A stretch of DNA of 64,000 bases, taken from the NCBI GenBank assembly GCA_017479485.1, contig JAFVCC010000084.1:17958-81957 (forward strand). Direction: 5' to 3'. Below, one piece after another: positions 1 through 64,000 of this stretch; positions within the stretch are counted from its first letter, which is position 1; each line of letters opens with the position of its first letter. This stretch comes from Bacilli bacterium. Lineage in GTDB: Bacteria; Bacillota_I; Bacilli_A; RFN20; CAG-826. Below the pieces are notes generated by a model. The model made no database searches and was not told the origin of the DNA. It was given only the letters and a program-made list of their open reading frames with translations. The position numbers and the translations under genes were made by a program.

Positions 1-246
1 GTTGACGTCGATATGGACCTTATCGTAGGTGTGGCGGGAACGGAGATCCCAGACATTTTCGCCCAAAACGACAAAGCGTCCGGACATGGAGAGGTCGGTA
101 TAGAACCTCCCGATACGTTGCGATTCCTCTTCAGCGGAGATGTCGAGGTCAGCCTTGACTTGCCCCCAGAGGTCGACGAATTTCATTTCTTTGCCTTCAG
201 CGGTAAGAACGCGTTCGGCGGCGTCCAACATGGATCCTTCTTTCAT
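1..246 (-). CDS. rpoE: DNA-directed RNA polymerase delta subunit RpoE (N-terminal part; gene continues beyond the window start)
   Basis: rc of 1..246 translates MKEGSMLDAAERVLTAEGKEMKFVDLWGQVKADLDISAEEESQRIGRFYTDLSMSGRFVVLGENVWDLRSRH. This matches the conserved RpoE N-domain block [27 protein letters not shown] of B. subtilis. It was not in the ORF track because it runs off the window edge. Confidence 0.8.
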   Translation of the reverse strand, partial: MKEGSMLDAAERVLTAEGKEMKFVDLWGQVKADLDISAEEESQRIGRFYTDLSMSGRFVVLGENVWDLRSRHTYDKVHIDVN

Positions 247-280
247 GGATTGGTTTCCTTTCTATGCGTGCGTAATTATC

Positions 281-1903
281 TCACATCTTTTCGGGACTGG
301 AGACCCCCAAGATTCCCAAAGCGTTGGAAAGGGTGATCTTCGCCGCCTTCACCAAGGCCAGACGTGAACGGGTCAAGGGAAGGTTCTCGCGGTCGATGAC
401 GCGGTTATGGGCATAGAACTCATGGACGAGTCCCGCGAGGGTATGGATGTAGGCGCTGATGCGGTATGGGGCGCGTTCCCTAGCCGCTCCTTCAATCGCG
501 TTGCCGAAATCGGCGATGTGCTTGAGGATGGCGGTTTCTTGCTCGTTGCCAAGCAGGCTTCCACTTTCGTCGATGCCGATGTCTTCGCCAAGGTTCAATA
601 ACGAGCAGCAACGGGCATGCGCATATTGGGCGTAGTAGACCGGGTTGGCGCTGCTTTGCTCCAAGGCGAGATTGTAATCGAAGTCGAGGTGGGTGGATGG
701 GGAGCGTTCCACGAAGAGGTAACGCACGGCGTCGACCCCCACTTCCTCAACGAGTTCGTGATGGGAGATGGCTTTGCCGGTGCGCTTGGACATCTTGACC
801 TCTTCGCCATCGCGGTAGGTCTTGACCATCTGGACGAGGTCGACTTCGAGGGCGTCAGGGGAATATCCTTTCATCGCCAAAGCGGACTTCATGCGGTTGA
901 TATAACCGTGGTGATCCGCGCCGAGGACGTCGATCAGCAAGTCGAAGCCACGGCTCATCTTGTCGTAATGGTAGGCGATATCCGGCATGAAATAGGTATA
1001 TTGCCCATTGCTTTTGATGATGGGGCGGTCCTTGTCGTCGAGGAAGGCGCTGGTTTTGAGGTAGGTCGCGCCTTGGTCGACGTAGGTATATTCCTTGAGT
1101 TCGTCGATGGTCTTCTCGATACGGCCGTCCTTGCGGATGTCGGATTCATAGGAGAAGCGGTCGAAATGGATGCGGAAATTGGTGAGTTCCGCTTTGATTT
1201 TGGCGAGTTCCGCATCGATGCCATAACGGATGAAGAAGTCATGGGATTCCTCGTTATCGACGAGGTATTTGTCGCCAAATTTCTCGCGGATCGACTTCGC
1301 GATGTCGATGAGGTCGACACCATGGTAGTCGTCATCGCCGAGCTCAAGCGGCTCGCCATAGAGTTCATGGTAACGGCAGCGGAGCGAATGGCCGAGATGC
1401 TCGACCTGGTTGCCGCAGTCGTTGACGTAATATTCGCGGGTGACGTCATAGCCCGCCCAGATGAGCGTCTCGGCGAGGGAATCGCCAAACGCGCCGATGC
1501 GGGTGTGGCCGAGGTGGATGTCGCCGGTAGGGTTGGCCGAGAAGAACTCGACGTTCACCTTCACGCCTTTGCTCGGCCGGCGGCCATAATCCTTCCCGAG
1601 ACGGAAGACGTCGGCCAATACGGTGGTCATCGCGTCGGCATGGAGGAAGAAGTTGATAAAGCCTGGGCCCGCCACTTCCACTTTATCGATGGCGGAATCA
1701 TTGAGTTTTGCAGCGAATTCCGTCGCGAAAGCGCGCGGATTCATGCCGAGTTGCTTGCCATAGCGGAGGGCGAGGTTGGTCGCGTAATCGCCATGGGCGG
1801 GGTCTTTGGAACGCTCGAGGACCACGTCGCTCGGACTAAGCGAAAGGCCATATTCTTTTGCCGTGGCGATCAAGATGCTTTTGAGTTTTTCTTCATTGCC
1901 CAT
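281..1903 (-). CDS. argS: arginine--tRNA ligase
   Basis: 540-aa ORF. The N-terminal anticodon-binding-like domain, a class-I HIGH-like 'ANPTGDIHLGH' motif and a 'KMSKR' KMSKS motif are all present. Confidence 0.95.
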   Translation of the reverse strand: MGNEEKLKSILIATAKEYGLSLSPSDVVLERSKDPAHGDYATNLALRYGKQLGMNPRAFATEFAAKLNDSAIDKVEVAGPGFINFFLHADAMTTVLADVFRLGKDYGRRPSKGVKVNVEFFSANPTGDIHLGHTRIGAFGDSLAETLIWAGYDVTREYYVNDCGNQVEHLGHSLRCRYHELYGEPLELGDDDYHGVDLIDIAKSIREKFGDKYLVDNEESHDFFIRYGIDAELAKIKAELTNFRIHFDRFSYESDIRKDGRIEKTIDELKEYTYVDQGATYLKTSAFLDDKDRPIIKSNGQYTYFMPDIAYHYDKMSRGFDLLIDVLGADHHGYINRMKSALAMKGYSPDALEVDLVQMVKTYRDGEEVKMSKRTGKAISHHELVEEVGVDAVRYLFVERSPSTHLDFDYNLALEQSSANPVYYAQYAHARCCSLLNLGEDIGIDESGSLLGNEQETAILKHIADFGNAIEGAARERAPYRISAYIHTLAGLVHEFYAHNRVIDRENLPLTRSRLALVKAAKITLSNALGILGVSSPEKM

Positions 1904-2384
1904 ATTCGTCTCCTTTTTTGATGAGGACCACCGCGTTGGTGCGGATGGCTTTCTTTTCCCCTACCGCGTCGCAGCCTTCATTGGTCTTTGCCTTGACGCT
2001 GACGCAGCTTATGTCGACGTCGAGGAGCTTTGCGAGGCTTTCGCGGATCGGGATGATGTAGGGTTTAAGTTTCGGCGCTTCCGTGACGACGTTAGCGTCG
2101 AGGTTGATGAGGTGGTACCCCTTCTCTTTCACGAGGTCATAGCATCGCTTCAAGATGATTTTTGAATCAATGCCCTCGATGGTTTTGTCACTTGGAGGGA
2201 AGAGTTGACCGATATCTCCAAGCGCGAGGGCGCCAAGGAAGGCGTCGGCGATCGCGTGGAGGAGAGCGTCGGCGTCGCTATGGCCAAGCAAGCCATATTC
2301 GAAGGGAATTTCGACGCCACCAAGGATGAGTTTCCTTCCCTTCACGAGGAGATGGATGTCCTCGCCGCTACCGATGCGGATCAT
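1893..2384 (-). CDS. ispF: 2-C-methyl-D-erythritol 2,4-cyclodiphosphate synthase
   Basis: 163 aa with IspF blocks 'RIGSGEDIH', 'LLGHSDADALLHA' and 'ALGDIGQLFP'. It overlaps the argS start by 11 bp. Confidence 0.92.
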   Translation of the reverse strand: MIRIGSGEDIHLLVKGRKLILGGVEIPFEYGLLGHSDADALLHAIADAFLGALALGDIGQLFPPSDKTIEGIDSKIILKRCYDLVKEKGYHLINLDANVVTEAPKLKPYIIPIRESLAKLLDVDISCVSVKAKTNEGCDAVGEKKAIRTNAVVLIKKGDEYGQ

Positions 2385-3490
2385 ACGTGGAAGCGGAAGA
2401 AGACGACGTCGCCGTCTTTCATCCGGTAATCCTTTCCTTCGATGCGGAGCTTGCCCGCTTCTTTGACGGCCTGCTCGCTACCGAGGGCAACGAAGGCGTC
2501 GAAGTCATAGCATTCGCATTTAATGAAGCCTTTTTGGAAGTCGGTGTGGATGATGCCCGCGCATTCGGGAGCGGTCGCCCCTGTGGGGAAGGTCCAGGCG
2601 CGGCATTCGTCTTTCCCCGCCGTGAAGAAGGTGGAGAGATTGAGCAGTTTGTATGCGGCCTTAACGAGCTTGTCGAGGCCCGATTCCTTCGCGCCGAGAG
2701 TGGCGAGGAATTCATTCCGCTCTTCTTTGTCGAGGAGCGAGAGCTCATATTCGATTTGGCAGGATACAGGGATGCATTCCGCGCCCTGCTCCTTCGCGAG
2801 GGCGACCATCGTCTGATAATGGGCGCAATGGTCGAGATCCGCGTAATCCTCATCGGAGACGTTCGCGACATAGAGGATCGGTTTCAAGGTGAGCAGGAAG
2901 AAGTTCTTCCGCGCATATTCGATCTGTTCTTCGCTAAGTTCCTTGCATAGCCTCGCAGGAAGGCCATCGGAGAGCGTCTTCTTTAAGGGGGTGAGGATCG
3001 CCATTTCGTAGAGGGCAGTCTTATCTTTGCTAAGCCTCGCCTTCTGCTCCACTTTACCGATGCGCTTTTCCACGGCATCGAGATCCGCCATGGCGAGCTC
3101 GAGGTCGATGATTTCGACGTCGCGGCGCGGATCGACGGTGTTCTCGACGTGGATGATTTCGCTCGATTCGAAGCAGCGCACCACTTCGACGATGGCGTCG
3201 GATTCGCGGATGGCCGCGAGGAATTGGTTGCCGAGTCCTTCGCCTTTGCTCGCGCCTTTGACCAAACCCGCGATATCATAGAACTCAAAGGTGGCGTTGA
3301 CTTTCTTTAACGGCTCGAACTTCTCGCAGAGATAATCCAACCGCTCATCGGGCACGACGACCACGCCCGTGTTCGGCTTGATGGTGGCGAAGGGATAGTT
3401 CGCCGCCTCGACGCGCGAATTCGTAATCGCGTTGAAGAGTGTGGATTTGCCCACGTTAGGCAAACCGACGATACCAGCTTTTAGGGACAT
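2381..3490 (-). CDS. ychF: redox-regulated ribosome-binding ATPase YchF
   Basis: 369 aa. G1 motif 'GLPNVGKST', a TGS-like C-terminal domain and the typical YchF length. Confidence 0.92.
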
Positions 3491-3545
3491 GGCAGTACCT
3501 CCTTAGGCGTACGTATTGTACGCTCGGACACACACGTAGGGAAGC

Positions 3546-3590
3546 GAAAAAGGCAAAAAGAAAACCCCGATTTCAAAAAATCCGAGGTTT
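3546..3590 (-). terminator. putative intrinsic terminator downstream of the csp gene
   Basis: In minus-strand sense, CCUCGGAUUU-UUUG-AAAUCGGGG forms a hairpin (one bulge, one G-U pair) followed by UUUUCUUUUUGCCUUUUUC. Confidence 0.5.
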
Positions 3591-3620
3591 CTAATGCAAT
3601 GCTTGTGAAAGAGTAAGGAC

Positions 3621-3821
3621 TTACGCGATCTTGGTGACTTTGCAAGCGCGGGGGCCACGAGTGGATTCTTCGGTCTCGAATTCAACTTCCTCGCCTTTTT
3701 CGGCGGTCTTGAAATCGTCCATCACAATCGCGGAATAATGGAAAAAGTAATCCTTGCCGTCTTCACCGTGGATGAAGCCAAAGCCTTTTTCCTTATCGAA
3801 CATTTTGACAGTGCCCTTCAT
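3621..3821 (-). CDS. cold-shock protein, CspA family
   Basis: 66 aa 'MKGTVKMFDKEKGFGFI...DYFFHYSAI' carrying the RNP1/RNP2 cold-shock domain motifs. Confidence 0.95.
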   Translation of the reverse strand: MKGTVKMFDKEKGFGFIHGEDGKDYFFHYSAIVMDDFKTAEKGEEVEFETEESTRGPRACKVTKIA

Positions 3822-3890
3822 GTGTATTTAGCCTTTCCGGAATTCCCTTATATAGAACGGGCTACATGGTACAACGAATTTCGATGGATT

Positions 3891-6698
3891 CTATATACGT
3901 TTCGCGTCTTTTTTACATATTTTTAAACGTAGATTGGTAGAAATTCCCAATATGATAAAAAACGTGAATCCTAGACAAGCTAAGGCGCACGCGCCTAGGG
4001 GCGCAAGAGGAATCGAGAGCGAAGCTTTCGCGTGGAATGTCGAGGCGATATAGACCTTGGTCATCATTTCGGCGGCAACCATCATGGCAAGGCTCGATAG
4101 CAATGCCCCCGATGCATAGATTAAGCACTGGGCATGGTAGGAACGCGCAATATCCTTTTGGCTTAGTCCGAGCACCGAAAGCATGCGTGCCTCCCCCGCG
4201 TTTTCGTTGATGCTGATGGTCATGACGATTAAGAATAACAATGCGCTCATGGCTAAGGCAAACGCCGAGAAAGCACCGAGGATCGTGCTGATATAAGAAA
4301 GGGTTGAGGCGATGGAAGAAGCGATCTCTTCGGCGGGATTGCTGAAGGAGAAATCGCCATATGTCTTGCCCAAACGCTCCACCACCGCTTTCGCGTCAGC
4401 CCCTTCCTTCAACGAGAATACCGCCCCATAAGGTTCGAGGTAGAAAGAGGACATGCCAAGTTCTTCCAGGAAGAAATCCACCGTCCAATCATCCATCACA
4501 AAAAGGGTGTCATAGGCCGCGTCGGCAGCCACAGTAACCTTGATGGGCGCGATCCCAAAGTGGCGAACATAAGAACGGCCGACCTCTTCCGAAGAGATTT
4601 CCGCGGCGACATAGACTTCTTTGGGGCGGCCCCAAGATTCCCATAACCCTTTGGATAAGGCACACTCCTCGCAGCTTTTTGGGCGATGCTCCGCCGGCAA
4701 AATAGATAGATCCGAGCTGAGGCGAAGTCCACCGCTTCCCGCGGCAAGAACCGAGCCATCTTTCACCCGAGGCAGCATTTCGCCTGGAAGGTGAGCAGAT
4801 TCCAGGGGAAGATCGCTATAAAAATCGACCATGCCCTCCGCGGTTTCATAATCGCCGCAAAGGAAGAACTTCCCCATGAACCCCATCGCTAATGAGCCCG
4901 ATTCCGCATAATACCCGCCGACGCTGACCACCTCGCGTCCCGCGATTTCGGGGCAAAGGTCCATGATTTCATCGAGTTTGGCAAAGCCGACGCCAGTTTT
5001 ATCCGCGCCATAAAGGTAGAGCCGTTTTTGTTTGCAGGGCGTTCCAACGGTGCACTGGGTAGAGAGATAGGTTTCATTCGCCCGTTCATAAAGAAGATGC
5101 GACAGCGCCTCGTCGCGCCGGGCAAGGCGCAAAAACTCAGAAAAGGGTACGTCTAAATGCAAATAAGGGATCTCGAAGACATATTGCGGATTCGGGGTCG
5201 CTTCTTCAAAAGAGGAGCGAAAACGCAGCTGATCCAGCAGGATTTTGCGGTTCCACCGATGGTCGAGATGGTAGATGGTTGGGACTTCGCTTTCCATTAC
5301 GGCCGTGACGGTGAATAGTTCCTCGTCCTCAAAGCCATAGGATTCGTTCGCCAGATTCAAGATCAGTTCAAAGCCATGGGAATCGATGTAATCTCCAAGC
5401 GACTGGTAAGTCCTGAGAATATGCAAGTTGAGGCACGTTTGAAACATGGTCTCGTACGGTAGCCCCAGCACAATTTGGTCGACGTATAAGGTAGCTGGGG
5501 TGCGGGGATAGCATACCGGCGAAGCGATATCGTCCAGCCACAAAAACTCGTTGACGTGGCGCATGGAAAAGCCACTGAGCCGCTTTTGCTCCATCCCCGC
5601 CCAATAAGTGAAATCGTTTCTTTGGGCGAACCACGATTCATAATCGAGGTGCAAATCGGTCCCATAATCGCGCACCATGTCGCCGTATTCTTCGACGATG
5701 TATTCGCATTCCTCTAAACTCGCCCCATAGATGGAACCTAGCGGGGATTCGCCGCCACCGCGCGGGCTCATCACGACGGCGCTTGGCGGGACGATGGTCG
5801 AAAAGGCGGCGTTAAGTTCCTCGGAAATCGAGCCTGAAATATAGGTAGATAGGCCTAGCCCCGATAGCCCCATCGCGATCGCTCCTTCCGCAATGAGGGT
5901 GCGGAGGCGTTTGGCTTTCATTAAGTGGAAGGCGTGGAGAAATAAATAACGCCAACAAATGCGCTGCTTCCCTTTTGTTTTTCGCAAAAGGAAGGATTTC
6001 GGCGCGGTTTCGTTTTTCTCCACTTCTTGCCGCGTTTCCTGAACGAGCCGACCGTCTTTCATGTGGAGCACTCTCTCGCAGTGGCGGAGCGTGCGCTCCT
6101 TGTCGTGGCTAACGAGGATGACCAAGCGGTCGGAGGCGATGCGGCGAAGCAATAGGAATACCTCTTCCGCCCGCGCTTCGTCTAGGGCACCCGTAGGTTC
6201 ATCGCAAAGGAGGATTTTGGGATCGTTAGCTAAAGCGCGGGCGAGGGCGACGCGTTGCTTCTCGCCGCCAGAAAGCGTATTCACTTTTTGTTTGGCTTTC
6301 TTCTCCATGCCGAAAAAGGAGAGCAGGTCGAGCGCTTTTCTTTTCTTGTTTGCCCCGGTTTCCTCAAACTGGGCATCCATGGGAATGAGGACGTTCATCA
6401 ATGCGGTCTCGAGTTCCAACAAGTTAAAATTTTGAAACACGTACCCGATGTTTTTGAGTCGAAAGCGCCTCCGACGCGCTTCTTTTGCCTTGCGGTATTT
6501 CATGTTTAGCACGCGGACTTCGCCCTCATAGCCCACATCGAGCCCCGAGAGGATATTGAGCAAGGTGGACTTGCCTGAGCCTGAGGCACCGAGGATACCG
6601 ATGATTCCTTTCTCAGGTAAGGAAAAAGATACGTCACGGAGGGCGTAGGTGGAACCGAACTTCCGGCTGATGCTTTTTACTATGACGATGTCACTCAT
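3891..6698 (-). CDS. fused ABC transporter ATP-binding/FtsX-like permease protein (MacB-type), large extracytoplasmic domain
   Basis: Walker A 'GASGSGKST', signature 'LSGGEKQR' and Walker B 'LLCDEPTGALD' at the N-terminus. These are followed by a TM helix, a ~500-aa extracytoplasmic domain and 3-4 C-terminal TM helices. The start at MSDIVIVKS (ATG 6698) overlaps the upstream stop in an ATGAGTGA arrangement. Confidence 0.88.
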   Translation of the reverse strand: MSDIVIVKSISRKFGSTYALRDVSFSLPEKGIIGILGASGSGKSTLLNILSGLDVGYEGEVRVLNMKYRKAKEARRRRFRLKNIGYVFQNFNLLELETALMNVLIPMDAQFEETGANKKRKALDLLSFFGMEKKAKQKVNTLSGGEKQRVALARALANDPKILLCDEPTGALDEARAEEVFLLLRRIASDRLVILVSHDKERTLRHCERVLHMKDGRLVQETRQEVEKNETAPKSFLLRKTKGKQRICWRYLFLHAFHLMKAKRLRTLIAEGAIAMGLSGLGLSTYISGSISEELNAAFSTIVPPSAVVMSPRGGGESPLGSIYGASLEECEYIVEEYGDMVRDYGTDLHLDYESWFAQRNDFTYWAGMEQKRLSGFSMRHVNEFLWLDDIASPVCYPRTPATLYVDQIVLGLPYETMFQTCLNLHILRTYQSLGDYIDSHGFELILNLANESYGFEDEELFTVTAVMESEVPTIYHLDHRWNRKILLDQLRFRSSFEEATPNPQYVFEIPYLHLDVPFSEFLRLARRDEALSHLLYERANETYLSTQCTVGTPCKQKRLYLYGADKTGVGFAKLDEIMDLCPEIAGREVVSVGGYYAESGSLAMGFMGKFFLCGDYETAEGMVDFYSDLPLESAHLPGEMLPRVKDGSVLAAGSGGLRLSSDLSILPAEHRPKSCEECALSKGLWESWGRPKEVYVAAEISSEEVGRSYVRHFGIAPIKVTVAADAAYDTLFVMDDWTVDFFLEELGMSSFYLEPYGAVFSLKEGADAKAVVERLGKTYGDFSFSNPAEEIASSIASTLSYISTILGAFSAFALAMSALLFLIVMTISINENAGEARMLSVLGLSQKDIARSYHAQCLIYASGALLSSLAMMVAAEMMTKVYIASTFHAKASLSIPLAPLGACALACLGFTFFIILGISTNLRLKICKKDAKRI

Positions 6699-8730
6699 CG
6701 CGCAGTTCCTCCACAATCGGCGCGTGATGGAACGCTTTTAAGGGAAGATAGGAAGAAATCGCACCCAAAAGAAATGCGAATAAAAGCAACGAAAGGATCG
6801 TGAATAAAGGCACGCCGAGATAGTGGGAATAAGGGATGTTGATCAGGCGTTCGATATCGAATTCCTTCTTGAGCAACACATTGAGCCCGATTTGAAATAG
6901 CGGGGATAAAGCAAATGCGGCAAGCGCGCTCCCTAAACATAACGCGAGAGCCTCCGATACATAGATGGAGATGATGCTCCCTCGCTTTGCGCCAAGCACC
7001 GTCAAAATGGCGTTATCTTTTCTTCCGGCAACCAAGGAAGAATAAGAAGCCATCCCCAAGATTAAGCAGAGTCCCATTAAAGCGATGCCAACAAATAACG
7101 TCAGCGAGGAAGTAAACGCCTGGGAAAGGGAGGAAAACGATTGCCGCAAAGCATAGGAAGGCGAGGTCACTTCCACTTCATCGCCTAAATCGCCTTCATC
7201 GAGCAAGTGAAAGAGGCGGTAGACCTCAGAAGGGTCATGGAAAAAGATTTGTTGGGCATAGTTACCATAAGGGGAATCATCCTCGGCTTCGCGGACGAGG
7301 CTTTGGATGCTAATTTCCTGCGCCTGCTCTCCACGAACGAAGATTTCGCCGAGCTTCTCCTCAAGGGCGGAATGCGAATAGTAAATGCGCGGAACGTTAA
7401 GGAAACCGAATTCCTTCACGACTCCGGCTATTTCCCACCGCGCATCGAGGAACACCTCGCTTTGAATATTCCGGTAAGTCACCACGCTTCGGGAACGGAT
7501 ATCAACCATACCGCCAAGAAGATTTTCGCCATAGCGGTCGATGAATTCCTGGTTCACGATGCAGTGATGGAAATCGTTGTCCCTTGGCGCTTCGCCTTGG
7601 ATCAATAATTCCGACCCATATTCGGTTAACGTAATGTCGTAAATTGGCTGCATCGCGGTGGGCTCAAATTCGCTTCCTTCAAAGCGGAACGGAAGGGTTG
7701 AAGGAAGAAAATAGCTGTAATCGGAGGAGATATTGTCCTCTTTTAGCCCAGGCAAAGCATCCATCGCCTCTTCGTACGAAGGCCGCGTTTTCTTTACTAG
7801 CGTTAATGCGCTGCCGGGGATTTCAACCTCGCTACGCCGACTGATGGAGGCACTAAGGAAGAGCAGACTCTTCCCCTGCTCCTTCTCCATCGCGGGCATG
7901 TTACCGGCGAAGAAGCCAAAGCTCAGCAATAGAGCGAGGAAGCCCATCGTTCCCGAAAGGAAGCACATGGTGTCCTTTATTTTGTTCTTTTTCAAGTTTC
8001 GTAGCAGGAAAGGTAGCACCCATTTCTTGCCTTGACGGGTGCGCCTTGTTCGATACTTTGCCATAGGTTCAGGAGCCACCTCAGGGCCCTTCTTCATCTT
8101 GCCATCGACGATATGAATCACTTGATCGGCGTAAGTAGAGATGAGTTCTTCGTTATGGGACACCAAAAGAACCAGCCGCGTCGAAGAAATGGCTTTTAGC
8201 TCTTTCATCACCTTCTCCGAATTGGCTTCATCGAGAGCACCCGTAGGTTCATCCGCGAAAAGGATCAGCGGGTCGGTGACCAAGGCGCGGCAAATGGCGA
8301 CGCGCTGCTTCTCCCCGCCAGAAAGGGTCGACACGTCGCGGTCCATTAGGGACGAGAGCCCAAATTGCTCGATGAGCTCTTTCGCTTTCTTCTTTCCTTC
8401 GGCACGCATCGATAAAGGCAACGCGACGTTTTGAAGAACGCTTTCCCCTTCGATGAGGTTGTAATGTTGGAAAATCATGGACGCCTCATGTCCTAAAAGG
8501 GGCCATTTCCTTTCGGTGATGTCTTCGCCCTGCAAATAAATCTTCCCCGTGGAGGGACGATCGATGCCCGCGAGGAGGTTGAGCAGCGTCGATTTCCCCG
8601 ACCCCGATTTGCCTTTGATGGCCACTAAACCTGTGGAAGGCAACACAAAAGAAACCGGATGGAGGGCGAGAAAATCCGTAGTGGAAAGGCGGTAACGCTT
8701 GCTTAAATGGCGGACGCGCAGGAACGACAT
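6691..8730 (-). CDS. fused ABC transporter ATP-binding/FtsX-like permease protein (MacB-type), paralogue of the downstream gene
   Basis: Walker A 'GKSGSGKST', 'LSGGEKQR' and 'LFADEPTGALD', then a TM helix, a ~280-aa extracytoplasmic domain and C-terminal FtsX-like TM helices. Start chosen at MSFLRVRHLSKRY (ATG 8730), which has a GGAGG SD 11 nt upstream. Confidence 0.85.
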   Translation of the reverse strand: MSFLRVRHLSKRYRLSTTDFLALHPVSFVLPSTGLVAIKGKSGSGKSTLLNLLAGIDRPSTGKIYLQGEDITERKWPLLGHEASMIFQHYNLIEGESVLQNVALPLSMRAEGKKKAKELIEQFGLSSLMDRDVSTLSGGEKQRVAICRALVTDPLILFADEPTGALDEANSEKVMKELKAISSTRLVLLVSHNEELISTYADQVIHIVDGKMKKGPEVAPEPMAKYRTRRTRQGKKWVLPFLLRNLKKNKIKDTMCFLSGTMGFLALLLSFGFFAGNMPAMEKEQGKSLLFLSASISRRSEVEIPGSALTLVKKTRPSYEEAMDALPGLKEDNISSDYSYFLPSTLPFRFEGSEFEPTAMQPIYDITLTEYGSELLIQGEAPRDNDFHHCIVNQEFIDRYGENLLGGMVDIRSRSVVTYRNIQSEVFLDARWEIAGVVKEFGFLNVPRIYYSHSALEEKLGEIFVRGEQAQEISIQSLVREAEDDSPYGNYAQQIFFHDPSEVYRLFHLLDEGDLGDEVEVTSPSYALRQSFSSLSQAFTSSLTLFVGIALMGLCLILGMASYSSLVAGRKDNAILTVLGAKRGSIISIYVSEALALCLGSALAAFALSPLFQIGLNVLLKKEFDIERLINIPYSHYLGVPLFTILSLLLFAFLLGAISSYLPLKAFHHAPIVEELRDE

Positions 8731-8784
8731 AAGAAAAAAACCTCCTACACTCACATATAGGAAGTTTTTCATCGTGAGGCGAAA

Positions 8785-9015
8785 TTATTTGTTCTCGCTT
8801 CCCGGAACTAGAGGCGCTTCGTGATGGGCGAGGACCTTCTTGATCTTGCCGTTAAATTTGTCGCGGTCGATCATCATCACGTTTCCGCATCCCAAGCACA
8901 TGATCTTGATATCTGCACCAACGCGGACGATTTGGAAACGCTTGCTCCGCGCAAAACAGGGATGCGGTCGCTTCATTTCCACTTCGTCGTAAAGTTGGTA
9001 GGGAATCACATTCAT
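8785..9015 (-). CDS. DUF951-family small protein
   Basis: 76 aa 'YDEVEMKRPHPC...WQIVRVGADIKIMCLGCGNVMMIDRDKF'. This matches the conserved DUF951 pattern (D-I-V-E-M-K-K-P-H-x-C...IIR-GADI-C-C) of Bacillota. Confidence 0.7.
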   Translation of the reverse strand: MNVIPYQLYDEVEMKRPHPCFARSKRFQIVRVGADIKIMCLGCGNVMMIDRDKFNGKIKKVLAHHEAPLVPGSENK

Positions 9016-10628
9016 AGAGGCATGTCCTCCATCTTAACGGCAGCGGGGACTTTGGGGAGGCCCGGCATGGTCAAGATGGTTCCGGTGAGGGGGACAACGA
9101 AGCGCGCCCCTGCGGAGAGGTTCACTTCGCGGATGTTGATGGTGAAGCCGCGCGGTGCGCCGAGGACCTTCGGGTCATCGGTGAAGGATTGCGGGGTTTT
9201 GGCGATGCAGACATAGGCGTCGCCATAGCCAAGGCGTTCGTATTCTTCGATCTGCTCGAGTGCCTTTGGAGCATATTCCACTTTGCCCGCATGGTAGATT
9301 TTCGTGCAGATGGTCTCGATCTTTTCTTTAATCGGGGCATTGAGATCATAGAGAGGACGGTATTCCGAAGGGCATTCCGCGAGGGTCTTGACGACGAGAC
9401 GCGCAAGGTCGGTGGAGCCTTCGCCGCCTTTGAGGAAGCCATCGAGGAACGCGACGGGATAGCCCTTCTCCTTGCAATAGTCTTCAAGTAACGCGATTTC
9501 GTCCGCGTCATCCGAGGCGAAGTGGTTAATGGCCACGACGACGGGAAGGCCATAAAGGCGGAGGTTATCGTAATGGGCGCTGAGGTTATCTAAGCCGCGG
9601 CGCAAGGCATCGCAATCTTTCTCGGCGAGGGATTCAAAAGGCTGTCCGCCATGCATCTTGAGCGCACGGATGGTCGCGACGAGGACGCAGGCATCGGGAT
9701 GGAGTCCGCCCACGCGGCATTTGATGTCGAGGAATTTCTCCGCACCAAGGTCGGCGGCGAATCCCGCTTCGGTGATGACGATCGGCGACATCTTCAAGGC
9801 GAGGCGCGTCGCAAAAAGCGAGTTGCAGCCATGGGCGATATTCGCAAACGGCCCCCCATGGACGAGGACAGGGTTATTCTCGAGTGTCTGAACGAGGTTG
9901 GGCTTAAGTGCTTCCTTCATGAGCTTCATGATGGCGTGCGAGATGCGGAGATCCTTGAGATAGAGGGGCTTCCCATCGAGGTCATAGGCCACCATGATGG
10001 CGTTGACGCGGTCCATGAAGTCCTGCTCGCTCGTGGAGAGGCATAAGATCGCCATGAGCTCGCTCGCGACGGTGATGACGAAATGGTCCTCACGGACTTT
10101 TCCTTTGGGATCCCCTTGGGCGACGGTGACGTTGCGAAGGGCGCGGTCATTCATGTCCATCGCGCGCTTCCAAAGGATGCGTTCCGGATCGATGCGGAGG
10201 GGGTTGCCCTGGTAAATGGAGTTATCGATGATCGCGGCGATCAGGTTGATGGACGAGGTTAACGCATGCATGTCCCCCGTAAAATGGAGGTTGATGTCCT
10301 CGCTCGGGGCGATGGAGGCTAAACCGCCGCCAGTCGCGCCGCCTTTGATGCCAAAGACGGGACCAAGGGATGGCTCGCGCAAGCAAAGCAATGCCTCCTG
10401 CCCAATCTTCGCCATGCCTTCGGCTAAAGAAATGGAAGTTGTGGTTTTGCCTTCGCCCGCCTTGGTTGGGGTAATGGCGGTGACCAAAACAAGTTTGCCG
10501 TCGGGACGGTCTTTGACTTGGTCGAAATAACGGTAGTCAATCTTGGCTTTATATTTGCCATACGGCTCGATGAATTCTTCGGGAATTTTCGCGGTTTTCG
10601 CAATTTCATTAATGGGTAAAAGAGACAT
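9012..10628 (-). CDS. fhs: formate--tetrahydrofolate ligase
   Basis: 538 aa with 'TPTKAGEGKTTTSI' and 'GGLHPDACVLVAT..' blocks that are diagnostic of Fhs. Confidence 0.95.
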   Translation of the reverse strand: MSLLPINEIAKTAKIPEEFIEPYGKYKAKIDYRYFDQVKDRPDGKLVLVTAITPTKAGEGKTTTSISLAEGMAKIGQEALLCLREPSLGPVFGIKGGATGGGLASIAPSEDINLHFTGDMHALTSSINLIAAIIDNSIYQGNPLRIDPERILWKRAMDMNDRALRNVTVAQGDPKGKVREDHFVITVASELMAILCLSTSEQDFMDRVNAIMVAYDLDGKPLYLKDLRISHAIMKLMKEALKPNLVQTLENNPVLVHGGPFANIAHGCNSLFATRLALKMSPIVITEAGFAADLGAEKFLDIKCRVGGLHPDACVLVATIRALKMHGGQPFESLAEKDCDALRRGLDNLSAHYDNLRLYGLPVVVAINHFASDDADEIALLEDYCKEKGYPVAFLDGFLKGGEGSTDLARLVVKTLAECPSEYRPLYDLNAPIKEKIETICTKIYHAGKVEYAPKALEQIEEYERLGYGDAYVCIAKTPQSFTDDPKVLGAPRGFTINIREVNLSAGARFVVPLTGTILTMPGLPKVPAAVKMEDMPL

Positions 10629-10684
10629 ATAGGCTCCTTTCGTTTTCGGTTAGTATAGTACGAATCTTTGCTTTGCCAACAGCC

Positions 10685-11554
10685 TTATTCCTCAATTGAG
10701 GAAAGGATGTCTTCTTCGCCTTCGACCCAAGTGGCGTCGAATTGGTGACGGAACCAGGTCAGCTGACGCTTCACATAGTTACGGGTGTTCTTCTTGATGA
10801 GCTCCTTGGTTTCCTCCAAAGTGGCTTTTCCATCTAAGTAAGGGAAGAGCTCTTTCACGCCAATCGCGCGGAAAGCGGGCACTTCTCTGCCATATTTCTG
10901 GATGAGGGGTACCGTCTCTTCCAATAGCCCTTGCTCAAACATGTGATCGACGCGCTCGTTCACATGCTCATAGAGCTGCTCGCGTTCCCGATTCAGGGAA
11001 TAGAAGCGCGCAGGGTAAAGCATCCGATGGGCTTGGCGCGATTCGATGTCGCTTTTCTTTTCGCCCGAGCCAAGGCATACCGCGATGGCGCGGAGGACGC
11101 GCACGCGGTTATGAGGGTGTATCGCTTCGGCGGAAGCAGGGTCGATGGAACGGAGGAAATCATAGAGTTCCGCGTCCTCCATTTTCTCATAGGATGACAA
11201 ATCCACGGGGGGCATGGATGCGAATTCGTAGTCGTAGATGGCCGCTTTGATATATAGGCCCGTGCCACCGGCGATAATGACGTGCTGGTTCTTTTCCAGA
11301 CAATAGTGAAGGACGGAGCGCATATCCGCTTGGTATTCGGCCACGTTATAGGCAGCATCAAGCGGAAGGAAGTCGTAGAGATAATGTGGCGCTTCCGCCA
11401 TCATGGCCTTCGTGGGCTTCGCGGTGGCGATGCTAAGTTCCTGATAGACCTGAAAAGCATCGGCGTTAATGATGGCCGCGCCAAGTTTCTTGGCTAAGGA
11501 CAAAGCAATGTCGCTTTTCCCTGAGCCCGTTGGACCAGTGAGGACGAGGATCAC
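10685..11554 (-). CDS. miaA: tRNA dimethylallyltransferase
   Basis: 289 aa. P-loop 'GPTGSGKS' and 'IAGGTGLY' blocks. Confidence 0.93.
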   Translation of the reverse strand: MILVLTGPTGSGKSDIALSLAKKLGAAIINADAFQVYQELSIATAKPTKAMMAEAPHYLYDFLPLDAAYNVAEYQADMRSVLHYCLEKNQHVIIAGGTGLYIKAAIYDYEFASMPPVDLSSYEKMEDAELYDFLRSIDPASAEAIHPHNRVRVLRAIAVCLGSGEKKSDIESRQAHRMLYPARFYSLNREREQLYEHVNERVDHMFEQGLLEETVPLIQKYGREVPAFRAIGVKELFPYLDGKATLEETKELIKKNTRNYVKRQLTWFRHQFDATWVEGEEDILSSIEE

Positions 11555-13299
11555 GAAAGTTCCCCCACTACCGCGGAAAGTTCCGCGTGAAGCTCCTCGC
11601 TGGCAGATTCCATGTTTTGGACAAGCGGATGGGCGAGATAATCCTTCTTGCTTTGTTCATAAACCTTCTTTTGGCGCGCATAAAGGACATCATCCCCTTT
11701 TGCAGCGGCGTCCATCATGGCGCGCTGGGCAGACTCGATCGCGTCGCGGAGTTCTTTTACCCCCGCGTCTTCTTCCATCGCCTTTTTCGCGGCGAAATAG
11801 CGCTGGGCCACTTCTTCTTCAAGCAAGGCCGAAGCCGCGTCTTTGGCCAGGATAATCCACGGGTCCTCCGCGAGTTCCCCAAGCATGGAGAAGGTATGGG
11901 ACTCGGTTACTTTGACTTTCACGATATGGCCACGGAGTGCGGCAGGTCCGGCGAAATGGATGAGCTTGCTCGATTCGGTATAACCCGAAAGCATGCCGGG
12001 GTCCTTTTTGCTTGGACCATCGACCAAGACGTCATAGGTCTTGCCCACCATCGTCTCGGCATGGGCAGTGACTTCGCGCTCAATTTCCTTGACGAGGCGC
12101 ATGAATCGCTCGTGCTTATCCGCATCGGAGACATTATCGGGAATCTTCGCGGCGGGTGTGCCCTTGCGGGGCGAGTAGATGAAGGTGAAGGCCGCGTCAT
12201 AGCCAACTTCTTGGCAGAGGGTCAACGTATCTTCAAATTCCTCCGCGGTTTCGTTGGGGAAGCCGACGATGATGTCGGTAGTAATCGCGCACTCGGGCAT
12301 CCGCGCACGAATCTTCTTCACCAAAGCAAGATAATCCTCGCGGCTATATCTTCTTCCCATGCGGCGAAGCACCGCATCCGAACCCGATTGGACGGGGAGG
12401 TGGATGCATTTCATGATGTTGGGGTAGCGTGCGATGACGTCGAGCATCTCGTCGCTGAAGTCCCAAGGATGGGAGGTCATGAAGCGCAGACGCTTGATGC
12501 CAAGTTTCGCCACTTCCTCCAAAATCGTCGCAAAACTCGTCCCATTATGGAAATCTTTGCCATAGGAATTCACGTTTTGACCAAGGAGGGTGATCTCTTG
12601 ATACCCCTGCTCCACGAGTTTCTTGCACTCGTCTAAAATGTCTTCCTTTTGACGGGAGCGTTCTCTCCCGCGGGTATAGGGGACGATGCAATAAGTGCAG
12701 AACTTGTCGCAGCCATAAGTGATGTTCACATAGGCCTTATATTCATCTAAGCGCGTGGAAGGCAGGTTCTCGACGATGTCGCCCGGGAAGGAAAGCACCT
12801 CCACGAGGTCTTTCTTCTTCTCGAGGTGTTCTTCTAGCAACGGCAAGAGGTTGGAGACGTTATGCGTGCCGAAGATGACGTTGATATAGGGGTAGCGCTT
12901 CATCAACTCTTCCGCGACGTGCTCCTCCTGCATCATGCAGCCGCAGACGCAGAGGATGAAGGATTTGTCGCGGAGATGGTTGGCTTTGTATTTGCCGATT
13001 TCGCCATAGACTTTCTCTTCGGCATTTTCGCGCACGGCGCAGGTATTGATGATGGCGAGGTCCGCCTCTTCTTCGGAGGAGGCGCGTTCCATGCCCGCAA
13101 GAGAGAGATAGCCCGCCATGATTTCCTCGTCGCGGACGTTAGCTTGGCAACCGAAGGTGCAGATCCAATACTTCCTGCCTTTGGCAAAAGAAGCGAAAAG
13201 CGGAGGGATGACAACCTCATCCCGGTGGAGAGTAGGAAGATCGACGCGGTTGCGCGCCTTTGACATATCCGGCAGTGATTTATAGATTTTCTTAGCCAT
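11551..13299 (-). CDS. miaB: tRNA-i6A37 methylthiotransferase MiaB (YmcB-type) with a C-terminal YmcA/YlbF (RicA)-like extension
   Basis: MTTase N-domain 'YWICTFGCQAN', radical-SAM 'YGCDKFCTYCIVP' and a TRAM domain ending near '...HTFSMLGELAE'. It then continues ~110 aa with a helical tail ending '...YLAHPLVQNMESASEELHAELSAVVGEL'. Start taken at MAKKIYKSL (ATG 13299), a few nt past the ymdB stop; an upstream in-frame start at 13317 is possible. Confidence 0.85.
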   Translation of the reverse strand: MAKKIYKSLPDMSKARNRVDLPTLHRDEVVIPPLFASFAKGRKYWICTFGCQANVRDEEIMAGYLSLAGMERASSEEEADLAIINTCAVRENAEEKVYGEIGKYKANHLRDKSFILCVCGCMMQEEHVAEELMKRYPYINVIFGTHNVSNLLPLLEEHLEKKKDLVEVLSFPGDIVENLPSTRLDEYKAYVNITYGCDKFCTYCIVPYTRGRERSRQKEDILDECKKLVEQGYQEITLLGQNVNSYGKDFHNGTSFATILEEVAKLGIKRLRFMTSHPWDFSDEMLDVIARYPNIMKCIHLPVQSGSDAVLRRMGRRYSREDYLALVKKIRARMPECAITTDIIVGFPNETAEEFEDTLTLCQEVGYDAAFTFIYSPRKGTPAAKIPDNVSDADKHERFMRLVKEIEREVTAHAETMVGKTYDVLVDGPSKKDPGMLSGYTESSKLIHFAGPAALRGHIVKVKVTESHTFSMLGELAEDPWIILAKDAASALLEEEVAQRYFAAKKAMEEDAGVKELRDAIESAQRAMMDAAAKGDDVLYARQKKVYEQSKKDYLAHPLVQNMESASEELHAELSAVVGELS

Positions 13300-14089
13300 G
13301 GATGCGTTCCTTTCCATTTACATAAACAAGCGGGGTAATCGCTTTGCATAAATACGTTTGCTCGTCGATATCGAGCAAAACGGCATTGACCATCGCCTCC
13401 GCTTCGTCATCGACGCGCATGGGGTTTGGCCCATTAAAGTAGATGCGGTCGATTACCGATTGAGGCTCGAAGCCAATCACCGACTCATACGCGCCGCACA
13501 TCCCAACGTCGGAGATGAACCCCGTCCCTTGAGGCAATATGCGCGCATCGGCGGTTTGGACATGGGTATGGGTGCCAAGCACCGCGCTCACCATGCCATC
13601 GAAATAATGGGCGAAGAGCGATTTCTCCGAGGTGGACTCCGCGTGGTAGTCGACGATGTGGACGCCTTCGGGCGCTTCATCGAGGATTTCGTGCATGGAG
13701 GCGCTTGGGGAATTCACTTCTTCCTTCATGAAGGCGGTGCCTAGGAGATTGGACACCGTCACGGGCACGCCGTTGACGTCCAAACTGACATAGCCCTGCC
13801 CTAAATCATAGTCGCGGACGTTATGAGGACGGACGAGCGTGTCGATGGCCTCGAGATCGTCATCGATGGACTTGCGGGTCCTCCAATGATTCCCGAGGGT
13901 AATGACGTCGACCCCCATGTCTTTTAACGCGAGGCAATCGCGGTGAGTTAAGCCAAATCCTTGCGAGGCATTCTCCCCATTCGCAATGATGAGGTCCGCC
14001 TCGTAACGCTTGGCCAAAAAAGGCAAAACGTCGGAAACCGCAGTCATGCCACGGTTCCCGACGATATCTCCGAAGAACAGAATCTTCAC
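13292..14089 (-). CDS. ymdB: 2',3'-cyclic-nucleotide 2'-phosphodiesterase YmdB (metallophosphoesterase)
   Basis: 265 aa 'MKILFFGDIVGNRG...IANGENAS...GNHWRT'. YmdB/TIGR00282-type calcineurin-like phosphoesterase, positioned directly downstream of rny as in B. subtilis. Confidence 0.88.
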   Translation of the reverse strand: MKILFFGDIVGNRGMTAVSDVLPFLAKRYEADLIIANGENASQGFGLTHRDCLALKDMGVDVITLGNHWRTRKSIDDDLEAIDTLVRPHNVRDYDLGQGYVSLDVNGVPVTVSNLLGTAFMKEEVNSPSASMHEILDEAPEGVHIVDYHAESTSEKSLFAHYFDGMVSAVLGTHTHVQTADARILPQGTGFISDVGMCGAYESVIGFEPQSVIDRIYFNGPNPMRVDDEAEAMVNAVLLDIDEQTYLCKAITPLVYVNGKERIHG

Positions 14090-14092
14090 GCG

Positions 14093-15667
14093 TTATTTCG
14101 CGGTTTCGACCGCACGGTATTCGCGAATGACGGACACTTTGATTTGTCCGGGGTAGGTAACCTCCTGTTCGATGCGTTCACGCATTTGCTGCGCCATCTT
14201 GATGGCTTCGGCGTCCGAGACGCGCTCGGGGATGACCATGACGCGGACTTCGCGGCCGGATTGCATGGCATAGGCCTGCTGGACGCCATCGAAGGACTTG
14301 GCGATGGTCTCGAGTTGCTCGATGCGTTTGACGTAAGTCTCTAGCGTCTCGCTGCGAGCACCAGGGCGGGCGGCGCTTAACGCGTCAGCCGCGGCGACCA
14401 GATATGCGATGACCGAACGGGCTTCGACGTCGCCATGGTGCGATTCGATCGCGTTGATCACGACTTCGTTTTCGCCATATTTCTTCGCGAGTTGGGCGCC
14501 GAGTTGGACGTGGCTGCCCTCGAGTTCGAAGTCGACGGATTTGCCGATATCGTGGAGAAGGCCAGCGCGACGGGCCAAATTGACGTCGAGGCCAAGCTCG
14601 CCAGCCATAATGCCGGTGAGGTAGGCGACTTCCATCGAATGGGTTAAGCCATTTTGGCCATAGGAGGTGCGGTAATGGAGGCGGCCGATATAGGAAACAA
14701 GTTCCCTATTGATGCGCGGCAAGCCGAGTTTGAAGCAGGCCTCTTCACCGTATTTGAAGGTGGATTCTTCCACTTCCTTACGGCATTTGGCCACCACTTC
14801 TTCGATACGGCCCGGCTGGATGCGGCCGTCTTTGACGAGGTATTCGAGGGCGCGGCGAGCAATTTCGCGACGGATGGGGTCGAAGCAGGAAACGGTGATG
14901 GCTTCGGGGGTGTCATCGATGACGAGGTCGACACCGAGCTCGGCTTCAAGGACGCGGATGTTGCGGCCTTCACGTCCGATGATGCGGCCTTTCATCTCAT
15001 CGCTTGGCAGGGCGACGACGGAAACGGTGCGCTCGGTGGTGACATCCTGGGCGTAACGTTGGCACGCCATGGCGAGGAGGTCAACGGCTTTCGCTTGGGC
15101 GGTTTCGCGGGCCTCATCTTCCGCGTTTTTGATGTAGGCGGCGATTTCCATCGACATCTTGGATTCAACGCGGGCCATGATTTCGTCATGGGCTTCGGCG
15201 GTGGACATACCGGCGACTTTCTCTAATTCCTTGAGGATGTCGTCGATTTTCTGGTCGAGTTCGGCATTGCGCTTCTTGTAGGACTCGATGGAATCGTCGA
15301 GGCGCGCTTTCTTGTCTTCAAGGACGCGCTCCTTCTCCAAAAGCGCATTCTCACGGGTCTCGAAGGCGTCTTGGCGGAGGGAGAGCTTCTGCTCTTCCGC
15401 GGCCACTTCAGCCTTGCGGGCACGGGCTTCATTCTCCGCCTGTTGACGGATCTCAAACGCCGCCTGTTTGGCGTCGAGTTGGGCGCCTTTGACGAGGTGT
15501 TCGGCCTTGATCTTGGCCTCTTTGAGAATGTCTTCAGCGCCTTTTTTGGCTTTTTTGTCCCTCATTCGGAACACGACGAACAGCACCGCTACCCCGGCCG
15601 CAATAACACCAAAGACAATTGCAAGGACGAGGAGGGTGACGTTCAATGCATCGGATAAAACGTACAT
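14093..15667 (-). CDS. rny: ribonuclease Y
   Basis: 524 aa with an N-terminal TM helix, a coiled-coil region, a KH domain ('[12 protein letters not shown]') and an HD domain ('LLHDIGK'). AGGAG SD 9 nt upstream. Confidence 0.95.
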
Positions 15668-15799
15668 TGTAATAACTCCTAGAAACGGCCTAAAGAAACC
15701 GCTATCCCATTCATGGTCAAAGACTAGAGGCTTATGTGTATCACCGGCGAACCGGATAATCCCTAGAATAAGGCAAACTGGATAGGCAGTACCTTAGGT

Positions 15800-15840
15800 A
15801 CGGCTGTATTCTACCAATCCGCGGAGGTATTTTGCATAAA
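15800..15840 (-). promoter_or_regulatory. putative rny promoter (extended -10 TGGTAGAAT) giving a ~130-nt leader
   Basis: rc of 15808..15816 is TGGTAGAAT. No strong -35 was recognised. Confidence 0.35.
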
Positions 15841-15919
15841 AGATTTTCATCGATACAAAACCACGGGGGACGTGCATCAAATTTCGCAAAAAAATATTTT
15901 GATTCGGAACGTTTTTAGC

Positions 15920-15953
15920 GGAGAAGAAAAACCCGCTAGAGGCCTAACGGGTT
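15920..15953 (-). terminator. intrinsic terminator after recA
   Basis: In minus sense, CCCGUUAG-GCCU-CUAGCGGG forms a hairpin followed by UUUUUCUUCU. Confidence 0.65.
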
Positions 15954-15965
15954 CAAGGGCTAAGA

Positions 15966-16994
15966 CTATTCCGCGGGCTTTGGTGCGGGCGGGTTGAAGG
16001 ATTCGCGGATCTGCGCTTCTAAGGCTTCCGTGACTTCCGGATGGGCCTCGAGGTAGCCTTTCGCGGCTTCGCGGCCGTTGCCGATCTTATCCGCGCCGAG
16101 CTGGTACCAGTTGCCGGATTTGGCAATGAGACCAAGTTGTTCGCCAAGGTCGAGGAGTTCCGCGGTCTTGGAGATGCCTTTGCCATAGATCATCTCAATG
16201 ACGCAGGTCTTATACGGCGGAGACACTTTGTTCTTCACGATTTTCACTTTGACGGTGTTGCCGATGACTTCGCTGCCCATCTTGATCGCTTCCGCGCGGC
16301 GGATATCGATGCGGATGGAGGAATAGAACTTCAGCGCCATACCACCGGTGGTCGTCTCGGGATTGCCATAGAGCACGCCGACTTTCTGGCGGAGCTGGTT
16401 GATGAAGATGACGACCGTTCCAGTGCGATTTAGAATACCGGCGATCTTACGGCAACCTTTGGACATCAAGCGGGCTTGGAGGCCGACTTGGTTATCCGAC
16501 ATGACGCCGTCGAGTTCCGCTTGCGGAACCAATGCCGCGACCGAGTCGATGACGAGTAGGTCGATCGCGTTGCTCTCTGCGAGCATCTCCGCGATTTCGA
16601 GCGCTTGTTCGCCCGAATCCGGTTGGGACAAGAGAAGCTCGTCGATATCGACGCCAAGCTTCGCCGCATATTCGGGGTCGATCGCGTGTTCGGCATCAAT
16701 GAATGCCGCACGTCCGCCTTTGCGCTGAGCTTGGGCGATGGCCTCAAGAGCCAAGGTCGTTTTGCCTGAGGACTCAGGGCCATAGATTTCAATGATTCTC
16801 CCGCGCGGATAGCCGCCCACGCCGAGAGCCTGGTCGAGAAGAATGGAGCCGGTGGGGATGACGTCGACGTTGACGTGTTCCCGTTCGCCAAGTTTCATGA
16901 TGGCGCCTTTGCCATAGGTCTTCTCAATATCTTTGATCGCGTCTTGCAACGCTTTCGCATTAGGGTCTTTTTCTTTTTCTTTTTCCGTAGCCAT
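15966..16994 (-). CDS. recA: recombinase RecA
   Basis: 342 aa. 'GPESSGKTT' Walker A and the L1/L2 loops are conserved, and the sequence aligns along its full length with RecA. Confidence 0.97.
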
Positions 16995-17042
16995 AAATGG
17001 TACCTCCTCTCTCTTATAACGGCAAAAATCGCTTGAGGCGAA

Positions 17043-17519
17043 TTATTTTGCCGCGGGGAAGGAACTGAGTCCGAGGGAAACCATCATATCGACGGCATCC
17101 GCGCGGATTTCGTTGCGCTCACCTTCGAAATGATAACGGAAGGACCAGACGCCATCCTTCGTGGCGAGGGCGAAGCACACATCGCCCACTCCCGCTTCTC
17201 CTGGTTCCGCGCTAGGACCGGCATTGCCCGTGACGGACAAGACGACGTCCACGCCGAGAACTTTGCGGCCATTGCGCGCCATTTCGGCGGCGACGGCCTC
17301 GCTCACGACACCGTTTTCTTCAATGAATTTCGGGTCGATGCCAAGAACTTTCGCTTTCACATCGACGGAATAGGAGACGATGCCTCCCTTGAAGACGTTG
17401 CTCGCGCCCGGGATTTCGGCGGCGCAGGAGGCAAAGAGACCTCCCGTCATCGATTCCACGCTGCCGAGGGTCAAATTACGGTCGGCGAGGTTTTGCAGTA
17501 AATCATGCATGCAGCTCAT
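17043..17519 (-). CDS. cinA: CinA C-terminal domain protein / nicotinamide-nucleotide amidohydrolase (PncC-like)
   Basis: 158 aa with 'LTLGSVESMTGGL' and 'VTGNAGP' blocks of the CinA C-terminal domain. pgsA-cinA-recA order as in Bacillus. Confidence 0.85.
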   Translation of the reverse strand: MSCMHDLLQNLADRNLTLGSVESMTGGLFASCAAEIPGASNVFKGGIVSYSVDVKAKVLGIDPKFIEENGVVSEAVAAEMARNGRKVLGVDVVLSVTGNAGPSAEPGEAGVGDVCFALATKDGVWSFRYHFEGERNEIRADAVDMMVSLGLSSFPAAK

Positions 17520-18147
17520 TGTTTTCCTCCTTTAAGATATGGAAATTGTCTTTGAGATAGATGACGCCAGAGATGATGGACATCGCGGTGGCGATGTAGA
17601 TCAAGATGTAGCAGATGCGGCCATAGCCCCATCCCGCATCGAAGTAGGTGAAGGGCCATCCGCCAAGAAGCGCGAAGGGGATCGCGACCATCTGGAAGAC
17701 GGTCTTCATTTTGCCAAAGATGTTCGCGGCGACGACTTTGCCTTTGCTCGCGGCGAGGAAGCGCATCGTGTCAACCACGAGATCGCGGAGGATCATGAAG
17801 GCCACGCAGAACCAGGGGATGGGCGCGGGGTTGCAAAGCATCGGGACGCAAAGGTAGACGAGCATCGTGTTGACGAGCATCTTGTCGGCGATGGGATCAA
17901 GGAATTTGCCTAAGGTGGTAACTTGGTTCCACTTACGGGCTAAATGACCGTCGAGCCAATCCGTCGCCGAGGCCACGATGAAGATAATGCAGGCGATGAG
18001 GTTGACCAGCGAGATGCCGGAATCGCCGAGATATATTCCCGCGAAGGAATCGCTTGGCATGACCGAAGCAACGATCAAAAAGACGATCAATAACGCAACA
18101 GCAGCGATGCGTACAAGGGTGATTTTCGTGGGAATGTTGATTTTCAT
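17503..18147 (-). CDS. pgsA: CDP-diacylglycerol--glycerol-3-phosphate 3-phosphatidyltransferase
   Basis: 214 aa CDP-alcohol phosphatidyltransferase with a 'DWLDGHLAR...G...DPIADK' motif and multiple TM helices. Confidence 0.9.
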   Translation of the reverse strand: MKINIPTKITLVRIAAVALLIVFLIVASVMPSDSFAGIYLGDSGISLVNLIACIIFIVASATDWLDGHLARKWNQVTTLGKFLDPIADKMLVNTMLVYLCVPMLCNPAPIPWFCVAFMILRDLVVDTMRFLAASKGKVVAANIFGKMKTVFQMVAIPFALLGGWPFTYFDAGWGYGRICYILIYIATAMSIISGVIYLKDNFHILKEENNELHA

Positions 18148-18164
18148 AGGTTTCCTTTTTGATT

Positions 18165-18500
18165 GAGTATCCGGCCCTGTAAGCCATGTTCTGTCGAGGA
18201 CGACAATTTATCTCAGCCGAAGCCGGCCACCGTCCCTTCAATTTGTTTCGGTGGCTTCCCCTACCAATTTTGGGTTTCTCGCTTGTGGGGTTTACCGCGT
18301 TTCATCTTGGCGTCGCCGCCAAGCTCGTCTCTGTGGCACCTTGGGGATTCCGGTCTACGTGAGGCCTTCCTCCGCCGTTAGGGACTCCTCCCTACCTAAG
18401 GTTATGACTTCCCTTAGCGCAATCACTACTCCCATCGCAGGAAGTGCGAGCATGGACTTTCCTCTATCCCGAGGGACAGCTATCGTCCGGGCCGGATGTT
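18165..18500 (-). ncRNA. rnpB: RNase P RNA, bacterial type B
   Basis: rc contains the conserved B-type blocks GAGGAAAGUCCAUGCUCGCAC, GUGCCACAGAGACGAGC, ACGCGGUAAACCCC, AGCGAGAAACCCAAAAUUGGUAGGGGAA and ACAUGGCUUACAG. P1 forms by AUCCGGCCC pairing with GGGCCGGAU. Total length is ~336 nt. Confidence 0.9.
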
Positions 18501-18862
18501 CAAATCTTTCTGGGGTCGACGCCAAGGCGGAAGAGCTCTTTCTCGAGTCGGCCGATGCGCTGCAATAAGTCGATGTTGTTCGTGGTCACCGAATCGGAAT
18601 CCTTGATGCCTTCCAATCGCTTGGAGAGCCTCGCGTTATCCACTTCGAGCCCCGAAACTTGATCTCGGCTTTTCCGCAGCTGGGTTTCCAGTTCGACGAT
18701 GTATTTCTGCGAATCCTTGTAGTAAGCCTCGAAAGCCTGATAGTCCTTCGCGATATTGTCGAGGAATTCGTCGACTTGGTCGGCGTCATATCCTTTGACA
18801 TCCGGGGTGAAGACCTTCGTCAGGATGAGCTTCGCATTTAATGAAATCGTTTTGTCGTCCAT
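18500..18862 (-). CDS. gpsB: cell-cycle/divisome protein GpsB (DivIVA-domain)
   Basis: 120 aa. DivIVA N-domain 'FTPDVKGYDADQVDEFLDNIAKDY' plus a C-terminal coiled coil. Adjacent to rnpB as in B. subtilis. Confidence 0.85.
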   Translation of the reverse strand: MDDKTISLNAKLILTKVFTPDVKGYDADQVDEFLDNIAKDYQAFEAYYKDSQKYIVELETQLRKSRDQVSGLEVDNARLSKRLEGIKDSDSVTTNNIDLLQRIGRLEKELFRLGVDPRKI

Positions 18863-19006
18863 GGTTGCCTTGGCTTCAATTATATTGAAGGGTGGGGATT
18901 ATCTCAATATGCATTAAATGAAAAAGAAGCCGAATCTGCGCGGAAAAAGAGCTTTTGCCGGCCTAGGTGCATCGCGTATCGCTTTGCGGTATAATCCCTA
19001 GGATTT

Positions 19007-19732
19007 ATGAAAGCCATCCACTCGTTACTCCACGGAAAGAAAACACTCCTCTTCCTCGACCTAGAGGGAACCCAGTTCAGCCACGAAATGGTGGAGATTG
19101 GGGCGTACAAAGTGGTGCTTCGCGACGATGGTACCGTCAAAAAGGTCTTCAAGCCTTACCATGCTTACGTGCTGGCCAAGCACCATATCGGCCCCATCGT
19201 TTCCAAGCTCACAGGCCTCACCGATTTGAAGATCCGCCGCGAGGGAATTCCGTTCCGCCTCGTGCAGCAACAACTGAAAAAATACTTAGGGAAAGACTAT
19301 GAAACCTGCGTTCCGATCGCCTATGGAACCGAGGACGCCCACATCTTTCTCGCCTCGGCAGAGAACAACATGGACGCCTCCATGGATGACGCGAGGTTCT
19401 TCGCCCGCCGCTTCTTCGACTTCGCGGATTTCTTTGGCCAATACGTCCGCGGCAATGACGGCAACATCCTTTCGTTGACCCGCGCTTTGGCGGCGATGGA
19501 AGTCGAATTCGAGGGCACTGCCCATAGCGCACAAGCCGACGCCTATAACCTCTTGCTCCTCTACCAAGCCTTCATTTCGCGTCCCGACTTAATCCGTAAA
19601 TACTATAAAAACGCGGTTTCCCGCAATCCGCGCGTCCCGCGCTCCGTCCGCAAGATCATCGAGAAGCTCAATAACGGCGAGACCGTGACGCCCGAGGAGT
19701 GGGATAAGATTGCCCAAGAGGACATCGCATGA
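19007..19732 (+). CDS. DEDDh 3'-5' exonuclease, KapD/DnaQ-like
   Basis: 241 aa. Exo I 'LFLDLEGT', Exo II near 'YGTEDAH' and Exo III 'HSAQADAYN' (H-x4-D). Confidence 0.7.
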   Translation: MKAIHSLLHGKKTLLFLDLEGTQFSHEMVEIGAYKVVLRDDGTVKKVFKPYHAYVLAKHHIGPIVSKLTGLTDLKIRREGIPFRLVQQQLKKYLGKDYETCVPIAYGTEDAHIFLASAENNMDASMDDARFFARRFFDFADFFGQYVRGNDGNILSLTRALAAMEVEFEGTAHSAQADAYNLLLLYQAFISRPDLIRKYYKNAVSRNPRVPRSVRKIIEKLNNGETVTPEEWDKIAQEDIA

Positions 19733-20331
19733 GCGAGATCCATTATCCCGCGGGCATCCGTCCTCGCGCCGAGGCGCCTCAAAAGAAAGAGAACGGCAAA
19801 AAGAAACGCGTCTTAAAAGTCAGCGCCGGCAACCGCGGCATGGCCTTTGAAGCCGAAATCAACGAGACCAACGATTATTACCGTGAGAAAGGTCTGGCCG
19901 TTTTCCATAAGCGCCCCACCCCCATCAATATCGTCAAGGTGGACTATTCGCGCGGCGCCAAGATCACCGAAGCATATTTCGAAACCCAATCCACGACCGA
20001 CTATAATGGCGTTTACCGCGGACATTATGTCGATTTTGAAGCCAAATCGATCCGCGGCAAAACTTCTTTTCCCCTCGCGAACATCCCACCTCAGCAAATC
20101 GACCACCTCAAGCGCGTTTTAGCTCAAGGGGGCATCGGTTTCTTTCTCATCGACTTCGCGACGAAGAACACCGTCTACTTGCTCCCGGCGGAATATGTCA
20201 TCGACTTCTATGAAAAAAGGGAACGGGCATCCATTCCCCTAGAAGAAATCGAGAAGCATGGCAAGGTCGTGCCGATGGCCTATCGGCCCCGTTATGACTT
20301 TTTGCCTTTAATCGACGAGCTTTTCTTGTAA
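19729..20331 (+). CDS. recU: Holliday junction resolvase RecU
   Basis: 200 aa with RecU blocks 'GMAFEAEIN..NDYY' and 'DFEAKS'. Overlaps the upstream gene by 4 bp. Confidence 0.88.
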   Translation: MSEIHYPAGIRPRAEAPQKKENGKKKRVLKVSAGNRGMAFEAEINETNDYYREKGLAVFHKRPTPINIVKVDYSRGAKITEAYFETQSTTDYNGVYRGHYVDFEAKSIRGKTSFPLANIPPQQIDHLKRVLAQGGIGFFLIDFATKNTVYLLPAEYVIDFYEKRERASIPLEEIEKHGKVVPMAYRPRYDFLPLIDELFL

Positions 20332-20945
20332 TGCCGGCAACGCGCGGTGAGCTCGCAGCGTTCGCACTCAGGACGCACCGCGTGGCAGACTTCGCGGCCG
20401 AACAAAATGATCTGATAATGCAGGCGAATATGTTCTTCCTCCGGGAAGATTTTTTCTAACTTGGCTTCAATTTGCTCCGGGGTGTCGCTTTCTTTGGCGT
20501 ATCCCAGGCGTTTGGAGACGCGGGCGACGTGGGTATCGACGGCGATGGCGGGGATGCCAAAGCAAATCGCCCCGACGACGTTGCTCGTCTTCACCCCTAC
20601 TCCAGGGAGTTTGCGCATGGCTTCTTTATCCTCGGGGACTTCGCCGTTATGGCGTTCCACTAAAGCCTTCGATAAGCCGATGAGGTTTTTGGCTTTCGCG
20701 TGGTATAAGCCGATGCTGCGGATGAGTGGCTCAATGTCGGAAACCTCCGCCTTTGCCAAAGCAAAAGCGTCGGGATATGCAGCGAATAAAGCCGGCGTGA
20801 CTTTATTTACGGAAGCGTCGGTGGTCTGCGCGCTTAACATGACCGCGCAGAGGCATTCAAAAGGCGTCGAGAAATGCAAAGCGCACCCGGGTTCTGGGAA
20901 CAGGCGGTTCAGATAATCAAGCAATTCGCGATCAGTCGTCTTCAT
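20292..20945 (-). CDS. nth: endonuclease III
   Basis: HhH-GPD 'LPGVGVKTSNVV' and an FeS Cys cluster 'CHAVRPECERCELTARC'. Start chosen at MKTTDREL by alignment to Nth N-termini; the track ORF begins 14 codons earlier. Confidence 0.9.
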   Translation of the reverse strand: MKTTDRELLDYLNRLFPEPGCALHFSTPFECLCAVMLSAQTTDASVNKVTPALFAAYPDAFALAKAEVSDIEPLIRSIGLYHAKAKNLIGLSKALVERHNGEVPEDKEAMRKLPGVGVKTSNVVGAICFGIPAIAVDTHVARVSKRLGYAKESDTPEQIEAKLEKIFPEEEHIRLHYQIILFGREVCHAVRPECERCELTARCRHYKKSSSIKGKKS

Positions 20946-21597
20946 CGTTGATCCATTTGGCCTTGGCGATCTCAATCGTGCGTTCAATGTCTTCGTTCCA
21001 GGTATCGTTGACCACGGAATAGCCTTCGCTGGCGATATCTTCGCGAATCCGGCCGGAACGGAGGATTTTATCCACGGATTTGAGGGAGCGTTTCCGCTGG
21101 GAAAGAGCGTCTTCTAAAGCGTCGCGGATTTCTTTTTCGGTATATCCGGCGTCGAGCCAGTTGCCAATCAGGTCGTTCTCTAATGGAGACAAGACGCGGT
21201 TTAGGCGTTTTTCATAAACATCATAGAGGCGCGAAAGCGCGGCAGCCCTTTGCTCCGAAAGGAGGTTTTGGCGGTCCTTGGCTAAGGTGCGTTCAAAGGC
21301 TTTGTAGAGTTTTTCCTTTAACGGGGAAAGCGAAGTGCGCATGCCTTCGTCGCTCGTCTCATAAGAAAGGTATTCGTTTTTGACGAGCCCCGAGAGGATT
21401 TTATCGATCTCATGGGTCTTGAGATTCATCTTGAGACTCAATAGATCCGAAGTGACGAGGTCGTTTCCTTGGCGGAGCAAGTGATCAATCATAAAAAGCA
21501 CGGCAAGTTCGGTCTCGCTGAGCCCAAAGTTCCGATAGTTGTCGAGTAAAATGTAGGAGAAGTCGACGCCATCTCCGTGAAGGTCAATGTTCGCCAT
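20932..21597 (-). CDS. dnaD: replication initiation/membrane attachment protein DnaD (DnaD-domain)
   Basis: 221 aa with a DnaD-like winged-helix N-domain and a C-terminal DnaD domain ('YWLD.G'-like 'IGNWLDAGYTEKEI'). dnaD-nth adjacency as in Bacillus. Confidence 0.8.
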   Translation of the reverse strand: MANIDLHGDGVDFSYILLDNYRNFGLSETELAVLFMIDHLLRQGNDLVTSDLLSLKMNLKTHEIDKILSGLVKNEYLSYETSDEGMRTSLSPLKEKLYKAFERTLAKDRQNLLSEQRAAALSRLYDVYEKRLNRVLSPLENDLIGNWLDAGYTEKEIRDALEDALSQRKRSLKSVDKILRSGRIREDIASEGYSVVNDTWNEDIERTIEIAKAKWINDEDD

Positions 21598-21608
21598 AGC
21601 GAAATTAT

Positions 21609-22217
21609 CTACGCTTTCTTTTTCTCCATCAACACCTTCTCGGGGTTGAGCAAAGATAACTCCTCGCGCAGTTCTTCGATCGCCTTTGCGCTTTCTTCTT
21701 CGATATGGAAGCCAAGGCGCGAAGCAAACCGTTCCGCGCGAAGGATACGTAACGGATCTTCCTTGATGCGTTTACGGGGATCGCCGATGAAGCGGATCAC
21801 TTTCGCTTCTAAATCCGCAAGGCCCCCATGAAAATCGAAGATGTTTCCCTCGGGATCGATATAGAGGGCATTGATGGTGAAATCGCGTCGATAGGAATCT
21901 TCTTCGAGGCTTGTGATGAACTCGATATGGGAAGGGTGACGATGGTCTTCATACCCCCACTCTTTTCGTAACGTCGTGACGTCGCAGGAGGTTCCTAGGG
22001 ATGCGACTTTGACGCTGCCAAAGCAAGCGAAACGGTAATTCGCCTCGGGAAGGAATTCCTGCTCTTGCTGGGGCGTGGCGTCGGTAACAAAGTCAAAATC
22101 GCTGCAAATCCGGCCTAAAAGATGATCGCGGCTTGTCCCGCCAATCATATAGAGGCCATAGCCATGCTCGCGGTAGGTTTCCGCGAGGGAGAGGAATTCA
22201 GGAGGTAAGGGTTTCAT
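21609..22217 (-). CDS. minimal CCA/poly(A)-type nucleotidyltransferase (head plus neck motifs only, ~203 aa)
   Basis: 'GGTSRDHLLG' (GGxxRD), 'DFDFVTD', 'RRDFTINALY' and 'DPLRILRAERF' are present, but the protein ends right after the neck. Start taken at ATG 22217 (MKPLPPEF); the track start at 22259 is a TTG. Confidence 0.7.
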   Translation of the reverse strand: MKPLPPEFLSLAETYREHGYGLYMIGGTSRDHLLGRICSDFDFVTDATPQQEQEFLPEANYRFACFGSVKVASLGTSCDVTTLRKEWGYEDHRHPSHIEFITSLEEDSYRRDFTINALYIDPEGNIFDFHGGLADLEAKVIRFIGDPRKRIKEDPLRILRAERFASRLGFHIEEESAKAIEELREELSLLNPEKVLMEKKKA

Positions 22218-22264
22218 GGAATGAAAAGGGGCCTTGCGAGAAGGCCCCGGTCTCAGCAAAGAAC

Positions 22265-22537
22265 TTATTGGAGTTTTTCTTTGAGGGTTTTCGACGGTTT
22301 GAAGACGGCCGACTTGGAAGCGGGGATTTCGATCTTCGCGCGGGTGGAGGGGTTGGTGCCAGTGCGGGCGGCCCTTTCCTTCTTCTCGAAGACACCGAAG
22401 CCAGAGAGCTTCACGCTTTCGCCGCGGACGAGAGCATCAGCGATGAGGTCGAGGACACCGTCAAGGACGGCTTCGGCATCACGGGTAGAAACTTCCGCCT
22501 TTTCGGCGACGGCTTTAATTAATTCAGCTTTGTTCAT
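22265..22537 (-). CDS. hbs: DNA-binding protein HU
   Basis: 90 aa 'MNKAELI...GFGVFEKKERAARTGTNPSTRAKIEIPASK'. Confidence 0.95.
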   Translation of the reverse strand: MNKAELIKAVAEKAEVSTRDAEAVLDGVLDLIADALVRGESVKLSGFGVFEKKERAARTGTNPSTRAKIEIPASKSAVFKPSKTLKEKLQ

Positions 22538-22672
22538 GGACGAACCTCCTATGTGCTTGAATGTATCTAAAAGTTAGCATTACATCGGGAGTATTTCAAT
22601 ATGCATTGATAAAATATTGACAAATTTTTGTAAAAATATAGTTATTTTTCATCGAAAGAAAATAAAAACTTT

Positions 22673-22705
22673 TATAAAGGTGTATAAAAAACCACCGGTT
22701 TTATC
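22673..22705 (-). terminator. intrinsic terminator after der
   Basis: In minus sense, a CCAUCGG-AUAAAA-CCGGUGG hairpin followed by UUUUUUAUAC. Confidence 0.6.
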
Positions 22706-22723
22706 CGATGGCTTCTATATAGA

Positions 22724-24028
22724 TTACTGTTTTTGCCGGTAGACAATGTGAATCGGCGAACCGCTGTAGTCGAAACTGTTACGCAGCTGATTTTCCAAAT
22801 ATCGCGTGTAGGAGAAGTGCGCGAAGGAAGGATCGTTGCAGAACATGACGAAGGTCGGCGGGAAGGTGGACACCTGCGACGCATAGAGAATTTTGAGTCG
22901 GCCGTGGTTGAATTCCGGAGTCGGATTCATCGCTTGTGCGTCTTGGATGATCTGGTTGAGGATGGACGTGCTCACCCGACGCGAGCAAGATTCATAGGCC
23001 TGCTTCACCGCGGGAAGAATCTTCTCCACACCCCTGCCGGTTTGGGCAGAGACGAAGATGACTTGGGCGTAGTCGATGAACTTGAAGCGCTTCCGCAGTT
23101 CCTCTTCGAAGTCTTGCTGCTGAAGCCCTTTCGGGGCAAGGTCCCATTTATTGACGACCACCACGATGCCTTTATGGGCGTCCAGGGCATAGCCGCAGAC
23201 GTGGCGGTCTTGGTCGATGACGCCGGTAGAAGCGTCGATGACGAGCACCGCGACTTGGCTGCGGTCGATGGCCGCGAGGGCGCGGAGGGCGGCATATTTA
23301 TCTACCGCTTCATAGATGCGTCCTTTTTTGACCAGTCCCGCCGTATCAATGGCAACGTAGCGGACCCCGTCTTTTTCAAACGGTGTGTCGATGGAGTCGC
23401 GGGTGGTGCCCGCGAGATCTTTGACGATGACGCGTGTCTCACCTAAAAGGCGGTTGGTGAGCGAAGACTTGCCGACATTTGGACGGCCGATGAAGCTAAA
23501 TGCAATCGCGCCTTCAAGGTCATCTTCTTCCTCCGTAGGCAATAAGGAGACGATCTTATCGAGAAGATCGCCCACGCCGATGCCGTGAGACCCTGAGCAC
23601 GGGATGGGGTCGCCTAAGCCGAGGGAATAGAATTCCGTCGCCTCGGCGAGGAGGTCGGCGTTATCGATTTTATTGACCGCGAGCAACACGGGTTTGTCGC
23701 TGCGGTAGAGGATTTTGGCGACTTCCATGTCGTCGCTGGTGACGCCGACTTTGCCGTCGACAACGAAGACGATGACATCCGCTTCTTCGATCGCGATGGT
23801 CGCTTGGGCGCGGATTTCCTCTTGGAACGGGGCTTTTTTGATTTCGATGCCGCCGGTATCGACGAGACGGAATTTGCGGGTGAGCCATTCCGCCGTGCCA
23901 TAGAGGCGGTCGCGGGTGATGCCGGGGCTATCCTCTACGATGGAGAGGCGCTTCCCCAGCATGCGGTTGAATAAGGTGGATTTGCCGACGTTCGGCGCTC
24001 CCACAAGAGCAACAAGACCTAGTGGCAT
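22724..24028 (-). CDS. der: ribosome biogenesis GTPase Der (EngA)
   Basis: 434 aa with two tandem G domains ('GAPNVGKST', 'GRPNVGKSS') and a KH-like C-terminus. Confidence 0.95.
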   Translation of the reverse strand: MPLGLVALVGAPNVGKSTLFNRMLGKRLSIVEDSPGITRDRLYGTAEWLTRKFRLVDTGGIEIKKAPFQEEIRAQATIAIEEADVIVFVVDGKVGVTSDDMEVAKILYRSDKPVLLAVNKIDNADLLAEATEFYSLGLGDPIPCSGSHGIGVGDLLDKIVSLLPTEEEDDLEGAIAFSFIGRPNVGKSSLTNRLLGETRVIVKDLAGTTRDSIDTPFEKDGVRYVAIDTAGLVKKGRIYEAVDKYAALRALAAIDRSQVAVLVIDASTGVIDQDRHVCGYALDAHKGIVVVVNKWDLAPKGLQQQDFEEELRKRFKFIDYAQVIFVSAQTGRGVEKILPAVKQAYESCSRRVSTSILNQIIQDAQAMNPTPEFNHGRLKILYASQVSTFPPTFVMFCNDPSFAHFSYTRYLENQLRNSFDYSGSPIHIVYRQKQ

Positions 24029-24702
24029 GGAATCTCGATTCCCGTCTTCTCGTGGATGATGGCCAAAATGGCATCCACCACTTCTTCGATATTCAGCGGC
24101 GACGTATCTAATTCCACCGAATCCTCAGCTGGCTTTAAAGGAGCGAAGGCGCGGTGAGAGTCGATGTAGTCGCGTTTTTCCACGTCGGCGACGACATCCT
24201 CGAAGGAAGTTGGGATGCCTTTGCTGACGTTTTCGTCATAGCGGCGTTTGGCGCGGCATTCGACCGAGGCAATCTGAAAGATTTTCACTTCCGCATTTGG
24301 CAAGACATAGGTGCCGATATCGCGCCCATCCATGACCACCGATTTGGATGCGGCCATGGCGCGCTGCAAATCGACCATGGCAAGACGGATGTCCTTATAG
24401 GAAGCGATGTAGCTGACGTTAGAAGAGACGCGGGGCTCGCGGATGGCGCGGGTCACGTCGACGCCGTTGCAGACGACCGTCCCATCTTCAAACATATCGA
24501 TGCTCACTTCGGGAATGATGGAGCAAGAGGCTTTCTCATCCTGCGGATCGAGTCCTTTTTCCATGACCGCCCAGGTGAATGCGCGGTACATCGCGCCGGT
24601 ATCGATGTAAGTGAAATTCAAAATCTTGGCAACGCGCTTGGCGACCGTGGATTTTCCTGCGGCAGCAGGACCATCGATGGCAACGGAAATGTGCTTGTCC
24701 AT
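24019..24702 (-). CDS. cmk: cytidylate kinase
   Basis: P-loop 'IDGPAAAGKST' and Cmk blocks. Start chosen at MDKHISVAIDGP; the track ORF has a 17-codon upstream extension. Confidence 0.9.
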   Translation of the reverse strand: MDKHISVAIDGPAAAGKSTVAKRVAKILNFTYIDTGAMYRAFTWAVMEKGLDPQDEKASCSIIPEVSIDMFEDGTVVCNGVDVTRAIREPRVSSNVSYIASYKDIRLAMVDLQRAMAASKSVVMDGRDIGTYVLPNAEVKIFQIASVECRAKRRYDENVSKGIPTSFEDVVADVEKRDYIDSHRAFAPLKPAEDSVELDTSPLNIEEVVDAILAIIHEKTGIEIPCH

Positions 24703-24703
24703 G

Positions 24704-25006
24704 TTATTTCCTCCCTTGAAGCAAGAACCACCACACGACGAATATGGCGGCGACAACGAGCAAGCAAATGGCTTTGATGAGTAACCAGCGCTTGCGCCTT
24801 TTTAAATATAAGGAATAAGGTCCCGTGCGGTTGTGGCCTCCCTCTTCTTGAAGCGCAGCATCATAAGAAAAGGAGAGGTCGGGCAAAGTGGCGTCTTTCA
24901 CCGCCGCTTCGGCAGAAGAGTCAATCTTGCGCGGCTCGAATTCTTCAGGAGCCATCCGCTTGATCGACTCGCGGTATTTCGCGTAGCGTTCCATCCGGGT
25001 TTCCAT
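24704..25006 (-). CDS. hypothetical small membrane-anchored protein
   Basis: ~100 aa from METRMERYAKY, with a single C-terminal TM helix 'LLIKAICLLVVAAIFVVWWFLL'. No recognisable family, and the start is uncertain. Confidence 0.45.
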   Translation of the reverse strand: METRMERYAKYRESIKRMAPEEFEPRKIDSSAEAAVKDATLPDLSFSYDAALQEEGGHNRTGPYSLYLKRRKRWLLIKAICLLVVAAIFVVWWFLLQGRK

Positions 25007-25135
25007 GGCTTCAATTATCAATGAGTTTCTTCGAAATGTGTACCGAAAGGGAACGAAAAATGGACTTTTGCAACCGTTTTCATTTCCATTACCCCGGATA
25101 ACGGCCATGTAGCAGGGCCAAAAGGGAAGGGCTTG

Positions 25136-25164
25136 TTGTAAAAGAAAGGCCAACTTTCTATAAT
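25136..25164 (+). promoter_or_regulatory. sigma-A-type promoter for fer (TTGTAA-17-TATAAT)
   Basis: TTGTAA at 25136..25141, a 17-nt spacer and TATAAT at 25159..25164. GGAGGT SD at 25178, ATG at 25190. Confidence 0.6.
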
Positions 25165-25189
25165 GGTTTCGTTATCGGAGGTATATCCC

Positions 25190-25369
25190 ATGCCCAATTC
25201 CAAAATCGACAAGGACGTCTGCATCGGCTGTGGCCTTTGCGTCGGAACCCATCCCGAAATCTATGCGTTCGGTGATGATGGCAAAGCCGAAGTCATCGCT
25301 GATGGCGACGATGCGTCCATCGAGGATGCGGTTGCCAACTGCCCTGTTGGTGCCATCACTGCTGAATAA
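25190..25369 (+). CDS. fer: 4Fe-4S ferredoxin
   Basis: 60 aa 'MPNSKIDKDVCIGCGLCVGTHPEIYAF...NCPVGAI'. Single-cluster Bacillus-type ferredoxin. Confidence 0.9.
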   Translation: MPNSKIDKDVCIGCGLCVGTHPEIYAFGDDGKAEVIADGDDASIEDAVANCPVGAITAE

Positions 25370-25386
25370 GCGAAGCAACCTCTCAT

Positions 25387-25413
25387 AAGGCCGGGACCAC
25401 CGGCCTTTTTCTT
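25387..25413 (+). terminator. intrinsic terminator after fer
   Basis: AAGGCCGGGACCACCGGCCTT hairpin followed by TTTTCTT. Confidence 0.7.
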
Positions 25414-25418
25414 ATCCT

Positions 25419-26138
25419 TTAAAGCCGCTTCTTCTTGCCTTTTCCCTCGAAGCGCAGGAAGACATGGAGCGAGCGGTAGAGCAAGAAGGTCAAGATAATC
25501 ACGATGGCGTCTTTGAGCAAATTAAACGGCAGCACGGCGAAAAAGGCGTAGCTCCAGCCCGTATCGGTAATCGCGGGCACCGCTTTTTGCATCATCGAGA
25601 GCAAGGCGGGAAGCGGATAGCCCATCACGTTCGCGTAGAAAGGAATCATCACGTAGACGTTGAGGACCATCGCGACGAACACCTGCACGGCGGTGGCGAT
25701 GGCAAAGCCAATGGCCACGCCTTTGAGGTTGCGCTTCTTCTTATAGATCATGCAGGCAATCAAGACATAGACGGAAGAAAGAATTAGGTCGGTAAGCTCC
25801 CCTACTCCAAGCGTCTCAGGCACGCCATAGATGAGGAACTTCATCGCCGTCTTGATGACGATGACCAAGATGCCCGTCACCGGCCCATAGGCAAAGCCCG
25901 CAATAAAAGCCGGCACCTCGTCGAAGTGGAGCTCGAGGAAACTCGGGAAAAACGGTAGCTTCAGCTTAAAGATAGGAACCAGGTATAAAATCGCGGACAT
26001 TGCGCCGAAGATGGCGACGCGGGCGATGAGCTTCACCGGCGAGTAGGAACGGATGGGATTGCTCGCGGCGTAGACTTTCCCCGTAAACGCCACTAAGAGC
26101 AAGAACATCCCCAAAGCCAACAATTGAATCACGTCCAT
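25419..26138 (-). CDS. ribU: ECF transporter S component, probable riboflavin transporter
   Basis: 239 aa with 6 TM helices of an ECF substrate-capture component, immediately downstream of an FMN riboswitch. Confidence 0.75.
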   Translation of the reverse strand: MDVIQLLALGMFLLLVAFTGKVYAASNPIRSYSPVKLIARVAIFGAMSAILYLVPIFKLKLPFFPSFLELHFDEVPAFIAGFAYGPVTGILVIVIKTAMKFLIYGVPETLGVGELTDLILSSVYVLIACMIYKKKRNLKGVAIGFAIATAVQVFVAMVLNVYVMIPFYANVMGYPLPALLSMMQKAVPAITDTGWSYAFFAVLPFNLLKDAIVIILTFLLYRSLHVFLRFEGKGKKKRL

Positions 26139-26149
26139 AAAAAGAACCC

Positions 26150-26300
26150 CTTCCTTCAGGGGCGAGAAATAAGCGCAGAAACTTCTTTCCTCCGGACTTT
26201 ACCGTTGGCTCTGGAATCGCACCAGATCATGCTCGGGTGAGCTCGCGGGCTATACCGCCAGTCGACGAATTACACGCCGCCCTGAATATGCGTTCATTAT
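26150..26300 (-). promoter_or_regulatory. FMN riboswitch (RFN element) with a terminator/SD-sequestering helix
   Basis: rc reads AGGGCGGCGUGUAAUUCGUCGACUGGCGGUAUAGCCCGCGAGC...GGUGCGAUUCCAGAGCCAACGGUAAAGUCCGGAGGAAAGAAG, matching the RFN conserved blocks. It is followed by a CCCCUGAAGGAAGGGG hairpin and a U-tract overlapping the ribU SD/start. Confidence 0.75.
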
Positions 26301-26363
26301 AGGACGTTCGCTTATTAGGTAAAGAGGCAAAAGGGGCAAATATCGTCGCAAAAACCCATCCAT

Positions 26364-27170
26364 TTAGATTTTCTTCGCCTTTTTGAAGCGTTCTAGCTCG
26401 TCCGCATTAGAAAAGGTGAGAATCATTTGGTTGTCGTGGATTTGCACCTGATAGGGACGGGCAGGGCTCGTTTGGCCGCGAAGCGATTGGGCGAGCGCTT
26501 CGGTCTCGCGCACCGAAAGCCCTTCGCGAAGCACGCGTTTCCCCACTTCTTCCGCTTCCGAGGGCTCAAGCACCGCGAGGGCGCGGCCATGGCCATAGCT
26601 CATTTTGCCAAGGCATATGGCCTCAAGTAGTTCATCGGGGAGCTTCAGCATGCGGGAGATGTTGGAAATTTGGCAACGCGATTGGTGAGAAAGTTCAGCG
26701 AGGGTTTGCTGGGTATAGCCGAAATTTTGCTGCAAAGCCTGGCAAACTAACGCCATTTCAATCACGTTTCCTTCACGCTGGTCGCGGGTATCGGCGAGAA
26801 GCATCAGGAGCATTTCTTCGTCTTCGACCTCGGCAAACGTGCACGGAAGAGAAAGCATGCCCGCCCTTTTGGCGCCGAAGAAGCGTTTACGGCCAAGGAT
26901 GATTTCGTAACGGCCGTCTTCTTTCGTGCGCACGACGAGCGGGTTATAGAAGCCTTTTTCCTTCAGCCTGGAAGCAAAATAGTCCTGCGTTTCCTCCGTG
27001 AGCTTCACGCGGGATATGTAGGCGCAGTCATCGATCATCGCGGTCGGCAAAAGCTTCGCCGGTGCGCTTTGGTAACGCTTCTCGATTTCGGCGATGATGT
27101 TCTGTTGCGAAAACTTCGAAACCAGTTCGCTTAAAGACGAAGAAAGGATTTTGCTTTTACCTTTCTTCAT
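26364..27170 (-). CDS. parB: ParB/Spo0J-family partition protein (divergent)
   Basis: 268 aa with a ParB N-domain ('[27 protein letters not shown]') and an HTH ('[26 protein letters not shown]'). Confidence 0.8.
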
Positions 27171-27930
27171 GGTCGATGACCTCGCGGGCCAAACCGAAAT
27201 AGGCGATGGACCCTTGGCTGGTGGGACGGAATGAGGTCACGGGCATCTGCTTCGCCTGAGACTCCGAGACGGATTGGTTACGCGGGATGGAAACCAGGAA
27301 GGTGTTCTCTTTGAAAAGGCGCCGGACTTCGCTGGCGATTTCGGTTCCTAATGCGGTTCGGGCATCATACATCGTGAGCAGGAAACCTTCGATTTTTAAC
27401 CCAGGGTTCCACTGGTTTTGAACGTTGGAGATAGAGGAGAGGATCGCCGCGAGCGCCTCCATGGCGAAATATTCGCACTGGACTGGAATGAGCACGGAAT
27501 CCGCGCAGGTGAGAGCATTGATGGAAAGTAGGCCCAAAGAAGGCGGGCAATCGATGACGATGTAGTCGTATTTCTCCCGCACGGAGGAGAGCGCTTTGCC
27601 AAGCAACGCGAATGGTTCTTCCACCGGGGTGCGATACATCGACGCTTCTAACGATGCAAGGCGGAGGTTGGAGGGGAGAATATCGAGCCCCTCCACGCTA
27701 GAGCGGCAAATTGCTTCTTCACAGGAGAGCGATTCCGCGAGGCATTCATAGACCGTTTTCTTTAGGAGAGTAATATCCACGCCAAGGCCGCGCCCCGCAT
27801 TGCCTTGCGGGTCCATGTCGACCAAAAGCACCTTGCGCTTAAAGTGGGCTAAGGCGGAGGAAAGATTGATGGCGGTCGTGGTTTTCCCGACCCCTCCTTT
27901 TTGGTTGGCGATGGCGATGATGCGTGACAT
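27157..27930 (-). CDS. parA: ParA/Soj chromosome partitioning ATPase
   Basis: Deviant Walker A '[11 protein letters not shown]'. Start chosen at [13 protein letters not shown]; the track ORF has 13 extra N-terminal codons. Confidence 0.9.
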
Positions 27931-27974
27931 AAAATGATGATACTCCCCGTGAAACGGTTTTTGTTTCACGAATT

Positions 27975-28673
27975 TTAGATTTTGACGCGCTGGATTTCAT
28001 CCCAGCGGCGCGGATATTTCTTGGACGTATGGTCGTCTTTAGCAAAGAAATAGTTGATGCGTTTATCTCCGGAAGGGAGTTCTCCTTCTTCGGTAGAGCG
28101 TAGCCTCAGATGCAATTTGGCGATGATGTTGGCCGCATCTTCGAGTTCTTCTTCGGCGCTTCTCCCCTTCATTGCGATGAGGGTGCCCGTGACATAGAGG
28201 AGCGGAGTCCCCACTTCGGCGAATACCCGTAACGAGGCGAAGCCACGGCTAATGACCGCATCGAAGGACTCGCGGTAGGCGGTTAGTTCCTCTACCCTGC
28301 CGCAAAGGAAAGAAAGATTATCGAGTTGCAGTTCTTTCTTTAAGGTTTCGAGGAACGCGAATTTCTTTTTCGTCGCGTCGATGAGGGTGACTTTGGCTTT
28401 GGGGAACGCTAAAGCGATCACGGCGCCAGGGAAGCCGGCACCGCTGCCCACGTCCGCCACTTTCCGCCCGTCAAAGCGATAAGACTTGGCGACCAGAAGC
28501 GAATCGAGGAAATGCTTTTCGATCACCTGTCCCTCCTCAACGATGGAGGTGAGGTTCATCTTCTGGTTCCATTCTTGGAGCAACGCACAGTATTTACGAA
28601 GGCCAGAAATGACCCGTTCATCCAGAACAAGGCCAAATCCTTTGCAGTATTCCACTAGTTCTTCGTAGGTCAT
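27975..28673 (-). CDS. rsmG: 16S rRNA (guanine527-N7)-methyltransferase
   Basis: 232 aa with a SAM motif '[12 protein letters not shown]' and GidB-family blocks. Confidence 0.92.
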
Positions 28674-30544
28674 ATCAGGTTCCTTTTCCGTAGCGTCAAC
28701 AATAATACCGAAACATCGGCGGGATTAACACCGCTGATGCGACTGGCTTGCCCGATGGATACGGGTCGTACGGCATCGAGTTTTTGCCTGGCCTCTAAGC
28801 GCAAGCCATCCATATGCAAATAGTCGAGATCGGCGGGGAGGAGAATACTTTCCTGCTTTAAGAGATTCTCCGCGTCCTTCTTCTGCTTCACGATATAGCC
28901 TTCGAACTTCACTTTGGTCTCAAGGGATAAAATCGCGTCTTCGTTGAGGCCAAAATCCTCAAGGCCATCCATCAACGGCAAAAGATCCACGTAATGGAAT
29001 TCCGGACGCTTTAAAAGCTCGATGCCCTTAAATCCTTTGTTCTCATATGGGACGCCACGAGATGCAAAAGCCTCTTTAAGCCCCTCCTTATTGGAGACGA
29101 TGGTCTTTTCCAAGAACTCGATTGCCCTAGCGATCGCACGTTGTTTGGCCTTGAAACGGGCGTAACGTTCTTCGCTAAGCAAACCGATTTCATGGCCGAG
29201 TTCGGATAAACGCTCATCTGCGTTATCGTGACGAAGCAATAAACGGTATTCGGCGCGGGAAGAGAGCAAGCGGTATGGCTCGTCCGTTCCTTTGGTCACG
29301 AGGTCATCGATCATGACGCCGATATAGGATTCGTGACGCTTCAAGATAATCTTGCTTTTGCCCTGGATTCGCCGCGCGGCATTAATGCCCGCTAATAAAC
29401 CCAGGCCTGCCGCTTCCTCATAACCTGAGGTGCCGCAGATCTGTCCAGCGATATATAAGCCGGGGATGCGTTTGACCATCAAGGTCGAATCGAATTCTTC
29501 CGGACGCACCGCGTCATATTCAATCTGATATGCGTATTTAAGAATTTCCGCATGCTCGAGCCCCGGCAAAGAATGGACCATTTTTTCCTGCACTTCTTTG
29601 GGCATGGCCGTCGAGAAGCCTTGGAGATAGAAGGACTCACCTTCGAGGTATTCGGGCTCTAAGAAAAGCTGGTGACGCGGTTTATCCGCAAAGCGCACCA
29701 CTTTGGATTCGATGCTCGGGCAATAACGGGGGCCCGTGGAATTGATGACGCCATTAAACAGGGCGGAATCATCGAGGTGCTCGCGGATGATGGAAAGGGT
29801 CTCATCGCTCGTATAAATAAGGTAGCAAGGCAATTGCTTTTCTAACGGAGTAAAGACATCGGTCGCATAGGAGAAGGCGAGTTCTCCATCCATCCCAGGC
29901 TCAATCGAGGCGCAGGAAAAATCAATGGTCGACTTCTTAAGTCGAGGGGGCGTTCCGGTTTTTAGCCTCCACGTCGCGACGCCAAGGCGGTGTAAGGCGC
30001 CGGTCAGTTGCAAAGAGGCAGGCTCCCCATCGGGGCCCTCATCTTTTCCTTCTGAGCCCGTATAGACGCGGGCATTAAGGTAAGTTCCGTTGCAAAGAAT
30101 GACCGATTTCGCACGCAAAAGCCCGTTCTTTTTCAAAATAACACCGCAAATGACGCCTTGATCTACGCAAAGATCTACCGCTTCATCTTCAACGATATCT
30201 AAATGCTTACTCTTTTTAAGCAAGGATAGAATCGCTCGAGGATAGAGCACTTTGTCTTGCTGGGAACGAAGGCATTGGACCGCAGGGCCTTTGCCGGTAT
30301 TGAGCATCTTGATTTGGAGGGGGCGCTCATCCGCGGCGATGCCCATGATGCCGCCGAGGGCGTCGACTTCGCGCACAACCACCCCTTTCGCGGAACCGCC
30401 GATATGGGGATTGCAGGGCATGTTCGCGATTTTTTCGATGCTCAGGGTCACCAAAAGAGTGCTGAGCCCCAGCTGAGACGTCGCATGGCTCGCTTCAGCG
30501 CCGGCATGGCCGCCGCCGATGACGATGACATCGTAGTCGCGCAT
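28670..30544 (-). CDS. mnmG: tRNA uridine 5-carboxymethylaminomethyl modification enzyme MnmG
   Basis: 624 aa. FAD-binding 'VIVIGGGHAGAEA' and GidA-family blocks throughout. Confidence 0.95.
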   Translation of the reverse strand: MRDYDVIVIGGGHAGAEASHATSQLGLSTLLVTLSIEKIANMPCNPHIGGSAKGVVVREVDALGGIMGIAADERPLQIKMLNTGKGPAVQCLRSQQDKVLYPRAILSLLKKSKHLDIVEDEAVDLCVDQGVICGVILKKNGLLRAKSVILCNGTYLNARVYTGSEGKDEGPDGEPASLQLTGALHRLGVATWRLKTGTPPRLKKSTIDFSCASIEPGMDGELAFSYATDVFTPLEKQLPCYLIYTSDETLSIIREHLDDSALFNGVINSTGPRYCPSIESKVVRFADKPRHQLFLEPEYLEGESFYLQGFSTAMPKEVQEKMVHSLPGLEHAEILKYAYQIEYDAVRPEEFDSTLMVKRIPGLYIAGQICGTSGYEEAAGLGLLAGINAARRIQGKSKIILKRHESYIGVMIDDLVTKGTDEPYRLLSSRAEYRLLLRHDNADERLSELGHEIGLLSEERYARFKAKQRAIARAIEFLEKTIVSNKEGLKEAFASRGVPYENKGFKGIELLKRPEFHYVDLLPLMDGLEDFGLNEDAILSLETKVKFEGYIVKQKKDAENLLKQESILLPADLDYLHMDGLRLEARQKLDAVRPVSIGQASRISGVNPADVSVLLLTLRKRNLI

Positions 30545-30547
30545 CCT

Positions 30548-31939
30548 TTATCCTACCGACCCCGTCATGTCCATCTTGATGAGCTGGTTGAGCTCGACCG
30601 CGTATTCCATCGGGAGTTCCTTGGCAAAGGGTTCGATGAAACCCATGACGATCATTTGGGTGGCCTCTTTTTCATTTAATCCGCGCGACATGAGGTAGAA
30701 AAGCTGCTCCTCGTTGATCTTGGAGACGGTCGCCTCATGCTCAATATAGGATTCTTCGTTGAAGATTTCGTTCTTCGGAATGGTGTCGGATTTGGAGATA
30801 TTGTCGAGGAGCAAGGTATCACATTCAACGTGCGAACGTGAACCCGTCGCATCTTTGCCCATGCGAACGGTGCCACGGAAATTGGCCACGCCGCCATTAT
30901 GGACGACGGATTTGGAAATGATGGACGAAGAGGTGTTCTTGCCCAGATGAATCATCCTCGCGCCAGAATCTTGGAATTGGCCTTTGTTGCCGACGGCGAT
31001 GGTGATGGTCGATCCGCGGGCTCGGTCGCCTTTTAAAACGCAGGCCGGGTACTTCATCGTGGTCATCGAGCCGATATTGCCATCGACCCACTCCATGAAG
31101 CCGTCCTCATCGACATTCGCGCGCTGGGTAACGAGATTCAAAATGTTCGTGGACCAGTTTTGGATGGTCGTATAACGGACGTGCGCCCCTTTGCAGACGA
31201 CGATTTCCACCACGCCGACGTGGAGGGAATCTTTGGAATAGGTCGGGGCGGTGCAGCCTTCCACGTAATGGATGTCCGCGCCTTCGTCCGCGATGATGAG
31301 GGTGCGCTCAAATTGGCCGGTCTTTTCGTTGTTGATACGGAAATAACTCTGCAAAGGCTTCTCCAATTTGACGCCTTTGGGGACATAGATGAACGAGCCG
31401 CCGCTCCAACAGGCGCCGTTAAGGGCAGAGAATTTCGAGTCGGCGATCGGGATAACGGTGCCGAAATATTTTTTGAAGATTTCCGGGAACATCTTAAGTC
31501 CCATATCGGTGGAAAGGAAGATAACGCCCTTCTCCTTCACTTCTTCTAGCATGTTATGGTAGACGACCTCGGACTCATATTGGGTGGAGGCGCCGGAAAG
31601 GAATTTTTGCTCCGCTTCGGGAATGCCAAGCTTTTGGAAGGTCTCTTTCACCGTTTCGGGAACGTCTTCCCATTTATTGGATTCCTTATCCGAAACGCGG
31701 GTGAAGTACGTGTAGGTACCATAATCCATATTGAGTTTCGGACCGAAGGAAGGATCGGGCATCTTGGTGAAAGCGCGATAGGCTTTGAGACGGAATTCGA
31801 GCATCCACTCCGGCTCGCCTTTGCTTTTCGAGATCTCGCGGACGACGTCTTCGTTTAAGCCGACGCCCGTGTTGAAAATGGAGACGTCCTCGTCCTTGAA
31901 GCCATAGGCGTATTCTTCTTCGAACGTCTTATCACTCAT
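30548..31939 (-). CDS. sufB: Fe-S cluster assembly protein SufB
   Basis: 463 aa, SufB/SufD beta-helix family, full length. Confidence 0.93.
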
Positions 31940-32402
31940 GGTGATGCTCCTTTAGTAGCTGTTCTATGGCATCCCAGCCGATGGTCGCGCAGTGGATGCG
32001 CGCGGCTTGCTTGCCGGTGTTCATGAAGGCGAGGGCTTCTTCCAAAACCGAGGAATCATAGGGCTCCTCACGCATCATTTTGTGGTACTGATCGATGAGG
32101 TAATGGGCTTCTTCTTCGGTTTTGCCCAAAACGAGATCGCAGATGATATCACTTGAAGCGGTGGAAATCGCGCAGGCGGTGCCGTTCCAGCACGCATCCT
32201 CGACCTTGCCTTCGCCATCAAACTTCAAGTAGACATCGATGTCATCGATGCAGTTGACGGAGGAAGAGTGGGTGGAAAAATATCCTTCGCCATCGGGACT
32301 TATCTTGTGACGAGGGGAACTATAATGATCCATGATGATTTCCCGCATCATCGCGGGAGTTAACTCAAAAGTAGGCATCGAGAAAATCTCCTCCTTGTTC
32401 AA
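31932..32402 (-). CDS. sufU: Fe-S cluster assembly sulfurtransferase SufU (IscU-like)
   Basis: 156 aa with conserved Cys ligands in the '[11 protein letters not shown]' and 'HCAT' blocks. Confidence 0.88.
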
Positions 32403-33591
32403 TGGCGTCGACGAGGGCGTCGATATCTTCGCGCGTCGTATAGAGATAGAAGGAAGCGCGCACGGTGGCGACGGTTCCTAAGTCTTCGGGCAGCATCTTC
32501 GCGCAGTGTTGCCCCGAGCGGCAGGCGATGCCTTTGGAATTGAGCAGCGTCGCCTCGTCTTGGGCGAAGACGCCATCGACGTTAAACGTCACAATTCCCG
32601 TGGGGGCATCCGCATTATAAAGGGTAACCTTGCCTGTTTTTTCCAGGCGTTCCACCGCATATTTCTTAAGGTCGCGTTCATGGGCCTCGATGTTTTCCAT
32701 GCCGATGGAAAGCAGATAATTCACTGCAGCCTCTAAGCCATAGATGCCCGCGATATTGAGTGTCCCCGCCTCGAATTTCATCGGGGGTGGAAGGAAGGTC
32801 GCAGTGGCGTCAGGGAAGAACTTCACGTTCATGCCGCCGCCGGTTTCAAACGGGTCCATCGCGTCAAGCAAAGCGTATTTTCCGTAAAGCACACCCGTGC
32901 CCGTAGGACCGCAAAGTTTATGGCCAGAGAAGGAAAGGAAGTCGCAATCGAGGTCCTTGACGTCAATCTTCATATGGGGTACCGATTGAGCGCCATCGAC
33001 GACGAGCAACGCATGATGCTCATGGACTAGTTTCGCTATTTCCTTAATGGGAGCGACGTATCCAAGGACGTTCCCCACGTGGGCAAAAGAAACAATTTTG
33101 GTACGCTCCGATAAAACGGAAGATAGAGCTTCAACAGTAATCTGCTTATCTTTCAAAGGAATAAAGACGACTTTTGCCCCCGTAAGCTCTGCGATGCGGA
33201 ACCAAGGAAGCATGGTGGAAGCATGTTCGGCGTGGCTTAATACAATCTCGTCCCCAGGTTTTAGGAATTTCAGACCATAGCCATAGGCGACAAGGTTCAT
33301 GCCGTCGGTCGCGCCGCTGGTGAAAACTATTTCGTTTTCCTCCGCTCCAAGAAAGGAAGCGAGGGTGCGCCGCGCGCCTTCGATATGTTTATCCGCCGCG
33401 AAGCATAAATCGTAATCGCCGCGATGGGAATTGGATGTTTCGTCTTGGTAATAACGGTTCATCGCGTCGATGACGCAATCCGGCTTAAAGGTCGTCGAGG
33501 CATTATCAAGGTAGACGAGGGGGTGGCCCTGCATCTTCTTCCCCGAACGAAGCATGGGGAAATCATCGCGGACTTTGGACACGTCGAACAT
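32365..33591 (-). CDS. sufS: cysteine desulfurase SufS
   Basis: Class-V aminotransferase. PLP lysine in 'SFSGHKLCGPTG' and active-site Cys in 'RSGQHCA'. Start at MFDVSKV (ATG 33591). Confidence 0.92.
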   Translation of the reverse strand: MFDVSKVRDDFPMLRSGKKMQGHPLVYLDNASTTFKPDCVIDAMNRYYQDETSNSHRGDYDLCFAADKHIEGARRTLASFLGAEENEIVFTSGATDGMNLVAYGYGLKFLKPGDEIVLSHAEHASTMLPWFRIAELTGAKVVFIPLKDKQITVEALSSVLSERTKIVSFAHVGNVLGYVAPIKEIAKLVHEHHALLVVDGAQSVPHMKIDVKDLDCDFLSFSGHKLCGPTGTGVLYGKYALLDAMDPFETGGGMNVKFFPDATATFLPPPMKFEAGTLNIAGIYGLEAAVNYLLSIGMENIEAHERDLKKYAVERLEKTGKVTLYNADAPTGIVTFNVDGVFAQDEATLLNSKGIACRSGQHCAKMLPEDLGTVATVRASFYLYTTREDIDALVDAIEQGGDFLDAYF

Positions 33592-33592
33592 A

Positions 33593-34264
33593 TCAAAAGC
33601 CCCCTTCGATGCATTCTTTGATGCGCTCGCCGAGTTCTCCATCATAATGGGCGAGAACCGGCTTCAGATAGCCGAGAGTCAATAACCGTTTCGCGGTAGG
33701 AAGGTCAATGCCACGAGAAAGCATGTAGAAAAGATGCTCATCCGATAGTTTTCCCACGATTGCGGAATGAGAGGCTTCGACATCATTTTCATCGATGCGA
33801 AGAATCGGCGAGCACTTGCCGACGGCACCTTTATCGAAGACGATCACTTTTTCTTTTTGAGAGGTGGAGGAGCGGGCCATATGCTCGTGAATATGGCTGG
33901 TACCGATGAAGGTCATACGGCTTTGTTCCATGGCGATTCCATATTGGGCAATATCTGCCTTGGTAAGGGGGGATAAATGCTCGGCTGAAGTGTCAATGGT
34001 CTTATTGGAATCACCATTGCCAATACCGGCATAATGCCAGCTGGCATTCGCGCCTTCGCCAAGGAGTTCAACCACGAGGGAAAAACGGCCGTTACCTCTG
34101 GAAAAATCAGCAAAAGCACCGTCAAAAGTGCCACCTTTTTTCACTTTAACGCGAATATTTGCACTCGGAAAAACCGTGAAGCTCGCCAAACGTAGCATGC
34201 ACGTTTCGCCTTCTCCAACGACGAGGTCTAAATCTTTGATATTTTCGTCAACCAAAGTAAGCAT
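33593..34264 (-). CDS. sufD: Fe-S cluster assembly protein SufD, short form (~224 aa; beta-helix plus C-terminal part only)
   Basis: SufBD-family C-terminal half ('...HLFYMLSRGIDLPTAKRLLTLGYL'). No room for an N-terminal half because sufC ends at 34267. Confidence 0.75.
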   Translation of the reverse strand: MLTLVDENIKDLDLVVGEGETCMLRLASFTVFPSANIRVKVKKGGTFDGAFADFSRGNGRFSLVVELLGEGANASWHYAGIGNGDSNKTIDTSAEHLSPLTKADIAQYGIAMEQSRMTFIGTSHIHEHMARSSTSQKEKVIVFDKGAVGKCSPILRIDENDVEASHSAIVGKLSDEHLFYMLSRGIDLPTAKRLLTLGYLKPVLAHYDGELGERIKECIEGGF

Positions 34265-34266
34265 GA

Positions 34267-35079
34267 TTATTTGCCGATGGCCTCCCGAGTGGCGCAGGTT
34301 CCAATGGAGATGAGAGCATCTTCCTTCTCGACGGGGATGCCGAGTTCCGTCTTGATCCATTCGTAGCCTTGGGTGTCGATCTTCTTGATGAGTTCCGGCC
34401 CGCCCGTAACGGCGATGCGGCCATTGACCATCACCGCGACATCATCGGGCGAGATGAGGTCATAAAGTCTCGCATAGTGGGAGACGACCAAGAATCCTCT
34501 GCCCTTCTTCTGCTCATCGCGGATGGCGGCGGAAACCACTTGGAGAGCGTCGACGTCTAAGCCCGAATCGATTTCATCCAACATGGCTAAGCGCGGTTCG
34601 AGCAATTTGAGCTGAAGGATTTCGTTGCGCTTCTTTTCGCCGCCGGAGAATCCTTCGTTGAGATTGCGGGTGGACATCTCAAAGGGAATGCCCATCTCTT
34701 TGTAGGCGGTCTGCATCTTGGAATAAAACTGGAATAGCGACATCGGCTTGTCGCGGCGGACGTTCATCGCCGCCTTGAGGAAATCCGCCGAATTGACGCC
34801 AGGAATCTCAGAAGGATACTGCATGGCCAAGAAAAGGCCCAGTTTGGAGCGCTGGTCGACGCTTAAAGCCAAGACGTCCACGTCATCGAGGAACACCTTT
34901 CCCTCGGTGACTTCATAGTTGGGATGGCCCATTAACGAGAGCAGCAGCGTGGATTTTCCGTGGCCGTTAGGGCCCACAAGCGCGGTGGTGCGTCCCTCCT
35001 GGACGTCGAGCGTCACGCCTTTAAGAATCTCTTTGCCGCCGACTTTGACGTGCAGGTTTTCAATGTGCAAGGTGGCCAT
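34267..35079 (-). CDS. sufC: Fe-S cluster assembly ATPase SufC
   Basis: Walker A 'GPNGHGKST', signature 'FSGGEKKR' and Walker B 'AMLDEIDSGLD'. Start at MATLHIENL. Confidence 0.93.
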   Translation of the reverse strand: MATLHIENLHVKVGGKEILKGVTLDVQEGRTTALVGPNGHGKSTLLLSLMGHPNYEVTEGKVFLDDVDVLALSVDQRSKLGLFLAMQYPSEIPGVNSADFLKAAMNVRRDKPMSLFQFYSKMQTAYKEMGIPFEMSTRNLNEGFSGGEKKRNEILQLKLLEPRLAMLDEIDSGLDVDALQVVSAAIRDEQKKGRGFLVVSHYARLYDLISPDDVAVMVNGRIAVTGGPELIKKIDTQGYEWIKTELGIPVEKEDALISIGTCATREAIGK

Positions 35080-35239
35080 AGCATCTCCTCCTAGTGCGGC
35101 CATAATTCTAATCATTCGCCCTTCCGCTTGCCAAACAATATGATAAATTCGTGTACAAAGATTTATCTTTGGTCGGATTTTTGAGCCAAGAAGCGCCTCC
35201 TTCTCAAGAGATGGAAATTTTGGGCGCGGAATTCTGTTG

Positions 35240-35254
35240 TAACAATAATTGTTA
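35240..35254. promoter_or_regulatory. perfect 7-1-7 inverted repeat TAACAATaATTGTTA overlapping the -35 of a TTGTAA-17-TATGAT promoter of the lipoprotein operon
   Basis: Read directly from 35237..35265. It has the same 7-1-7 architecture as the Fur/PerR/Zur boxes of Bacillota, with a different half-site. Confidence 0.4.
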
Positions 35255-35308
35255 AAGTATATGATTTACCCGCTACGTTTCAGTTACGTAAGGAGGAACG
35301 AGTCACGT

Positions 35309-37441
35309 ATGAAAAAAAGTAAACTCACCCTCGGCTTGGTAACATCGCTTCTCAGCATCGGCGCTCTCGCCGCCTGCAACGAGGTAACCTACGCCGATGG
35401 CGTTGTGCTGGAATATACGGACGCTCAGGGGAAACAAGTACAGTTCACCGCCGAAGAGCTTTTCGGCGAGCAGTACTCGAGCAGCGTCGCCAGCACGGAC
35501 TTCGATAGCATCTACGAAGTCTTGATTCGAAAGTACTACCAGTCCGGCAACGGTCAACAAGCCCTTGCGACGCTTAAAGGTCAGGCGGAAAAGGATGTCC
35601 AAGACATCAAAGACCAGGCCTACAAGAACGCGAACAGCAACGGCACCACCTACGCCGAAGAATTCTCCAAATTGCTTTCGAGCAACAATGTTGAGAACGT
35701 CCAAGAGCTCTATGAAGCCAAACTCTATGAACGCGAGAAAAAGCGTTTTGAAGATGACTTCCAGACCGATGAAAAGATCGAGAGCATGCGCGACGGCACC
35801 GTCGAGGAATTCAAGAAATCCGACGTCTACGGCGCCGGCTCCGACGGCTATCTCGTCGAACAGATGCCCTACACCATCTCCCATATTTTGGTGAAACTTG
35901 GCAGCGCCACCAACGGCGAGCACGCCCAAGCCACCATTTCCGAATCGGAATCCCGCAAGCTCGGTCAGGTCATCGAGCTTCTCGCTGGCGCCAAGCTCGA
36001 CGACCCCGCTACCGCATCTGCGACCCGTACCACCTTTGGCATGATCGCGAAGCAGAACTCCGAAGACACCGGTTCCGCCGAGAAATACGGCCAGCTCGAT
36101 GTCATGGACCGCGACCAAGCGGACTCCTTCATCAATGAGTTCAAGTTCGGCATCTACGCCTACGAGGCGATCTACAACCAGATCAACACCGACGAGACCA
36201 AGAACGCCTATGCCGCGAAGAAGACCCTTCACGCCAACTCGCAGAAGGAATACGCGTTGACCAGCAAGATCAAATTCTCTGAAGACGCGACCTACACCGA
36301 CCGTTCGCTCGCCCAGACCGCTGAAGAAAAGGCCGAACTCGCAGAAGGCGAGCACTACCTCAAGAATTACTTCACCGGCACTGGCGCTGGCGCCAATATC
36401 CGCACCATTCCCTATGGCGCGGCGGTGGCTCTTGCCAAAGAGGATGTCGCCAAGAACGAATTCAAAGTCGATGGCACCGACAAGCTCATGAGCTGGGACG
36501 TCAACGGCAACTCCGCGACCTTCTACCCGCGTAATATCCTCTTTAATAAATACTTCAACGACCATAAGGTGGCCGTCATCGTCCCCAACGAGATTCCTTA
36601 CAACGATTCCACCATCGACAACATCTCGGGCGACAACTACACCACCGAAAACTTCGCCGGTGTGGCCAAAGCCGAATATGAAGCTCTCCCTGGCTTCCAA
36701 GAGGTTGAGGCTCTCGGCGGACAAAAGGTCCTTACCACCGAAAAAGGCCAAGTCATCTTGGTCGTCCGTGGCGGTTCTTCCGGTTCTTATGAAGGCATTC
36801 ACTTCATGGTCATCGACCGTTCTGCGCTCGAGCAGTACGTCCGCATCGACGCGACGAAGCAGTACAGCTCCACGATGATCACCGAGACAGAGTACAACGA
36901 GAAGAAGAACAGCGACAACGTCAACTCCCTCTCTGAGTTCTACACCATCCACACCCCGAAGGAAGCTGCCTTCCCGACCTATACTGATAGCGAGAGCAAC
37001 ATCAAAGAGAAGACGACCTACGTCAACCAACTCCACGCCCCGGACAACACCTATAGCGCCAACGCGAAGACCCTGAGGGACAAGATCAAAGGTTACAACT
37101 CCAACAAGGATACCTTCATGTTCCAGCAGCTCGTCGAGCGCGGCAACATCAATTTCAAGTCCAACGCCATCGCCACCTCGGCCAAGAACCTCATCGAATC
37201 TTGGATCCGTAGCAAGCGCGATAAGAGCGTCATCGACGCTTCCGAAAGCTTCGACAAGACCTGGGCCACTTACATTGAATACCTCACTGCCCAAGACCAG
37301 GCCCGTGAACGTAACGCCGAAGGCACGCAACGCCTCATCTCCGAGACCTGCGCCATCGGTTACAACAAAGCCAGCTCCAACAAGGACAGCGCCACTTGGG
37401 CTGACATCTGGAAAAACGGAGGTGCCTGCTATGCGAAATAA
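35309..37441 (+). CDS. large lipoprotein (~710 aa) with an embedded parvulin-like PPIase segment (PrsA-like)
   Basis: Signal peptide plus lipobox 'LLSIGALAAC'. Strong SD 'AAGGAGG' upstream. An internal 'YTISHILVK...SEDTGSAEKYGQLDVM' block resembles the PrsA parvulin motifs (ASHILV ... S.DS.S...GG.LG.F). Confidence 0.8.
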   Translation: MKKSKLTLGLVTSLLSIGALAACNEVTYADGVVLEYTDAQGKQVQFTAEELFGEQYSSSVASTDFDSIYEVLIRKYYQSGNGQQALATLKGQAEKDVQDIKDQAYKNANSNGTTYAEEFSKLLSSNNVENVQELYEAKLYEREKKRFEDDFQTDEKIESMRDGTVEEFKKSDVYGAGSDGYLVEQMPYTISHILVKLGSATNGEHAQATISESESRKLGQVIELLAGAKLDDPATASATRTTFGMIAKQNSEDTGSAEKYGQLDVMDRDQADSFINEFKFGIYAYEAIYNQINTDETKNAYAAKKTLHANSQKEYALTSKIKFSEDATYTDRSLAQTAEEKAELAEGEHYLKNYFTGTGAGANIRTIPYGAAVALAKEDVAKNEFKVDGTDKLMSWDVNGNSATFYPRNILFNKYFNDHKVAVIVPNEIPYNDSTIDNISGDNYTTENFAGVAKAEYEALPGFQEVEALGGQKVLTTEKGQVILVVRGGSSGSYEGIHFMVIDRSALEQYVRIDATKQYSSTMITETEYNEKKNSDNVNSLSEFYTIHTPKEAAFPTYTDSESNIKEKTTYVNQLHAPDNTYSANAKTLRDKIKGYNSNKDTFMFQQLVERGNINFKSNAIATSAKNLIESWIRSKRDKSVIDASESFDKTWATYIEYLTAQDQARERNAEGTQRLISETCAIGYNKASSNKDSATWADIWKNGGACYAK

Positions 37442-39212
37442 CCTGAAAGTATTAGCTTTGACCGCCCTTCTTGGCGTCTTCGGCCTCGCTTCTTGCGATA
37501 CCGTTAGCTTCGCCCTTAAGGAGTCCGATCAGAACGAAAAGATCATCGACGTCACGGAGGACCTCCCCCACAACGTCATCCAAGACCTCTTCGAAAAGGT
37601 TGTTCCCAACAACTCCACCACCGCTTCCAAGGTCCTCGATTCGTTGCTCTTGCGCCTCGCCAAGTCCTACTATGGCGAATTCTATGACGTCAAGAACGGC
37701 GAACTCGTCACCAAAGGCCTCCGTTCCATCGTCAAAGACGACGCCTCGATCAAGGACTTCGTCAATGGCAATGCCCGCTTCCAAGTGAAGAAGGCGGATG
37801 GAACCCGTGACGAAGCGGCCGAAATCCGCAACGTCAAGGACTTCTATCAGCACATCCTCGACGCCATCCACGAATCCCTCTGGGGCAACGTCAGCAACTC
37901 CACCTATCAAGTCCGTTACTTCTTCTCCGAAAAGAAGTTCTACGATGCCCAAAAAGCTTCCCTCTATCGCCTCGATGACGAATATGGAGTGGAACTTGAG
38001 GACAACCCGCACCTCACCCAACTCGATGGCCTTAATGACAAGGACGCCGTTCCCGTATTCTTCGGCAGCGCGACCAAGAGCTACCTCGACGTCTACCAAG
38101 ACTACATCGAACGCTCCATCCTCCCTGACATCTACCGCAAGGTGCTCGTCGAGCGTTACCTCATCGAGAACAACTATTCCGCCCTTGGCCGTTCGCAAGC
38201 CCGCAAGGTTCAGACCATCAGCTTGAAGAACATCTCCGAAGCGGCCGACGCCACGCGTAACCTCATCTTCAAGTATGCCCAGCATATCTTGGAGTCCAGC
38301 AAGGAAGACATCAAAACCAACCTCGGCATCGATGTCACCGAAGAAGAACTTGCTTCCTTCCGTGACTTCCGCTTCCTCTCCAGGCTCTACGACGGACTCA
38401 TCGACGTGGATGGCACCACCGCCGAAGCCCAGATTGCCAAGAAACTCTACGCAGAAGCCGACTGGGTCAGCAGCACGATCGACCCCGACGGCGACCCGGC
38501 TACCCCCGATGTCACTTACTATCCCATCACCACCCTCGGCAAGATCTACGACGACTACAAGAAGATCTCCGACGTGCGCTGGGAGAACACCACCAGCACC
38601 GACTTCACCGGTTCTGGCGCCTACACCAAGGAGACCGGCCTCGTCTTGAAGGAGCGTGAAATCTTTGCGAAGAATAGCTCCACCCAAGGCTGGTACGTCT
38701 CCTCCGCTAGCTCCATCGGCGATATGTCGAGCGACCTCCGCACCCGCCTCTTCTCCATTAAGACCGCGAACGAAGTTGACGCCAACTTCCGTATTGGCGA
38801 AGACGGAAAGGCGATCGTGGATGAGAACAAAGTTGGCGACAATGGCATGTACGTCAAAGGCGCCTACTACCTCACCCCGGAGACCTACGGCAACACCGAG
38901 CACCCCTACTTGATCTACGATTCCTCCTCCACCTCTTGGACCATCGTCCGCGTGGATGAGGCCATCAAGAAGCCGAAGCTCGCCACCGGCGACAACGCCA
39001 CCTCTTCCTACGACTATCTCGCGAGCAAAGGGCTCCGCGAGGGCAAGGATAGCCAGGACCAGATCGTTCTCCGCATCGCGGGCATGATCGGCACCGGTGA
39101 CTCCTATGTGAAGGCCGCGAGACAGAAAGTGCTTGAAGCCGCGAACCTCAAGTATCACGACCAGGACGTCTACGATTACTTCGAGAGCAACTTCCCGGAC
39201 CTCTTCGATTAA
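37431..39212 (+). CDS. large lipoprotein (~593 aa), function unknown
   Basis: 'MRNNLKVLALTALLGVFGLASC' signal/lipobox. GGAGGTG SD 8 nt upstream. The ATG sits inside the last codons of the upstream gene (an 11-bp overlap). Confidence 0.8.
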   Translation: MRNNLKVLALTALLGVFGLASCDTVSFALKESDQNEKIIDVTEDLPHNVIQDLFEKVVPNNSTTASKVLDSLLLRLAKSYYGEFYDVKNGELVTKGLRSIVKDDASIKDFVNGNARFQVKKADGTRDEAAEIRNVKDFYQHILDAIHESLWGNVSNSTYQVRYFFSEKKFYDAQKASLYRLDDEYGVELEDNPHLTQLDGLNDKDAVPVFFGSATKSYLDVYQDYIERSILPDIYRKVLVERYLIENNYSALGRSQARKVQTISLKNISEAADATRNLIFKYAQHILESSKEDIKTNLGIDVTEEELASFRDFRFLSRLYDGLIDVDGTTAEAQIAKKLYAEADWVSSTIDPDGDPATPDVTYYPITTLGKIYDDYKKISDVRWENTTSTDFTGSGAYTKETGLVLKEREIFAKNSSTQGWYVSSASSIGDMSSDLRTRLFSIKTANEVDANFRIGEDGKAIVDENKVGDNGMYVKGAYYLTPETYGNTEHPYLIYDSSSTSWTIVRVDEAIKKPKLATGDNATSSYDYLASKGLREGKDSQDQIVLRIAGMIGTGDSYVKAARQKVLEAANLKYHDQDVYDYFESNFPDLFD

Positions 39213-39228
39213 TTAAACGTTCTATAAT

Positions 39229-39257
39229 AAGGGCGGGCCAAATGCCTGCCCTTTTTA
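39229..39257 (+). terminator. intrinsic terminator after the lipoprotein operon
   Basis: GGGCGGGCCAAATGCCTGCCC hairpin followed by TTTTTA. Confidence 0.6.
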
Positions 39258-39276
39258 TCGATCGAAAGGAAGTTCT

Positions 39277-39693
39277 ATGAAAGACATCTTCTGCAAAATC
39301 ATTGACGGGGATATTCCGAGCACGCGCGTCTATGAAGACGACGACGTCCTTGCCATCCTCGACATCTCCCAAACCACCCGCGGCCATACCTTGGTCATGC
39401 CCAAGAAGCATTACGAATCGCTTCTTGATTGCCCGAAGGAAACTCTCACGAAAGTCATGCTGATCGCCCAGCGCATCGGCCAGGCTGAAGTTTCCATCCT
39501 CGGCGCGAAGGGCGTCAACATCCTTGCCAACTGCGGCGAGGCGGCCGGGCAGACCGTCATGCACTTCCACGTGCACGTAATTCCGCGCTACATCGGCGGT
39601 GAAGGCGGATTCCGCCTCGAAATGGCCTCACAAGACACCTCTAAGATGAATTTGCCGGTCTTGGCTAAGGAAATCGGGGACGCGATGAAATAA
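39277..39693 (+). CDS. HIT-family (histidine triad) nucleotide hydrolase
   Basis: 138 aa with the 'HFHVHVIP' histidine triad. Confidence 0.92.
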   Translation: MKDIFCKIIDGDIPSTRVYEDDDVLAILDISQTTRGHTLVMPKKHYESLLDCPKETLTKVMLIAQRIGQAEVSILGAKGVNILANCGEAAGQTVMHFHVHVIPRYIGGEGGFRLEMASQDTSKMNLPVLAKEIGDAMK

Positions 39694-39702
39694 CGCCTAG
39701 AA

Positions 39703-39745
39703 GGCCCGAAAATGAGGTTTCTCAGATTCGGGTCTTTTTCTTTGC
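39703..39745 (+). terminator. intrinsic terminator after hit
   Basis: GGCCCGAA...TTCGGGTC hairpin followed by TTTTTCTTT. Confidence 0.55.
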
Positions 39746-39774
39746 CGGATAAAAGAGATTTAAAGGCATCGAAG

Positions 39775-39831
39775 AGGAAGAAAAAAAGATAGAAAAAGCC
39801 CGCAAAACCAACGTCAATTTGGTTTTGCGGG
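39775..39831 (-). terminator. intrinsic terminator after yhaM
   Basis: 13-bp stem CCCGCAAAACCAA/TTGGTTTTGCGGG, with a U-rich tract on the minus strand. Confidence 0.65.
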
Positions 39832-39838
39832 AGCCTTC

Positions 39839-40882
39839 TTATTTCAGGTCGTCGGCGAGGTCTTGTAAACTAAGTCCTGGATCGCCGCCTTCTTGGATAT
39901 ATAAAGGTTTATAGAAATAACGGTCGTCCATATTGAAGAGCCTGGCGGTCGAGGTTCCGGCATCGATGGGGCGGTACGCCTTATCGAGGATATTCATCTT
40001 CGCGTCGAGGTCGTCCACCATCGCCACCGCGAGGGCTTCGCGGGTCGCAGGCATCACCGGCGAACCAAACTCCGGTTTGGTATGGTGGGAAAGAATGATG
40101 TGCTCGAGCAAAACCGCGACTTCTTTCTTCTTGGCTAAGTCCGCGTGAGCGGCGCGTTCTTCCTCGGGAATATCGTCGATGGCAAAGTATCCGAGTTCTT
40201 TTGCCTTGCGGCGGAATTCCGCATGGCCAATGGAAATGTGACCAAGGAGTTTCCCTTCGAGGGTGAACTGCGTGCCGCGCACGCCCGAGAGCTCGATGGT
40301 CTTGCCGATGTCATGGATCAAGACGCCCGCGAGTACGAGGTCGCGGTTAAGCACGGGATAGACGCGGCAAACGTTGACCGCGAGGTCGGCCATCGTTAAC
40401 GAATGGAAGAGGAGCCCGCCCATATAGTCATGGTGGTTTCGCACCGCGGCGGGATAAGAGAGGAAGTCTTCAAGGAAATCGTTGATGTAGGCTTTGGTCA
40501 GGGTGGCGATGTCGGGGTCTTTGATCGCGTCGAGGCAAAGGTTCAGTTTGTCCTTCATGATTTCCACGCTCATGGGCGCACAGGCGATGAAGCGGCTCCA
40601 GTCGACGTGATCTTGGTCCACCGCTTCCACCGAGCGCACTTTGACTTGGAGGGCATTGCGGTAACGCAAGACCTCGCCATCTACTTGAATCACGTTGCCT
40701 TTGACGAGGATCTCTTCGTCGTTAGGAAGATAGTCCCACTTCTTCGCGTCGAGGCTGCCGGTGTTATCCTGCAATATGAGCGACCAATAATTGGCTCCGT
40801 TGTCCTTGACGCCTTTTTTCGCGTCCGCAAGCAGGAACTGACCCAAGATACGATCGCCCGCGTTCAAATCTGAAATGTTCAT
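39839..40882 (-). CDS. yhaM: 3'-5' exoribonuclease YhaM (OB-fold plus HD domain)
   Basis: 347 aa with an N-terminal OB fold and an HD motif 'LIHDIGK'. Typical YhaM length. Confidence 0.88.
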   Translation of the reverse strand: MNISDLNAGDRILGQFLLADAKKGVKDNGANYWSLILQDNTGSLDAKKWDYLPNDEEILVKGNVIQVDGEVLRYRNALQVKVRSVEAVDQDHVDWSRFIACAPMSVEIMKDKLNLCLDAIKDPDIATLTKAYINDFLEDFLSYPAAVRNHHDYMGGLLFHSLTMADLAVNVCRVYPVLNRDLVLAGVLIHDIGKTIELSGVRGTQFTLEGKLLGHISIGHAEFRRKAKELGYFAIDDIPEEERAAHADLAKKKEVAVLLEHIILSHHTKPEFGSPVMPATREALAVAMVDDLDAKMNILDKAYRPIDAGTSTARLFNMDDRYFYKPLYIQEGGDPGLSLQDLADDLK

Positions 40883-41682
40883 TATTCTTCCTCCATGATG
40901 GCTTGTATTTCGTCATAAGGGAACCCCTTTCGCACCAGATAGGCATAGATGCGAGTGCGGAGTTCATAGCCCTGATATTTTCTAGAATATTTCGCTTTAG
41001 CTAGAGAATAGGCTTTATCGAGTTCGACCTTCTCTACCTTGGGATCGGTCGCGGTGATGCAGCTCGTCGCGGCTTGGTGGGCGACCTCTTCATCGAAGCC
41101 GCGAGAGAGCAACGCGGCGTTGATCTTCAAAATGCGGCGCGGCTTTGGGGTACGGTAATAACGCTTATCGAGCGTCGTCGCATAAGCACAGGCCTTCTTT
41201 AATTCCTCCTCGCGGGGGAAAGAAAGACCTTTGATGATGTCTTCGGAGATGCCCTTCGCGCGCAATTCATAGACGATGCGGTTATAGCCGATGAGGCGAA
41301 GCCCCGCGACATCCTCGGCGAAAGTTTGCGCGAAATGCTCATCGTTGAGTAAGTCCGACTCGAAAAGGCGTTCGATCGCCTGGCGCACCACCGGATACTC
41401 ATATCCTTTGGCGAGGAGCTTCCTCTGGATCTCCATGGAACTATAGCTATCGCGGGAAAGCAAACGAAGCGCGGCGTCATAGGCTTTGTCCTGGTTCGCG
41501 AACATCATGATTTTCGTTATTTCTTCCGGAGTCAATTCCTTGCCGGCATAAAGATGGAATTCCGTGAAGGAATCGACGCTGAGGACGAGTTTTTCCCCGT
41601 TCGAAAGATCGACGGAAACGCCCGTCTTCTTGGCTTTGACGGATTCCACCGTAATCATTTCACCAGTTCTTTTTTCGGACAC
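40882..41682 (-). CDS. recX: RecX-family regulatory protein
   Basis: 266 aa of three-helix repeats typical of RecX (YfhG-like long form). The start could instead be the internal Met at 41658. Confidence 0.75.
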   Translation of the reverse strand: MSEKRTGEMITVESVKAKKTGVSVDLSNGEKLVLSVDSFTEFHLYAGKELTPEEITKIMMFANQDKAYDAALRLLSRDSYSSMEIQRKLLAKGYEYPVVRQAIERLFESDLLNDEHFAQTFAEDVAGLRLIGYNRIVYELRAKGISEDIIKGLSFPREEELKKACAYATTLDKRYYRTPKPRRILKINAALLSRGFDEEVAHQAATSCITATDPKVEKVELDKAYSLAKAKYSRKYQGYELRTRIYAYLVRKGFPYDEIQAIMEEE

Positions 41683-42838
41683 GTGTATATACCTCGATGA
41701 TGTTTTGATAGAAGCGTTCCATCGAATAGACGTCGATGGCTTCTAAAGCGGCGTCGATGATGCGTTTTTTATTCGCGGGATCTAAGGTAAGAAGTTTCCT
41801 TAGCTTTCCGTCGAAATCGTCTTCGTCATAGAAGAAGAATCCCGTCTTGCCATCCTGGATGGTGCCGACGAGGTTATCGTCGTAACGGGCAAGGACGGGC
41901 AAATGGGCGGCCATGGCCTCCATAAAGGTGAGGCCCTGGGTTTCGGTGATGGAGGCGGAGACAAAATAATCGCCTAACCGATAATAATCCTGGGTTTCCG
42001 AGGGGTCGCATTTTCCCGTGAAGACCACTTTGTCCGCGATGCCTAGCTCCGCCACGAGATCCTTGAGTTCCTTCTCCGCGGGGCCCCAGCCCGTAATCAC
42101 GAATCGCGTGGGGAAGGGCTCGCCTTTTTGGAGGAAGGTCGCGTAGCCGCGAAGCAAGACATCGATGGACTTCTCTTTGGCGATTCTGCCTAAGGATAAG
42201 ATAACCGTTTCTTTTGGTGAAATTCCAAATTTCGCCTTCAAATCCGCGGTCTTTTTGGGATCTTCCCGTTCGGGAGAGAAGCGAGAGAACTCAATACCGG
42301 TAGGGATGACAGGCACGGTCATATCGATGCCGATGGAACGGAGATACTCTTTGATTTTCTCCGAAGGGGCGATGAATTCCGCCATCATGTTCGAGCGCAC
42401 GCGGAAAAAGGCGCGCACCGCGTGGCGGGCGAATCGGTCGAAGTGCCCTTTGGTCACGTAATAGGCGTAGTCTTCCACCATCGTGTGGAATGTATCGACG
42501 AGGCCAACGCGTAATTGTCTGGCGGCGAGGGTGCCGAATAAGCCCACCGAGAAATCGGTCTGGCAATGGATGACGTCGGGGCGGAATTCAACCAAGCGCT
42601 TCATCACCTTTTGGGAGAAAGGCCGCGTCAGGCGGTAGCCATAAAAGCGTTTCATCTCGTATCCCGGGATGCGGATGATATCGCCTTCATCAAAACGCAG
42701 CTCGTTATCAAAAGGGTTGGTCGTCACGACGATGACCTGATGGCCGTGGGCGATGAGGGTCGCGCGGAGGTTCGCGGTCGAGGTGGCGACGCCGTTGATC
42801 TCGGGCGGATAGGTGTCCGTGAACAAAACGATGTTCAT
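41660..42838 (-). CDS. glycosyltransferase family 4 (diacylglycerol glucosyltransferase-like glycolipid synthase)
   Basis: GT4 fold with an 'EGLTFMEAMA'-type motif ('TETQGLTFMEAMAAHLPVL') and an N-terminal 'FTDTYPPEINGVA'. Start at MNIVLFTD. Confidence 0.85.
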   Translation of the reverse strand: MNIVLFTDTYPPEINGVATSTANLRATLIAHGHQVIVVTTNPFDNELRFDEGDIIRIPGYEMKRFYGYRLTRPFSQKVMKRLVEFRPDVIHCQTDFSVGLFGTLAARQLRVGLVDTFHTMVEDYAYYVTKGHFDRFARHAVRAFFRVRSNMMAEFIAPSEKIKEYLRSIGIDMTVPVIPTGIEFSRFSPEREDPKKTADLKAKFGISPKETVILSLGRIAKEKSIDVLLRGYATFLQKGEPFPTRFVITGWGPAEKELKDLVAELGIADKVVFTGKCDPSETQDYYRLGDYFVSASITETQGLTFMEAMAAHLPVLARYDDNLVGTIQDGKTGFFFYDEDDFDGKLRKLLTLDPANKKRIIDAALEAIDVYSMERFYQNIIEVYTRVRKKNW

Positions 42839-44241
42839 ATATCCCACTCCTCCCAAGAAGTATCATTCTTCTTTTTCTTGGAGGCCTTCGGCTTCTTTTC
42901 TTTCGGTGGCTTTCGTTCGGATTTGACGCGGTCCACATGCATGGGTTCAATCACGCCGTCATCATCGCCGTCTTTGCCGCGGAACCTCGGGAATTCGGTC
43001 AAGCGGCGCTGGATATCTTTGCGGCTTAGCTGGCGGGTTTCGTAAAGCGTATCCGCAGAACGCTTACGTTCGTCGAAGGTTTCGAGCTGCAAATCGACGA
43101 AGGTCTTGCGGTTGGCATAATGGATGGACTCCTTGGGGCGAGAACGATAGAACGCGGAAACAAATCCCGTCACGATGAGAACGATGTGGAAGGTCGCGGT
43201 ACGCCAGAGAATCTGGGAGGAGTTGAGCACGCCGAGGCCCTGGAACCAATCCGCGAAAAGATAGGAATAGAAAAGTTCGGAAACGCCAGCAGAACCCGGA
43301 AGAGGAATCAACCCGGTAACCATCTGATGGAAGGAGGTGCGGAAGCAAACGTGAAGCATGTTCACAAACGAGAAGCCTTCGTTGAAGATCGGGCCGGTCG
43401 CATGGACGGCATAGGCGCTGAAATAGGGAACAGAAAAGCGGACGAACAAGATGCCGATATAGAAAAACAGCTGGATGATGAGGACCGGGATATTTGACGC
43501 GAGACGCTTTAACTCGATCTTGAAGTTTTCAACCTGAACGCGCAACGATTCGCGCACGGCATCCGGCTTCTTCAAAATGCGGATTTTCGCGAGGAATCCA
43601 ATGACGTAATGAAGAATAAAGTTATGGAACCGGTGGCTATAACTCATCGTGATGAGCAAGAAGATGACGGATAAGTTGAGCAAGAAACCGATGATGATGA
43701 GCGGCCACATCGGCAGATGCCAATTCAGTTGATCGATGTTGACGTTGATCGATGCGACGGTGTTCCACTCGACGATGAAGGCCACGATATCGAAAACGAT
43801 CAATGACGTTTGGTAAAGAATGAAGGACATCACCATGATGGAGGCCGCGTTGGATACCTGGATGCCTTGGGATTTCAGGGTATAGACCTGCATAGCTTGG
43901 CCGCCGGAAGCGCCCGGTGTGACGTTGCTATAAAATTGGCCGATTAGGGAAGTCGCGAGTCCTTGATGGAACTTATATTGCCGTGTATAGAGGCGGCAGA
44001 ACACCAAAATAACTAAGGCTTCAAGGACATAAGAAAAGGCGACCAAGCCGAGCATCAGCAAGAACCAACGCCAATCTGTACCTTGGAAGGCGTCGACGAC
44101 CTGATGGAAGTTATCGCCCCAAAGCGAAGTAGCCAAAGAGACGCCGGTGGCGATGAGGACGATCAAGATATAGATGACGTACTTTACTCCGGACTTCTTC
44201 TTTTTACCGGTATTGAGGGTTGCGTTGCTGTCATTGGGCAT
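42835..44241 (-). CDS. MprF-flippase-like membrane protein (lysylphosphatidylglycerol synthase TM-region family, UPF0104)
   Basis: ~468 aa with 8 or more TM helices and a basic C-terminal tail. Architecture of the LPG-synthase TM domain family commonly paired with glycolipid GTs. Start at MPNDSNATL. Confidence 0.7.
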   Translation of the reverse strand: MPNDSNATLNTGKKKKSGVKYVIYILIVLIATGVSLATSLWGDNFHQVVDAFQGTDWRWFLLMLGLVAFSYVLEALVILVFCRLYTRQYKFHQGLATSLIGQFYSNVTPGASGGQAMQVYTLKSQGIQVSNAASIMVMSFILYQTSLIVFDIVAFIVEWNTVASINVNIDQLNWHLPMWPLIIIGFLLNLSVIFLLITMSYSHRFHNFILHYVIGFLAKIRILKKPDAVRESLRVQVENFKIELKRLASNIPVLIIQLFFYIGILFVRFSVPYFSAYAVHATGPIFNEGFSFVNMLHVCFRTSFHQMVTGLIPLPGSAGVSELFYSYLFADWFQGLGVLNSSQILWRTATFHIVLIVTGFVSAFYRSRPKESIHYANRKTFVDLQLETFDERKRSADTLYETRQLSRKDIQRRLTEFPRFRGKDGDDDGVIEPMHVDRVKSERKPPKEKKPKASKKKKNDTSWEEWDI

Positions 44242-44375
44242 AGGCGACAAGGCTATTTTAGCCTTTGTCGCGCCATAAAGAAACACCTCATATGCAAACG
44301 CGTGCGTGCGAAAGAATGCTCATAAATAGCGAAAAATACTCGTCAAACCCCATTATTTTTGAAAACGAAGTGACA

Positions 44376-44825
44376 TTATATGGGGAGGTTATCGAAAATG
44401 CTACCGATGCATTTCTTCAGCTGAGCAACGACCAAATCGAAGCGACCGCTATACCACGGGTCTTCGATTTCGAGGAACTCGGGATTGTATTCCATAATGG
44501 GGCGAAAGCGCTTGGGATGGTCACCGAAAAAACGCCGTAAGCGGATGAGGTTGCCTTCGTCCATGTAGTAGACCACGTTTGCTTCAAAGGCCTCTTGGGT
44601 CGTCAAAAATGCGGCGCGATGAACGTCGAAAGGAATCTCCGCATGGCGCAATGCGGACTTCATTGGGGGATAGATGTCATTGCCAATTTCTTCGTGAGAC
44701 ACGGCTCGAGAAGAGACTTCAACCTTTCCTTCAAGACCTCGTTTACGGATTTCTTCCTTGGCGATGAATTCAGCGGCTGGGGAACGGCAGATGTTGCCGT
44801 GGCAGACAAAGACGATTCGGTACAT
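44376..44825 (-). CDS. low-molecular-weight protein tyrosine phosphatase
   Basis: P-loop 'VCHGNICRSPAAE' (C-x5-R) and a 'DPWY' Asp loop. Confidence 0.9.
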   Translation of the reverse strand: MYRIVFVCHGNICRSPAAEFIAKEEIRKRGLEGKVEVSSRAVSHEEIGNDIYPPMKSALRHAEIPFDVHRAAFLTTQEAFEANVVYYMDEGNLIRLRRFFGDHPKRFRPIMEYNPEFLEIEDPWYSGRFDLVVAQLKKCIGSIFDNLPI

Positions 44826-44916
44826 GGCCATAGTTTAACCTCCATATGCACAGGCGCACAATTCGCGGATGCATGAATGAGCCAACGCTCACGCAGTAAG
44901 GTATAATGTCTCCGCT

Positions 44917-46593
44917 ATGTTGACACGGCTCTCCATCACCAACCTCGCGATTCTTGAAAACGTCGATGTGACGTTCAAAGATGGCTTTACCGTCCTTACC
45001 GGAGGAACCGGCGCTGGAAAGAGCCTCGTCATTGATTCACTATCGCTACTTCTTGGGGCGAGAGCTTCCAGCGAGCTCATCCGTTCGGGCGAGGAAAAGG
45101 CAGTAATCCGCGGTTACTTCCACGTGGATTCCAGTCGCTTGTCCGCCCTACTTTCCAAACTTGAGATACCCTTCGTAAATAACGATATTCTTATCGAACG
45201 CACCATCTCGAAAACCAAGAACACGATTAAAGCCAATGGGGTGAATCTAAGTCTCGCCGATCTGTCCCGTATCGCCAAGCACCTCGCGGACATCCATAAC
45301 CAATTCGATTTCGCCAAAATCCTTAATCCAGAAAACTACCTCGACATTATCGATGGCTTCTCTTACGACGCGGCGATGCGTTACAAAGAAGAATACATCG
45401 CCCTGCTTTCCGCTTATAAAGATGCGAAAGGCACATACGAATCCTTGCTCGCCCAAAAGGCTAAAGTGGAAGCCAGCAAAGACTTCTACCTATTCCAACT
45501 GAAGGAGCTTGATGACGCGAACATTCAAGAAAACGAAGAGGCGGAAATCGCTGCGGAAATCGCCTTGCTCAGAAATTATGACCACGTCTATTCGCTATTC
45601 CAAAACGCAGACTCCATCATTCGCGAGGATTTCCTCGATCGTCTTTATGAGCTCAACAAAGTCCTAGCGAAGCTCGCCTCTTACCAGCCCCAATACCAAG
45701 AGGTGCAATCCCGAATCGACGAACGTTATTTCGAGCTTGATGACATCTTCACGACGCTGAAGAAAGATTTCAAAAACCTCGATTACGATCCGGAGCGCCT
45801 CAACTATTTAGAGCAGCGCAGCAGCGACATCTCTGCCTTAAAACGGAAATACCGCAAAACAATCCCCGAACTCATCGCCTATCGCAATGAGTTGCACGCC
45901 CTCCTTGGCGAAGACCATAGTCTCGATGATGCTATCGAAGAAAAACGTCAGCAGATGCTTTCCTTGCGTCATCAGACTTATGTCAAAGCCACTGAGCTCA
46001 CCGCGCTACGAAAAACGCTCGCGAAAAACATCGAGCGAGAGATTAAACGTAACCTCGAAGACTTGCTCCTTGCCGCGGACTTCAAAGTCGTCTTCAAGGA
46101 CACCAAAGAAGACGATTCCGATACCCTATTTGGCTCGCAGGGCATCGACGAGGTGGATTTCCTTGTGGAAACCAACGTCGGCGAAGGCTTAAAGAGCTTA
46201 TCTAAAGTAGTCTCTGGCGGCGAAGCTTCACGCATCATGCTGGCGTTTAAGGTCATCTTCGTCAAAGCCAATAAAATCGCGACCGTTATCTTCGATGAAA
46301 TCGATACGGGGTTAAGCGGGGAAGCCGCTTCCGCGGTAGCGAGGAAAATCAAAGAAGTTTCTTTGTCGAGCCAAGTGATCGCCATCACCCATATGCCGCA
46401 GGTCGCCGCGCTTTCGGACCACCACATCCTTATCCGTAAGGAAGTGTCCGGCGGGAGGACATCGACCAAAATCCGCGAGCTTTCGCTCGAAGAAAAGATC
46501 CATGAAGTCGCCTATCTAATCTCCGGCGGCAAAGTGACGGAAAAGCAACTCGAGTACGCGAAAGAAATCATTCTTTCTCCCGACAACAATTAG
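44917..46593 (+). CDS. recN: DNA repair protein RecN
   Basis: 558 aa with an SMC-like Walker A 'GGTGAGKS', coiled coils and a C-terminal 'LSGGE'-type motif. Confidence 0.93.
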   Translation: MLTRLSITNLAILENVDVTFKDGFTVLTGGTGAGKSLVIDSLSLLLGARASSELIRSGEEKAVIRGYFHVDSSRLSALLSKLEIPFVNNDILIERTISKTKNTIKANGVNLSLADLSRIAKHLADIHNQFDFAKILNPENYLDIIDGFSYDAAMRYKEEYIALLSAYKDAKGTYESLLAQKAKVEASKDFYLFQLKELDDANIQENEEAEIAAEIALLRNYDHVYSLFQNADSIIREDFLDRLYELNKVLAKLASYQPQYQEVQSRIDERYFELDDIFTTLKKDFKNLDYDPERLNYLEQRSSDISALKRKYRKTIPELIAYRNELHALLGEDHSLDDAIEEKRQQMLSLRHQTYVKATELTALRKTLAKNIEREIKRNLEDLLLAADFKVVFKDTKEDDSDTLFGSQGIDEVDFLVETNVGEGLKSLSKVVSGGEASRIMLAFKVIFVKANKIATVIFDEIDTGLSGEAASAVARKIKEVSLSSQVIAITHMPQVAALSDHHILIRKEVSGGRTSTKIRELSLEEKIHEVAYLISGGKVTEKQLEYAKEIILSPDNN

Positions 46594-48419
46594 TCTTTAT
46601 TTTGTTGAGCTTCAGCAAATTCGTCGATGAGAGGATAAAGTTTTAAATACGCGTCCTCGAAGGGGCCAACGTGGGCGCCGAGTTCCATAACTTTGTCGCC
46701 GCTTCCCGCATAGGAAGGCCAATTGGGAAGCGAGCCGCCGTTAGGATTGCCCGTTTTGACGAAGTTTGCCCAATAGGACATCATCGTCTTGCAAAGATCG
46801 TAGTCGGATTGGTGATAAGCGTAGCTGCGGCGCGCCTTTTCCACGTTGCCATAGCAATAGACCATCTCGCCGGCGTGGTAGGTGGAATGGTAGCCATTCT
46901 CTTTAGTGAACTGATAACGGTAGACGGGAATGCCACTAGCTAGAGCCATATTGCTCCAACTATGATGCGGATGGATGAACCAGTAGACCGAGATGATTTC
47001 ATTGAATGCAGAGAAAGCATCTTTTTCTATTTTTTCCTTGTAAATCTCCACTATTTTCTTGGCGATCTCTTCACCGAACACGTCTTCTAAGCGCGAGGCA
47101 ATGTTGCTTTTGTTCGTGGGCGAAAAGAGGTATTGGGGAACGACAAAGGCATCCGCTTCCATGACGTTATATCCATTAAGAAGCGCCTTCTCGTTGTTCT
47201 TCCCTTCCTGGTAAACCTGATACGGATGCTTGGGGAGCGCGTAGCCATCGATGGTCATCGAGCTATTGCTAAACTTGGTTTGGACCAGTTTGTCCGCGGG
47301 GATTTTTCGAAGTTCCTCGATCGATTTGCAACCGAACTCCGCCATAATGTCGGCACCGGTTTTCTTGGCTTTGTCTAAGCTGCGCCAGGTATGTGGGGTG
47401 TTGGGCACCACGAGGGAACTCGACTCACCGATCGCGTTTTTGAATAAGCCTGAAGCCAAAGGCGAAGTGCATAAGGCAGAAACGGATGAGCTGCCCGCGG
47501 ATTCGCCGGCGATGGTGACGTTATCTTTATCTCCGCCAAAGAAACCAATGTTATCGCGGACCCACTCGAGACCTTTGATTTGGTCGAGTAAGCCATAGTT
47601 GCCCGTCGTGTGGTTTGGGGACTCAGAAACTAGTTCTTCATGAGCGAAGTAACCGAATACACCAAGGCGGTACGCAACGTTGACGACGATGATGTTCTCA
47701 TGGGCCAAAGATTCGCCATTATAGTCTTCAAAGGCCGTGGAGCCAGAAGTCAAACTGCCGCCATGGATGAATACCAAAACCGGCAAATTTGTCTCTTCGC
47801 CAGCGGGTTTCCAGACGTTGAGATAAAGAGAGTCTTCGGACATATTTTGGTCCGGATACATGCGGTAATCCGGGTGCCATGCCTTCTCCGAGTACATATC
47901 GACGAGGCTATTCATCACCGCGTTGCTGCCAGGTTGCATCGATTTTGCGGCAAAGTAGGAGCAATCGCGCACCCCATCCCAGCTTTCGCAATCCTGAGGT
48001 TCTTTCCAGCGGTATTCGCCTACAGGCGGTTTTGCAAATGGAATTCCCGCGTAAACTTCGACTTTTTTATCCTCGGAATAGACGCCTTGCACTTTGCCTT
48101 TTTCGATTTGGAGAACCTGGGTCTTTTCAGGGTTCGCGTGGGTCACTGCGGGGCGAGCTTCCACGACAGGTTTGGCGGCAACGAGGAGAATCGCGCTGGT
48201 CACGACGATAGCCGCATAAGGAATTAACCTCCAGCGCATCTTCGCGCGGCGAAGCAAAATGCAAGCCACGGCAAACCCTGCCAAGGCGATCAGCTGCAAT
48301 ATGAACAAGACCAAGGGGCCATTTGCTAAATCATAATAGAGAACCAACAATGCCGTCGCGACGACAAACACGATGGGGAATGCGATCCAAAACGCGATGT
48401 TGCTCTTTTTCTTTTCCAT
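46590..48419 (-). CDS. carboxylesterase type B family protein with an N-terminal double-TM anchor (paralogue 1)
   Basis: Two N-terminal TM helices followed by a type-B esterase domain: 'EDSLYLNVW', 'IHGGS' and the nucleophile elbow 'GESAGSSS'. Confidence 0.88.
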   Translation of the reverse strand: MEKKKSNIAFWIAFPIVFVVATALLVLYYDLANGPLVLFILQLIALAGFAVACILLRRAKMRWRLIPYAAIVVTSAILLVAAKPVVEARPAVTHANPEKTQVLQIEKGKVQGVYSEDKKVEVYAGIPFAKPPVGEYRWKEPQDCESWDGVRDCSYFAAKSMQPGSNAVMNSLVDMYSEKAWHPDYRMYPDQNMSEDSLYLNVWKPAGEETNLPVLVFIHGGSLTSGSTAFEDYNGESLAHENIIVVNVAYRLGVFGYFAHEELVSESPNHTTGNYGLLDQIKGLEWVRDNIGFFGGDKDNVTIAGESAGSSSVSALCTSPLASGLFKNAIGESSSLVVPNTPHTWRSLDKAKKTGADIMAEFGCKSIEELRKIPADKLVQTKFSNSSMTIDGYALPKHPYQVYQEGKNNEKALLNGYNVMEADAFVVPQYLFSPTNKSNIASRLEDVFGEEIAKKIVEIYKEKIEKDAFSAFNEIISVYWFIHPHHSWSNMALASGIPVYRYQFTKENGYHSTYHAGEMVYCYGNVEKARRSYAYHQSDYDLCKTMMSYWANFVKTGNPNGGSLPNWPSYAGSGDKVMELGAHVGPFEDAYLKLYPLIDEFAEAQQNKD

Positions 48420-48516
48420 AAAAGAACTCCTGAATAAGCCTATGTTAGCAACCTAAGAAGTGTGTTTCCATCCTTGCGCGCCAATTCGCGCCTTTTACGC
48501 GAGAATTGTCTAACGA

Positions 48517-49233
48517 ATGGATTCCGTCTATTCCATTTCTCCGCTTCGTGCGCATAATTGGAGCAATATGAGAATCTTGAAAACCTTTTCTTTGGGCATC
48601 TTTGCGGGTGTCCTCATCGCGATCGGAGGCGCATCAAACCTCCAGTTAACCGCCATGGGTCAGCCCATTTGGGGTGGAGTGTTCTTCTCCTTCGGACTTA
48701 TGTGCGTCTGCATTTTGGGAGCGAATCTATTTACGGGTAAGGCCGGTTATCTACTCGAGAACGATGGCCATTATGCACTCGACGTCCTGATTATGGCCCT
48801 AGGCAACATTGTGGGCGCCTTGGCGGTAGGCTATACCTGCGGCGCTTTATTTGGTAACTGGACCGTTCCTACGGTGACCAAATTTCTCTATGGGGAAGGC
48901 TCAAGTTGGTATGGCTGCTTCCTCCGCGCTGTTGGGGCTGGCGTATTCGTTTACCTCGCGGTCGAGTGTTTCAAAAGACTACCGAGCTATCCGGCGAAAC
49001 TCGTGATGGTTTGCCTTTCCATTGCGACGATGGTGCTTTTAGGTTGCAACCATAGCGTCGCGAACGTCTTCTATTTTGCTTATGCGCAGGTTCGCGTCCC
49101 TGGTTTTGATGGCCTTAACGCCACGCTATCCGTGCTTGTGGCGATGATCGGAAACGTGGTGGGAAGCTTAATTATTTACTTGATGCAGTACGGGATTCGC
49201 ATCGCCATCAAGCGAAGCAACCCTACCGCCTAA
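48517..49233 (+). CDS. formate/nitrite transporter (FNT) family channel
   Basis: 6-TM FNT fold with 'GANLFTG' and 'NHSVANVFYF' motifs. The start may be the internal Met at 48568. Confidence 0.82.
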   Translation: MDSVYSISPLRAHNWSNMRILKTFSLGIFAGVLIAIGGASNLQLTAMGQPIWGGVFFSFGLMCVCILGANLFTGKAGYLLENDGHYALDVLIMALGNIVGALAVGYTCGALFGNWTVPTVTKFLYGEGSSWYGCFLRAVGAGVFVYLAVECFKRLPSYPAKLVMVCLSIATMVLLGCNHSVANVFYFAYAQVRVPGFDGLNATLSVLVAMIGNVVGSLIIYLMQYGIRIAIKRSNPTA

Positions 49234-50091
49234 TTATTCCTGCTTATCAAAATTCATCCGGAGCAGCGGTAAGAACGCACGGGCAACGCCCACGACGCCA
49301 AGCCGCTGTTTTTCTTTGTTGAGTTTCGCGATTTCCGCCATCTCTTCCGCGGTGAGGCTGAAGCCGAGAATGTCGAGATTCTGCTTGATGTGGTTCTCCG
49401 ATTTGGAACCCGGGATGATGATGTAACCGCGCTCCAGGTGCCAACGCAGAATAACCTGCTGTGGGGTCTTGTTATATTTTTTCGCAAGCTCTTGAAAGAT
49501 CGGCGCCTCAGCAATGGACGTATTGCCTTTGCCGCCAAGCGGATACCAGGATTCGAGGATGATGTTCTCTTTGGCGAGGAGTTCTCGCATATGGTCTTGG
49601 GCACAGGTGGGATTGCATTCGAGGGTATTCAAAACCGGCTTAATCTTCGCGTTGGCGAGAACTTTCTCAAAATGCTTTCCATAGAAATTGGAGAGGCCGA
49701 TCGAACGAATTTTGCCTTCTTCCACCGCTTCTTCCAAAGCGCGGTAAGCTTCTAGATATTTGCCCGCGGCCTGATGAAGGATCAGACAGTCCAAATAATC
49801 CACACCAAGGCGGCGTAAGGTGTCGTCGATGGCTTTCTTGGCCTTTGCGTAAGGGAATTGGCTCGGCCAGATCTTCGAGGTGAGGAAGATTTCTTCTCTG
49901 GGAACTCCCGATTTAGCAATTGCCCTTCCGACGGCCTTTTCGTTCATATATATGTTTGCCGTGTCGACGCTGCGATAGCCATTTTGAAGCGCGATGAATA
50001 CGGCGCGCTCCGCTTCTTCGGGCTTCAGCAAGAACGTGCCAATGCCGATTTTTGGCATCGGCTTGCCGTTATTCAAGATAATGGTGCTCAT
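49234..50091 (-). CDS. aldo/keto reductase (YtbE/YvgN-like)
   Basis: 286 aa from MSTIILNNG, with the AKR catalytic tetrad context ('DTANIY', 'LHQ') and 'IPGS' near the C-terminus. The track ORF has an implausible 87-codon N-terminal extension. Confidence 0.88.
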   Translation of the reverse strand: MSTIILNNGKPMPKIGIGTFLLKPEEAERAVFIALQNGYRSVDTANIYMNEKAVGRAIAKSGVPREEIFLTSKIWPSQFPYAKAKKAIDDTLRRLGVDYLDCLILHQAAGKYLEAYRALEEAVEEGKIRSIGLSNFYGKHFEKVLANAKIKPVLNTLECNPTCAQDHMRELLAKENIILESWYPLGGKGNTSIAEAPIFQELAKKYNKTPQQVILRWHLERGYIIIPGSKSENHIKQNLDILGFSLTAEEMAEIAKLNKEKQRLGVVGVARAFLPLLRMNFDKQE

Positions 50092-50306
50092 GCGGAGATG
50101 ATAGCAACACGAGAATTGTTTGCAACGAATACGCCCCAAAATGAGATTTTTACCGCACAGAACGTTTCCAAAAATCGCGAAATATCCTCGCAAAAAGCCC
50201 ATGGATTGAATTTTTGCCATTTGTTCCAAGCAAGAATCTCGAAGAAAAAAACCGCATTCTATGCATGAGAAGAGACAAAACCGATTCCTTTGGTAGAATA
50301 AGGGAC

Positions 50307-52109
50307 ATGGCAAAACGGAAGCGCGAGAAAGCCTCACAACCAAAGGGCCCATTGCTGCCCCGTTTTATTGCGTATTACAAACCGCATCGGAAACTCTTCA
50401 TTTTGGATATGCTGGCGAGCTTCGGCATTGCCGCGATCGCCCTGGTTTATCCCATTCTTTCCCGTTTCGTCATTCGCGATTACATCCCCAATCAAGACTA
50501 TGTTGCGATTGTCGCGGTGGCGGTCATCATGCTGGTGCTTTATGTCGCGCGCATGTTACTTCGCTACTTCGTCCAATATAAAGGACACGTCATGGGCACG
50601 CGGATGCAGGCGAAGATGCGTTCGGACATGTTCGCCCATTTGGAGAAGCTCCCCTATTCCTACTATGACGAGAATGAGACCGGCCGCATCATGTCACGCA
50701 TGACCAGCGACCTGCAAGATGTCTCGGAACTCGCCCACCATGGGCCTGAGAACTTCTTTATTTCCGGCTTCATGCTTATCGCGACCTTCATCTATTTGAT
50801 GACACTGAATTGGATCATGACCCTCATCATTTTCTCCATCGTTCCGGTCGTCATCTTCATCACCGCGAGGTTAAAGAAACGGATGTCGGAAGCCTTTACC
50901 GCATCGCGTAAATCCATCGCTTCCATCAACGCCTCGCTCGAAAACTCCATCACGGGTATTCGCACGACCAAAGCCTTCGATAACGCGGAAGAGGAAGCCA
51001 AGAAATTTGAAAAGAGCAACCGTTCCTTCATCTTGAATAAGTCCCGCGCCTATAAAGCCATGGGCCAATTCCAATCCCAGACCGCCTTCGTTACGGATTT
51101 GTTCAATGTCATCGTGTTGATTTCTGGTGCCTTATTTATGGCGGGAGGCGTCTTCACTTTCGACGTGCTCGTCGCCTTTATCATCTCCATCAATATGTTT
51201 ATCAGCCCTTTGACGACCCTCATCAATTTCACCGAGCAATTTGAGGACGGCGTCACTGGATTCCGTCGTTTCATTGAAATCATCGACACCGAACCGGAAA
51301 AAGATGATCCAAGCGCGATCGCGCTAAGCCAAGTCAAAGGGGCGATCGAATTTCAGAACGTTCACTTTCATTATGGAGAGAATGCCGACGTCATCCATGG
51401 CATTAATCTCAGAATCGAGCCCGGCGAGAAACTCGCCTTAGTCGGTCCTTCTGGCGGAGGCAAGACCACCTTATGCCACCTCATCCCGCGTTTCTATAAA
51501 GTGGAACAAGGGGCAATTACCCTCGACGGTACGAACATCAACCTCATTCGCATGGATTCATTACGCAGCGCGATTGGCATCGTTCAGCAAGATGTCTTCC
51601 TCTTCGACGGCACGATTGAAGAAAACATCCGTTATGGCAAGCTCGATGCCACGATGGACGAAGTCATCGAGGCCGCGAAAAAGGCACGCCTATATGATTA
51701 CATCATGGGCATGCCCGAAGGATTCCAAACTCAGGTTGGCGAGCGCGGCGTGAAGCTTTCGGGCGGTCAAAAGCAACGCATCTCCATTGCCCGCGTCTTC
51801 TTAAAGAACCCCGCCATCCTCATTCTCGATGAGGCAACTTCCGCCCTAGATAACGTCACGGAGTTACTGATTCAAGAAGCCTTAGATGAGCTGTGCAAAG
51901 GACGCACTTCCATCGTTGTGGCCCACCGCCTCTCCACGATTAAGACCGCTTCCCGCATCGCCGTCATCGCCGGCGGCGTCGTCAAGGAACTCGGCAGCCA
52001 TGAGGAACTCATGCAAAAAGAAAACGGCATCTACTCGAGCCTCTATAAATTGCAGTTCCGCGCCGATGAAACCGGCGGTACCCTGCCCGACGATTATCTT
52101 TTTGAATAA
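50307..52109 (+). CDS. ABC exporter, fused permease/ATP-binding protein (MsbA-like)
   Basis: 6 N-terminal TM helices, then Walker A 'GPSGGGKTT', signature 'LSGGQKQR' and Walker B 'ILILDEATSALD'. Start at MAKRKREKA (ATG 50307), with a TAGAAT -10 only 6 nt upstream. Confidence 0.88.
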   Translation: MAKRKREKASQPKGPLLPRFIAYYKPHRKLFILDMLASFGIAAIALVYPILSRFVIRDYIPNQDYVAIVAVAVIMLVLYVARMLLRYFVQYKGHVMGTRMQAKMRSDMFAHLEKLPYSYYDENETGRIMSRMTSDLQDVSELAHHGPENFFISGFMLIATFIYLMTLNWIMTLIIFSIVPVVIFITARLKKRMSEAFTASRKSIASINASLENSITGIRTTKAFDNAEEEAKKFEKSNRSFILNKSRAYKAMGQFQSQTAFVTDLFNVIVLISGALFMAGGVFTFDVLVAFIISINMFISPLTTLINFTEQFEDGVTGFRRFIEIIDTEPEKDDPSAIALSQVKGAIEFQNVHFHYGENADVIHGINLRIEPGEKLALVGPSGGGKTTLCHLIPRFYKVEQGAITLDGTNINLIRMDSLRSAIGIVQQDVFLFDGTIEENIRYGKLDATMDEVIEAAKKARLYDYIMGMPEGFQTQVGERGVKLSGGQKQRISIARVFLKNPAILILDEATSALDNVTELLIQEALDELCKGRTSIVVAHRLSTIKTASRIAVIAGGVVKELGSHEELMQKENGIYSSLYKLQFRADETGGTLPDDYLFE

Positions 52110-52111
52110 AG

Positions 52112-52699
52112 CTACTTCGCTTCGCCATGAATCTCGAGGCCGGGACAGGTCTCGATTTTCTTGCACCACTCCTCAACCTGGCTTTCCGAAAGCGTTTCAA
52201 TCTGTTTGGAACGCTTGAGCAACATGTGACGGAATTGGTTGGTGGAAAGGACATTAGGACAATCCATTTGCAGGATCTCCGCATTCACAAAAAGTACAAA
52301 ATTCTCTGCAGGAGCCGCTCCAATTACGGAACAAAGCGCTTCGATGTGCCCTTCGTTCTGCCGGTATGGGCTATAGAAATAATATTGGCCGGTAGAGAGA
52401 ACCTGAACCCACTGCGCATACTTAAGGCCACCGGCGACAGCACCAGAGTAATTCTTTGTTTCGATGACGAAAAACCCGTATTTGCAAATATAGATATGAT
52501 CGATTTGGGCGACTTGTTTTTCGCCGAGCTTCACAATGACGTCGTTGTAATAATGCCCGCCATAAAGATTTTGCATGCAAGCCAAAGCGCGGGAGACTTT
52601 GACCTCACCGCGACGACCTTGCTCTTCCGCCGCCTTCTCGCCAGGCTTATCGTCGAGTTCGCGGGACAAATAATAAAGCGCGAGAGCAGGATTGATCAT
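52112..52699 (-). CDS. NERD (nuclease-related domain) protein
   Basis: 195 aa with a NERD-like core 'QIDHIYICKYGFFVIETKNYSG'. Confidence 0.65.
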   Translation of the reverse strand: MINPALALYYLSRELDDKPGEKAAEEQGRRGEVKVSRALACMQNLYGGHYYNDVIVKLGEKQVAQIDHIYICKYGFFVIETKNYSGAVAGGLKYAQWVQVLSTGQYYFYSPYRQNEGHIEALCSVIGAAPAENFVLFVNAEILQMDCPNVLSTNQFRHMLLKRSKQIETLSESQVEEWCKKIETCPGLEIHGEAK

Positions 52700-52736
52700 C
52701 GTTTCGCCTCGCGCGTCATGAGTAATTTAGCCGTCC

Positions 52737-53141
52737 TTAAAGAACGTTTTTCTGGATGGTCAAAATATTCTTGCCATCTTTACGCTCATAGGACATGCCA
52801 TCCATCGTCTTCTTTACCATAAAGATGCCGAGCCCGCCGATCTGTCGGTCCGCCAAAGGAACCGTGATGTCGGGGTCTTCGCGCTCTAATGGGTTATAGG
52901 GAATGCCTTCGTCGATGAAAATAATCTCCACGGTAGAAGGAGGAATGATATTCACTTTAACCGTCGCCATGCCCACTTCTTTATAGGCATAATGGGCAAT
53001 GTTGCCGAAAAGCTCATCGATGGCGATATCGAGTTGCATCACCGTTTTCATCGAGCACGGCAAAGCGTCGAGGCTGTTGTGGACAAAGTCCTCTACAACC
53101 GGGATATTCTCGATCGTTGCTTCTAAGGTAAGTTCTTCCAT
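52737..53141 (-). CDS. anti-sigma-factor-type serine kinase (GHKL/HATPase_c, RsbW/SpoIIAB-like), orphan
   Basis: 134 aa with 'ELFGNIAHYAY' (N box) and 'DEGIPYNP...IGGLGIFMVKKTMD' (G boxes). Typical size for RsbW-like proteins. Confidence 0.75.
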   Translation of the reverse strand: MEELTLEATIENIPVVEDFVHNSLDALPCSMKTVMQLDIAIDELFGNIAHYAYKEVGMATVKVNIIPPSTVEIIFIDEGIPYNPLEREDPDITVPLADRQIGGLGIFMVKKTMDGMSYERKDGKNILTIQKNVL

Positions 53142-53290
53142 TGCCTTTTCCTTACAATATCATACCAAGACTTGCGTAACGCAGTTAGGGGTTTCTTTCG
53201 TTGTCGATAAGGCCTCTTTTTCTCTATCAGCCTGCATGGAGTTTGCTATCATATTCCCAAGCATTTGTCAGACGAATAGGAGAATGTGTC

Positions 53291-54622
53291 ATGGAACACT
53301 GCACGTGGAAAACATCCATAGGTACTTTTATTGGGAATGAGAGGGAAGGTTGCTATGAATTCCGTGGCATCCCCTATGCCCACGCTAAGCGCTTCGAATA
53401 TGCGGAGAACGTCCATTCTTATGGCGATTCTTTCGACGCGACGAGCAACGGTCCCGCGACCATGCAGAAGCGCGCCTGGAGCGAATTCGAGCATCTCGAG
53501 ATTCCAGAGCGTGCCTTCTATCATAGAGAATTCCGCGAGGGCATCGCTTTTACCTACGATGAAGACGCGCTTTTGATGAATATCTTCGTCCCAAAAGACA
53601 AAGGTCCTCACCCCGTCATCGTCTATTTCCATGGCGGTGGCTTTGATTCGGGCTCCATCAGCGAATCTCCTTTCGATGGCGAAGCGCTCGCCTCGAGGGG
53701 AAACGTCGTCGTGTTCGTCCAATACCGCGTCGCGATTTTTGGTTATTTTACCCACGCCGAAATTGAAAAACGTAACGGCCACGACGGTAACTTTGGTCTT
53801 GACGACATGGTCCAATCGTTGAAATGGGTTCAAGACCATATCGCAGAATTTAAAGGCGACAAGGATAACGTCACATTGATGGGGCAATCCGCGGGAGCCA
53901 TGTCCATCCAATACCTCTTGTGCAGCCCAAAGGCCACTGGCCTTTTCCATAAAGCCGTCATGATGTCTGGGGCGGGGTTATTCCCGAGCTTCTCCTTGCC
54001 GTTGTCTCCAGAGCAAACGCGCATTTATTGGAGCGAGGTCATGGATATCGCCGGAGCCAAAACATTTGAAGAATTCCAATCTATGGACGTGCGCAAAGTC
54101 ATGGAAGCCGTGGAAACTCAAAAGTCCCGTCGCAAGGACAATACCCGTAATACTATGCCAGTCGTCGACCATTACTATTTGATCGACGAAGTGAAGAAAA
54201 TCATCAAGTCCCCGCACGAGATGCCGCTGATCATCGGGGTCACGAATAACGACATGTTCACCGCCATCATCGCCCATATCGCGAAGAAGTACGCCAAGAA
54301 ACACGGTGCCTATCTTTATTATTTCGATGTCGATGCGAAAGGTGATGAAAACCAAGCGTTCCATTCCAGCGACCTGCGTTACATGTTCGGCACCCTGAAG
54401 TCCTCCTGGAGGCCCTATGATGAAACGGACCAAAAGATATCCGAGTCCATGATGGATTATCTCTCTGCCTTCGCTTCTACCGGCGACCCGAACCATGAAG
54501 GCGCGCCGCGCTGGGACAAGTTCCAGGGCAAAGCACTTCACATCGCCCCTTCTTCCATCGGCATGGGGCGAATGGGAAACTGGAAGCTACTCAAAAACAC
54601 CCTGAAAGGAGACCCGAAATGA
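53291..54622 (+). CDS. carboxylesterase type B family protein, soluble (paralogue 2)
   Basis: 'HGGGF', nucleophile elbow 'GQSAGAMS' and a 'YRVAIFGYF' block. AGGAGAA SD upstream. Start at MEHCTWKTS. Confidence 0.88.
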   Translation: MEHCTWKTSIGTFIGNEREGCYEFRGIPYAHAKRFEYAENVHSYGDSFDATSNGPATMQKRAWSEFEHLEIPERAFYHREFREGIAFTYDEDALLMNIFVPKDKGPHPVIVYFHGGGFDSGSISESPFDGEALASRGNVVVFVQYRVAIFGYFTHAEIEKRNGHDGNFGLDDMVQSLKWVQDHIAEFKGDKDNVTLMGQSAGAMSIQYLLCSPKATGLFHKAVMMSGAGLFPSFSLPLSPEQTRIYWSEVMDIAGAKTFEEFQSMDVRKVMEAVETQKSRRKDNTRNTMPVVDHYYLIDEVKKIIKSPHEMPLIIGVTNNDMFTAIIAHIAKKYAKKHGAYLYYFDVDAKGDENQAFHSSDLRYMFGTLKSSWRPYDETDQKISESMMDYLSAFASTGDPNHEGAPRWDKFQGKALHIAPSSIGMGRMGNWKLLKNTLKGDPK

Positions 54623-56808
54623 AGTGGGATCATCGCTTTGAACTCATCGAGTCAGGTGAGAGCTACCGCATCTATCACAGCGAGGATAACATTGCCCGCT
54701 TCGACTTCTTTGAGCACGTGCTTCGCGTGGCTATATATAAGGAAGGGGAACGCCTCTTCCCCACCTACTCCATTTGCCCGGGGGAATCTCTTTTGCCGCG
54801 CCATGGCAGAGACCGCCTATCCACCGAGGGATTGAAGGGAGTTCCGCAGGGAAAAGAGCTCTGTATCGATAACGTAAATATCGAAATATCGCCGCAAAAC
54901 CTTCGCCTTTTTTGTCGTATCGGGGATTCGATCTTGTTTTGCGACCGCGAAGGGCTCGCCTACAATTTCGATGGCGAATTAGGGCAAGGTAGCTACCACT
55001 ACCTCTCCCGCGAAAAAGGCGAGCGCATCTTTGGTCTCGGCGATAAAACCGGCAACATCAACAAAGCAGGAAGGCACTTTAAAATGGAGACCTTCGACAC
55101 GATGGGCTTCGATGCGAATTCCTCCGATCCGCTTTATAAGCAGGTCCCGTTCTATATCTGCCAGAACTCTGTCGGGGCTTATGGCATCTTCTATGACACC
55201 TACTCCAATGGGGAGCTCGATTTCGGCGCAGAGCATAACAACTACTATTCGCCTTATAAAGTCGCTCATTTTGAGGAACGTCCCCTCGTTTACTATGTCA
55301 TCTTCGGAACGGCATCTGAGATTCTCCAACGTTTTTCATTCCTCCTTGGTAAAGCCGCCTTACCCCCGCGCTGGACGTTCCGCTACTGCGGCTCAACGAT
55401 GGCTTATACCGACGCCCCAGATGCAGAGAAGCAATTAAGAAACTTTGCTTCGTTGCTACAGAAATATGACCTAGACTGCGGTGGCTTCTACCTTTCTAGC
55501 GGCTACACACAAATCGGGGATCGACGTTATGTCTTCCATTGGAATAAAGACAAGATCCCCGACCCCAAAAAGCTCGCGGAGGATTTTAAGAAACAAGGAA
55601 TCCATTTCTTGCCCAACGTTAAACCAGCCTTTCTTACCGACCATCCGCTTTATGCTTCCATCGCGTCGAAAGGGTGGTTCCTCCATTATCCTGATGGCAC
55701 CCCCGCCACCTTCCCTTTCTGGGGTGGACAGGCATCCTATTTGGATTTCACTAGCGACGAGGCGTTCGATTTCTGGACGGCCTGCGTAAAAGAGAATTTG
55801 GTCGATCTCGGCTACGATTCCATTTGGAATGACAATAACGAATACGACATCCACGACGAGGACATCCTCGCTAACGGCTGGGGGACGCCCATCAAAGCCA
55901 AGCGGATTCGACCGCTCTTCCCCTTCTTGATGACGATGGCTTCCCGTGCGGCGGTTTCTTCCTCCGAACGCGTCATGTGCGTTTCCCGCAGCGGCATCGC
56001 CGGACACGAGCGCCTCGCCCAAACCTGGACTGGCGATAACAAAACCTCCTTTGAGGATTTCCGTGGCAACCACAAAATGGCCATGACCATGGCGCTTTCG
56101 GGCTACCGTTTCTTTGGGCAGGATATCGGCGGGTTCGCCGGACCGCGTCCTGAGAAAGAGCTCTTCCTCCGCTGGATCCAATATGGCATCTTCACCCCGC
56201 GCTTCACCCTTCATTCGTGGAATGACGATGGCTCTTCGACCATGCCTTGGCTTTACGAAGACCTCATGGACGAAGTCAAAGCGCTTTTTGCGCTCCGCAA
56301 ATCATTGGTCCCCTACATCTATAGCGAGGCCAACCGCGCGGTCGAGGAATACCTCCCGCTGATTCGGCCCGTCTTCTTAGAGGACGAAAGCTATGACATC
56401 GAAAGCGACTGCTTCTTCCTTGGAGATTCCATCCTCGCCTGTCCCGTTTTCGACCCAGGCATAGCCAAGAAACGCATCGTCTTGCCTTCAGGAAATGGCT
56501 GGTACCTTGGCGACGAATATTGTCGAGGCGAAAAAGACATCGATACGCCGTTACATGGATTGCCCCCATATTTCGTCAAAGAGGGATCCGTTATCCCCAT
56601 GGATGAACAAGGACAAACCGTCTTCCACATCTATGCGAAAAAAGACGGGGCGTGGGACTACCGTTTCTACGATGACGAATCAATAAATAACGCCTCGCGG
56701 CTCATCCGCGTGGAATGTCTCGATCAGGTTATCGTGGTACATGGCGTGCAGCACGATAAGCATATCCGCGTTCATGACGTGATGCATCGGATGATTCGCC
56801 AAAAATAA
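54619..56808 (+). CDS. glycoside hydrolase family 31 (alpha-glucosidase/alpha-xylosidase-like)
   Basis: 729 aa with the GH31 catalytic region 'WNDNNEY' (nucleophile Asp) and 'WTGDN'. Start overlaps the upstream stop (ATGA). Confidence 0.88.
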   Translation: MKWDHRFELIESGESYRIYHSEDNIARFDFFEHVLRVAIYKEGERLFPTYSICPGESLLPRHGRDRLSTEGLKGVPQGKELCIDNVNIEISPQNLRLFCRIGDSILFCDREGLAYNFDGELGQGSYHYLSREKGERIFGLGDKTGNINKAGRHFKMETFDTMGFDANSSDPLYKQVPFYICQNSVGAYGIFYDTYSNGELDFGAEHNNYYSPYKVAHFEERPLVYYVIFGTASEILQRFSFLLGKAALPPRWTFRYCGSTMAYTDAPDAEKQLRNFASLLQKYDLDCGGFYLSSGYTQIGDRRYVFHWNKDKIPDPKKLAEDFKKQGIHFLPNVKPAFLTDHPLYASIASKGWFLHYPDGTPATFPFWGGQASYLDFTSDEAFDFWTACVKENLVDLGYDSIWNDNNEYDIHDEDILANGWGTPIKAKRIRPLFPFLMTMASRAAVSSSERVMCVSRSGIAGHERLAQTWTGDNKTSFEDFRGNHKMAMTMALSGYRFFGQDIGGFAGPRPEKELFLRWIQYGIFTPRFTLHSWNDDGSSTMPWLYEDLMDEVKALFALRKSLVPYIYSEANRAVEEYLPLIRPVFLEDESYDIESDCFFLGDSILACPVFDPGIAKKRIVLPSGNGWYLGDEYCRGEKDIDTPLHGLPPYFVKEGSVIPMDEQGQTVFHIYAKKDGAWDYRFYDDESINNASRLIRVECLDQVIVVHGVQHDKHIRVHDVMHRMIRQK

Positions 56809-56975
56809 CAATCTTGCCAAAGTCGAAAAAACCATCAAATTTTTATCCTTTTCGCCCAAAATCGATAAGGTATTCGCCCTTGTTTTTGTTTTGCCTTGTT
56901 TCGAGGCGCGAAATTTGAAACAATACGTTGAAATTTTAATGCGCCACAAGCAATGCTTGTTGGACGGGAGAAAAG

Positions 56976-59966
56976 ATGAAAACCATAATCGACACCTTAG
57001 CGGAATTTACCGCCGCCACCCCCAATAACGCCATCCTTTTCGATGAAGCGCACAACAAGGGCATCACTTATGCCCAACTTGACGACCTTTCTGGCCGCGT
57101 CTATGCCTTCTTGAAAAACAACGGCATCGGTAAAGAAGACTTTGTCTTAATTGACTTGCCTCGCGGCGTCATGCCCATCATCGCCATGATCGGCATTTGG
57201 AAAGCCGGCGCGGCATGGGCGCTAGTTGAAGATACCTATGCGCCAGAACGTATCGCTTATATCCGCAAGGACTGCGGCTGCAAGTTCGAACTTTCTTCCG
57301 CCAATTGGGATGACGTCATGCACACCGACCCCCTCTCGGGACACGAAAACCCCGATGAACACGACGCCGCCTACGCCATCTATACTTCTGGCACCACCGG
57401 CAATCCTAAGGGCGTCCTCCACGAATATGGCAACTTGGGTCGCGCTATCGACTCCATCCGCGTCCATGGCGAAGTTCCCTTCAACAGCAAAGACCGCCTC
57501 GCGCTTCTTGCTCCGCTGAACTTCGTCGCCTCGGTCATCGTCATTCTCACCGCTTTAAGCGTCCACTGCGGCAAAACCTTCGTCGTCAGCTACGCCACCA
57601 TCAAGAACCCGATGGCGCTCAAGATGTTCTTCTTCGAGAAGCGCATCTCCATCACCTTCCTCACGCCGTCCTACGTCCGCATGCTTGGAAACCAGACCGG
57701 GCCCTTCCTCCGCATGCTCTTCGTCGGCAGCGAACCTGCGAACAACATCTACAACAAGAACCTCGATCTAATCAACATCTATGCCTGCTCCGAATCGGGC
57801 TTTGCCGTCGGCGTTTTCCCCATCGACAAAGCCTACGATACCTGCCCCATCGGCAAGCCAGAAGTCGAGACCCGCATCGTCTTGCTCGGCGAAGATGGCA
57901 ACGAAGTCCCCGATGGAGAAATCGGCGAACTCTGCTTCGAAAACCCCTTCGTTCGTGGCTATATGCACCTCGAGGAAGAGACCTCCCGCGCCTTCGTTAA
58001 CGGCCTCTATCATACTGGCGACTTAGCCCGTCGCGACGAGAATGGCTGCTATGTCTTGCTCGGCCGTTCCAACGACATGATCAAGATTAACGGCAACCGT
58101 ATCGAACCCGCCGAAATCGAAGCCGCAGTCAAACAGGTCCTCGGCGTTTCTTGGGCCGCTGCCCGTGGCTTTGAGGAAGCCGGCAAGAGCTACCTCTGCG
58201 CCTACTATAAAGACGATGTCACCTTCGATCCGAACGAAGTCCGTGAGAAGATGCTCCAGCGTCTCCCCTACTACATGATCCCGGCCTACTACGTCAAAGT
58301 GGACCGCATCCCGCTTAAGCCCAACGGCAAACTCGACCGCAACGCCCTCCCCAAACCCGACGCCAGCGACTTCAAGAGCAAATATGTCGCGCCGACCAAC
58401 GAGACCGAAGAGAAGATCTGCCACGCGATGGAGAAGGTCCTCAAAGTGGAACGCGTCGGTATCAATGACGACTTCTATGAACTCGGCGGCGATTCCCTCG
58501 GCTCCATCCAGGTCATCGTCAACGCCGAACTCCCCGGGCTCAACGCCAGCGAGATCTTCCGTGGCCGCACTCCCGAAAAGATTGCCAAGCTCTACGAAGA
58601 AAACCACGCCCAGCAAGATGGCGAATCTCCGGAAGCGAAGAACGCCGCGGCCATGAAAGTCGACCACCCGCTCACCCAAGAACAGCTCTATATGGTCGAC
58701 TATCAGCTCTACACGCCGAAATCGACGATGTACAACCTCTTCTCCATGATGAAGGTGGACAAAGAAACCTTCGACATGCAGAAGCTCGCTGAGACGATGC
58801 AAGCCATCATCCGCAACCACCCTGCGCTTCTTACTACCTTCCACTTCAATGACGACGGCGAAATCGTCCAGCGTTACACCCCCGAAGTCCTGCAAGACAT
58901 CCACGTGGAGAAGCTCAGTGAATTCGAGTTCGAATCCTTAAAGGACACCCTCGTTCTTCCCTTCAAGATCATCGGTGGCTGCCTCTATCGTTGCCGCGTC
59001 TTCGAGACCGAAAAGAACGGATATGTCTTCTTTGACGTCCACCACACCGTCTTTGATGGCACCTCGCTCAAGGTATTCATGGGCAACGTTGGCAAAGCCT
59101 ACATGGGCATGATGCCAGACCCCGACTTCTATTACCTCATGCTCGCAAGGCGCGAAGAATCGACGAAGACCGCCTTCTACAATGAGTCCAAGGAATATTT
59201 CGAAAAGCTCTACGACAACGTGGAATGGTCCTCTTACCCCCATATCGACCACGAGTCCCGCGAAAACGAAATGGGCGAGCTCTTCGCTCCCTTTGGCATC
59301 GAGCAAGGGCAGATGGCCGCGATGGAACGCATCTACCGCATTAGCCGTAATGAATTCTTCATCTCCGCAGCGGTCCTCGCCATCTCCATGTACAACAACA
59401 AAAACGACATCAAGATCTCCTGGATCTATAACGGACGTGAAGACATGCAGATGATGTCCACGGTCGGTTTGCTCTTCCGCGATCTTCCCATCGGCGTACA
59501 TTTGGACGAAAAGATGACACTCCGTCAACTCTTTGCAGAAATCCATAACCAGGTCCAAGGTGGCATCGAGCATAGCTGCTATGCCTATGTGGACACCCAT
59601 AACCAAGTTGCTAATGGCGAATCTGCCTACCTCCTCTATCAGCAGGATATCCGCGATATGGGCGGGATGGATGGCATGAACATCGAGACGGTCGATATCC
59701 GTCAGAACCAAGCCGCTTCGCAGACCATCCTCGACATGGAAATCCTCGACGGCAAGGAAGGCCTCATGCTCATGATGGACTATGCCGCGAGCCGCTATAC
59801 CCGCGCCTCCATGGAGAAGTACTGCGACCTCTTAGTCCGCACCGCTCAAGCCATGATCACCCACAACTCGCAAGACGACGTGACCCTCGGCCAACTCCGC
59901 GCCAAGCTCCAAGACAAGAAGAACTTCTTCGCCCGCGTCGTCAGCCTCTTCCGCAGGAAGAAATAA
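56976..59966 (+). CDS. single-module nonribosomal peptide synthetase, domain order A-T-C
   Basis: A-domain cores: A3 'YTSGTTGNPKGV', A5 'NIYACSESG', A7 'YHTGDL', A8 'GRSNDMIKINGNRIEPAEIE' and A10 'PNGKLDR'. The A4 region reads 'LNFVASVIVIL' (Asp235 replaced by Val). T domain 'FYELGGDSLGSIQV'. C domain with C1 'PLTQEQLYMV', C2 'RNHPALLTTF' and C3 'DVHHTVFDGTS'. Confidence 0.9.
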   Translation: MKTIIDTLAEFTAATPNNAILFDEAHNKGITYAQLDDLSGRVYAFLKNNGIGKEDFVLIDLPRGVMPIIAMIGIWKAGAAWALVEDTYAPERIAYIRKDCGCKFELSSANWDDVMHTDPLSGHENPDEHDAAYAIYTSGTTGNPKGVLHEYGNLGRAIDSIRVHGEVPFNSKDRLALLAPLNFVASVIVILTALSVHCGKTFVVSYATIKNPMALKMFFFEKRISITFLTPSYVRMLGNQTGPFLRMLFVGSEPANNIYNKNLDLINIYACSESGFAVGVFPIDKAYDTCPIGKPEVETRIVLLGEDGNEVPDGEIGELCFENPFVRGYMHLEEETSRAFVNGLYHTGDLARRDENGCYVLLGRSNDMIKINGNRIEPAEIEAAVKQVLGVSWAAARGFEEAGKSYLCAYYKDDVTFDPNEVREKMLQRLPYYMIPAYYVKVDRIPLKPNGKLDRNALPKPDASDFKSKYVAPTNETEEKICHAMEKVLKVERVGINDDFYELGGDSLGSIQVIVNAELPGLNASEIFRGRTPEKIAKLYEENHAQQDGESPEAKNAAAMKVDHPLTQEQLYMVDYQLYTPKSTMYNLFSMMKVDKETFDMQKLAETMQAIIRNHPALLTTFHFNDDGEIVQRYTPEVLQDIHVEKLSEFEFESLKDTLVLPFKIIGGCLYRCRVFETEKNGYVFFDVHHTVFDGTSLKVFMGNVGKAYMGMMPDPDFYYLMLARREESTKTAFYNESKEYFEKLYDNVEWSSYPHIDHESRENEMGELFAPFGIEQGQMAAMERIYRISRNEFFISAAVLAISMYNNKNDIKISWIYNGREDMQMMSTVGLLFRDLPIGVHLDEKMTLRQLFAEIHNQVQGGIEHSCYAYVDTHNQVANGESAYLLYQQDIRDMGGMDGMNIETVDIRQNQAASQTILDMEILDGKEGLMLMMDYAASRYTRASMEKYCDLLVRTAQAMITHNSQDDVTLGQLRAKLQDKKNFFARVVSLFRRKK

Positions 59967-59969
59967 AGC

Positions 59970-61640
59970 ATGTCCAAGAAATCCATCGAAAAAGACATCG
60001 AGCGCCAAATGCTCGCGCTTTATGGTGAGAATAAAACCCTCACCGAAAACCCCGACCCCGAGCATAGTGTCACGTGCTCTAACGGCACTTTCGTCCCGAA
60101 AGTCGAGGGCACCATCTCCGCATTCCGGGGCATCCCTTTTGCGTTGCCTCCAATTCATGAAAGAAGGTGGCGGGCACCCGAACCCGTACCCGACGAAAAT
60201 GAGATCCGCGAGGCTTTCTATAACGCAAAAAGTCCCATCCAAACGCGGATTCCCTCCGAACGGTCTTCCTTCTATCCCCAAAGTGAAGATTGCCTCTATC
60301 TGAACGTCTGGACCAACTCCGCCTGCAAAGACCGGAACAAGCCCATCATGGTTTTCATCCATGGTGGCTCCTATGGTTGGGGAGGAACGGTCGACCCCTT
60401 ATACGACGGCAGGAATTTCATCGCCGACCACCCCGACGTCGTCTTAATCACCATCGCCTACCGCGTGGGTATCTTCGGTTTTATTGACCTTAGCTACCTT
60501 GAGGGCAGCGATGGATACGAAGATTCGACGAACCTCGGCCTTTTAGATCAAATCGAGGCCTTGCGCTGGATACAGCGTAACGGCGCCGCCTTTGGAGGCG
60601 ATACCGCTAACGTCACCATCTTTGGCGAATCTGCAGGCGGTGGATCGGTTTCTTTATTGCCGTTAATCAAGCAAGCGGACGGACTCTTCCGTCGCGTCAT
60701 CGCCGAAAGCGGCTCTGTCGCCTTCACCTTTTCCCGCGAAGAATGCAAGGTCTTCACCACGCGTTTAATGGAGTATGCCAAGACGACTTCCTTGGACGAT
60801 TTACTTTCCATGTCCACGGAAGAAATCGCAAAAATCAACGTAAAACTCAATGATTTTAATAATTTCCCGATGCGTGACGGCCGCATTGTCCCCTTCGATC
60901 CTTATGCGGAATACGAACGTGGGGTGACGCGGAAAATCGACATGCTTGCGGGAAGCAACGAGAACGAAATGAACTATTGGATTGGCGAGGTTGGAGGGAT
61001 CTTCCCCTACTGCATCGGCTCCTTCTACAAGTTCAACCATGACTCAAAAAGCCTCGCTCCCGTGGACCGAAAGCGCGTGAAGAGCTTCCTAAAAACCGTG
61101 CGCCGAACCTACATTTGGAAGCTTACGGAATTTTACAACGACCTCATGTTCCGCCTGCCCGCCATCAAGCAAGCCGACGAGCATGCGAATAGCGGCGGCA
61201 AATCCTACCTCTACTTCTGGAGGGAACCTTCTCACATTTTCTTGCGTCGCGCCTGCCACGCCGTGGAACTCGCTTACGTCTTCCGTAATATCGATGACAC
61301 GGTTTATACGGGCAAAAGAGCCGACGATGAGCTCTCCAAAGAGGTTGCTCAAATGTGGGTCAATTTTGCAAAAACAGGGGACCCGTCAACGCAAAATCAT
61401 CAATGGCCGGCCTATAACGCCATCACCAAATTAACCATGACGTTCAAGGCAAATCAGGTATACGTTGCTGGCGATATCGCCGCGCAGCGTCGGGAGCTCC
61501 TCTACCCCTTGCTGCCCCTGATGATCACCCCAAGTTACGCCAATTTGGACGGGGAAGCCCCATTCATGGCGGAGGTAAGCTACATCATCGCAGCAGCACT
61601 CTCCTCATTGATCGTGTCCATCGGCGGACTCTTCCATTAA
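59970..61640 (+). CDS. carboxylesterase type B family protein with a C-terminal TM anchor (paralogue 3)
   Basis: 'EDCLYLNVW', 'IHGGS', 'GESAGGGS' and a C-terminal hydrophobic helix 'VSYIIAAALSSLIVSIGGLF'. Starts 4 nt after the NRPS stop. Confidence 0.88.
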   Translation: MSKKSIEKDIERQMLALYGENKTLTENPDPEHSVTCSNGTFVPKVEGTISAFRGIPFALPPIHERRWRAPEPVPDENEIREAFYNAKSPIQTRIPSERSSFYPQSEDCLYLNVWTNSACKDRNKPIMVFIHGGSYGWGGTVDPLYDGRNFIADHPDVVLITIAYRVGIFGFIDLSYLEGSDGYEDSTNLGLLDQIEALRWIQRNGAAFGGDTANVTIFGESAGGGSVSLLPLIKQADGLFRRVIAESGSVAFTFSREECKVFTTRLMEYAKTTSLDDLLSMSTEEIAKINVKLNDFNNFPMRDGRIVPFDPYAEYERGVTRKIDMLAGSNENEMNYWIGEVGGIFPYCIGSFYKFNHDSKSLAPVDRKRVKSFLKTVRRTYIWKLTEFYNDLMFRLPAIKQADEHANSGGKSYLYFWREPSHIFLRRACHAVELAYVFRNIDDTVYTGKRADDELSKEVAQMWVNFAKTGDPSTQNHQWPAYNAITKLTMTFKANQVYVAGDIAAQRRELLYPLLPLMITPSYANLDGEAPFMAEVSYIIAAALSSLIVSIGGLFH

Positions 61641-61651
61641 GCGAATGCGTT

Positions 61652-61690
61652 AAAAGCGGCTCATCTCAAATCATGGGCCGCTTTTTGTTA
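61652..61690. terminator. bidirectional intrinsic terminator between esterase 3 and the PHP gene
   Basis: AAAAGCGGC...GCCGCTTTTTG hairpin flanked by A-runs and T-runs on either side. Confidence 0.6.
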
Positions 61691-61698
61691 TCCTGCGC

Positions 61699-62499
61699 TT
61701 AGCTACGATGCTTTAGCTTTGGCGCGACAATGTGGAGATTGTGCGCCTTAGCAAATGTTTCGAAACGGGAATAGGAAGTCGTCCGGTATTCCTCGGGGCG
61801 ATGGGCGTCAACGCCGAAGACCACATCGGAACCCACCTGTGAAACAATGTCCCAAAACTTGCCATAAGGATAGTCAATCGCGCCGCGCTCATCCGGCAAC
61901 GAGGACCTTCCATGAGCCATATTGACTTCTAAAGGCACGCCAAGCCGCTTGGATGCTCCCGCGATAGCGAATGCGCATTCTATGGTCGCGTGGTTCCACT
62001 CGCGCCCAAAGATCAAGAAGAAATCAGGGTGAGCTACATAGGCAAATAGCCCCGTCTCCATGCCACGAATGACGTCGTCCGTGTAATGGCGGACCGCCGC
62101 CTCGTAAGTAGTGTCACGGATATACCAGTGCATGGCGTTATCGCAGAAGAAATAATGCTGCCCAAGGATGAGGTAATCAATTTTTCCTTCATCGAGCAAA
62201 CGCCGGTAATACTCTTCAAACTCCGGAATATACTCCGCTTCAAAGCCGGCATAGATATCCATTTGCTTTGCGTAATTCTTCCTTAAGGAACGTATGGATG
62301 CTAGATAATCGTTCAATAATTCATAGTCGCCACGCATGCCAGGCTGAGTAAGACCGGGTAAAAACACATGATCGGAGAAGCCAAGCTCCTTTATGTCGAC
62401 GTCCAATGCGGCTTGGACATATTCTTCATCTTCGCCCTCGGCGTGTCCGCAGCGCTTTGTATGGGAATGAATGTTGTATTTCCAAGGGCATTGTTCCAT
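61699..62499 (-). CDS. PHP-domain phosphoesterase (histidinol-phosphatase HisJ/HisK family)
   Basis: 'NIHSHTKRCGHA' H-x-H motif and further conserved His/Asp ligands ('HPD', 'GVDAH'). Start at MEQCPWKYN. Confidence 0.8.
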   Translation of the reverse strand: MEQCPWKYNIHSHTKRCGHAEGEDEEYVQAALDVDIKELGFSDHVFLPGLTQPGMRGDYELLNDYLASIRSLRKNYAKQMDIYAGFEAEYIPEFEEYYRRLLDEGKIDYLILGQHYFFCDNAMHWYIRDTTYEAAVRHYTDDVIRGMETGLFAYVAHPDFFLIFGREWNHATIECAFAIAGASKRLGVPLEVNMAHGRSSLPDERGAIDYPYGKFWDIVSQVGSDVVFGVDAHRPEEYRTTSYSRFETFAKAHNLHIVAPKLKHRS

Positions 62500-62679
62500 A
62501 TGACCATAGAATATACCCCACAGGTGATTTGTCAAAATCGATTCCTCGCGGTTGCATCCCTAATCCCTTTTCTTGTGGAAAAAGAAGCCGCTTTTGCAGA
62601 GTAATCCATAGAAATTGCCTCATGCACGCGCACGTAACGTTGTTTCCAAGACATACAGTTCCTATAATATCGACGCTTT

Positions 62680-64000
62680 ATGGGTCGTTTGGTGAGCTGG
62701 CTAAAGAATCATTATCCAGCATTGGTCATCGCGGGGGCAGTTTTCTTTTCCGTCACGTTTGCTTCGCAGTGTTCTTTTTTATATCGCTGGAATAGCTGGA
62801 ACGATGTCCATTGCTACTACACCGTGGCCATGATGATGCGTAACGGCAGCGTCCTCTACCGCGACATCTGCGAGCACAAAGGCCCCTACTTCTATTTCCT
62901 CCATTACGCCGCAAGCGGCATGACTCCAGGTAGTTTTCTTGGCATGTACTTCGTGGAACTAATCTATGGCTGGGTCTTCGCCTATGCGAGTTACAAAACG
63001 CTGAAACTATTCATTCCTAGCGCGATGAGGTGCACGATTGGGACCACCGCGATTCTCGTCGCCTTCTATATCCCCATTAGCTTCTTCCACGGAGATTCCG
63101 TCGAAGAGATGATGACCCCTTTATACGCCCTATCGCTCTATTGGCTTCTAAAGATGGTCAAAACCGGTAATGAAATGCGCTGGTATGAATTGGGCCTATC
63201 AGGATTGTTCTGCGGTCTTGCGATGCTCTCCAAATTCAACCTCACGTCCTTCTATCTTGGGTTTGGAATCGCGGCATTTGTGCTGTTCTGCATGAAACAC
63301 CGCGTTAAGCAAGGGTTTTTGGCAGCACTATACTTCCTCCTTGGATTCGTTCTTTCAACAATCCCTGCACTCATCTATCTTGGCTTAACGCAAAGCTTCG
63401 GAGACTTCTTTGATATTTATGTCTATCGGAATCTCTTCAGCTATTCCACCGCCGCTCCATTAGAGCCCCGGGAGAGACTTAAGATGATGGGGCTGGTCGT
63501 CGTCACGCGCTACGCATTTGGTTACACCTATTACTTGCTGATTATCCCCGCCATTATCTACGCCATCATAACCAAGAAATATCAGAACCTTCCGCTTCTT
63601 GTCTCCCTATTCCTTCCTTACACCATCTTGAACCTCGCCTTAATCATCGGCGGAGTTTCCTACATGTATTACGGCCAACCCAATGCCGTATTCGCTTTCC
63701 TAGGCATCGTCATGATTGACCGTCTTTTGCAGCGTAGTCCAAAGGCGGTCGCCTTTACAAAGAAGCACAATAAGAAAATCGTCCCGTTATCTTTCGTCGC
63801 CCTTGCCTTGCTATCCTTCTTTGGAACGCCAAACATGCCCCAGATGTTCGTGAAAGAAGAAGATATCCCACAATATCAAATGAAGGCGATCATTGAGAAA
63901 GAAGAAAATCCAACTTTGTTGAACTATGGAACTTTAGACGCTGGTTTATACGGGCTTTGCAACATCCTTCCTACCACCAAATATTTCATGGGAAATAACG
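62680..64000 (+). CDS. integral-membrane glycosyltransferase, GT39/GT83-like (PMT/ArnT family). Partial; it continues beyond the window end.
   Basis: Open frame from ATG 62680 to the window end with 10 or more TM helices and a first extracytoplasmic loop after TM1. Not in the ORF track because it lacks a stop. TATAAT -10 at 62664. Confidence 0.55.
   Translation, partial: MGRLVSWLKNHYPALVIAGAVFFSVTFASQCSFLYRWNSWNDVHCYYTVAMMMRNGSVLYRDICEHKGPYFYFLHYAASGMTPGSFLGMYFVELIYGWVFAYASYKTLKLFIPSAMRCTIGTTAILVAFYIPISFFHGDSVEEMMTPLYALSLYWLLKMVKTGNEMRWYELGLSGLFCGLAMLSKFNLTSFYLGFGIAAFVLFCMKHRVKQGFLAALYFLLGFVLSTIPALIYLGLTQSFGDFFDIYVYRNLFSYSTAAPLEPRERLKMMGLVVVTRYAFGYTYYLLIIPAIIYAIITKKYQNLPLLVSLFLPYTILNLALIIGGVSYMYYGQPNAVFAFLGIVMIDRLLQRSPKAVAFTKKHNKKIVPLSFVALALLSFFGTPNMPQMFVKEEDIPQYQMKAIIEKEENPTLLNYGTLDAGLYGLCNILPTTKYFMGNN

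Follow-up and report, generated by a model that had tools for sequence, protein, structure and literature searches.

A single-module A-T-C protein with an unusual adenylation pocket and its adjoining carboxylesterase in a Bacilli bacterium

The stretch of DNA analysed here (64 kb, hereafter the window; all positions refer to it) contains a gene for a protein with the domains of one nonribosomal peptide synthetase (NRPS) module, i.e., adenylation (A), carrier (T) and condensation (C), followed at once by a carboxylesterase gene. This raises the question of whether such an A-T-C protein is a fragment of a peptide assembly line or an enzyme in its own right and, in the latter case, which acid it might activate and where it might transfer it.

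An intact one-module protein and its neighbours

The two genes and their parts are the following:

56976..59966, + strand: monomodular NRPS-like A-T-C protein, 996 aa (open reading frame and Pfam)
57009..58331, + strand: adenylation domain, aa 12-452 (Pfam, alignments to LgrA and GrsA)
58410..58586, + strand: carrier (T) domain, aa 479-537, phosphopantetheine attachment at Ser507 in GGDSL (Pfam)
58668..59879, + strand: C-terminal condensation domain, aa 565-968, with H689-H690-T-V-F-D694-G695 (Pfam, AF2 model, Foldseek)
59910..59963, + strand: C-terminal NRPS tail, basic and aromatic, QDKKNFFARVVSLFRRKK (sequence composition, conservation in the clade)
59970..61640, + strand: type-B carboxylesterase EST2, 556 aa, nucleophile Ser221 in GESAG (Pfam, alignment to Est50/PnbA)
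61572-61637, + strand: hydrophobic C-terminal tail of EST2, about aa 535-556 (hydropathy)

By its domains and motifs, the A-T-C protein is a real, intact one-module NRPS-like enzyme. Pfam finds AMP-binding (aa 12-328, E 1.3e-50), AMP-binding_C (aa 380-452), PP-binding (aa 479-537, E 1.4e-5, 25.7 bits for a cutoff of 20.8) and Condensation (aa 565-968, E 8.8e-37), and the motifs YTSGTTG, NFVASV, PNGKLDR (with Lys452), GGDSL (with Ser507) and HHTVFDG start at residues 136, 182, 449, 504 and 689, respectively. The core motifs (A3, A7, A8 and A10, GGDS and HHxxxDG) are invariant across 205 relatives of clade A and 17 of its sister clade B. The initial annotation had described a single A-T-C module with a complete HHxxxDG and neither second module nor thioesterase, and the open reading frame, Pfam and tblastn of the window agree with it: the second His and the Asp are both present, no second module, carrier protein or thioesterase occurs in the window or in the loci of relatives, and tblastn detected no other NRPS-like gene in the 64 kb (self-hit only). 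The AF2 model of the C domain (pLDDT 84) has the canonical two-lobed fold, and Foldseek matches it to canonical C domains of the PDB with TM scores of 0.70-0.76, at 13-18% identity and with no subtype favoured. Since the fold comparison assigns it to no subtype, amide and ester formation are indistinguishable on this ground. The NRPS tail carries a net charge of +6, with a hydrophobic moment of 0.76 for the 12-mer NFFARVVSLFRR. Clade A conserves this tail as DKxNFF......FRRKK and clade B lacks it; it may form an amphipathic membrane-targeting helix.

As initially noted, EST2 starts at the fourth nucleotide past the NRPS stop codon (TAA AGC ATG, a 3-nt spacer), and in relatives the stop and start codons of the pair overlap; the two genes are probably translationally coupled. 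EST2 belongs to Pfam COesterase (E 7.2e-90) and has an intact triad, its GESAG Ser, Glu and His being in register with those of Est50 and PnbA (Est50 alignment, E 1.2e-67). GESAG is found in 28/28 orthologues examined, and PDB 8s6d, a type-B fumonisin esterase entry, is among the matches. Since the sequence has neither a signal peptide nor an N-terminal hydrophobic segment, the catalytic domain is most simply cytoplasmic. The last 19-mer scores 1.99 on the Kyte-Doolittle scale, but most Bacilli-type orthologues reach only 1.2-1.6 and are amphipathic rather than clearly transmembrane, so the tail could be a peripheral anchor instead of a transmembrane segment.

Around this pair, the window contains:

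52737..53141, - strand: HATPase_c_2 protein (RsbW/SpoIIAB-like serine kinase), 134 aa (Pfam E 2.2e-17)
53291-54622, + strand: cytoplasmic COesterase EST1, 443 aa by the public gene call (Pfam)
54619-56808, + strand: GH31 glycosidase, overlapping EST1 (Pfam)
56809..56975: 167-nt spacer 5' of the NRPS gene; relatives have a 99-aa STAS gene at this position
61699-62535, - strand: PHP (Pfam)
from 62680: membrane protein with a marginal PMT_2 match (E 6.7e-6)

The GH31, second esterase, PHP and GT39-like flanks of the initial annotation are thus present, the last with a marginal match, but they do not belong to a conserved locus. They are species-specific neighbours: EST1 and GH31 adjoin the NRPS gene only in two loci (L001, L002), both identical in sequence to the window. 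The surrounding genes vary across nearly all relatives, so that the locus has no universally conserved housekeeping setting, an outcome that would have spoken against the initial annotation. The kinase has weak RsbW matches in NCBIfam and is 49-59% identical to kinases that adjoin STAS and NRPS genes in four other loci (L012, L015, L016, L018). It is the sole partner-switching gene of the window, in which tblastn found neither STAS nor SpoIIE. No Rfam element was detected in the 167-nt spacer, and its promoter-like matches do not exceed chance level. PADLOC models of anti-phage defence gave zero matches for the NRPS, EST2, kinase, NERD, STAS, SpoIIE and MatE-kinase proteins. The window also carries envelope genes (LPG_synthase_TM, GT4 and PMT_2-like), none of which is conserved with the NRPS gene.

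Adenylation pocket, distribution and conserved partners

The replacement of Asp235 by Val proposed in the initial annotation is borne out by two alignments. HMMER pairs "FSFDGS" of LgrA with "LNFVASV" of the query, so that Val184 is the equivalent of Asp235, and MAFFT alignment to GrsA gives D235 to V184 and K517 to K452. The register of the latter alignment is verified by its recovery of the published GrsA code DAWTIAAICK. Lys517 of motif A10 is therefore retained, as the invariant Lys452 of PNGKLDR. The specificity code, VAIFLVIFAK, is hydrophobic throughout, with Val and Ala at positions 235 and 236 and without any acidic residue; positions 299/301 are register-ambiguous (L/V with MAFFT, F/G with HMMER to LgrA) and hydrophobic either way. 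Of the 205 proteins of clade A, 183 share this code; its counterpart in clade B is VAIFL[LVI]FFLK, and Val235 is kept in 221/222 relatives. An A domain that activates amino acids is expected to carry Asp235 or a shifted Asp, as in the codes for beta-amino acids, and this one has neither; its TIGR01733 score (222 bits) lies under the cutoff of 317.

Known A domains that lack Asp235 include those for alpha-keto or alpha-hydroxy acids, as in the cereulide and valinomycin synthetases, and for aryl acids, as in DhbE and EntE. The window A domain resembles them in having a neutral residue in place of Asp235, Lys517 kept and a remaining aliphatic pocket, whereas these enzymes belong to multimodular lines or work with separate aryl carrier proteins. 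Residues F278, I322, F330 and L/V or F/G at 299/301 are bulky and recall Leu/Ile-type codes minus the Asp; such a pocket would sooner accommodate a compact acid than a chain of C12-C18. The loss of Asp235 tells what the pocket binds poorly, not what it binds. Within the overall reading given below, the A domain would be suited to a hydrophobic carboxylic acid without alpha-amino group.

Close relatives were found only in ruminant-gut Bacilli and Clostridia, to which the family is common at 70-85% identity; the remaining NRPSs are about 30% identical, and the nearest multimodular relative is no closer than about 34%. The protein P0001 (named "MAG: Bacilli bacterium") is identical to that of the window. 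The same architecture of about 990 aa recurs in hundreds of distinct proteins, and the family is abundant in ruminant metagenomes, one scan of JGI metagenomes returning 256 relatives.

Linkage was counted in 35 non-redundant, well-flanked relatives. STAS genes are linked in 31/35, esterase genes in 28/35, as the expected co-occurrence of NRPS and esterase implied, esterase or MATE genes in 32/35, SpoIIE in 16/35 and HATPase_c_2 in 13/35. The esterase gene lies directly 3' of the NRPS gene in 68 of the 97 relatives with enough downstream DNA. A hydrolase gene is nearly always beside the synthetase gene, a carboxylesterase in clade A and, in clade B, a secreted clostripain-like protease instead of the esterase. 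Two kinds of gene order occur: SpoIIE, kinase, STAS, NRPS, esterase and NRPS, MatE, STAS, kinase, SpoIIE. STAS genes directly upstream lie 14-30 nt from the NRPS start, and in 14 loci no more than 30 nt, mostly 7-8 nt, separate the NRPS stop from the start of MatE. The STAS proteins pass TIGR00377 and share the phospho-serine motif Y[IV]SSAGLR (62/62 sequences); each SpoIIE phosphatase spans the membrane with 5-8 segments. Where MatE is a protein of its own, it passes TIGR00797, a model of efflux type, and no flippase model. A HATPase_c_2 domain also occurs fused to MatE, with weak MurJ flippase matches, and to an AMP-binding enzyme. In two sister systems (L118, L119), the adenylating enzyme adjoins an Acyl_transf_3/HGSNAT membrane acyltransferase. 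L118 also has STAS, SpoIIE and, next to an AMP-binding/kinase fusion, an EST2 homologue (48% identity) with membrane segments at both termini, which may face outward.

The context of the family is therefore a STAS/HATPase_c_2/SpoIIE partner-switching module with MATE exporters. The window locus is a reduced version in which the STAS and phosphatase genes are missing and no MATE gene lies beside the NRPS gene. The term "orphan" used initially overlooks this context. Since STAS is missing and no phosphatase gene is nearby, the locus is less informative than the family. The A-T-C family is narrow and uncharacterised, and its usual neighbours in relatives are predicted to encode a phosphorylation switch and an export pump.

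Proposed function and alternative explanations

The observations of the initial annotation are confirmed, and its interpretation is partly supported. None of the outcomes that it named as refuting was obtained, but the flanking genes proved species-specific, the partner-switching and export genes of the family were overlooked, and the closest functional analogue, the fatty-acid amide pathway of gut Clostridia, is not a relative; a substrate that is no amino acid, its release on an amine or alcohol and the part played by the esterase are proposals. The best overall explanation, to which we give a probability of about 0.5, is that the protein is a functional, stand-alone acyl-activation and acyl-transfer enzyme rather than part of a peptide assembly line. 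From the observed anatomy, pocket residues, conservation, linkage and distribution, we infer the substrate class, the acceptor, a place at the membrane, export and the way in which output is regulated. The A domain would adenylate a hydrophobic carboxylic acid without alpha-amino group and load the acyl group on the phosphopantetheine arm at Ser507. The terminal C domain, with its HHTVFDG motif and the upstream carrier as donor, would transfer it to a free amine or hydroxyl that is not carrier-bound, so that an N-acyl amide or an ester could be released without thioesterase. The basic amphipathic tail of the NRPS and the hydrophobic tail of EST2 would probably place both enzymes at the inner face of the membrane. 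EST2 is expected to work on the same acyl chemistry, preferably by freeing the acid from an ester for re-activation; equally possibly, it would hydrolyse an ester product, which would make the two enzymes a make-and-remove pair. Since MATE pumps replace or accompany the esterase, the product would be exported across the family. Its output would also be gated after translation, a membrane PP2C phosphatase and a HATPase_c_2 kinase setting the phosphorylation state of the STAS protein encoded next to the NRPS. These regulatory and export parts come from relatives, since the window has no STAS, SpoIIE or MATE beside the NRPS gene, and in its lineage the two enzymes are probably either free of regulation or controlled in trans.

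Other explanations put the acyl group on a cell component. Envelope acylation of the Dlt or OatA/Ape kind would have the A-T-C protein place an unusual acyl group on a membrane lipid or lipid-linked glycan, a MOP/MATE-type protein flip it, the carboxylesterase erase it and the partner switch tune the process to a membrane signal. The membrane segments of the SpoIIE phosphatases (5-8), the weak MurJ matches of the MatE/kinase fusions and the membrane-type tails of both NRPS and esterase would suit it. So would the Acyl_transf_3/HGSNAT neighbour in L118/L119, from a family that acylates extracytoplasmic glycans, the two-ended membrane segments of the L118 esterase homologue, which fit an outward-facing domain, and the LPG_synthase_TM, GT4 and PMT_2-like genes of the window, though unconserved with the NRPS gene. 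However, no Acyl_transf_3 gene adjoins an A-T-C gene in clade A, EST2 is most simply cytoplasmic without signal peptide or N-terminal anchor, and standalone MatE proteins pass TIGR00797, not a flippase model. We therefore regard envelope acylation as possible, if unlikely. A much less probable idea, which we would give only slender odds, is that the A-T-C protein and the esterase write and erase an acyl mark rather than produce a metabolite that is set free. The mark would sit on the conserved serine of the STAS protein encoded next door, or on some membrane component that the PP2C phosphatase senses, with acylation and phosphorylation competing in one partner switch. It would explain the 14-30 nt between STAS and the NRPS start, the pairing with a hydrolase and the fusions of HATPase_c_2 to adenylating enzymes.

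A fused equivalent of the fatty-acid amide (FAA, or Oaa) synthases of gut Clostridia, which would turn long-chain fatty acids and small amines into exported signalling lipids, appears doubtful. In that pathway, acyl amides are made by A, carrier and C functions acting on free amines (PMC13310621), and the same functions on a non-amino acid, with a terminal C domain, would be those of the window protein. As far as it is described in PMC13310621 and, through it and PMC10871352, from Chang et al. 2021, the OaaA/OaaACP/OaaC pathway of Coprococcus eutactus loads a non-amino acid on a carrier, joins it by a C domain to a free small amine and uses no thioesterase, all of which is a proposal for the window protein. 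Its clusters also include a hydrolase (PMC10871352) and its hosts are gut Firmicutes; the hydrophobic pocket and the MATE exporters of the A-T-C family would fit as well. However, when the Oaa sequences (supplement of PMC13142362) were compared with the window protein, OaaC had no detectable similarity (best BLASTP E 0.75, no phmmer match, missed by the family C-domain HMM), OaaACP had no match, and OaaA reached no more than 22% identity across 280 aa (E 5.7e-7), a superfamily-level likeness. Membership in the characterised Oaa family is ruled out by this comparison. Moreover, C, carrier and A are free-standing proteins in the FAA pathway and one fused 996-aa protein here, and the FAA C motif is (D/H)HxxxD(S/A), not the canonical HHxxxDG (HHTVFDG). 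Judged by published codes, the bulky pocket residues also favour a compact acid over C12-C18. The partners differ too, an SCP2-like protein and a PPTase for FAA synthases and COesterase, STAS, kinase, PP2C and MATE for the A-T-C family. Finally, the locus could be what decay has left, without function, of a larger cluster for a peptide synthetase, or its pocket could have been misread and belong to an ordinary amino-acid module, as its single module, the lack of a thioesterase in the window and the sub-cutoff TIGR01733 score (222 against 317 bits) might suggest. We give this almost no credence: it is refuted at sequence level by an architecture of about 990 aa shared by hundreds of proteins (256 relatives in JGI metagenomes), by catalytic motifs that are all invariant and by Val235, found by two independent alignments and in 221/222 proteins; multimodular relatives are no closer than about 34% identity.

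Known systems with a similar logic and relevance in the rumen

Release by a terminal C domain onto a free amine is known from VibH, from BmdB of the bacillamide pathway and from the rhabdopeptide/xenortide synthetases. Condensation with a soluble nucleophile instead of a thioesterase is what we propose for the window protein, whereas their donors are peptidyl or aryl and their systems larger; in sequence, the C domain found here resembles this type no more than it does other C domains. Mycobacterial acyl-trehalose synthesis combines FadD, Pks, the C-like PapA, the membrane alpha/beta-hydrolase Chp and MmpL. The order of adenylation, carrier, C-type acyltransferase, membrane-anchored alpha/beta-hydrolase and then exporter is alike as an analogy of logic only, since hydrolase and exporter belong to other protein families.

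For esters, an A protein plus a T-C protein, FUM10 and FUM14, act in fumonisin synthesis (PMC3705289). They share with the window protein the A, T, C order and, on our reading of the latter, a terminal C domain that acylates a free acceptor and a non-amino acid donor; a type-B carboxylesterase hydrolyses exactly such an ester. However, the system is fungal, consists of two proteins and uses a tricarboxylic acid donor, and the esterase comes from unrelated degrader bacteria, not from the producer locus; the likeness is one of logic.

Partner switches that control an enzyme and not a sigma factor include SiaABCD, HsbA-HsbD and BgrV-BgrR (PMC8457831). As in the A-T-C family, the gene of a biosynthetic enzyme is accompanied by those of a PP2C phosphatase, a HATPase_c_2-type kinase and a small STAS-like protein that can be phosphorylated, and by no sigma factor gene; their known outputs are, however, diguanylate cyclases, and the window has no STAS gene. 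No partner switch tied to an NRPS or a MATE pump was found in the literature searched. If our model holds, the family would be, to our knowledge, the first NRPS whose output is gated by a partner-switching phospho-relay and not by transcription. Gut Firmicutes would then also have a second way of making acyl amides or acyl esters, unrelated to the first. Ruminant-gut bacteria encode thousands of NRPS clusters with almost no products known (PMC8241843). Candidate substrates would be the hydrophobic acids that dominate rumen chemistry, i.e., branched or volatile fatty acids, phenyl-substituted acids and plant hydroxycinnamates. Compact (one synthetase and one hydrolase) and abundant, the family is an appealing target and, since it has a member in the cultured strain Ruminococcus sp. 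JL13D9, an experimentally tractable one.

The A-T-C enzyme and its adenylation pocket

The NRPS gene of the window encodes a 996-aa protein in which the motifs previously quoted for the adenylation (A), carrier (T) and condensation (C) domains were all found: YTSGTTG at aa 136, NFVASV at aa 182, PNGKLDR at aa 449, GGDSL at aa 504 and HHTVFDG at aa 689. The initial annotation described a single-module enzyme, and no further NRPS-type gene was found in the 64-kb window. Since ORFs, domains, motifs, esterase and lone NRPS all match, this earlier observation is confirmed in every particular: it is real and was correctly described, and the interpretation then proposed appears reasonable on sequence grounds.

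Domains of the NRPS and genes of its locus in the window
56976-59966, plus strand: NRPS ORF, 996 aa
aa 12-328 of NRPS: AMP-binding (Pfam, E 1.3e-50)
aa 380-452 of NRPS: AMP-binding_C (Pfam)
aa 479-537 of NRPS: PP-binding (Pfam, 25.7 bits, cutoff 20.8)
aa 565-968 of NRPS: Condensation (Pfam, E 8.8e-37)
59910-59963, plus strand: basic amphipathic tail of NRPS, DKKNFFARVVSLFRRKK, sequence conserved in clade A
59970-61640, plus strand: type-B carboxylesterase EST2 (PF00135, E 7.2e-90)
52737-53141, minus strand: HATPase_c_2 kinase, 49-59% identical to kinases flanking the NRPS elsewhere
Window flank: PMT_2-like gene (E 6.7e-6)

The non-canonical pocket claimed for the A domain was recovered both by HMMER, which aligned 'FSFDGS' of LgrA to 'LNFVASV' of the NRPS, and by MAFFT, Asp235 being replaced by Val184 and K517 being kept as K452. 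Relative to GrsA, whose register was checked by the return of the published code DAWTIAAICK, the other MAFFT correspondences are A236=A185, W239=I188, T278=F228, A322=I268, I330=F276 and C331=A277. Since the pairwise GrsA alignment shifts by one residue between methods, both readings are reported for positions 299/301 (L/V by MAFFT, F/G by the LgrA alignment), which are hydrophobic in either case. In the family alignment, the 10-residue code is VAIFLVIFAK in 183 of the 205 proteins of clade A (the close relatives of the window NRPS) and VAIFL[LVI]FFLK in the sister clade B, with Val235 in 221 of the 222 proteins of both clades. The canonical Asp235 was not found; the code contains no acidic residue and no Asp is shifted to position 236.

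In A domains, loss of Asp235 removes the salt bridge to the alpha-amino group of the substrate. With this residue absent, a carboxylic acid devoid of an alpha-amino group would be the expected substrate. Furthermore, the bulky F278, I322 and F330 presumably resemble Leu/Ile-type codes minus the Asp, and in our judgement the pocket would suit a compact aliphatic or aryl acid more than a long chain.

The C domain, initially described as full, carries a complete HHxxxDG motif, HH..FDG being invariant across the family. Modelled with AlphaFold2 from 58 sequences of the family (mean pLDDT 84), the domain matched solved C domains in Foldseek with TM values of 0.70-0.76 and only 13-18% identity. No subtype was favoured by Foldseek on this model or by PDB sequence search; LCL, DCL, starter, E, X and CT examples all lie equally far from it, and subtype assignment was therefore dropped. 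Since the C domain comes after the sole carrier domain, the latter would be the donor. The surroundings of the NRPS encode no acceptor carrier, so that a free nucleophile would be the simplest acceptor. The last 18 residues of the protein (QDKKNFFARVVSLFRRKK) have a net charge of +6 and include a strongly amphipathic 12-mer (moment 0.76). This tail looks like a membrane-targeting helix; its pattern DKxNFF......FRRKK is kept in clade A and missing from clade B.

Downstream esterase and conserved partner genes

The type-B carboxylesterase reported downstream of the NRPS, EST2, starts at the fourth nucleotide past the NRPS stop (TAA AGC ATG). It matches Est50 and PnbA (E 1e-67 to 1e-65), the GESAG Ser, the acid and the His of the triad all being in register. 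Its last 19 residues have a Kyte-Doolittle value of 1.99 and no hydrophobic segment was found at its N-terminus. The window carries three type-B carboxylesterase paralogues within 15 kb (46590-48419, minus strand; 53291-54622, plus strand; 59970-61640, plus strand), including a 609-aa one with three N-terminal hydrophobic segments. Likewise, in L118, a locus of a sister system, two COesterase genes adjoin the adenylating enzyme.

Linkage was counted in clade A, over 35 non-redundant loci flanked on each side by 3 kb or more. The proposed pairing of NRPS and esterase holds in most of them, EST2 being present in 28 loci and EST2 or a MATE exporter in 32. Moreover, a 99-aa STAS gene (31/35), a SpoIIE-type PP2C phosphatase (16/35) and a HATPase_c_2 kinase (13/35), the components of a partner switch, accompany the NRPS. 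Flanks vary among relatives while this small gene set recurs; the locus is therefore not a universally conserved housekeeping neighbourhood. Genes are ordered either SpoIIE, kinase, STAS, NRPS, esterase or NRPS, MatE, STAS, kinase, SpoIIE, and this persistence of linkage through rearrangement argues for function. The STAS protein passes the anti-sigma-antagonist model TIGR00377, with Y[IV]SSAGLR[VL]LL kept in 62/62 distinct sequences, and membrane segments number 5-8 in the SpoIIE-type phosphatases. A MatE gene of 444-469 aa begins at most 30 nt past the NRPS stop in 14 loci (mostly 7-8 nt). The kinase domain is fused to MatE in L004, L015, L018 and L029, and also to an AMP-binding enzyme in a large family of ~668-aa proteins.

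HATPase_c_2 fusions with the AMP-binding enzyme, MatE and SpoIIE are located in L029 (5408-9170), L118 (7001-12895) and L119 (7001-16019), loci in which STAS, Acyl_transf_3/HGSNAT membrane acyltransferases and more A-T-C proteins occur as well. The fusions of L118 adjoin STAS, a SpoIIE/kinase fusion, an Acyl_transf_3 membrane acyltransferase and an EST2 homologue that aligns along its whole length (48% identity). Those of L119 are accompanied by MatE, an HGSNAT-type membrane acyltransferase and a further two A-T-C proteins; Val at 235 is also present in one of these two.

Clade B (45-50% identity) is devoid of STAS and esterase, and its A-T-C gene sits 20-30 nt downstream of a gene encoding a secreted clostripain-like C11 protease. 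This protease of roughly 690 aa always precedes the A-T-C gene in L035, L036 and L037 (about 5900-10970); in L035, the pair comes after radical-SAM, Nif11-leader and C39-ABC genes resembling a RiPP cluster. GNAT acetyltransferase domains are fused to or flank some family members (the 1182-aa clade B protein P0283; L029, 1265-1885 and 4826-5371; L117, 3233-4162), which hints that an amine may be handled in the pathway. Membrane-homeostasis genes (for example MscS channels, LtrA, membrane glycerophosphodiesterase, PAP2) recur near various loci (L004, 5015-5824; L019, 12762-14726; L021, 4922-6673; L003, 6669-7574) and are not conserved.

Putative function and known systems

As read from the alignments, the enzyme has intact A, T and C motifs and a pocket lacking the amine-binding Asp, the tightly spaced esterase has an intact catalytic triad, and across the family the NRPS gene is linked to those of an exporter and of a partner switch. 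The A-T-C enzyme, acting at the membrane, would load a hydrophobic non-amino acid and transfer the acyl group onto a free hydroxyl or amine; the esterase would supply the acid or strip the acyl group, and the product would exit through the MATE protein. Partner switches controlling diguanylate cyclases are known (PMC8457831); similarly, unphosphorylated STAS or the kinase might gate the enzyme. The main rival explanation, an envelope-acylation system, draws its support from the two membrane anchors of the L118 esterase and from the presence of Acyl_transf_3 genes next to the sister systems; we consider it rather unlikely.

The nearest functional analogue of the window NRPS is the gut fatty-acid-amide (FAA) pathway (PMC13310621), and the protein may work in a similar way. 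The sequences of OaaA, OaaACP and OaaC from this pathway of gut Clostridia were taken from the preprint supplement (PMC13142362) and compared directly with the window protein. OaaA shares 22% identity over 280 aa, similarity to OaaC and OaaACP was not detectable and the family C-domain profile misses OaaC. On this comparison, FAA/Oaa membership was ruled out. FUM10/FUM14 is an A plus T-C system able to form esters (PMC3705289), and a type-B esterase hydrolysing esters of this type (8s6d) is among the EST2 matches. Literature searches retrieved no report tying STAS or partner switching to NRPS, and a rumen BGC survey did not single out this NRPS family.

Hosts, mobility and the window's own locus

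An identical protein in the database is annotated 'MAG: Bacilli bacterium'. In a whole-protein search of 1.8 billion proteins clustered at 50%, only four same-architecture representatives were among the listed matches, suggesting that the family is narrow; the others were multimodular NRPSs (26-34% identity), giant proteins that swamp the list since their domain scores add up. A one-genome-per-species search gave 27 loci, including L019 from the cultured isolate Ruminococcus sp. JL13D9, accession NZ_CP162392. For at least 19 of them, isolate or contig names mark a ruminant or rumen source (rumen RUG sets, ruminal_MAG, RGIG goat, water deer, roe deer, Red_deer), other habitats being named in none. 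JGI metagenomes added 256 relatives. More of the interest lies in this family context than in the window by itself: the family is uncharacterised, appears linked to a partner switch and was found here only in ruminant-gut assemblies.

Identity to the window NRPS is 76-85% for relatives assigned by label to Bacilli, Bacillales or Erysipelotrichaceae and 67-77% for those assigned to Clostridia, Clostridiales, Ruminococcus, Lachnospiraceae or Oscillospiraceae. Since such identity is high for proteins of different classes, we infer that the family spread horizontally between them. This is supported by a MobA/VirD2 relaxase gene (9403-11523) adjoining L029 (57% identical NRPS), an IS30-like transposase gene (6498-7541) inserted between kinase and STAS in L019 and an IS110-like one (688-1962) directly upstream of the NRPS in L031, the closest relative, where STAS would be. 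No plasmid-borne member was found in PLSDB, which gave only generic NRPS matches below 60% identity.

The window carries a reduced version of the family locus. The kinase gene is retained, tblastn over the window detected neither STAS nor SpoIIE, and the site of STAS in relatives, immediately upstream of the NRPS, is occupied by EST1 (a cytoplasmic esterase) and GH31. The flanking GH31, esterase, PHP and GT-like genes previously described are indeed present at the locus and do not belong to the conserved system. Since GH31, EST1, PHP and PMT_2-like genes accompany the NRPS only in contigs with identical sequence, they were rejected as cluster parts. A NERD nuclease-related gene (52112-52699, minus strand) lies directly downstream of the orphan kinase gene; no PADLOC defence model matched, NERD gene included. 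A GT4 glycosyltransferase gene adjoins one for an LPG_synthase_TM-domain protein (41660-44286, minus strand); these envelope-lipid genes show no linkage to the NRPS among relatives.

The promoter/terminator scan was uninformative since match counts equalled those of shuffled sequence. No riboswitch was detected near the NRPS when the window and four relatives were scanned with Rfam. The only matches, away from this gene, are an RNase P class B RNA (18175-18494, minus strand, 243 bits) and an FMN riboswitch (26176-26293, minus strand, 86.7 bits), which are consistent with a Bacillota chromosome.
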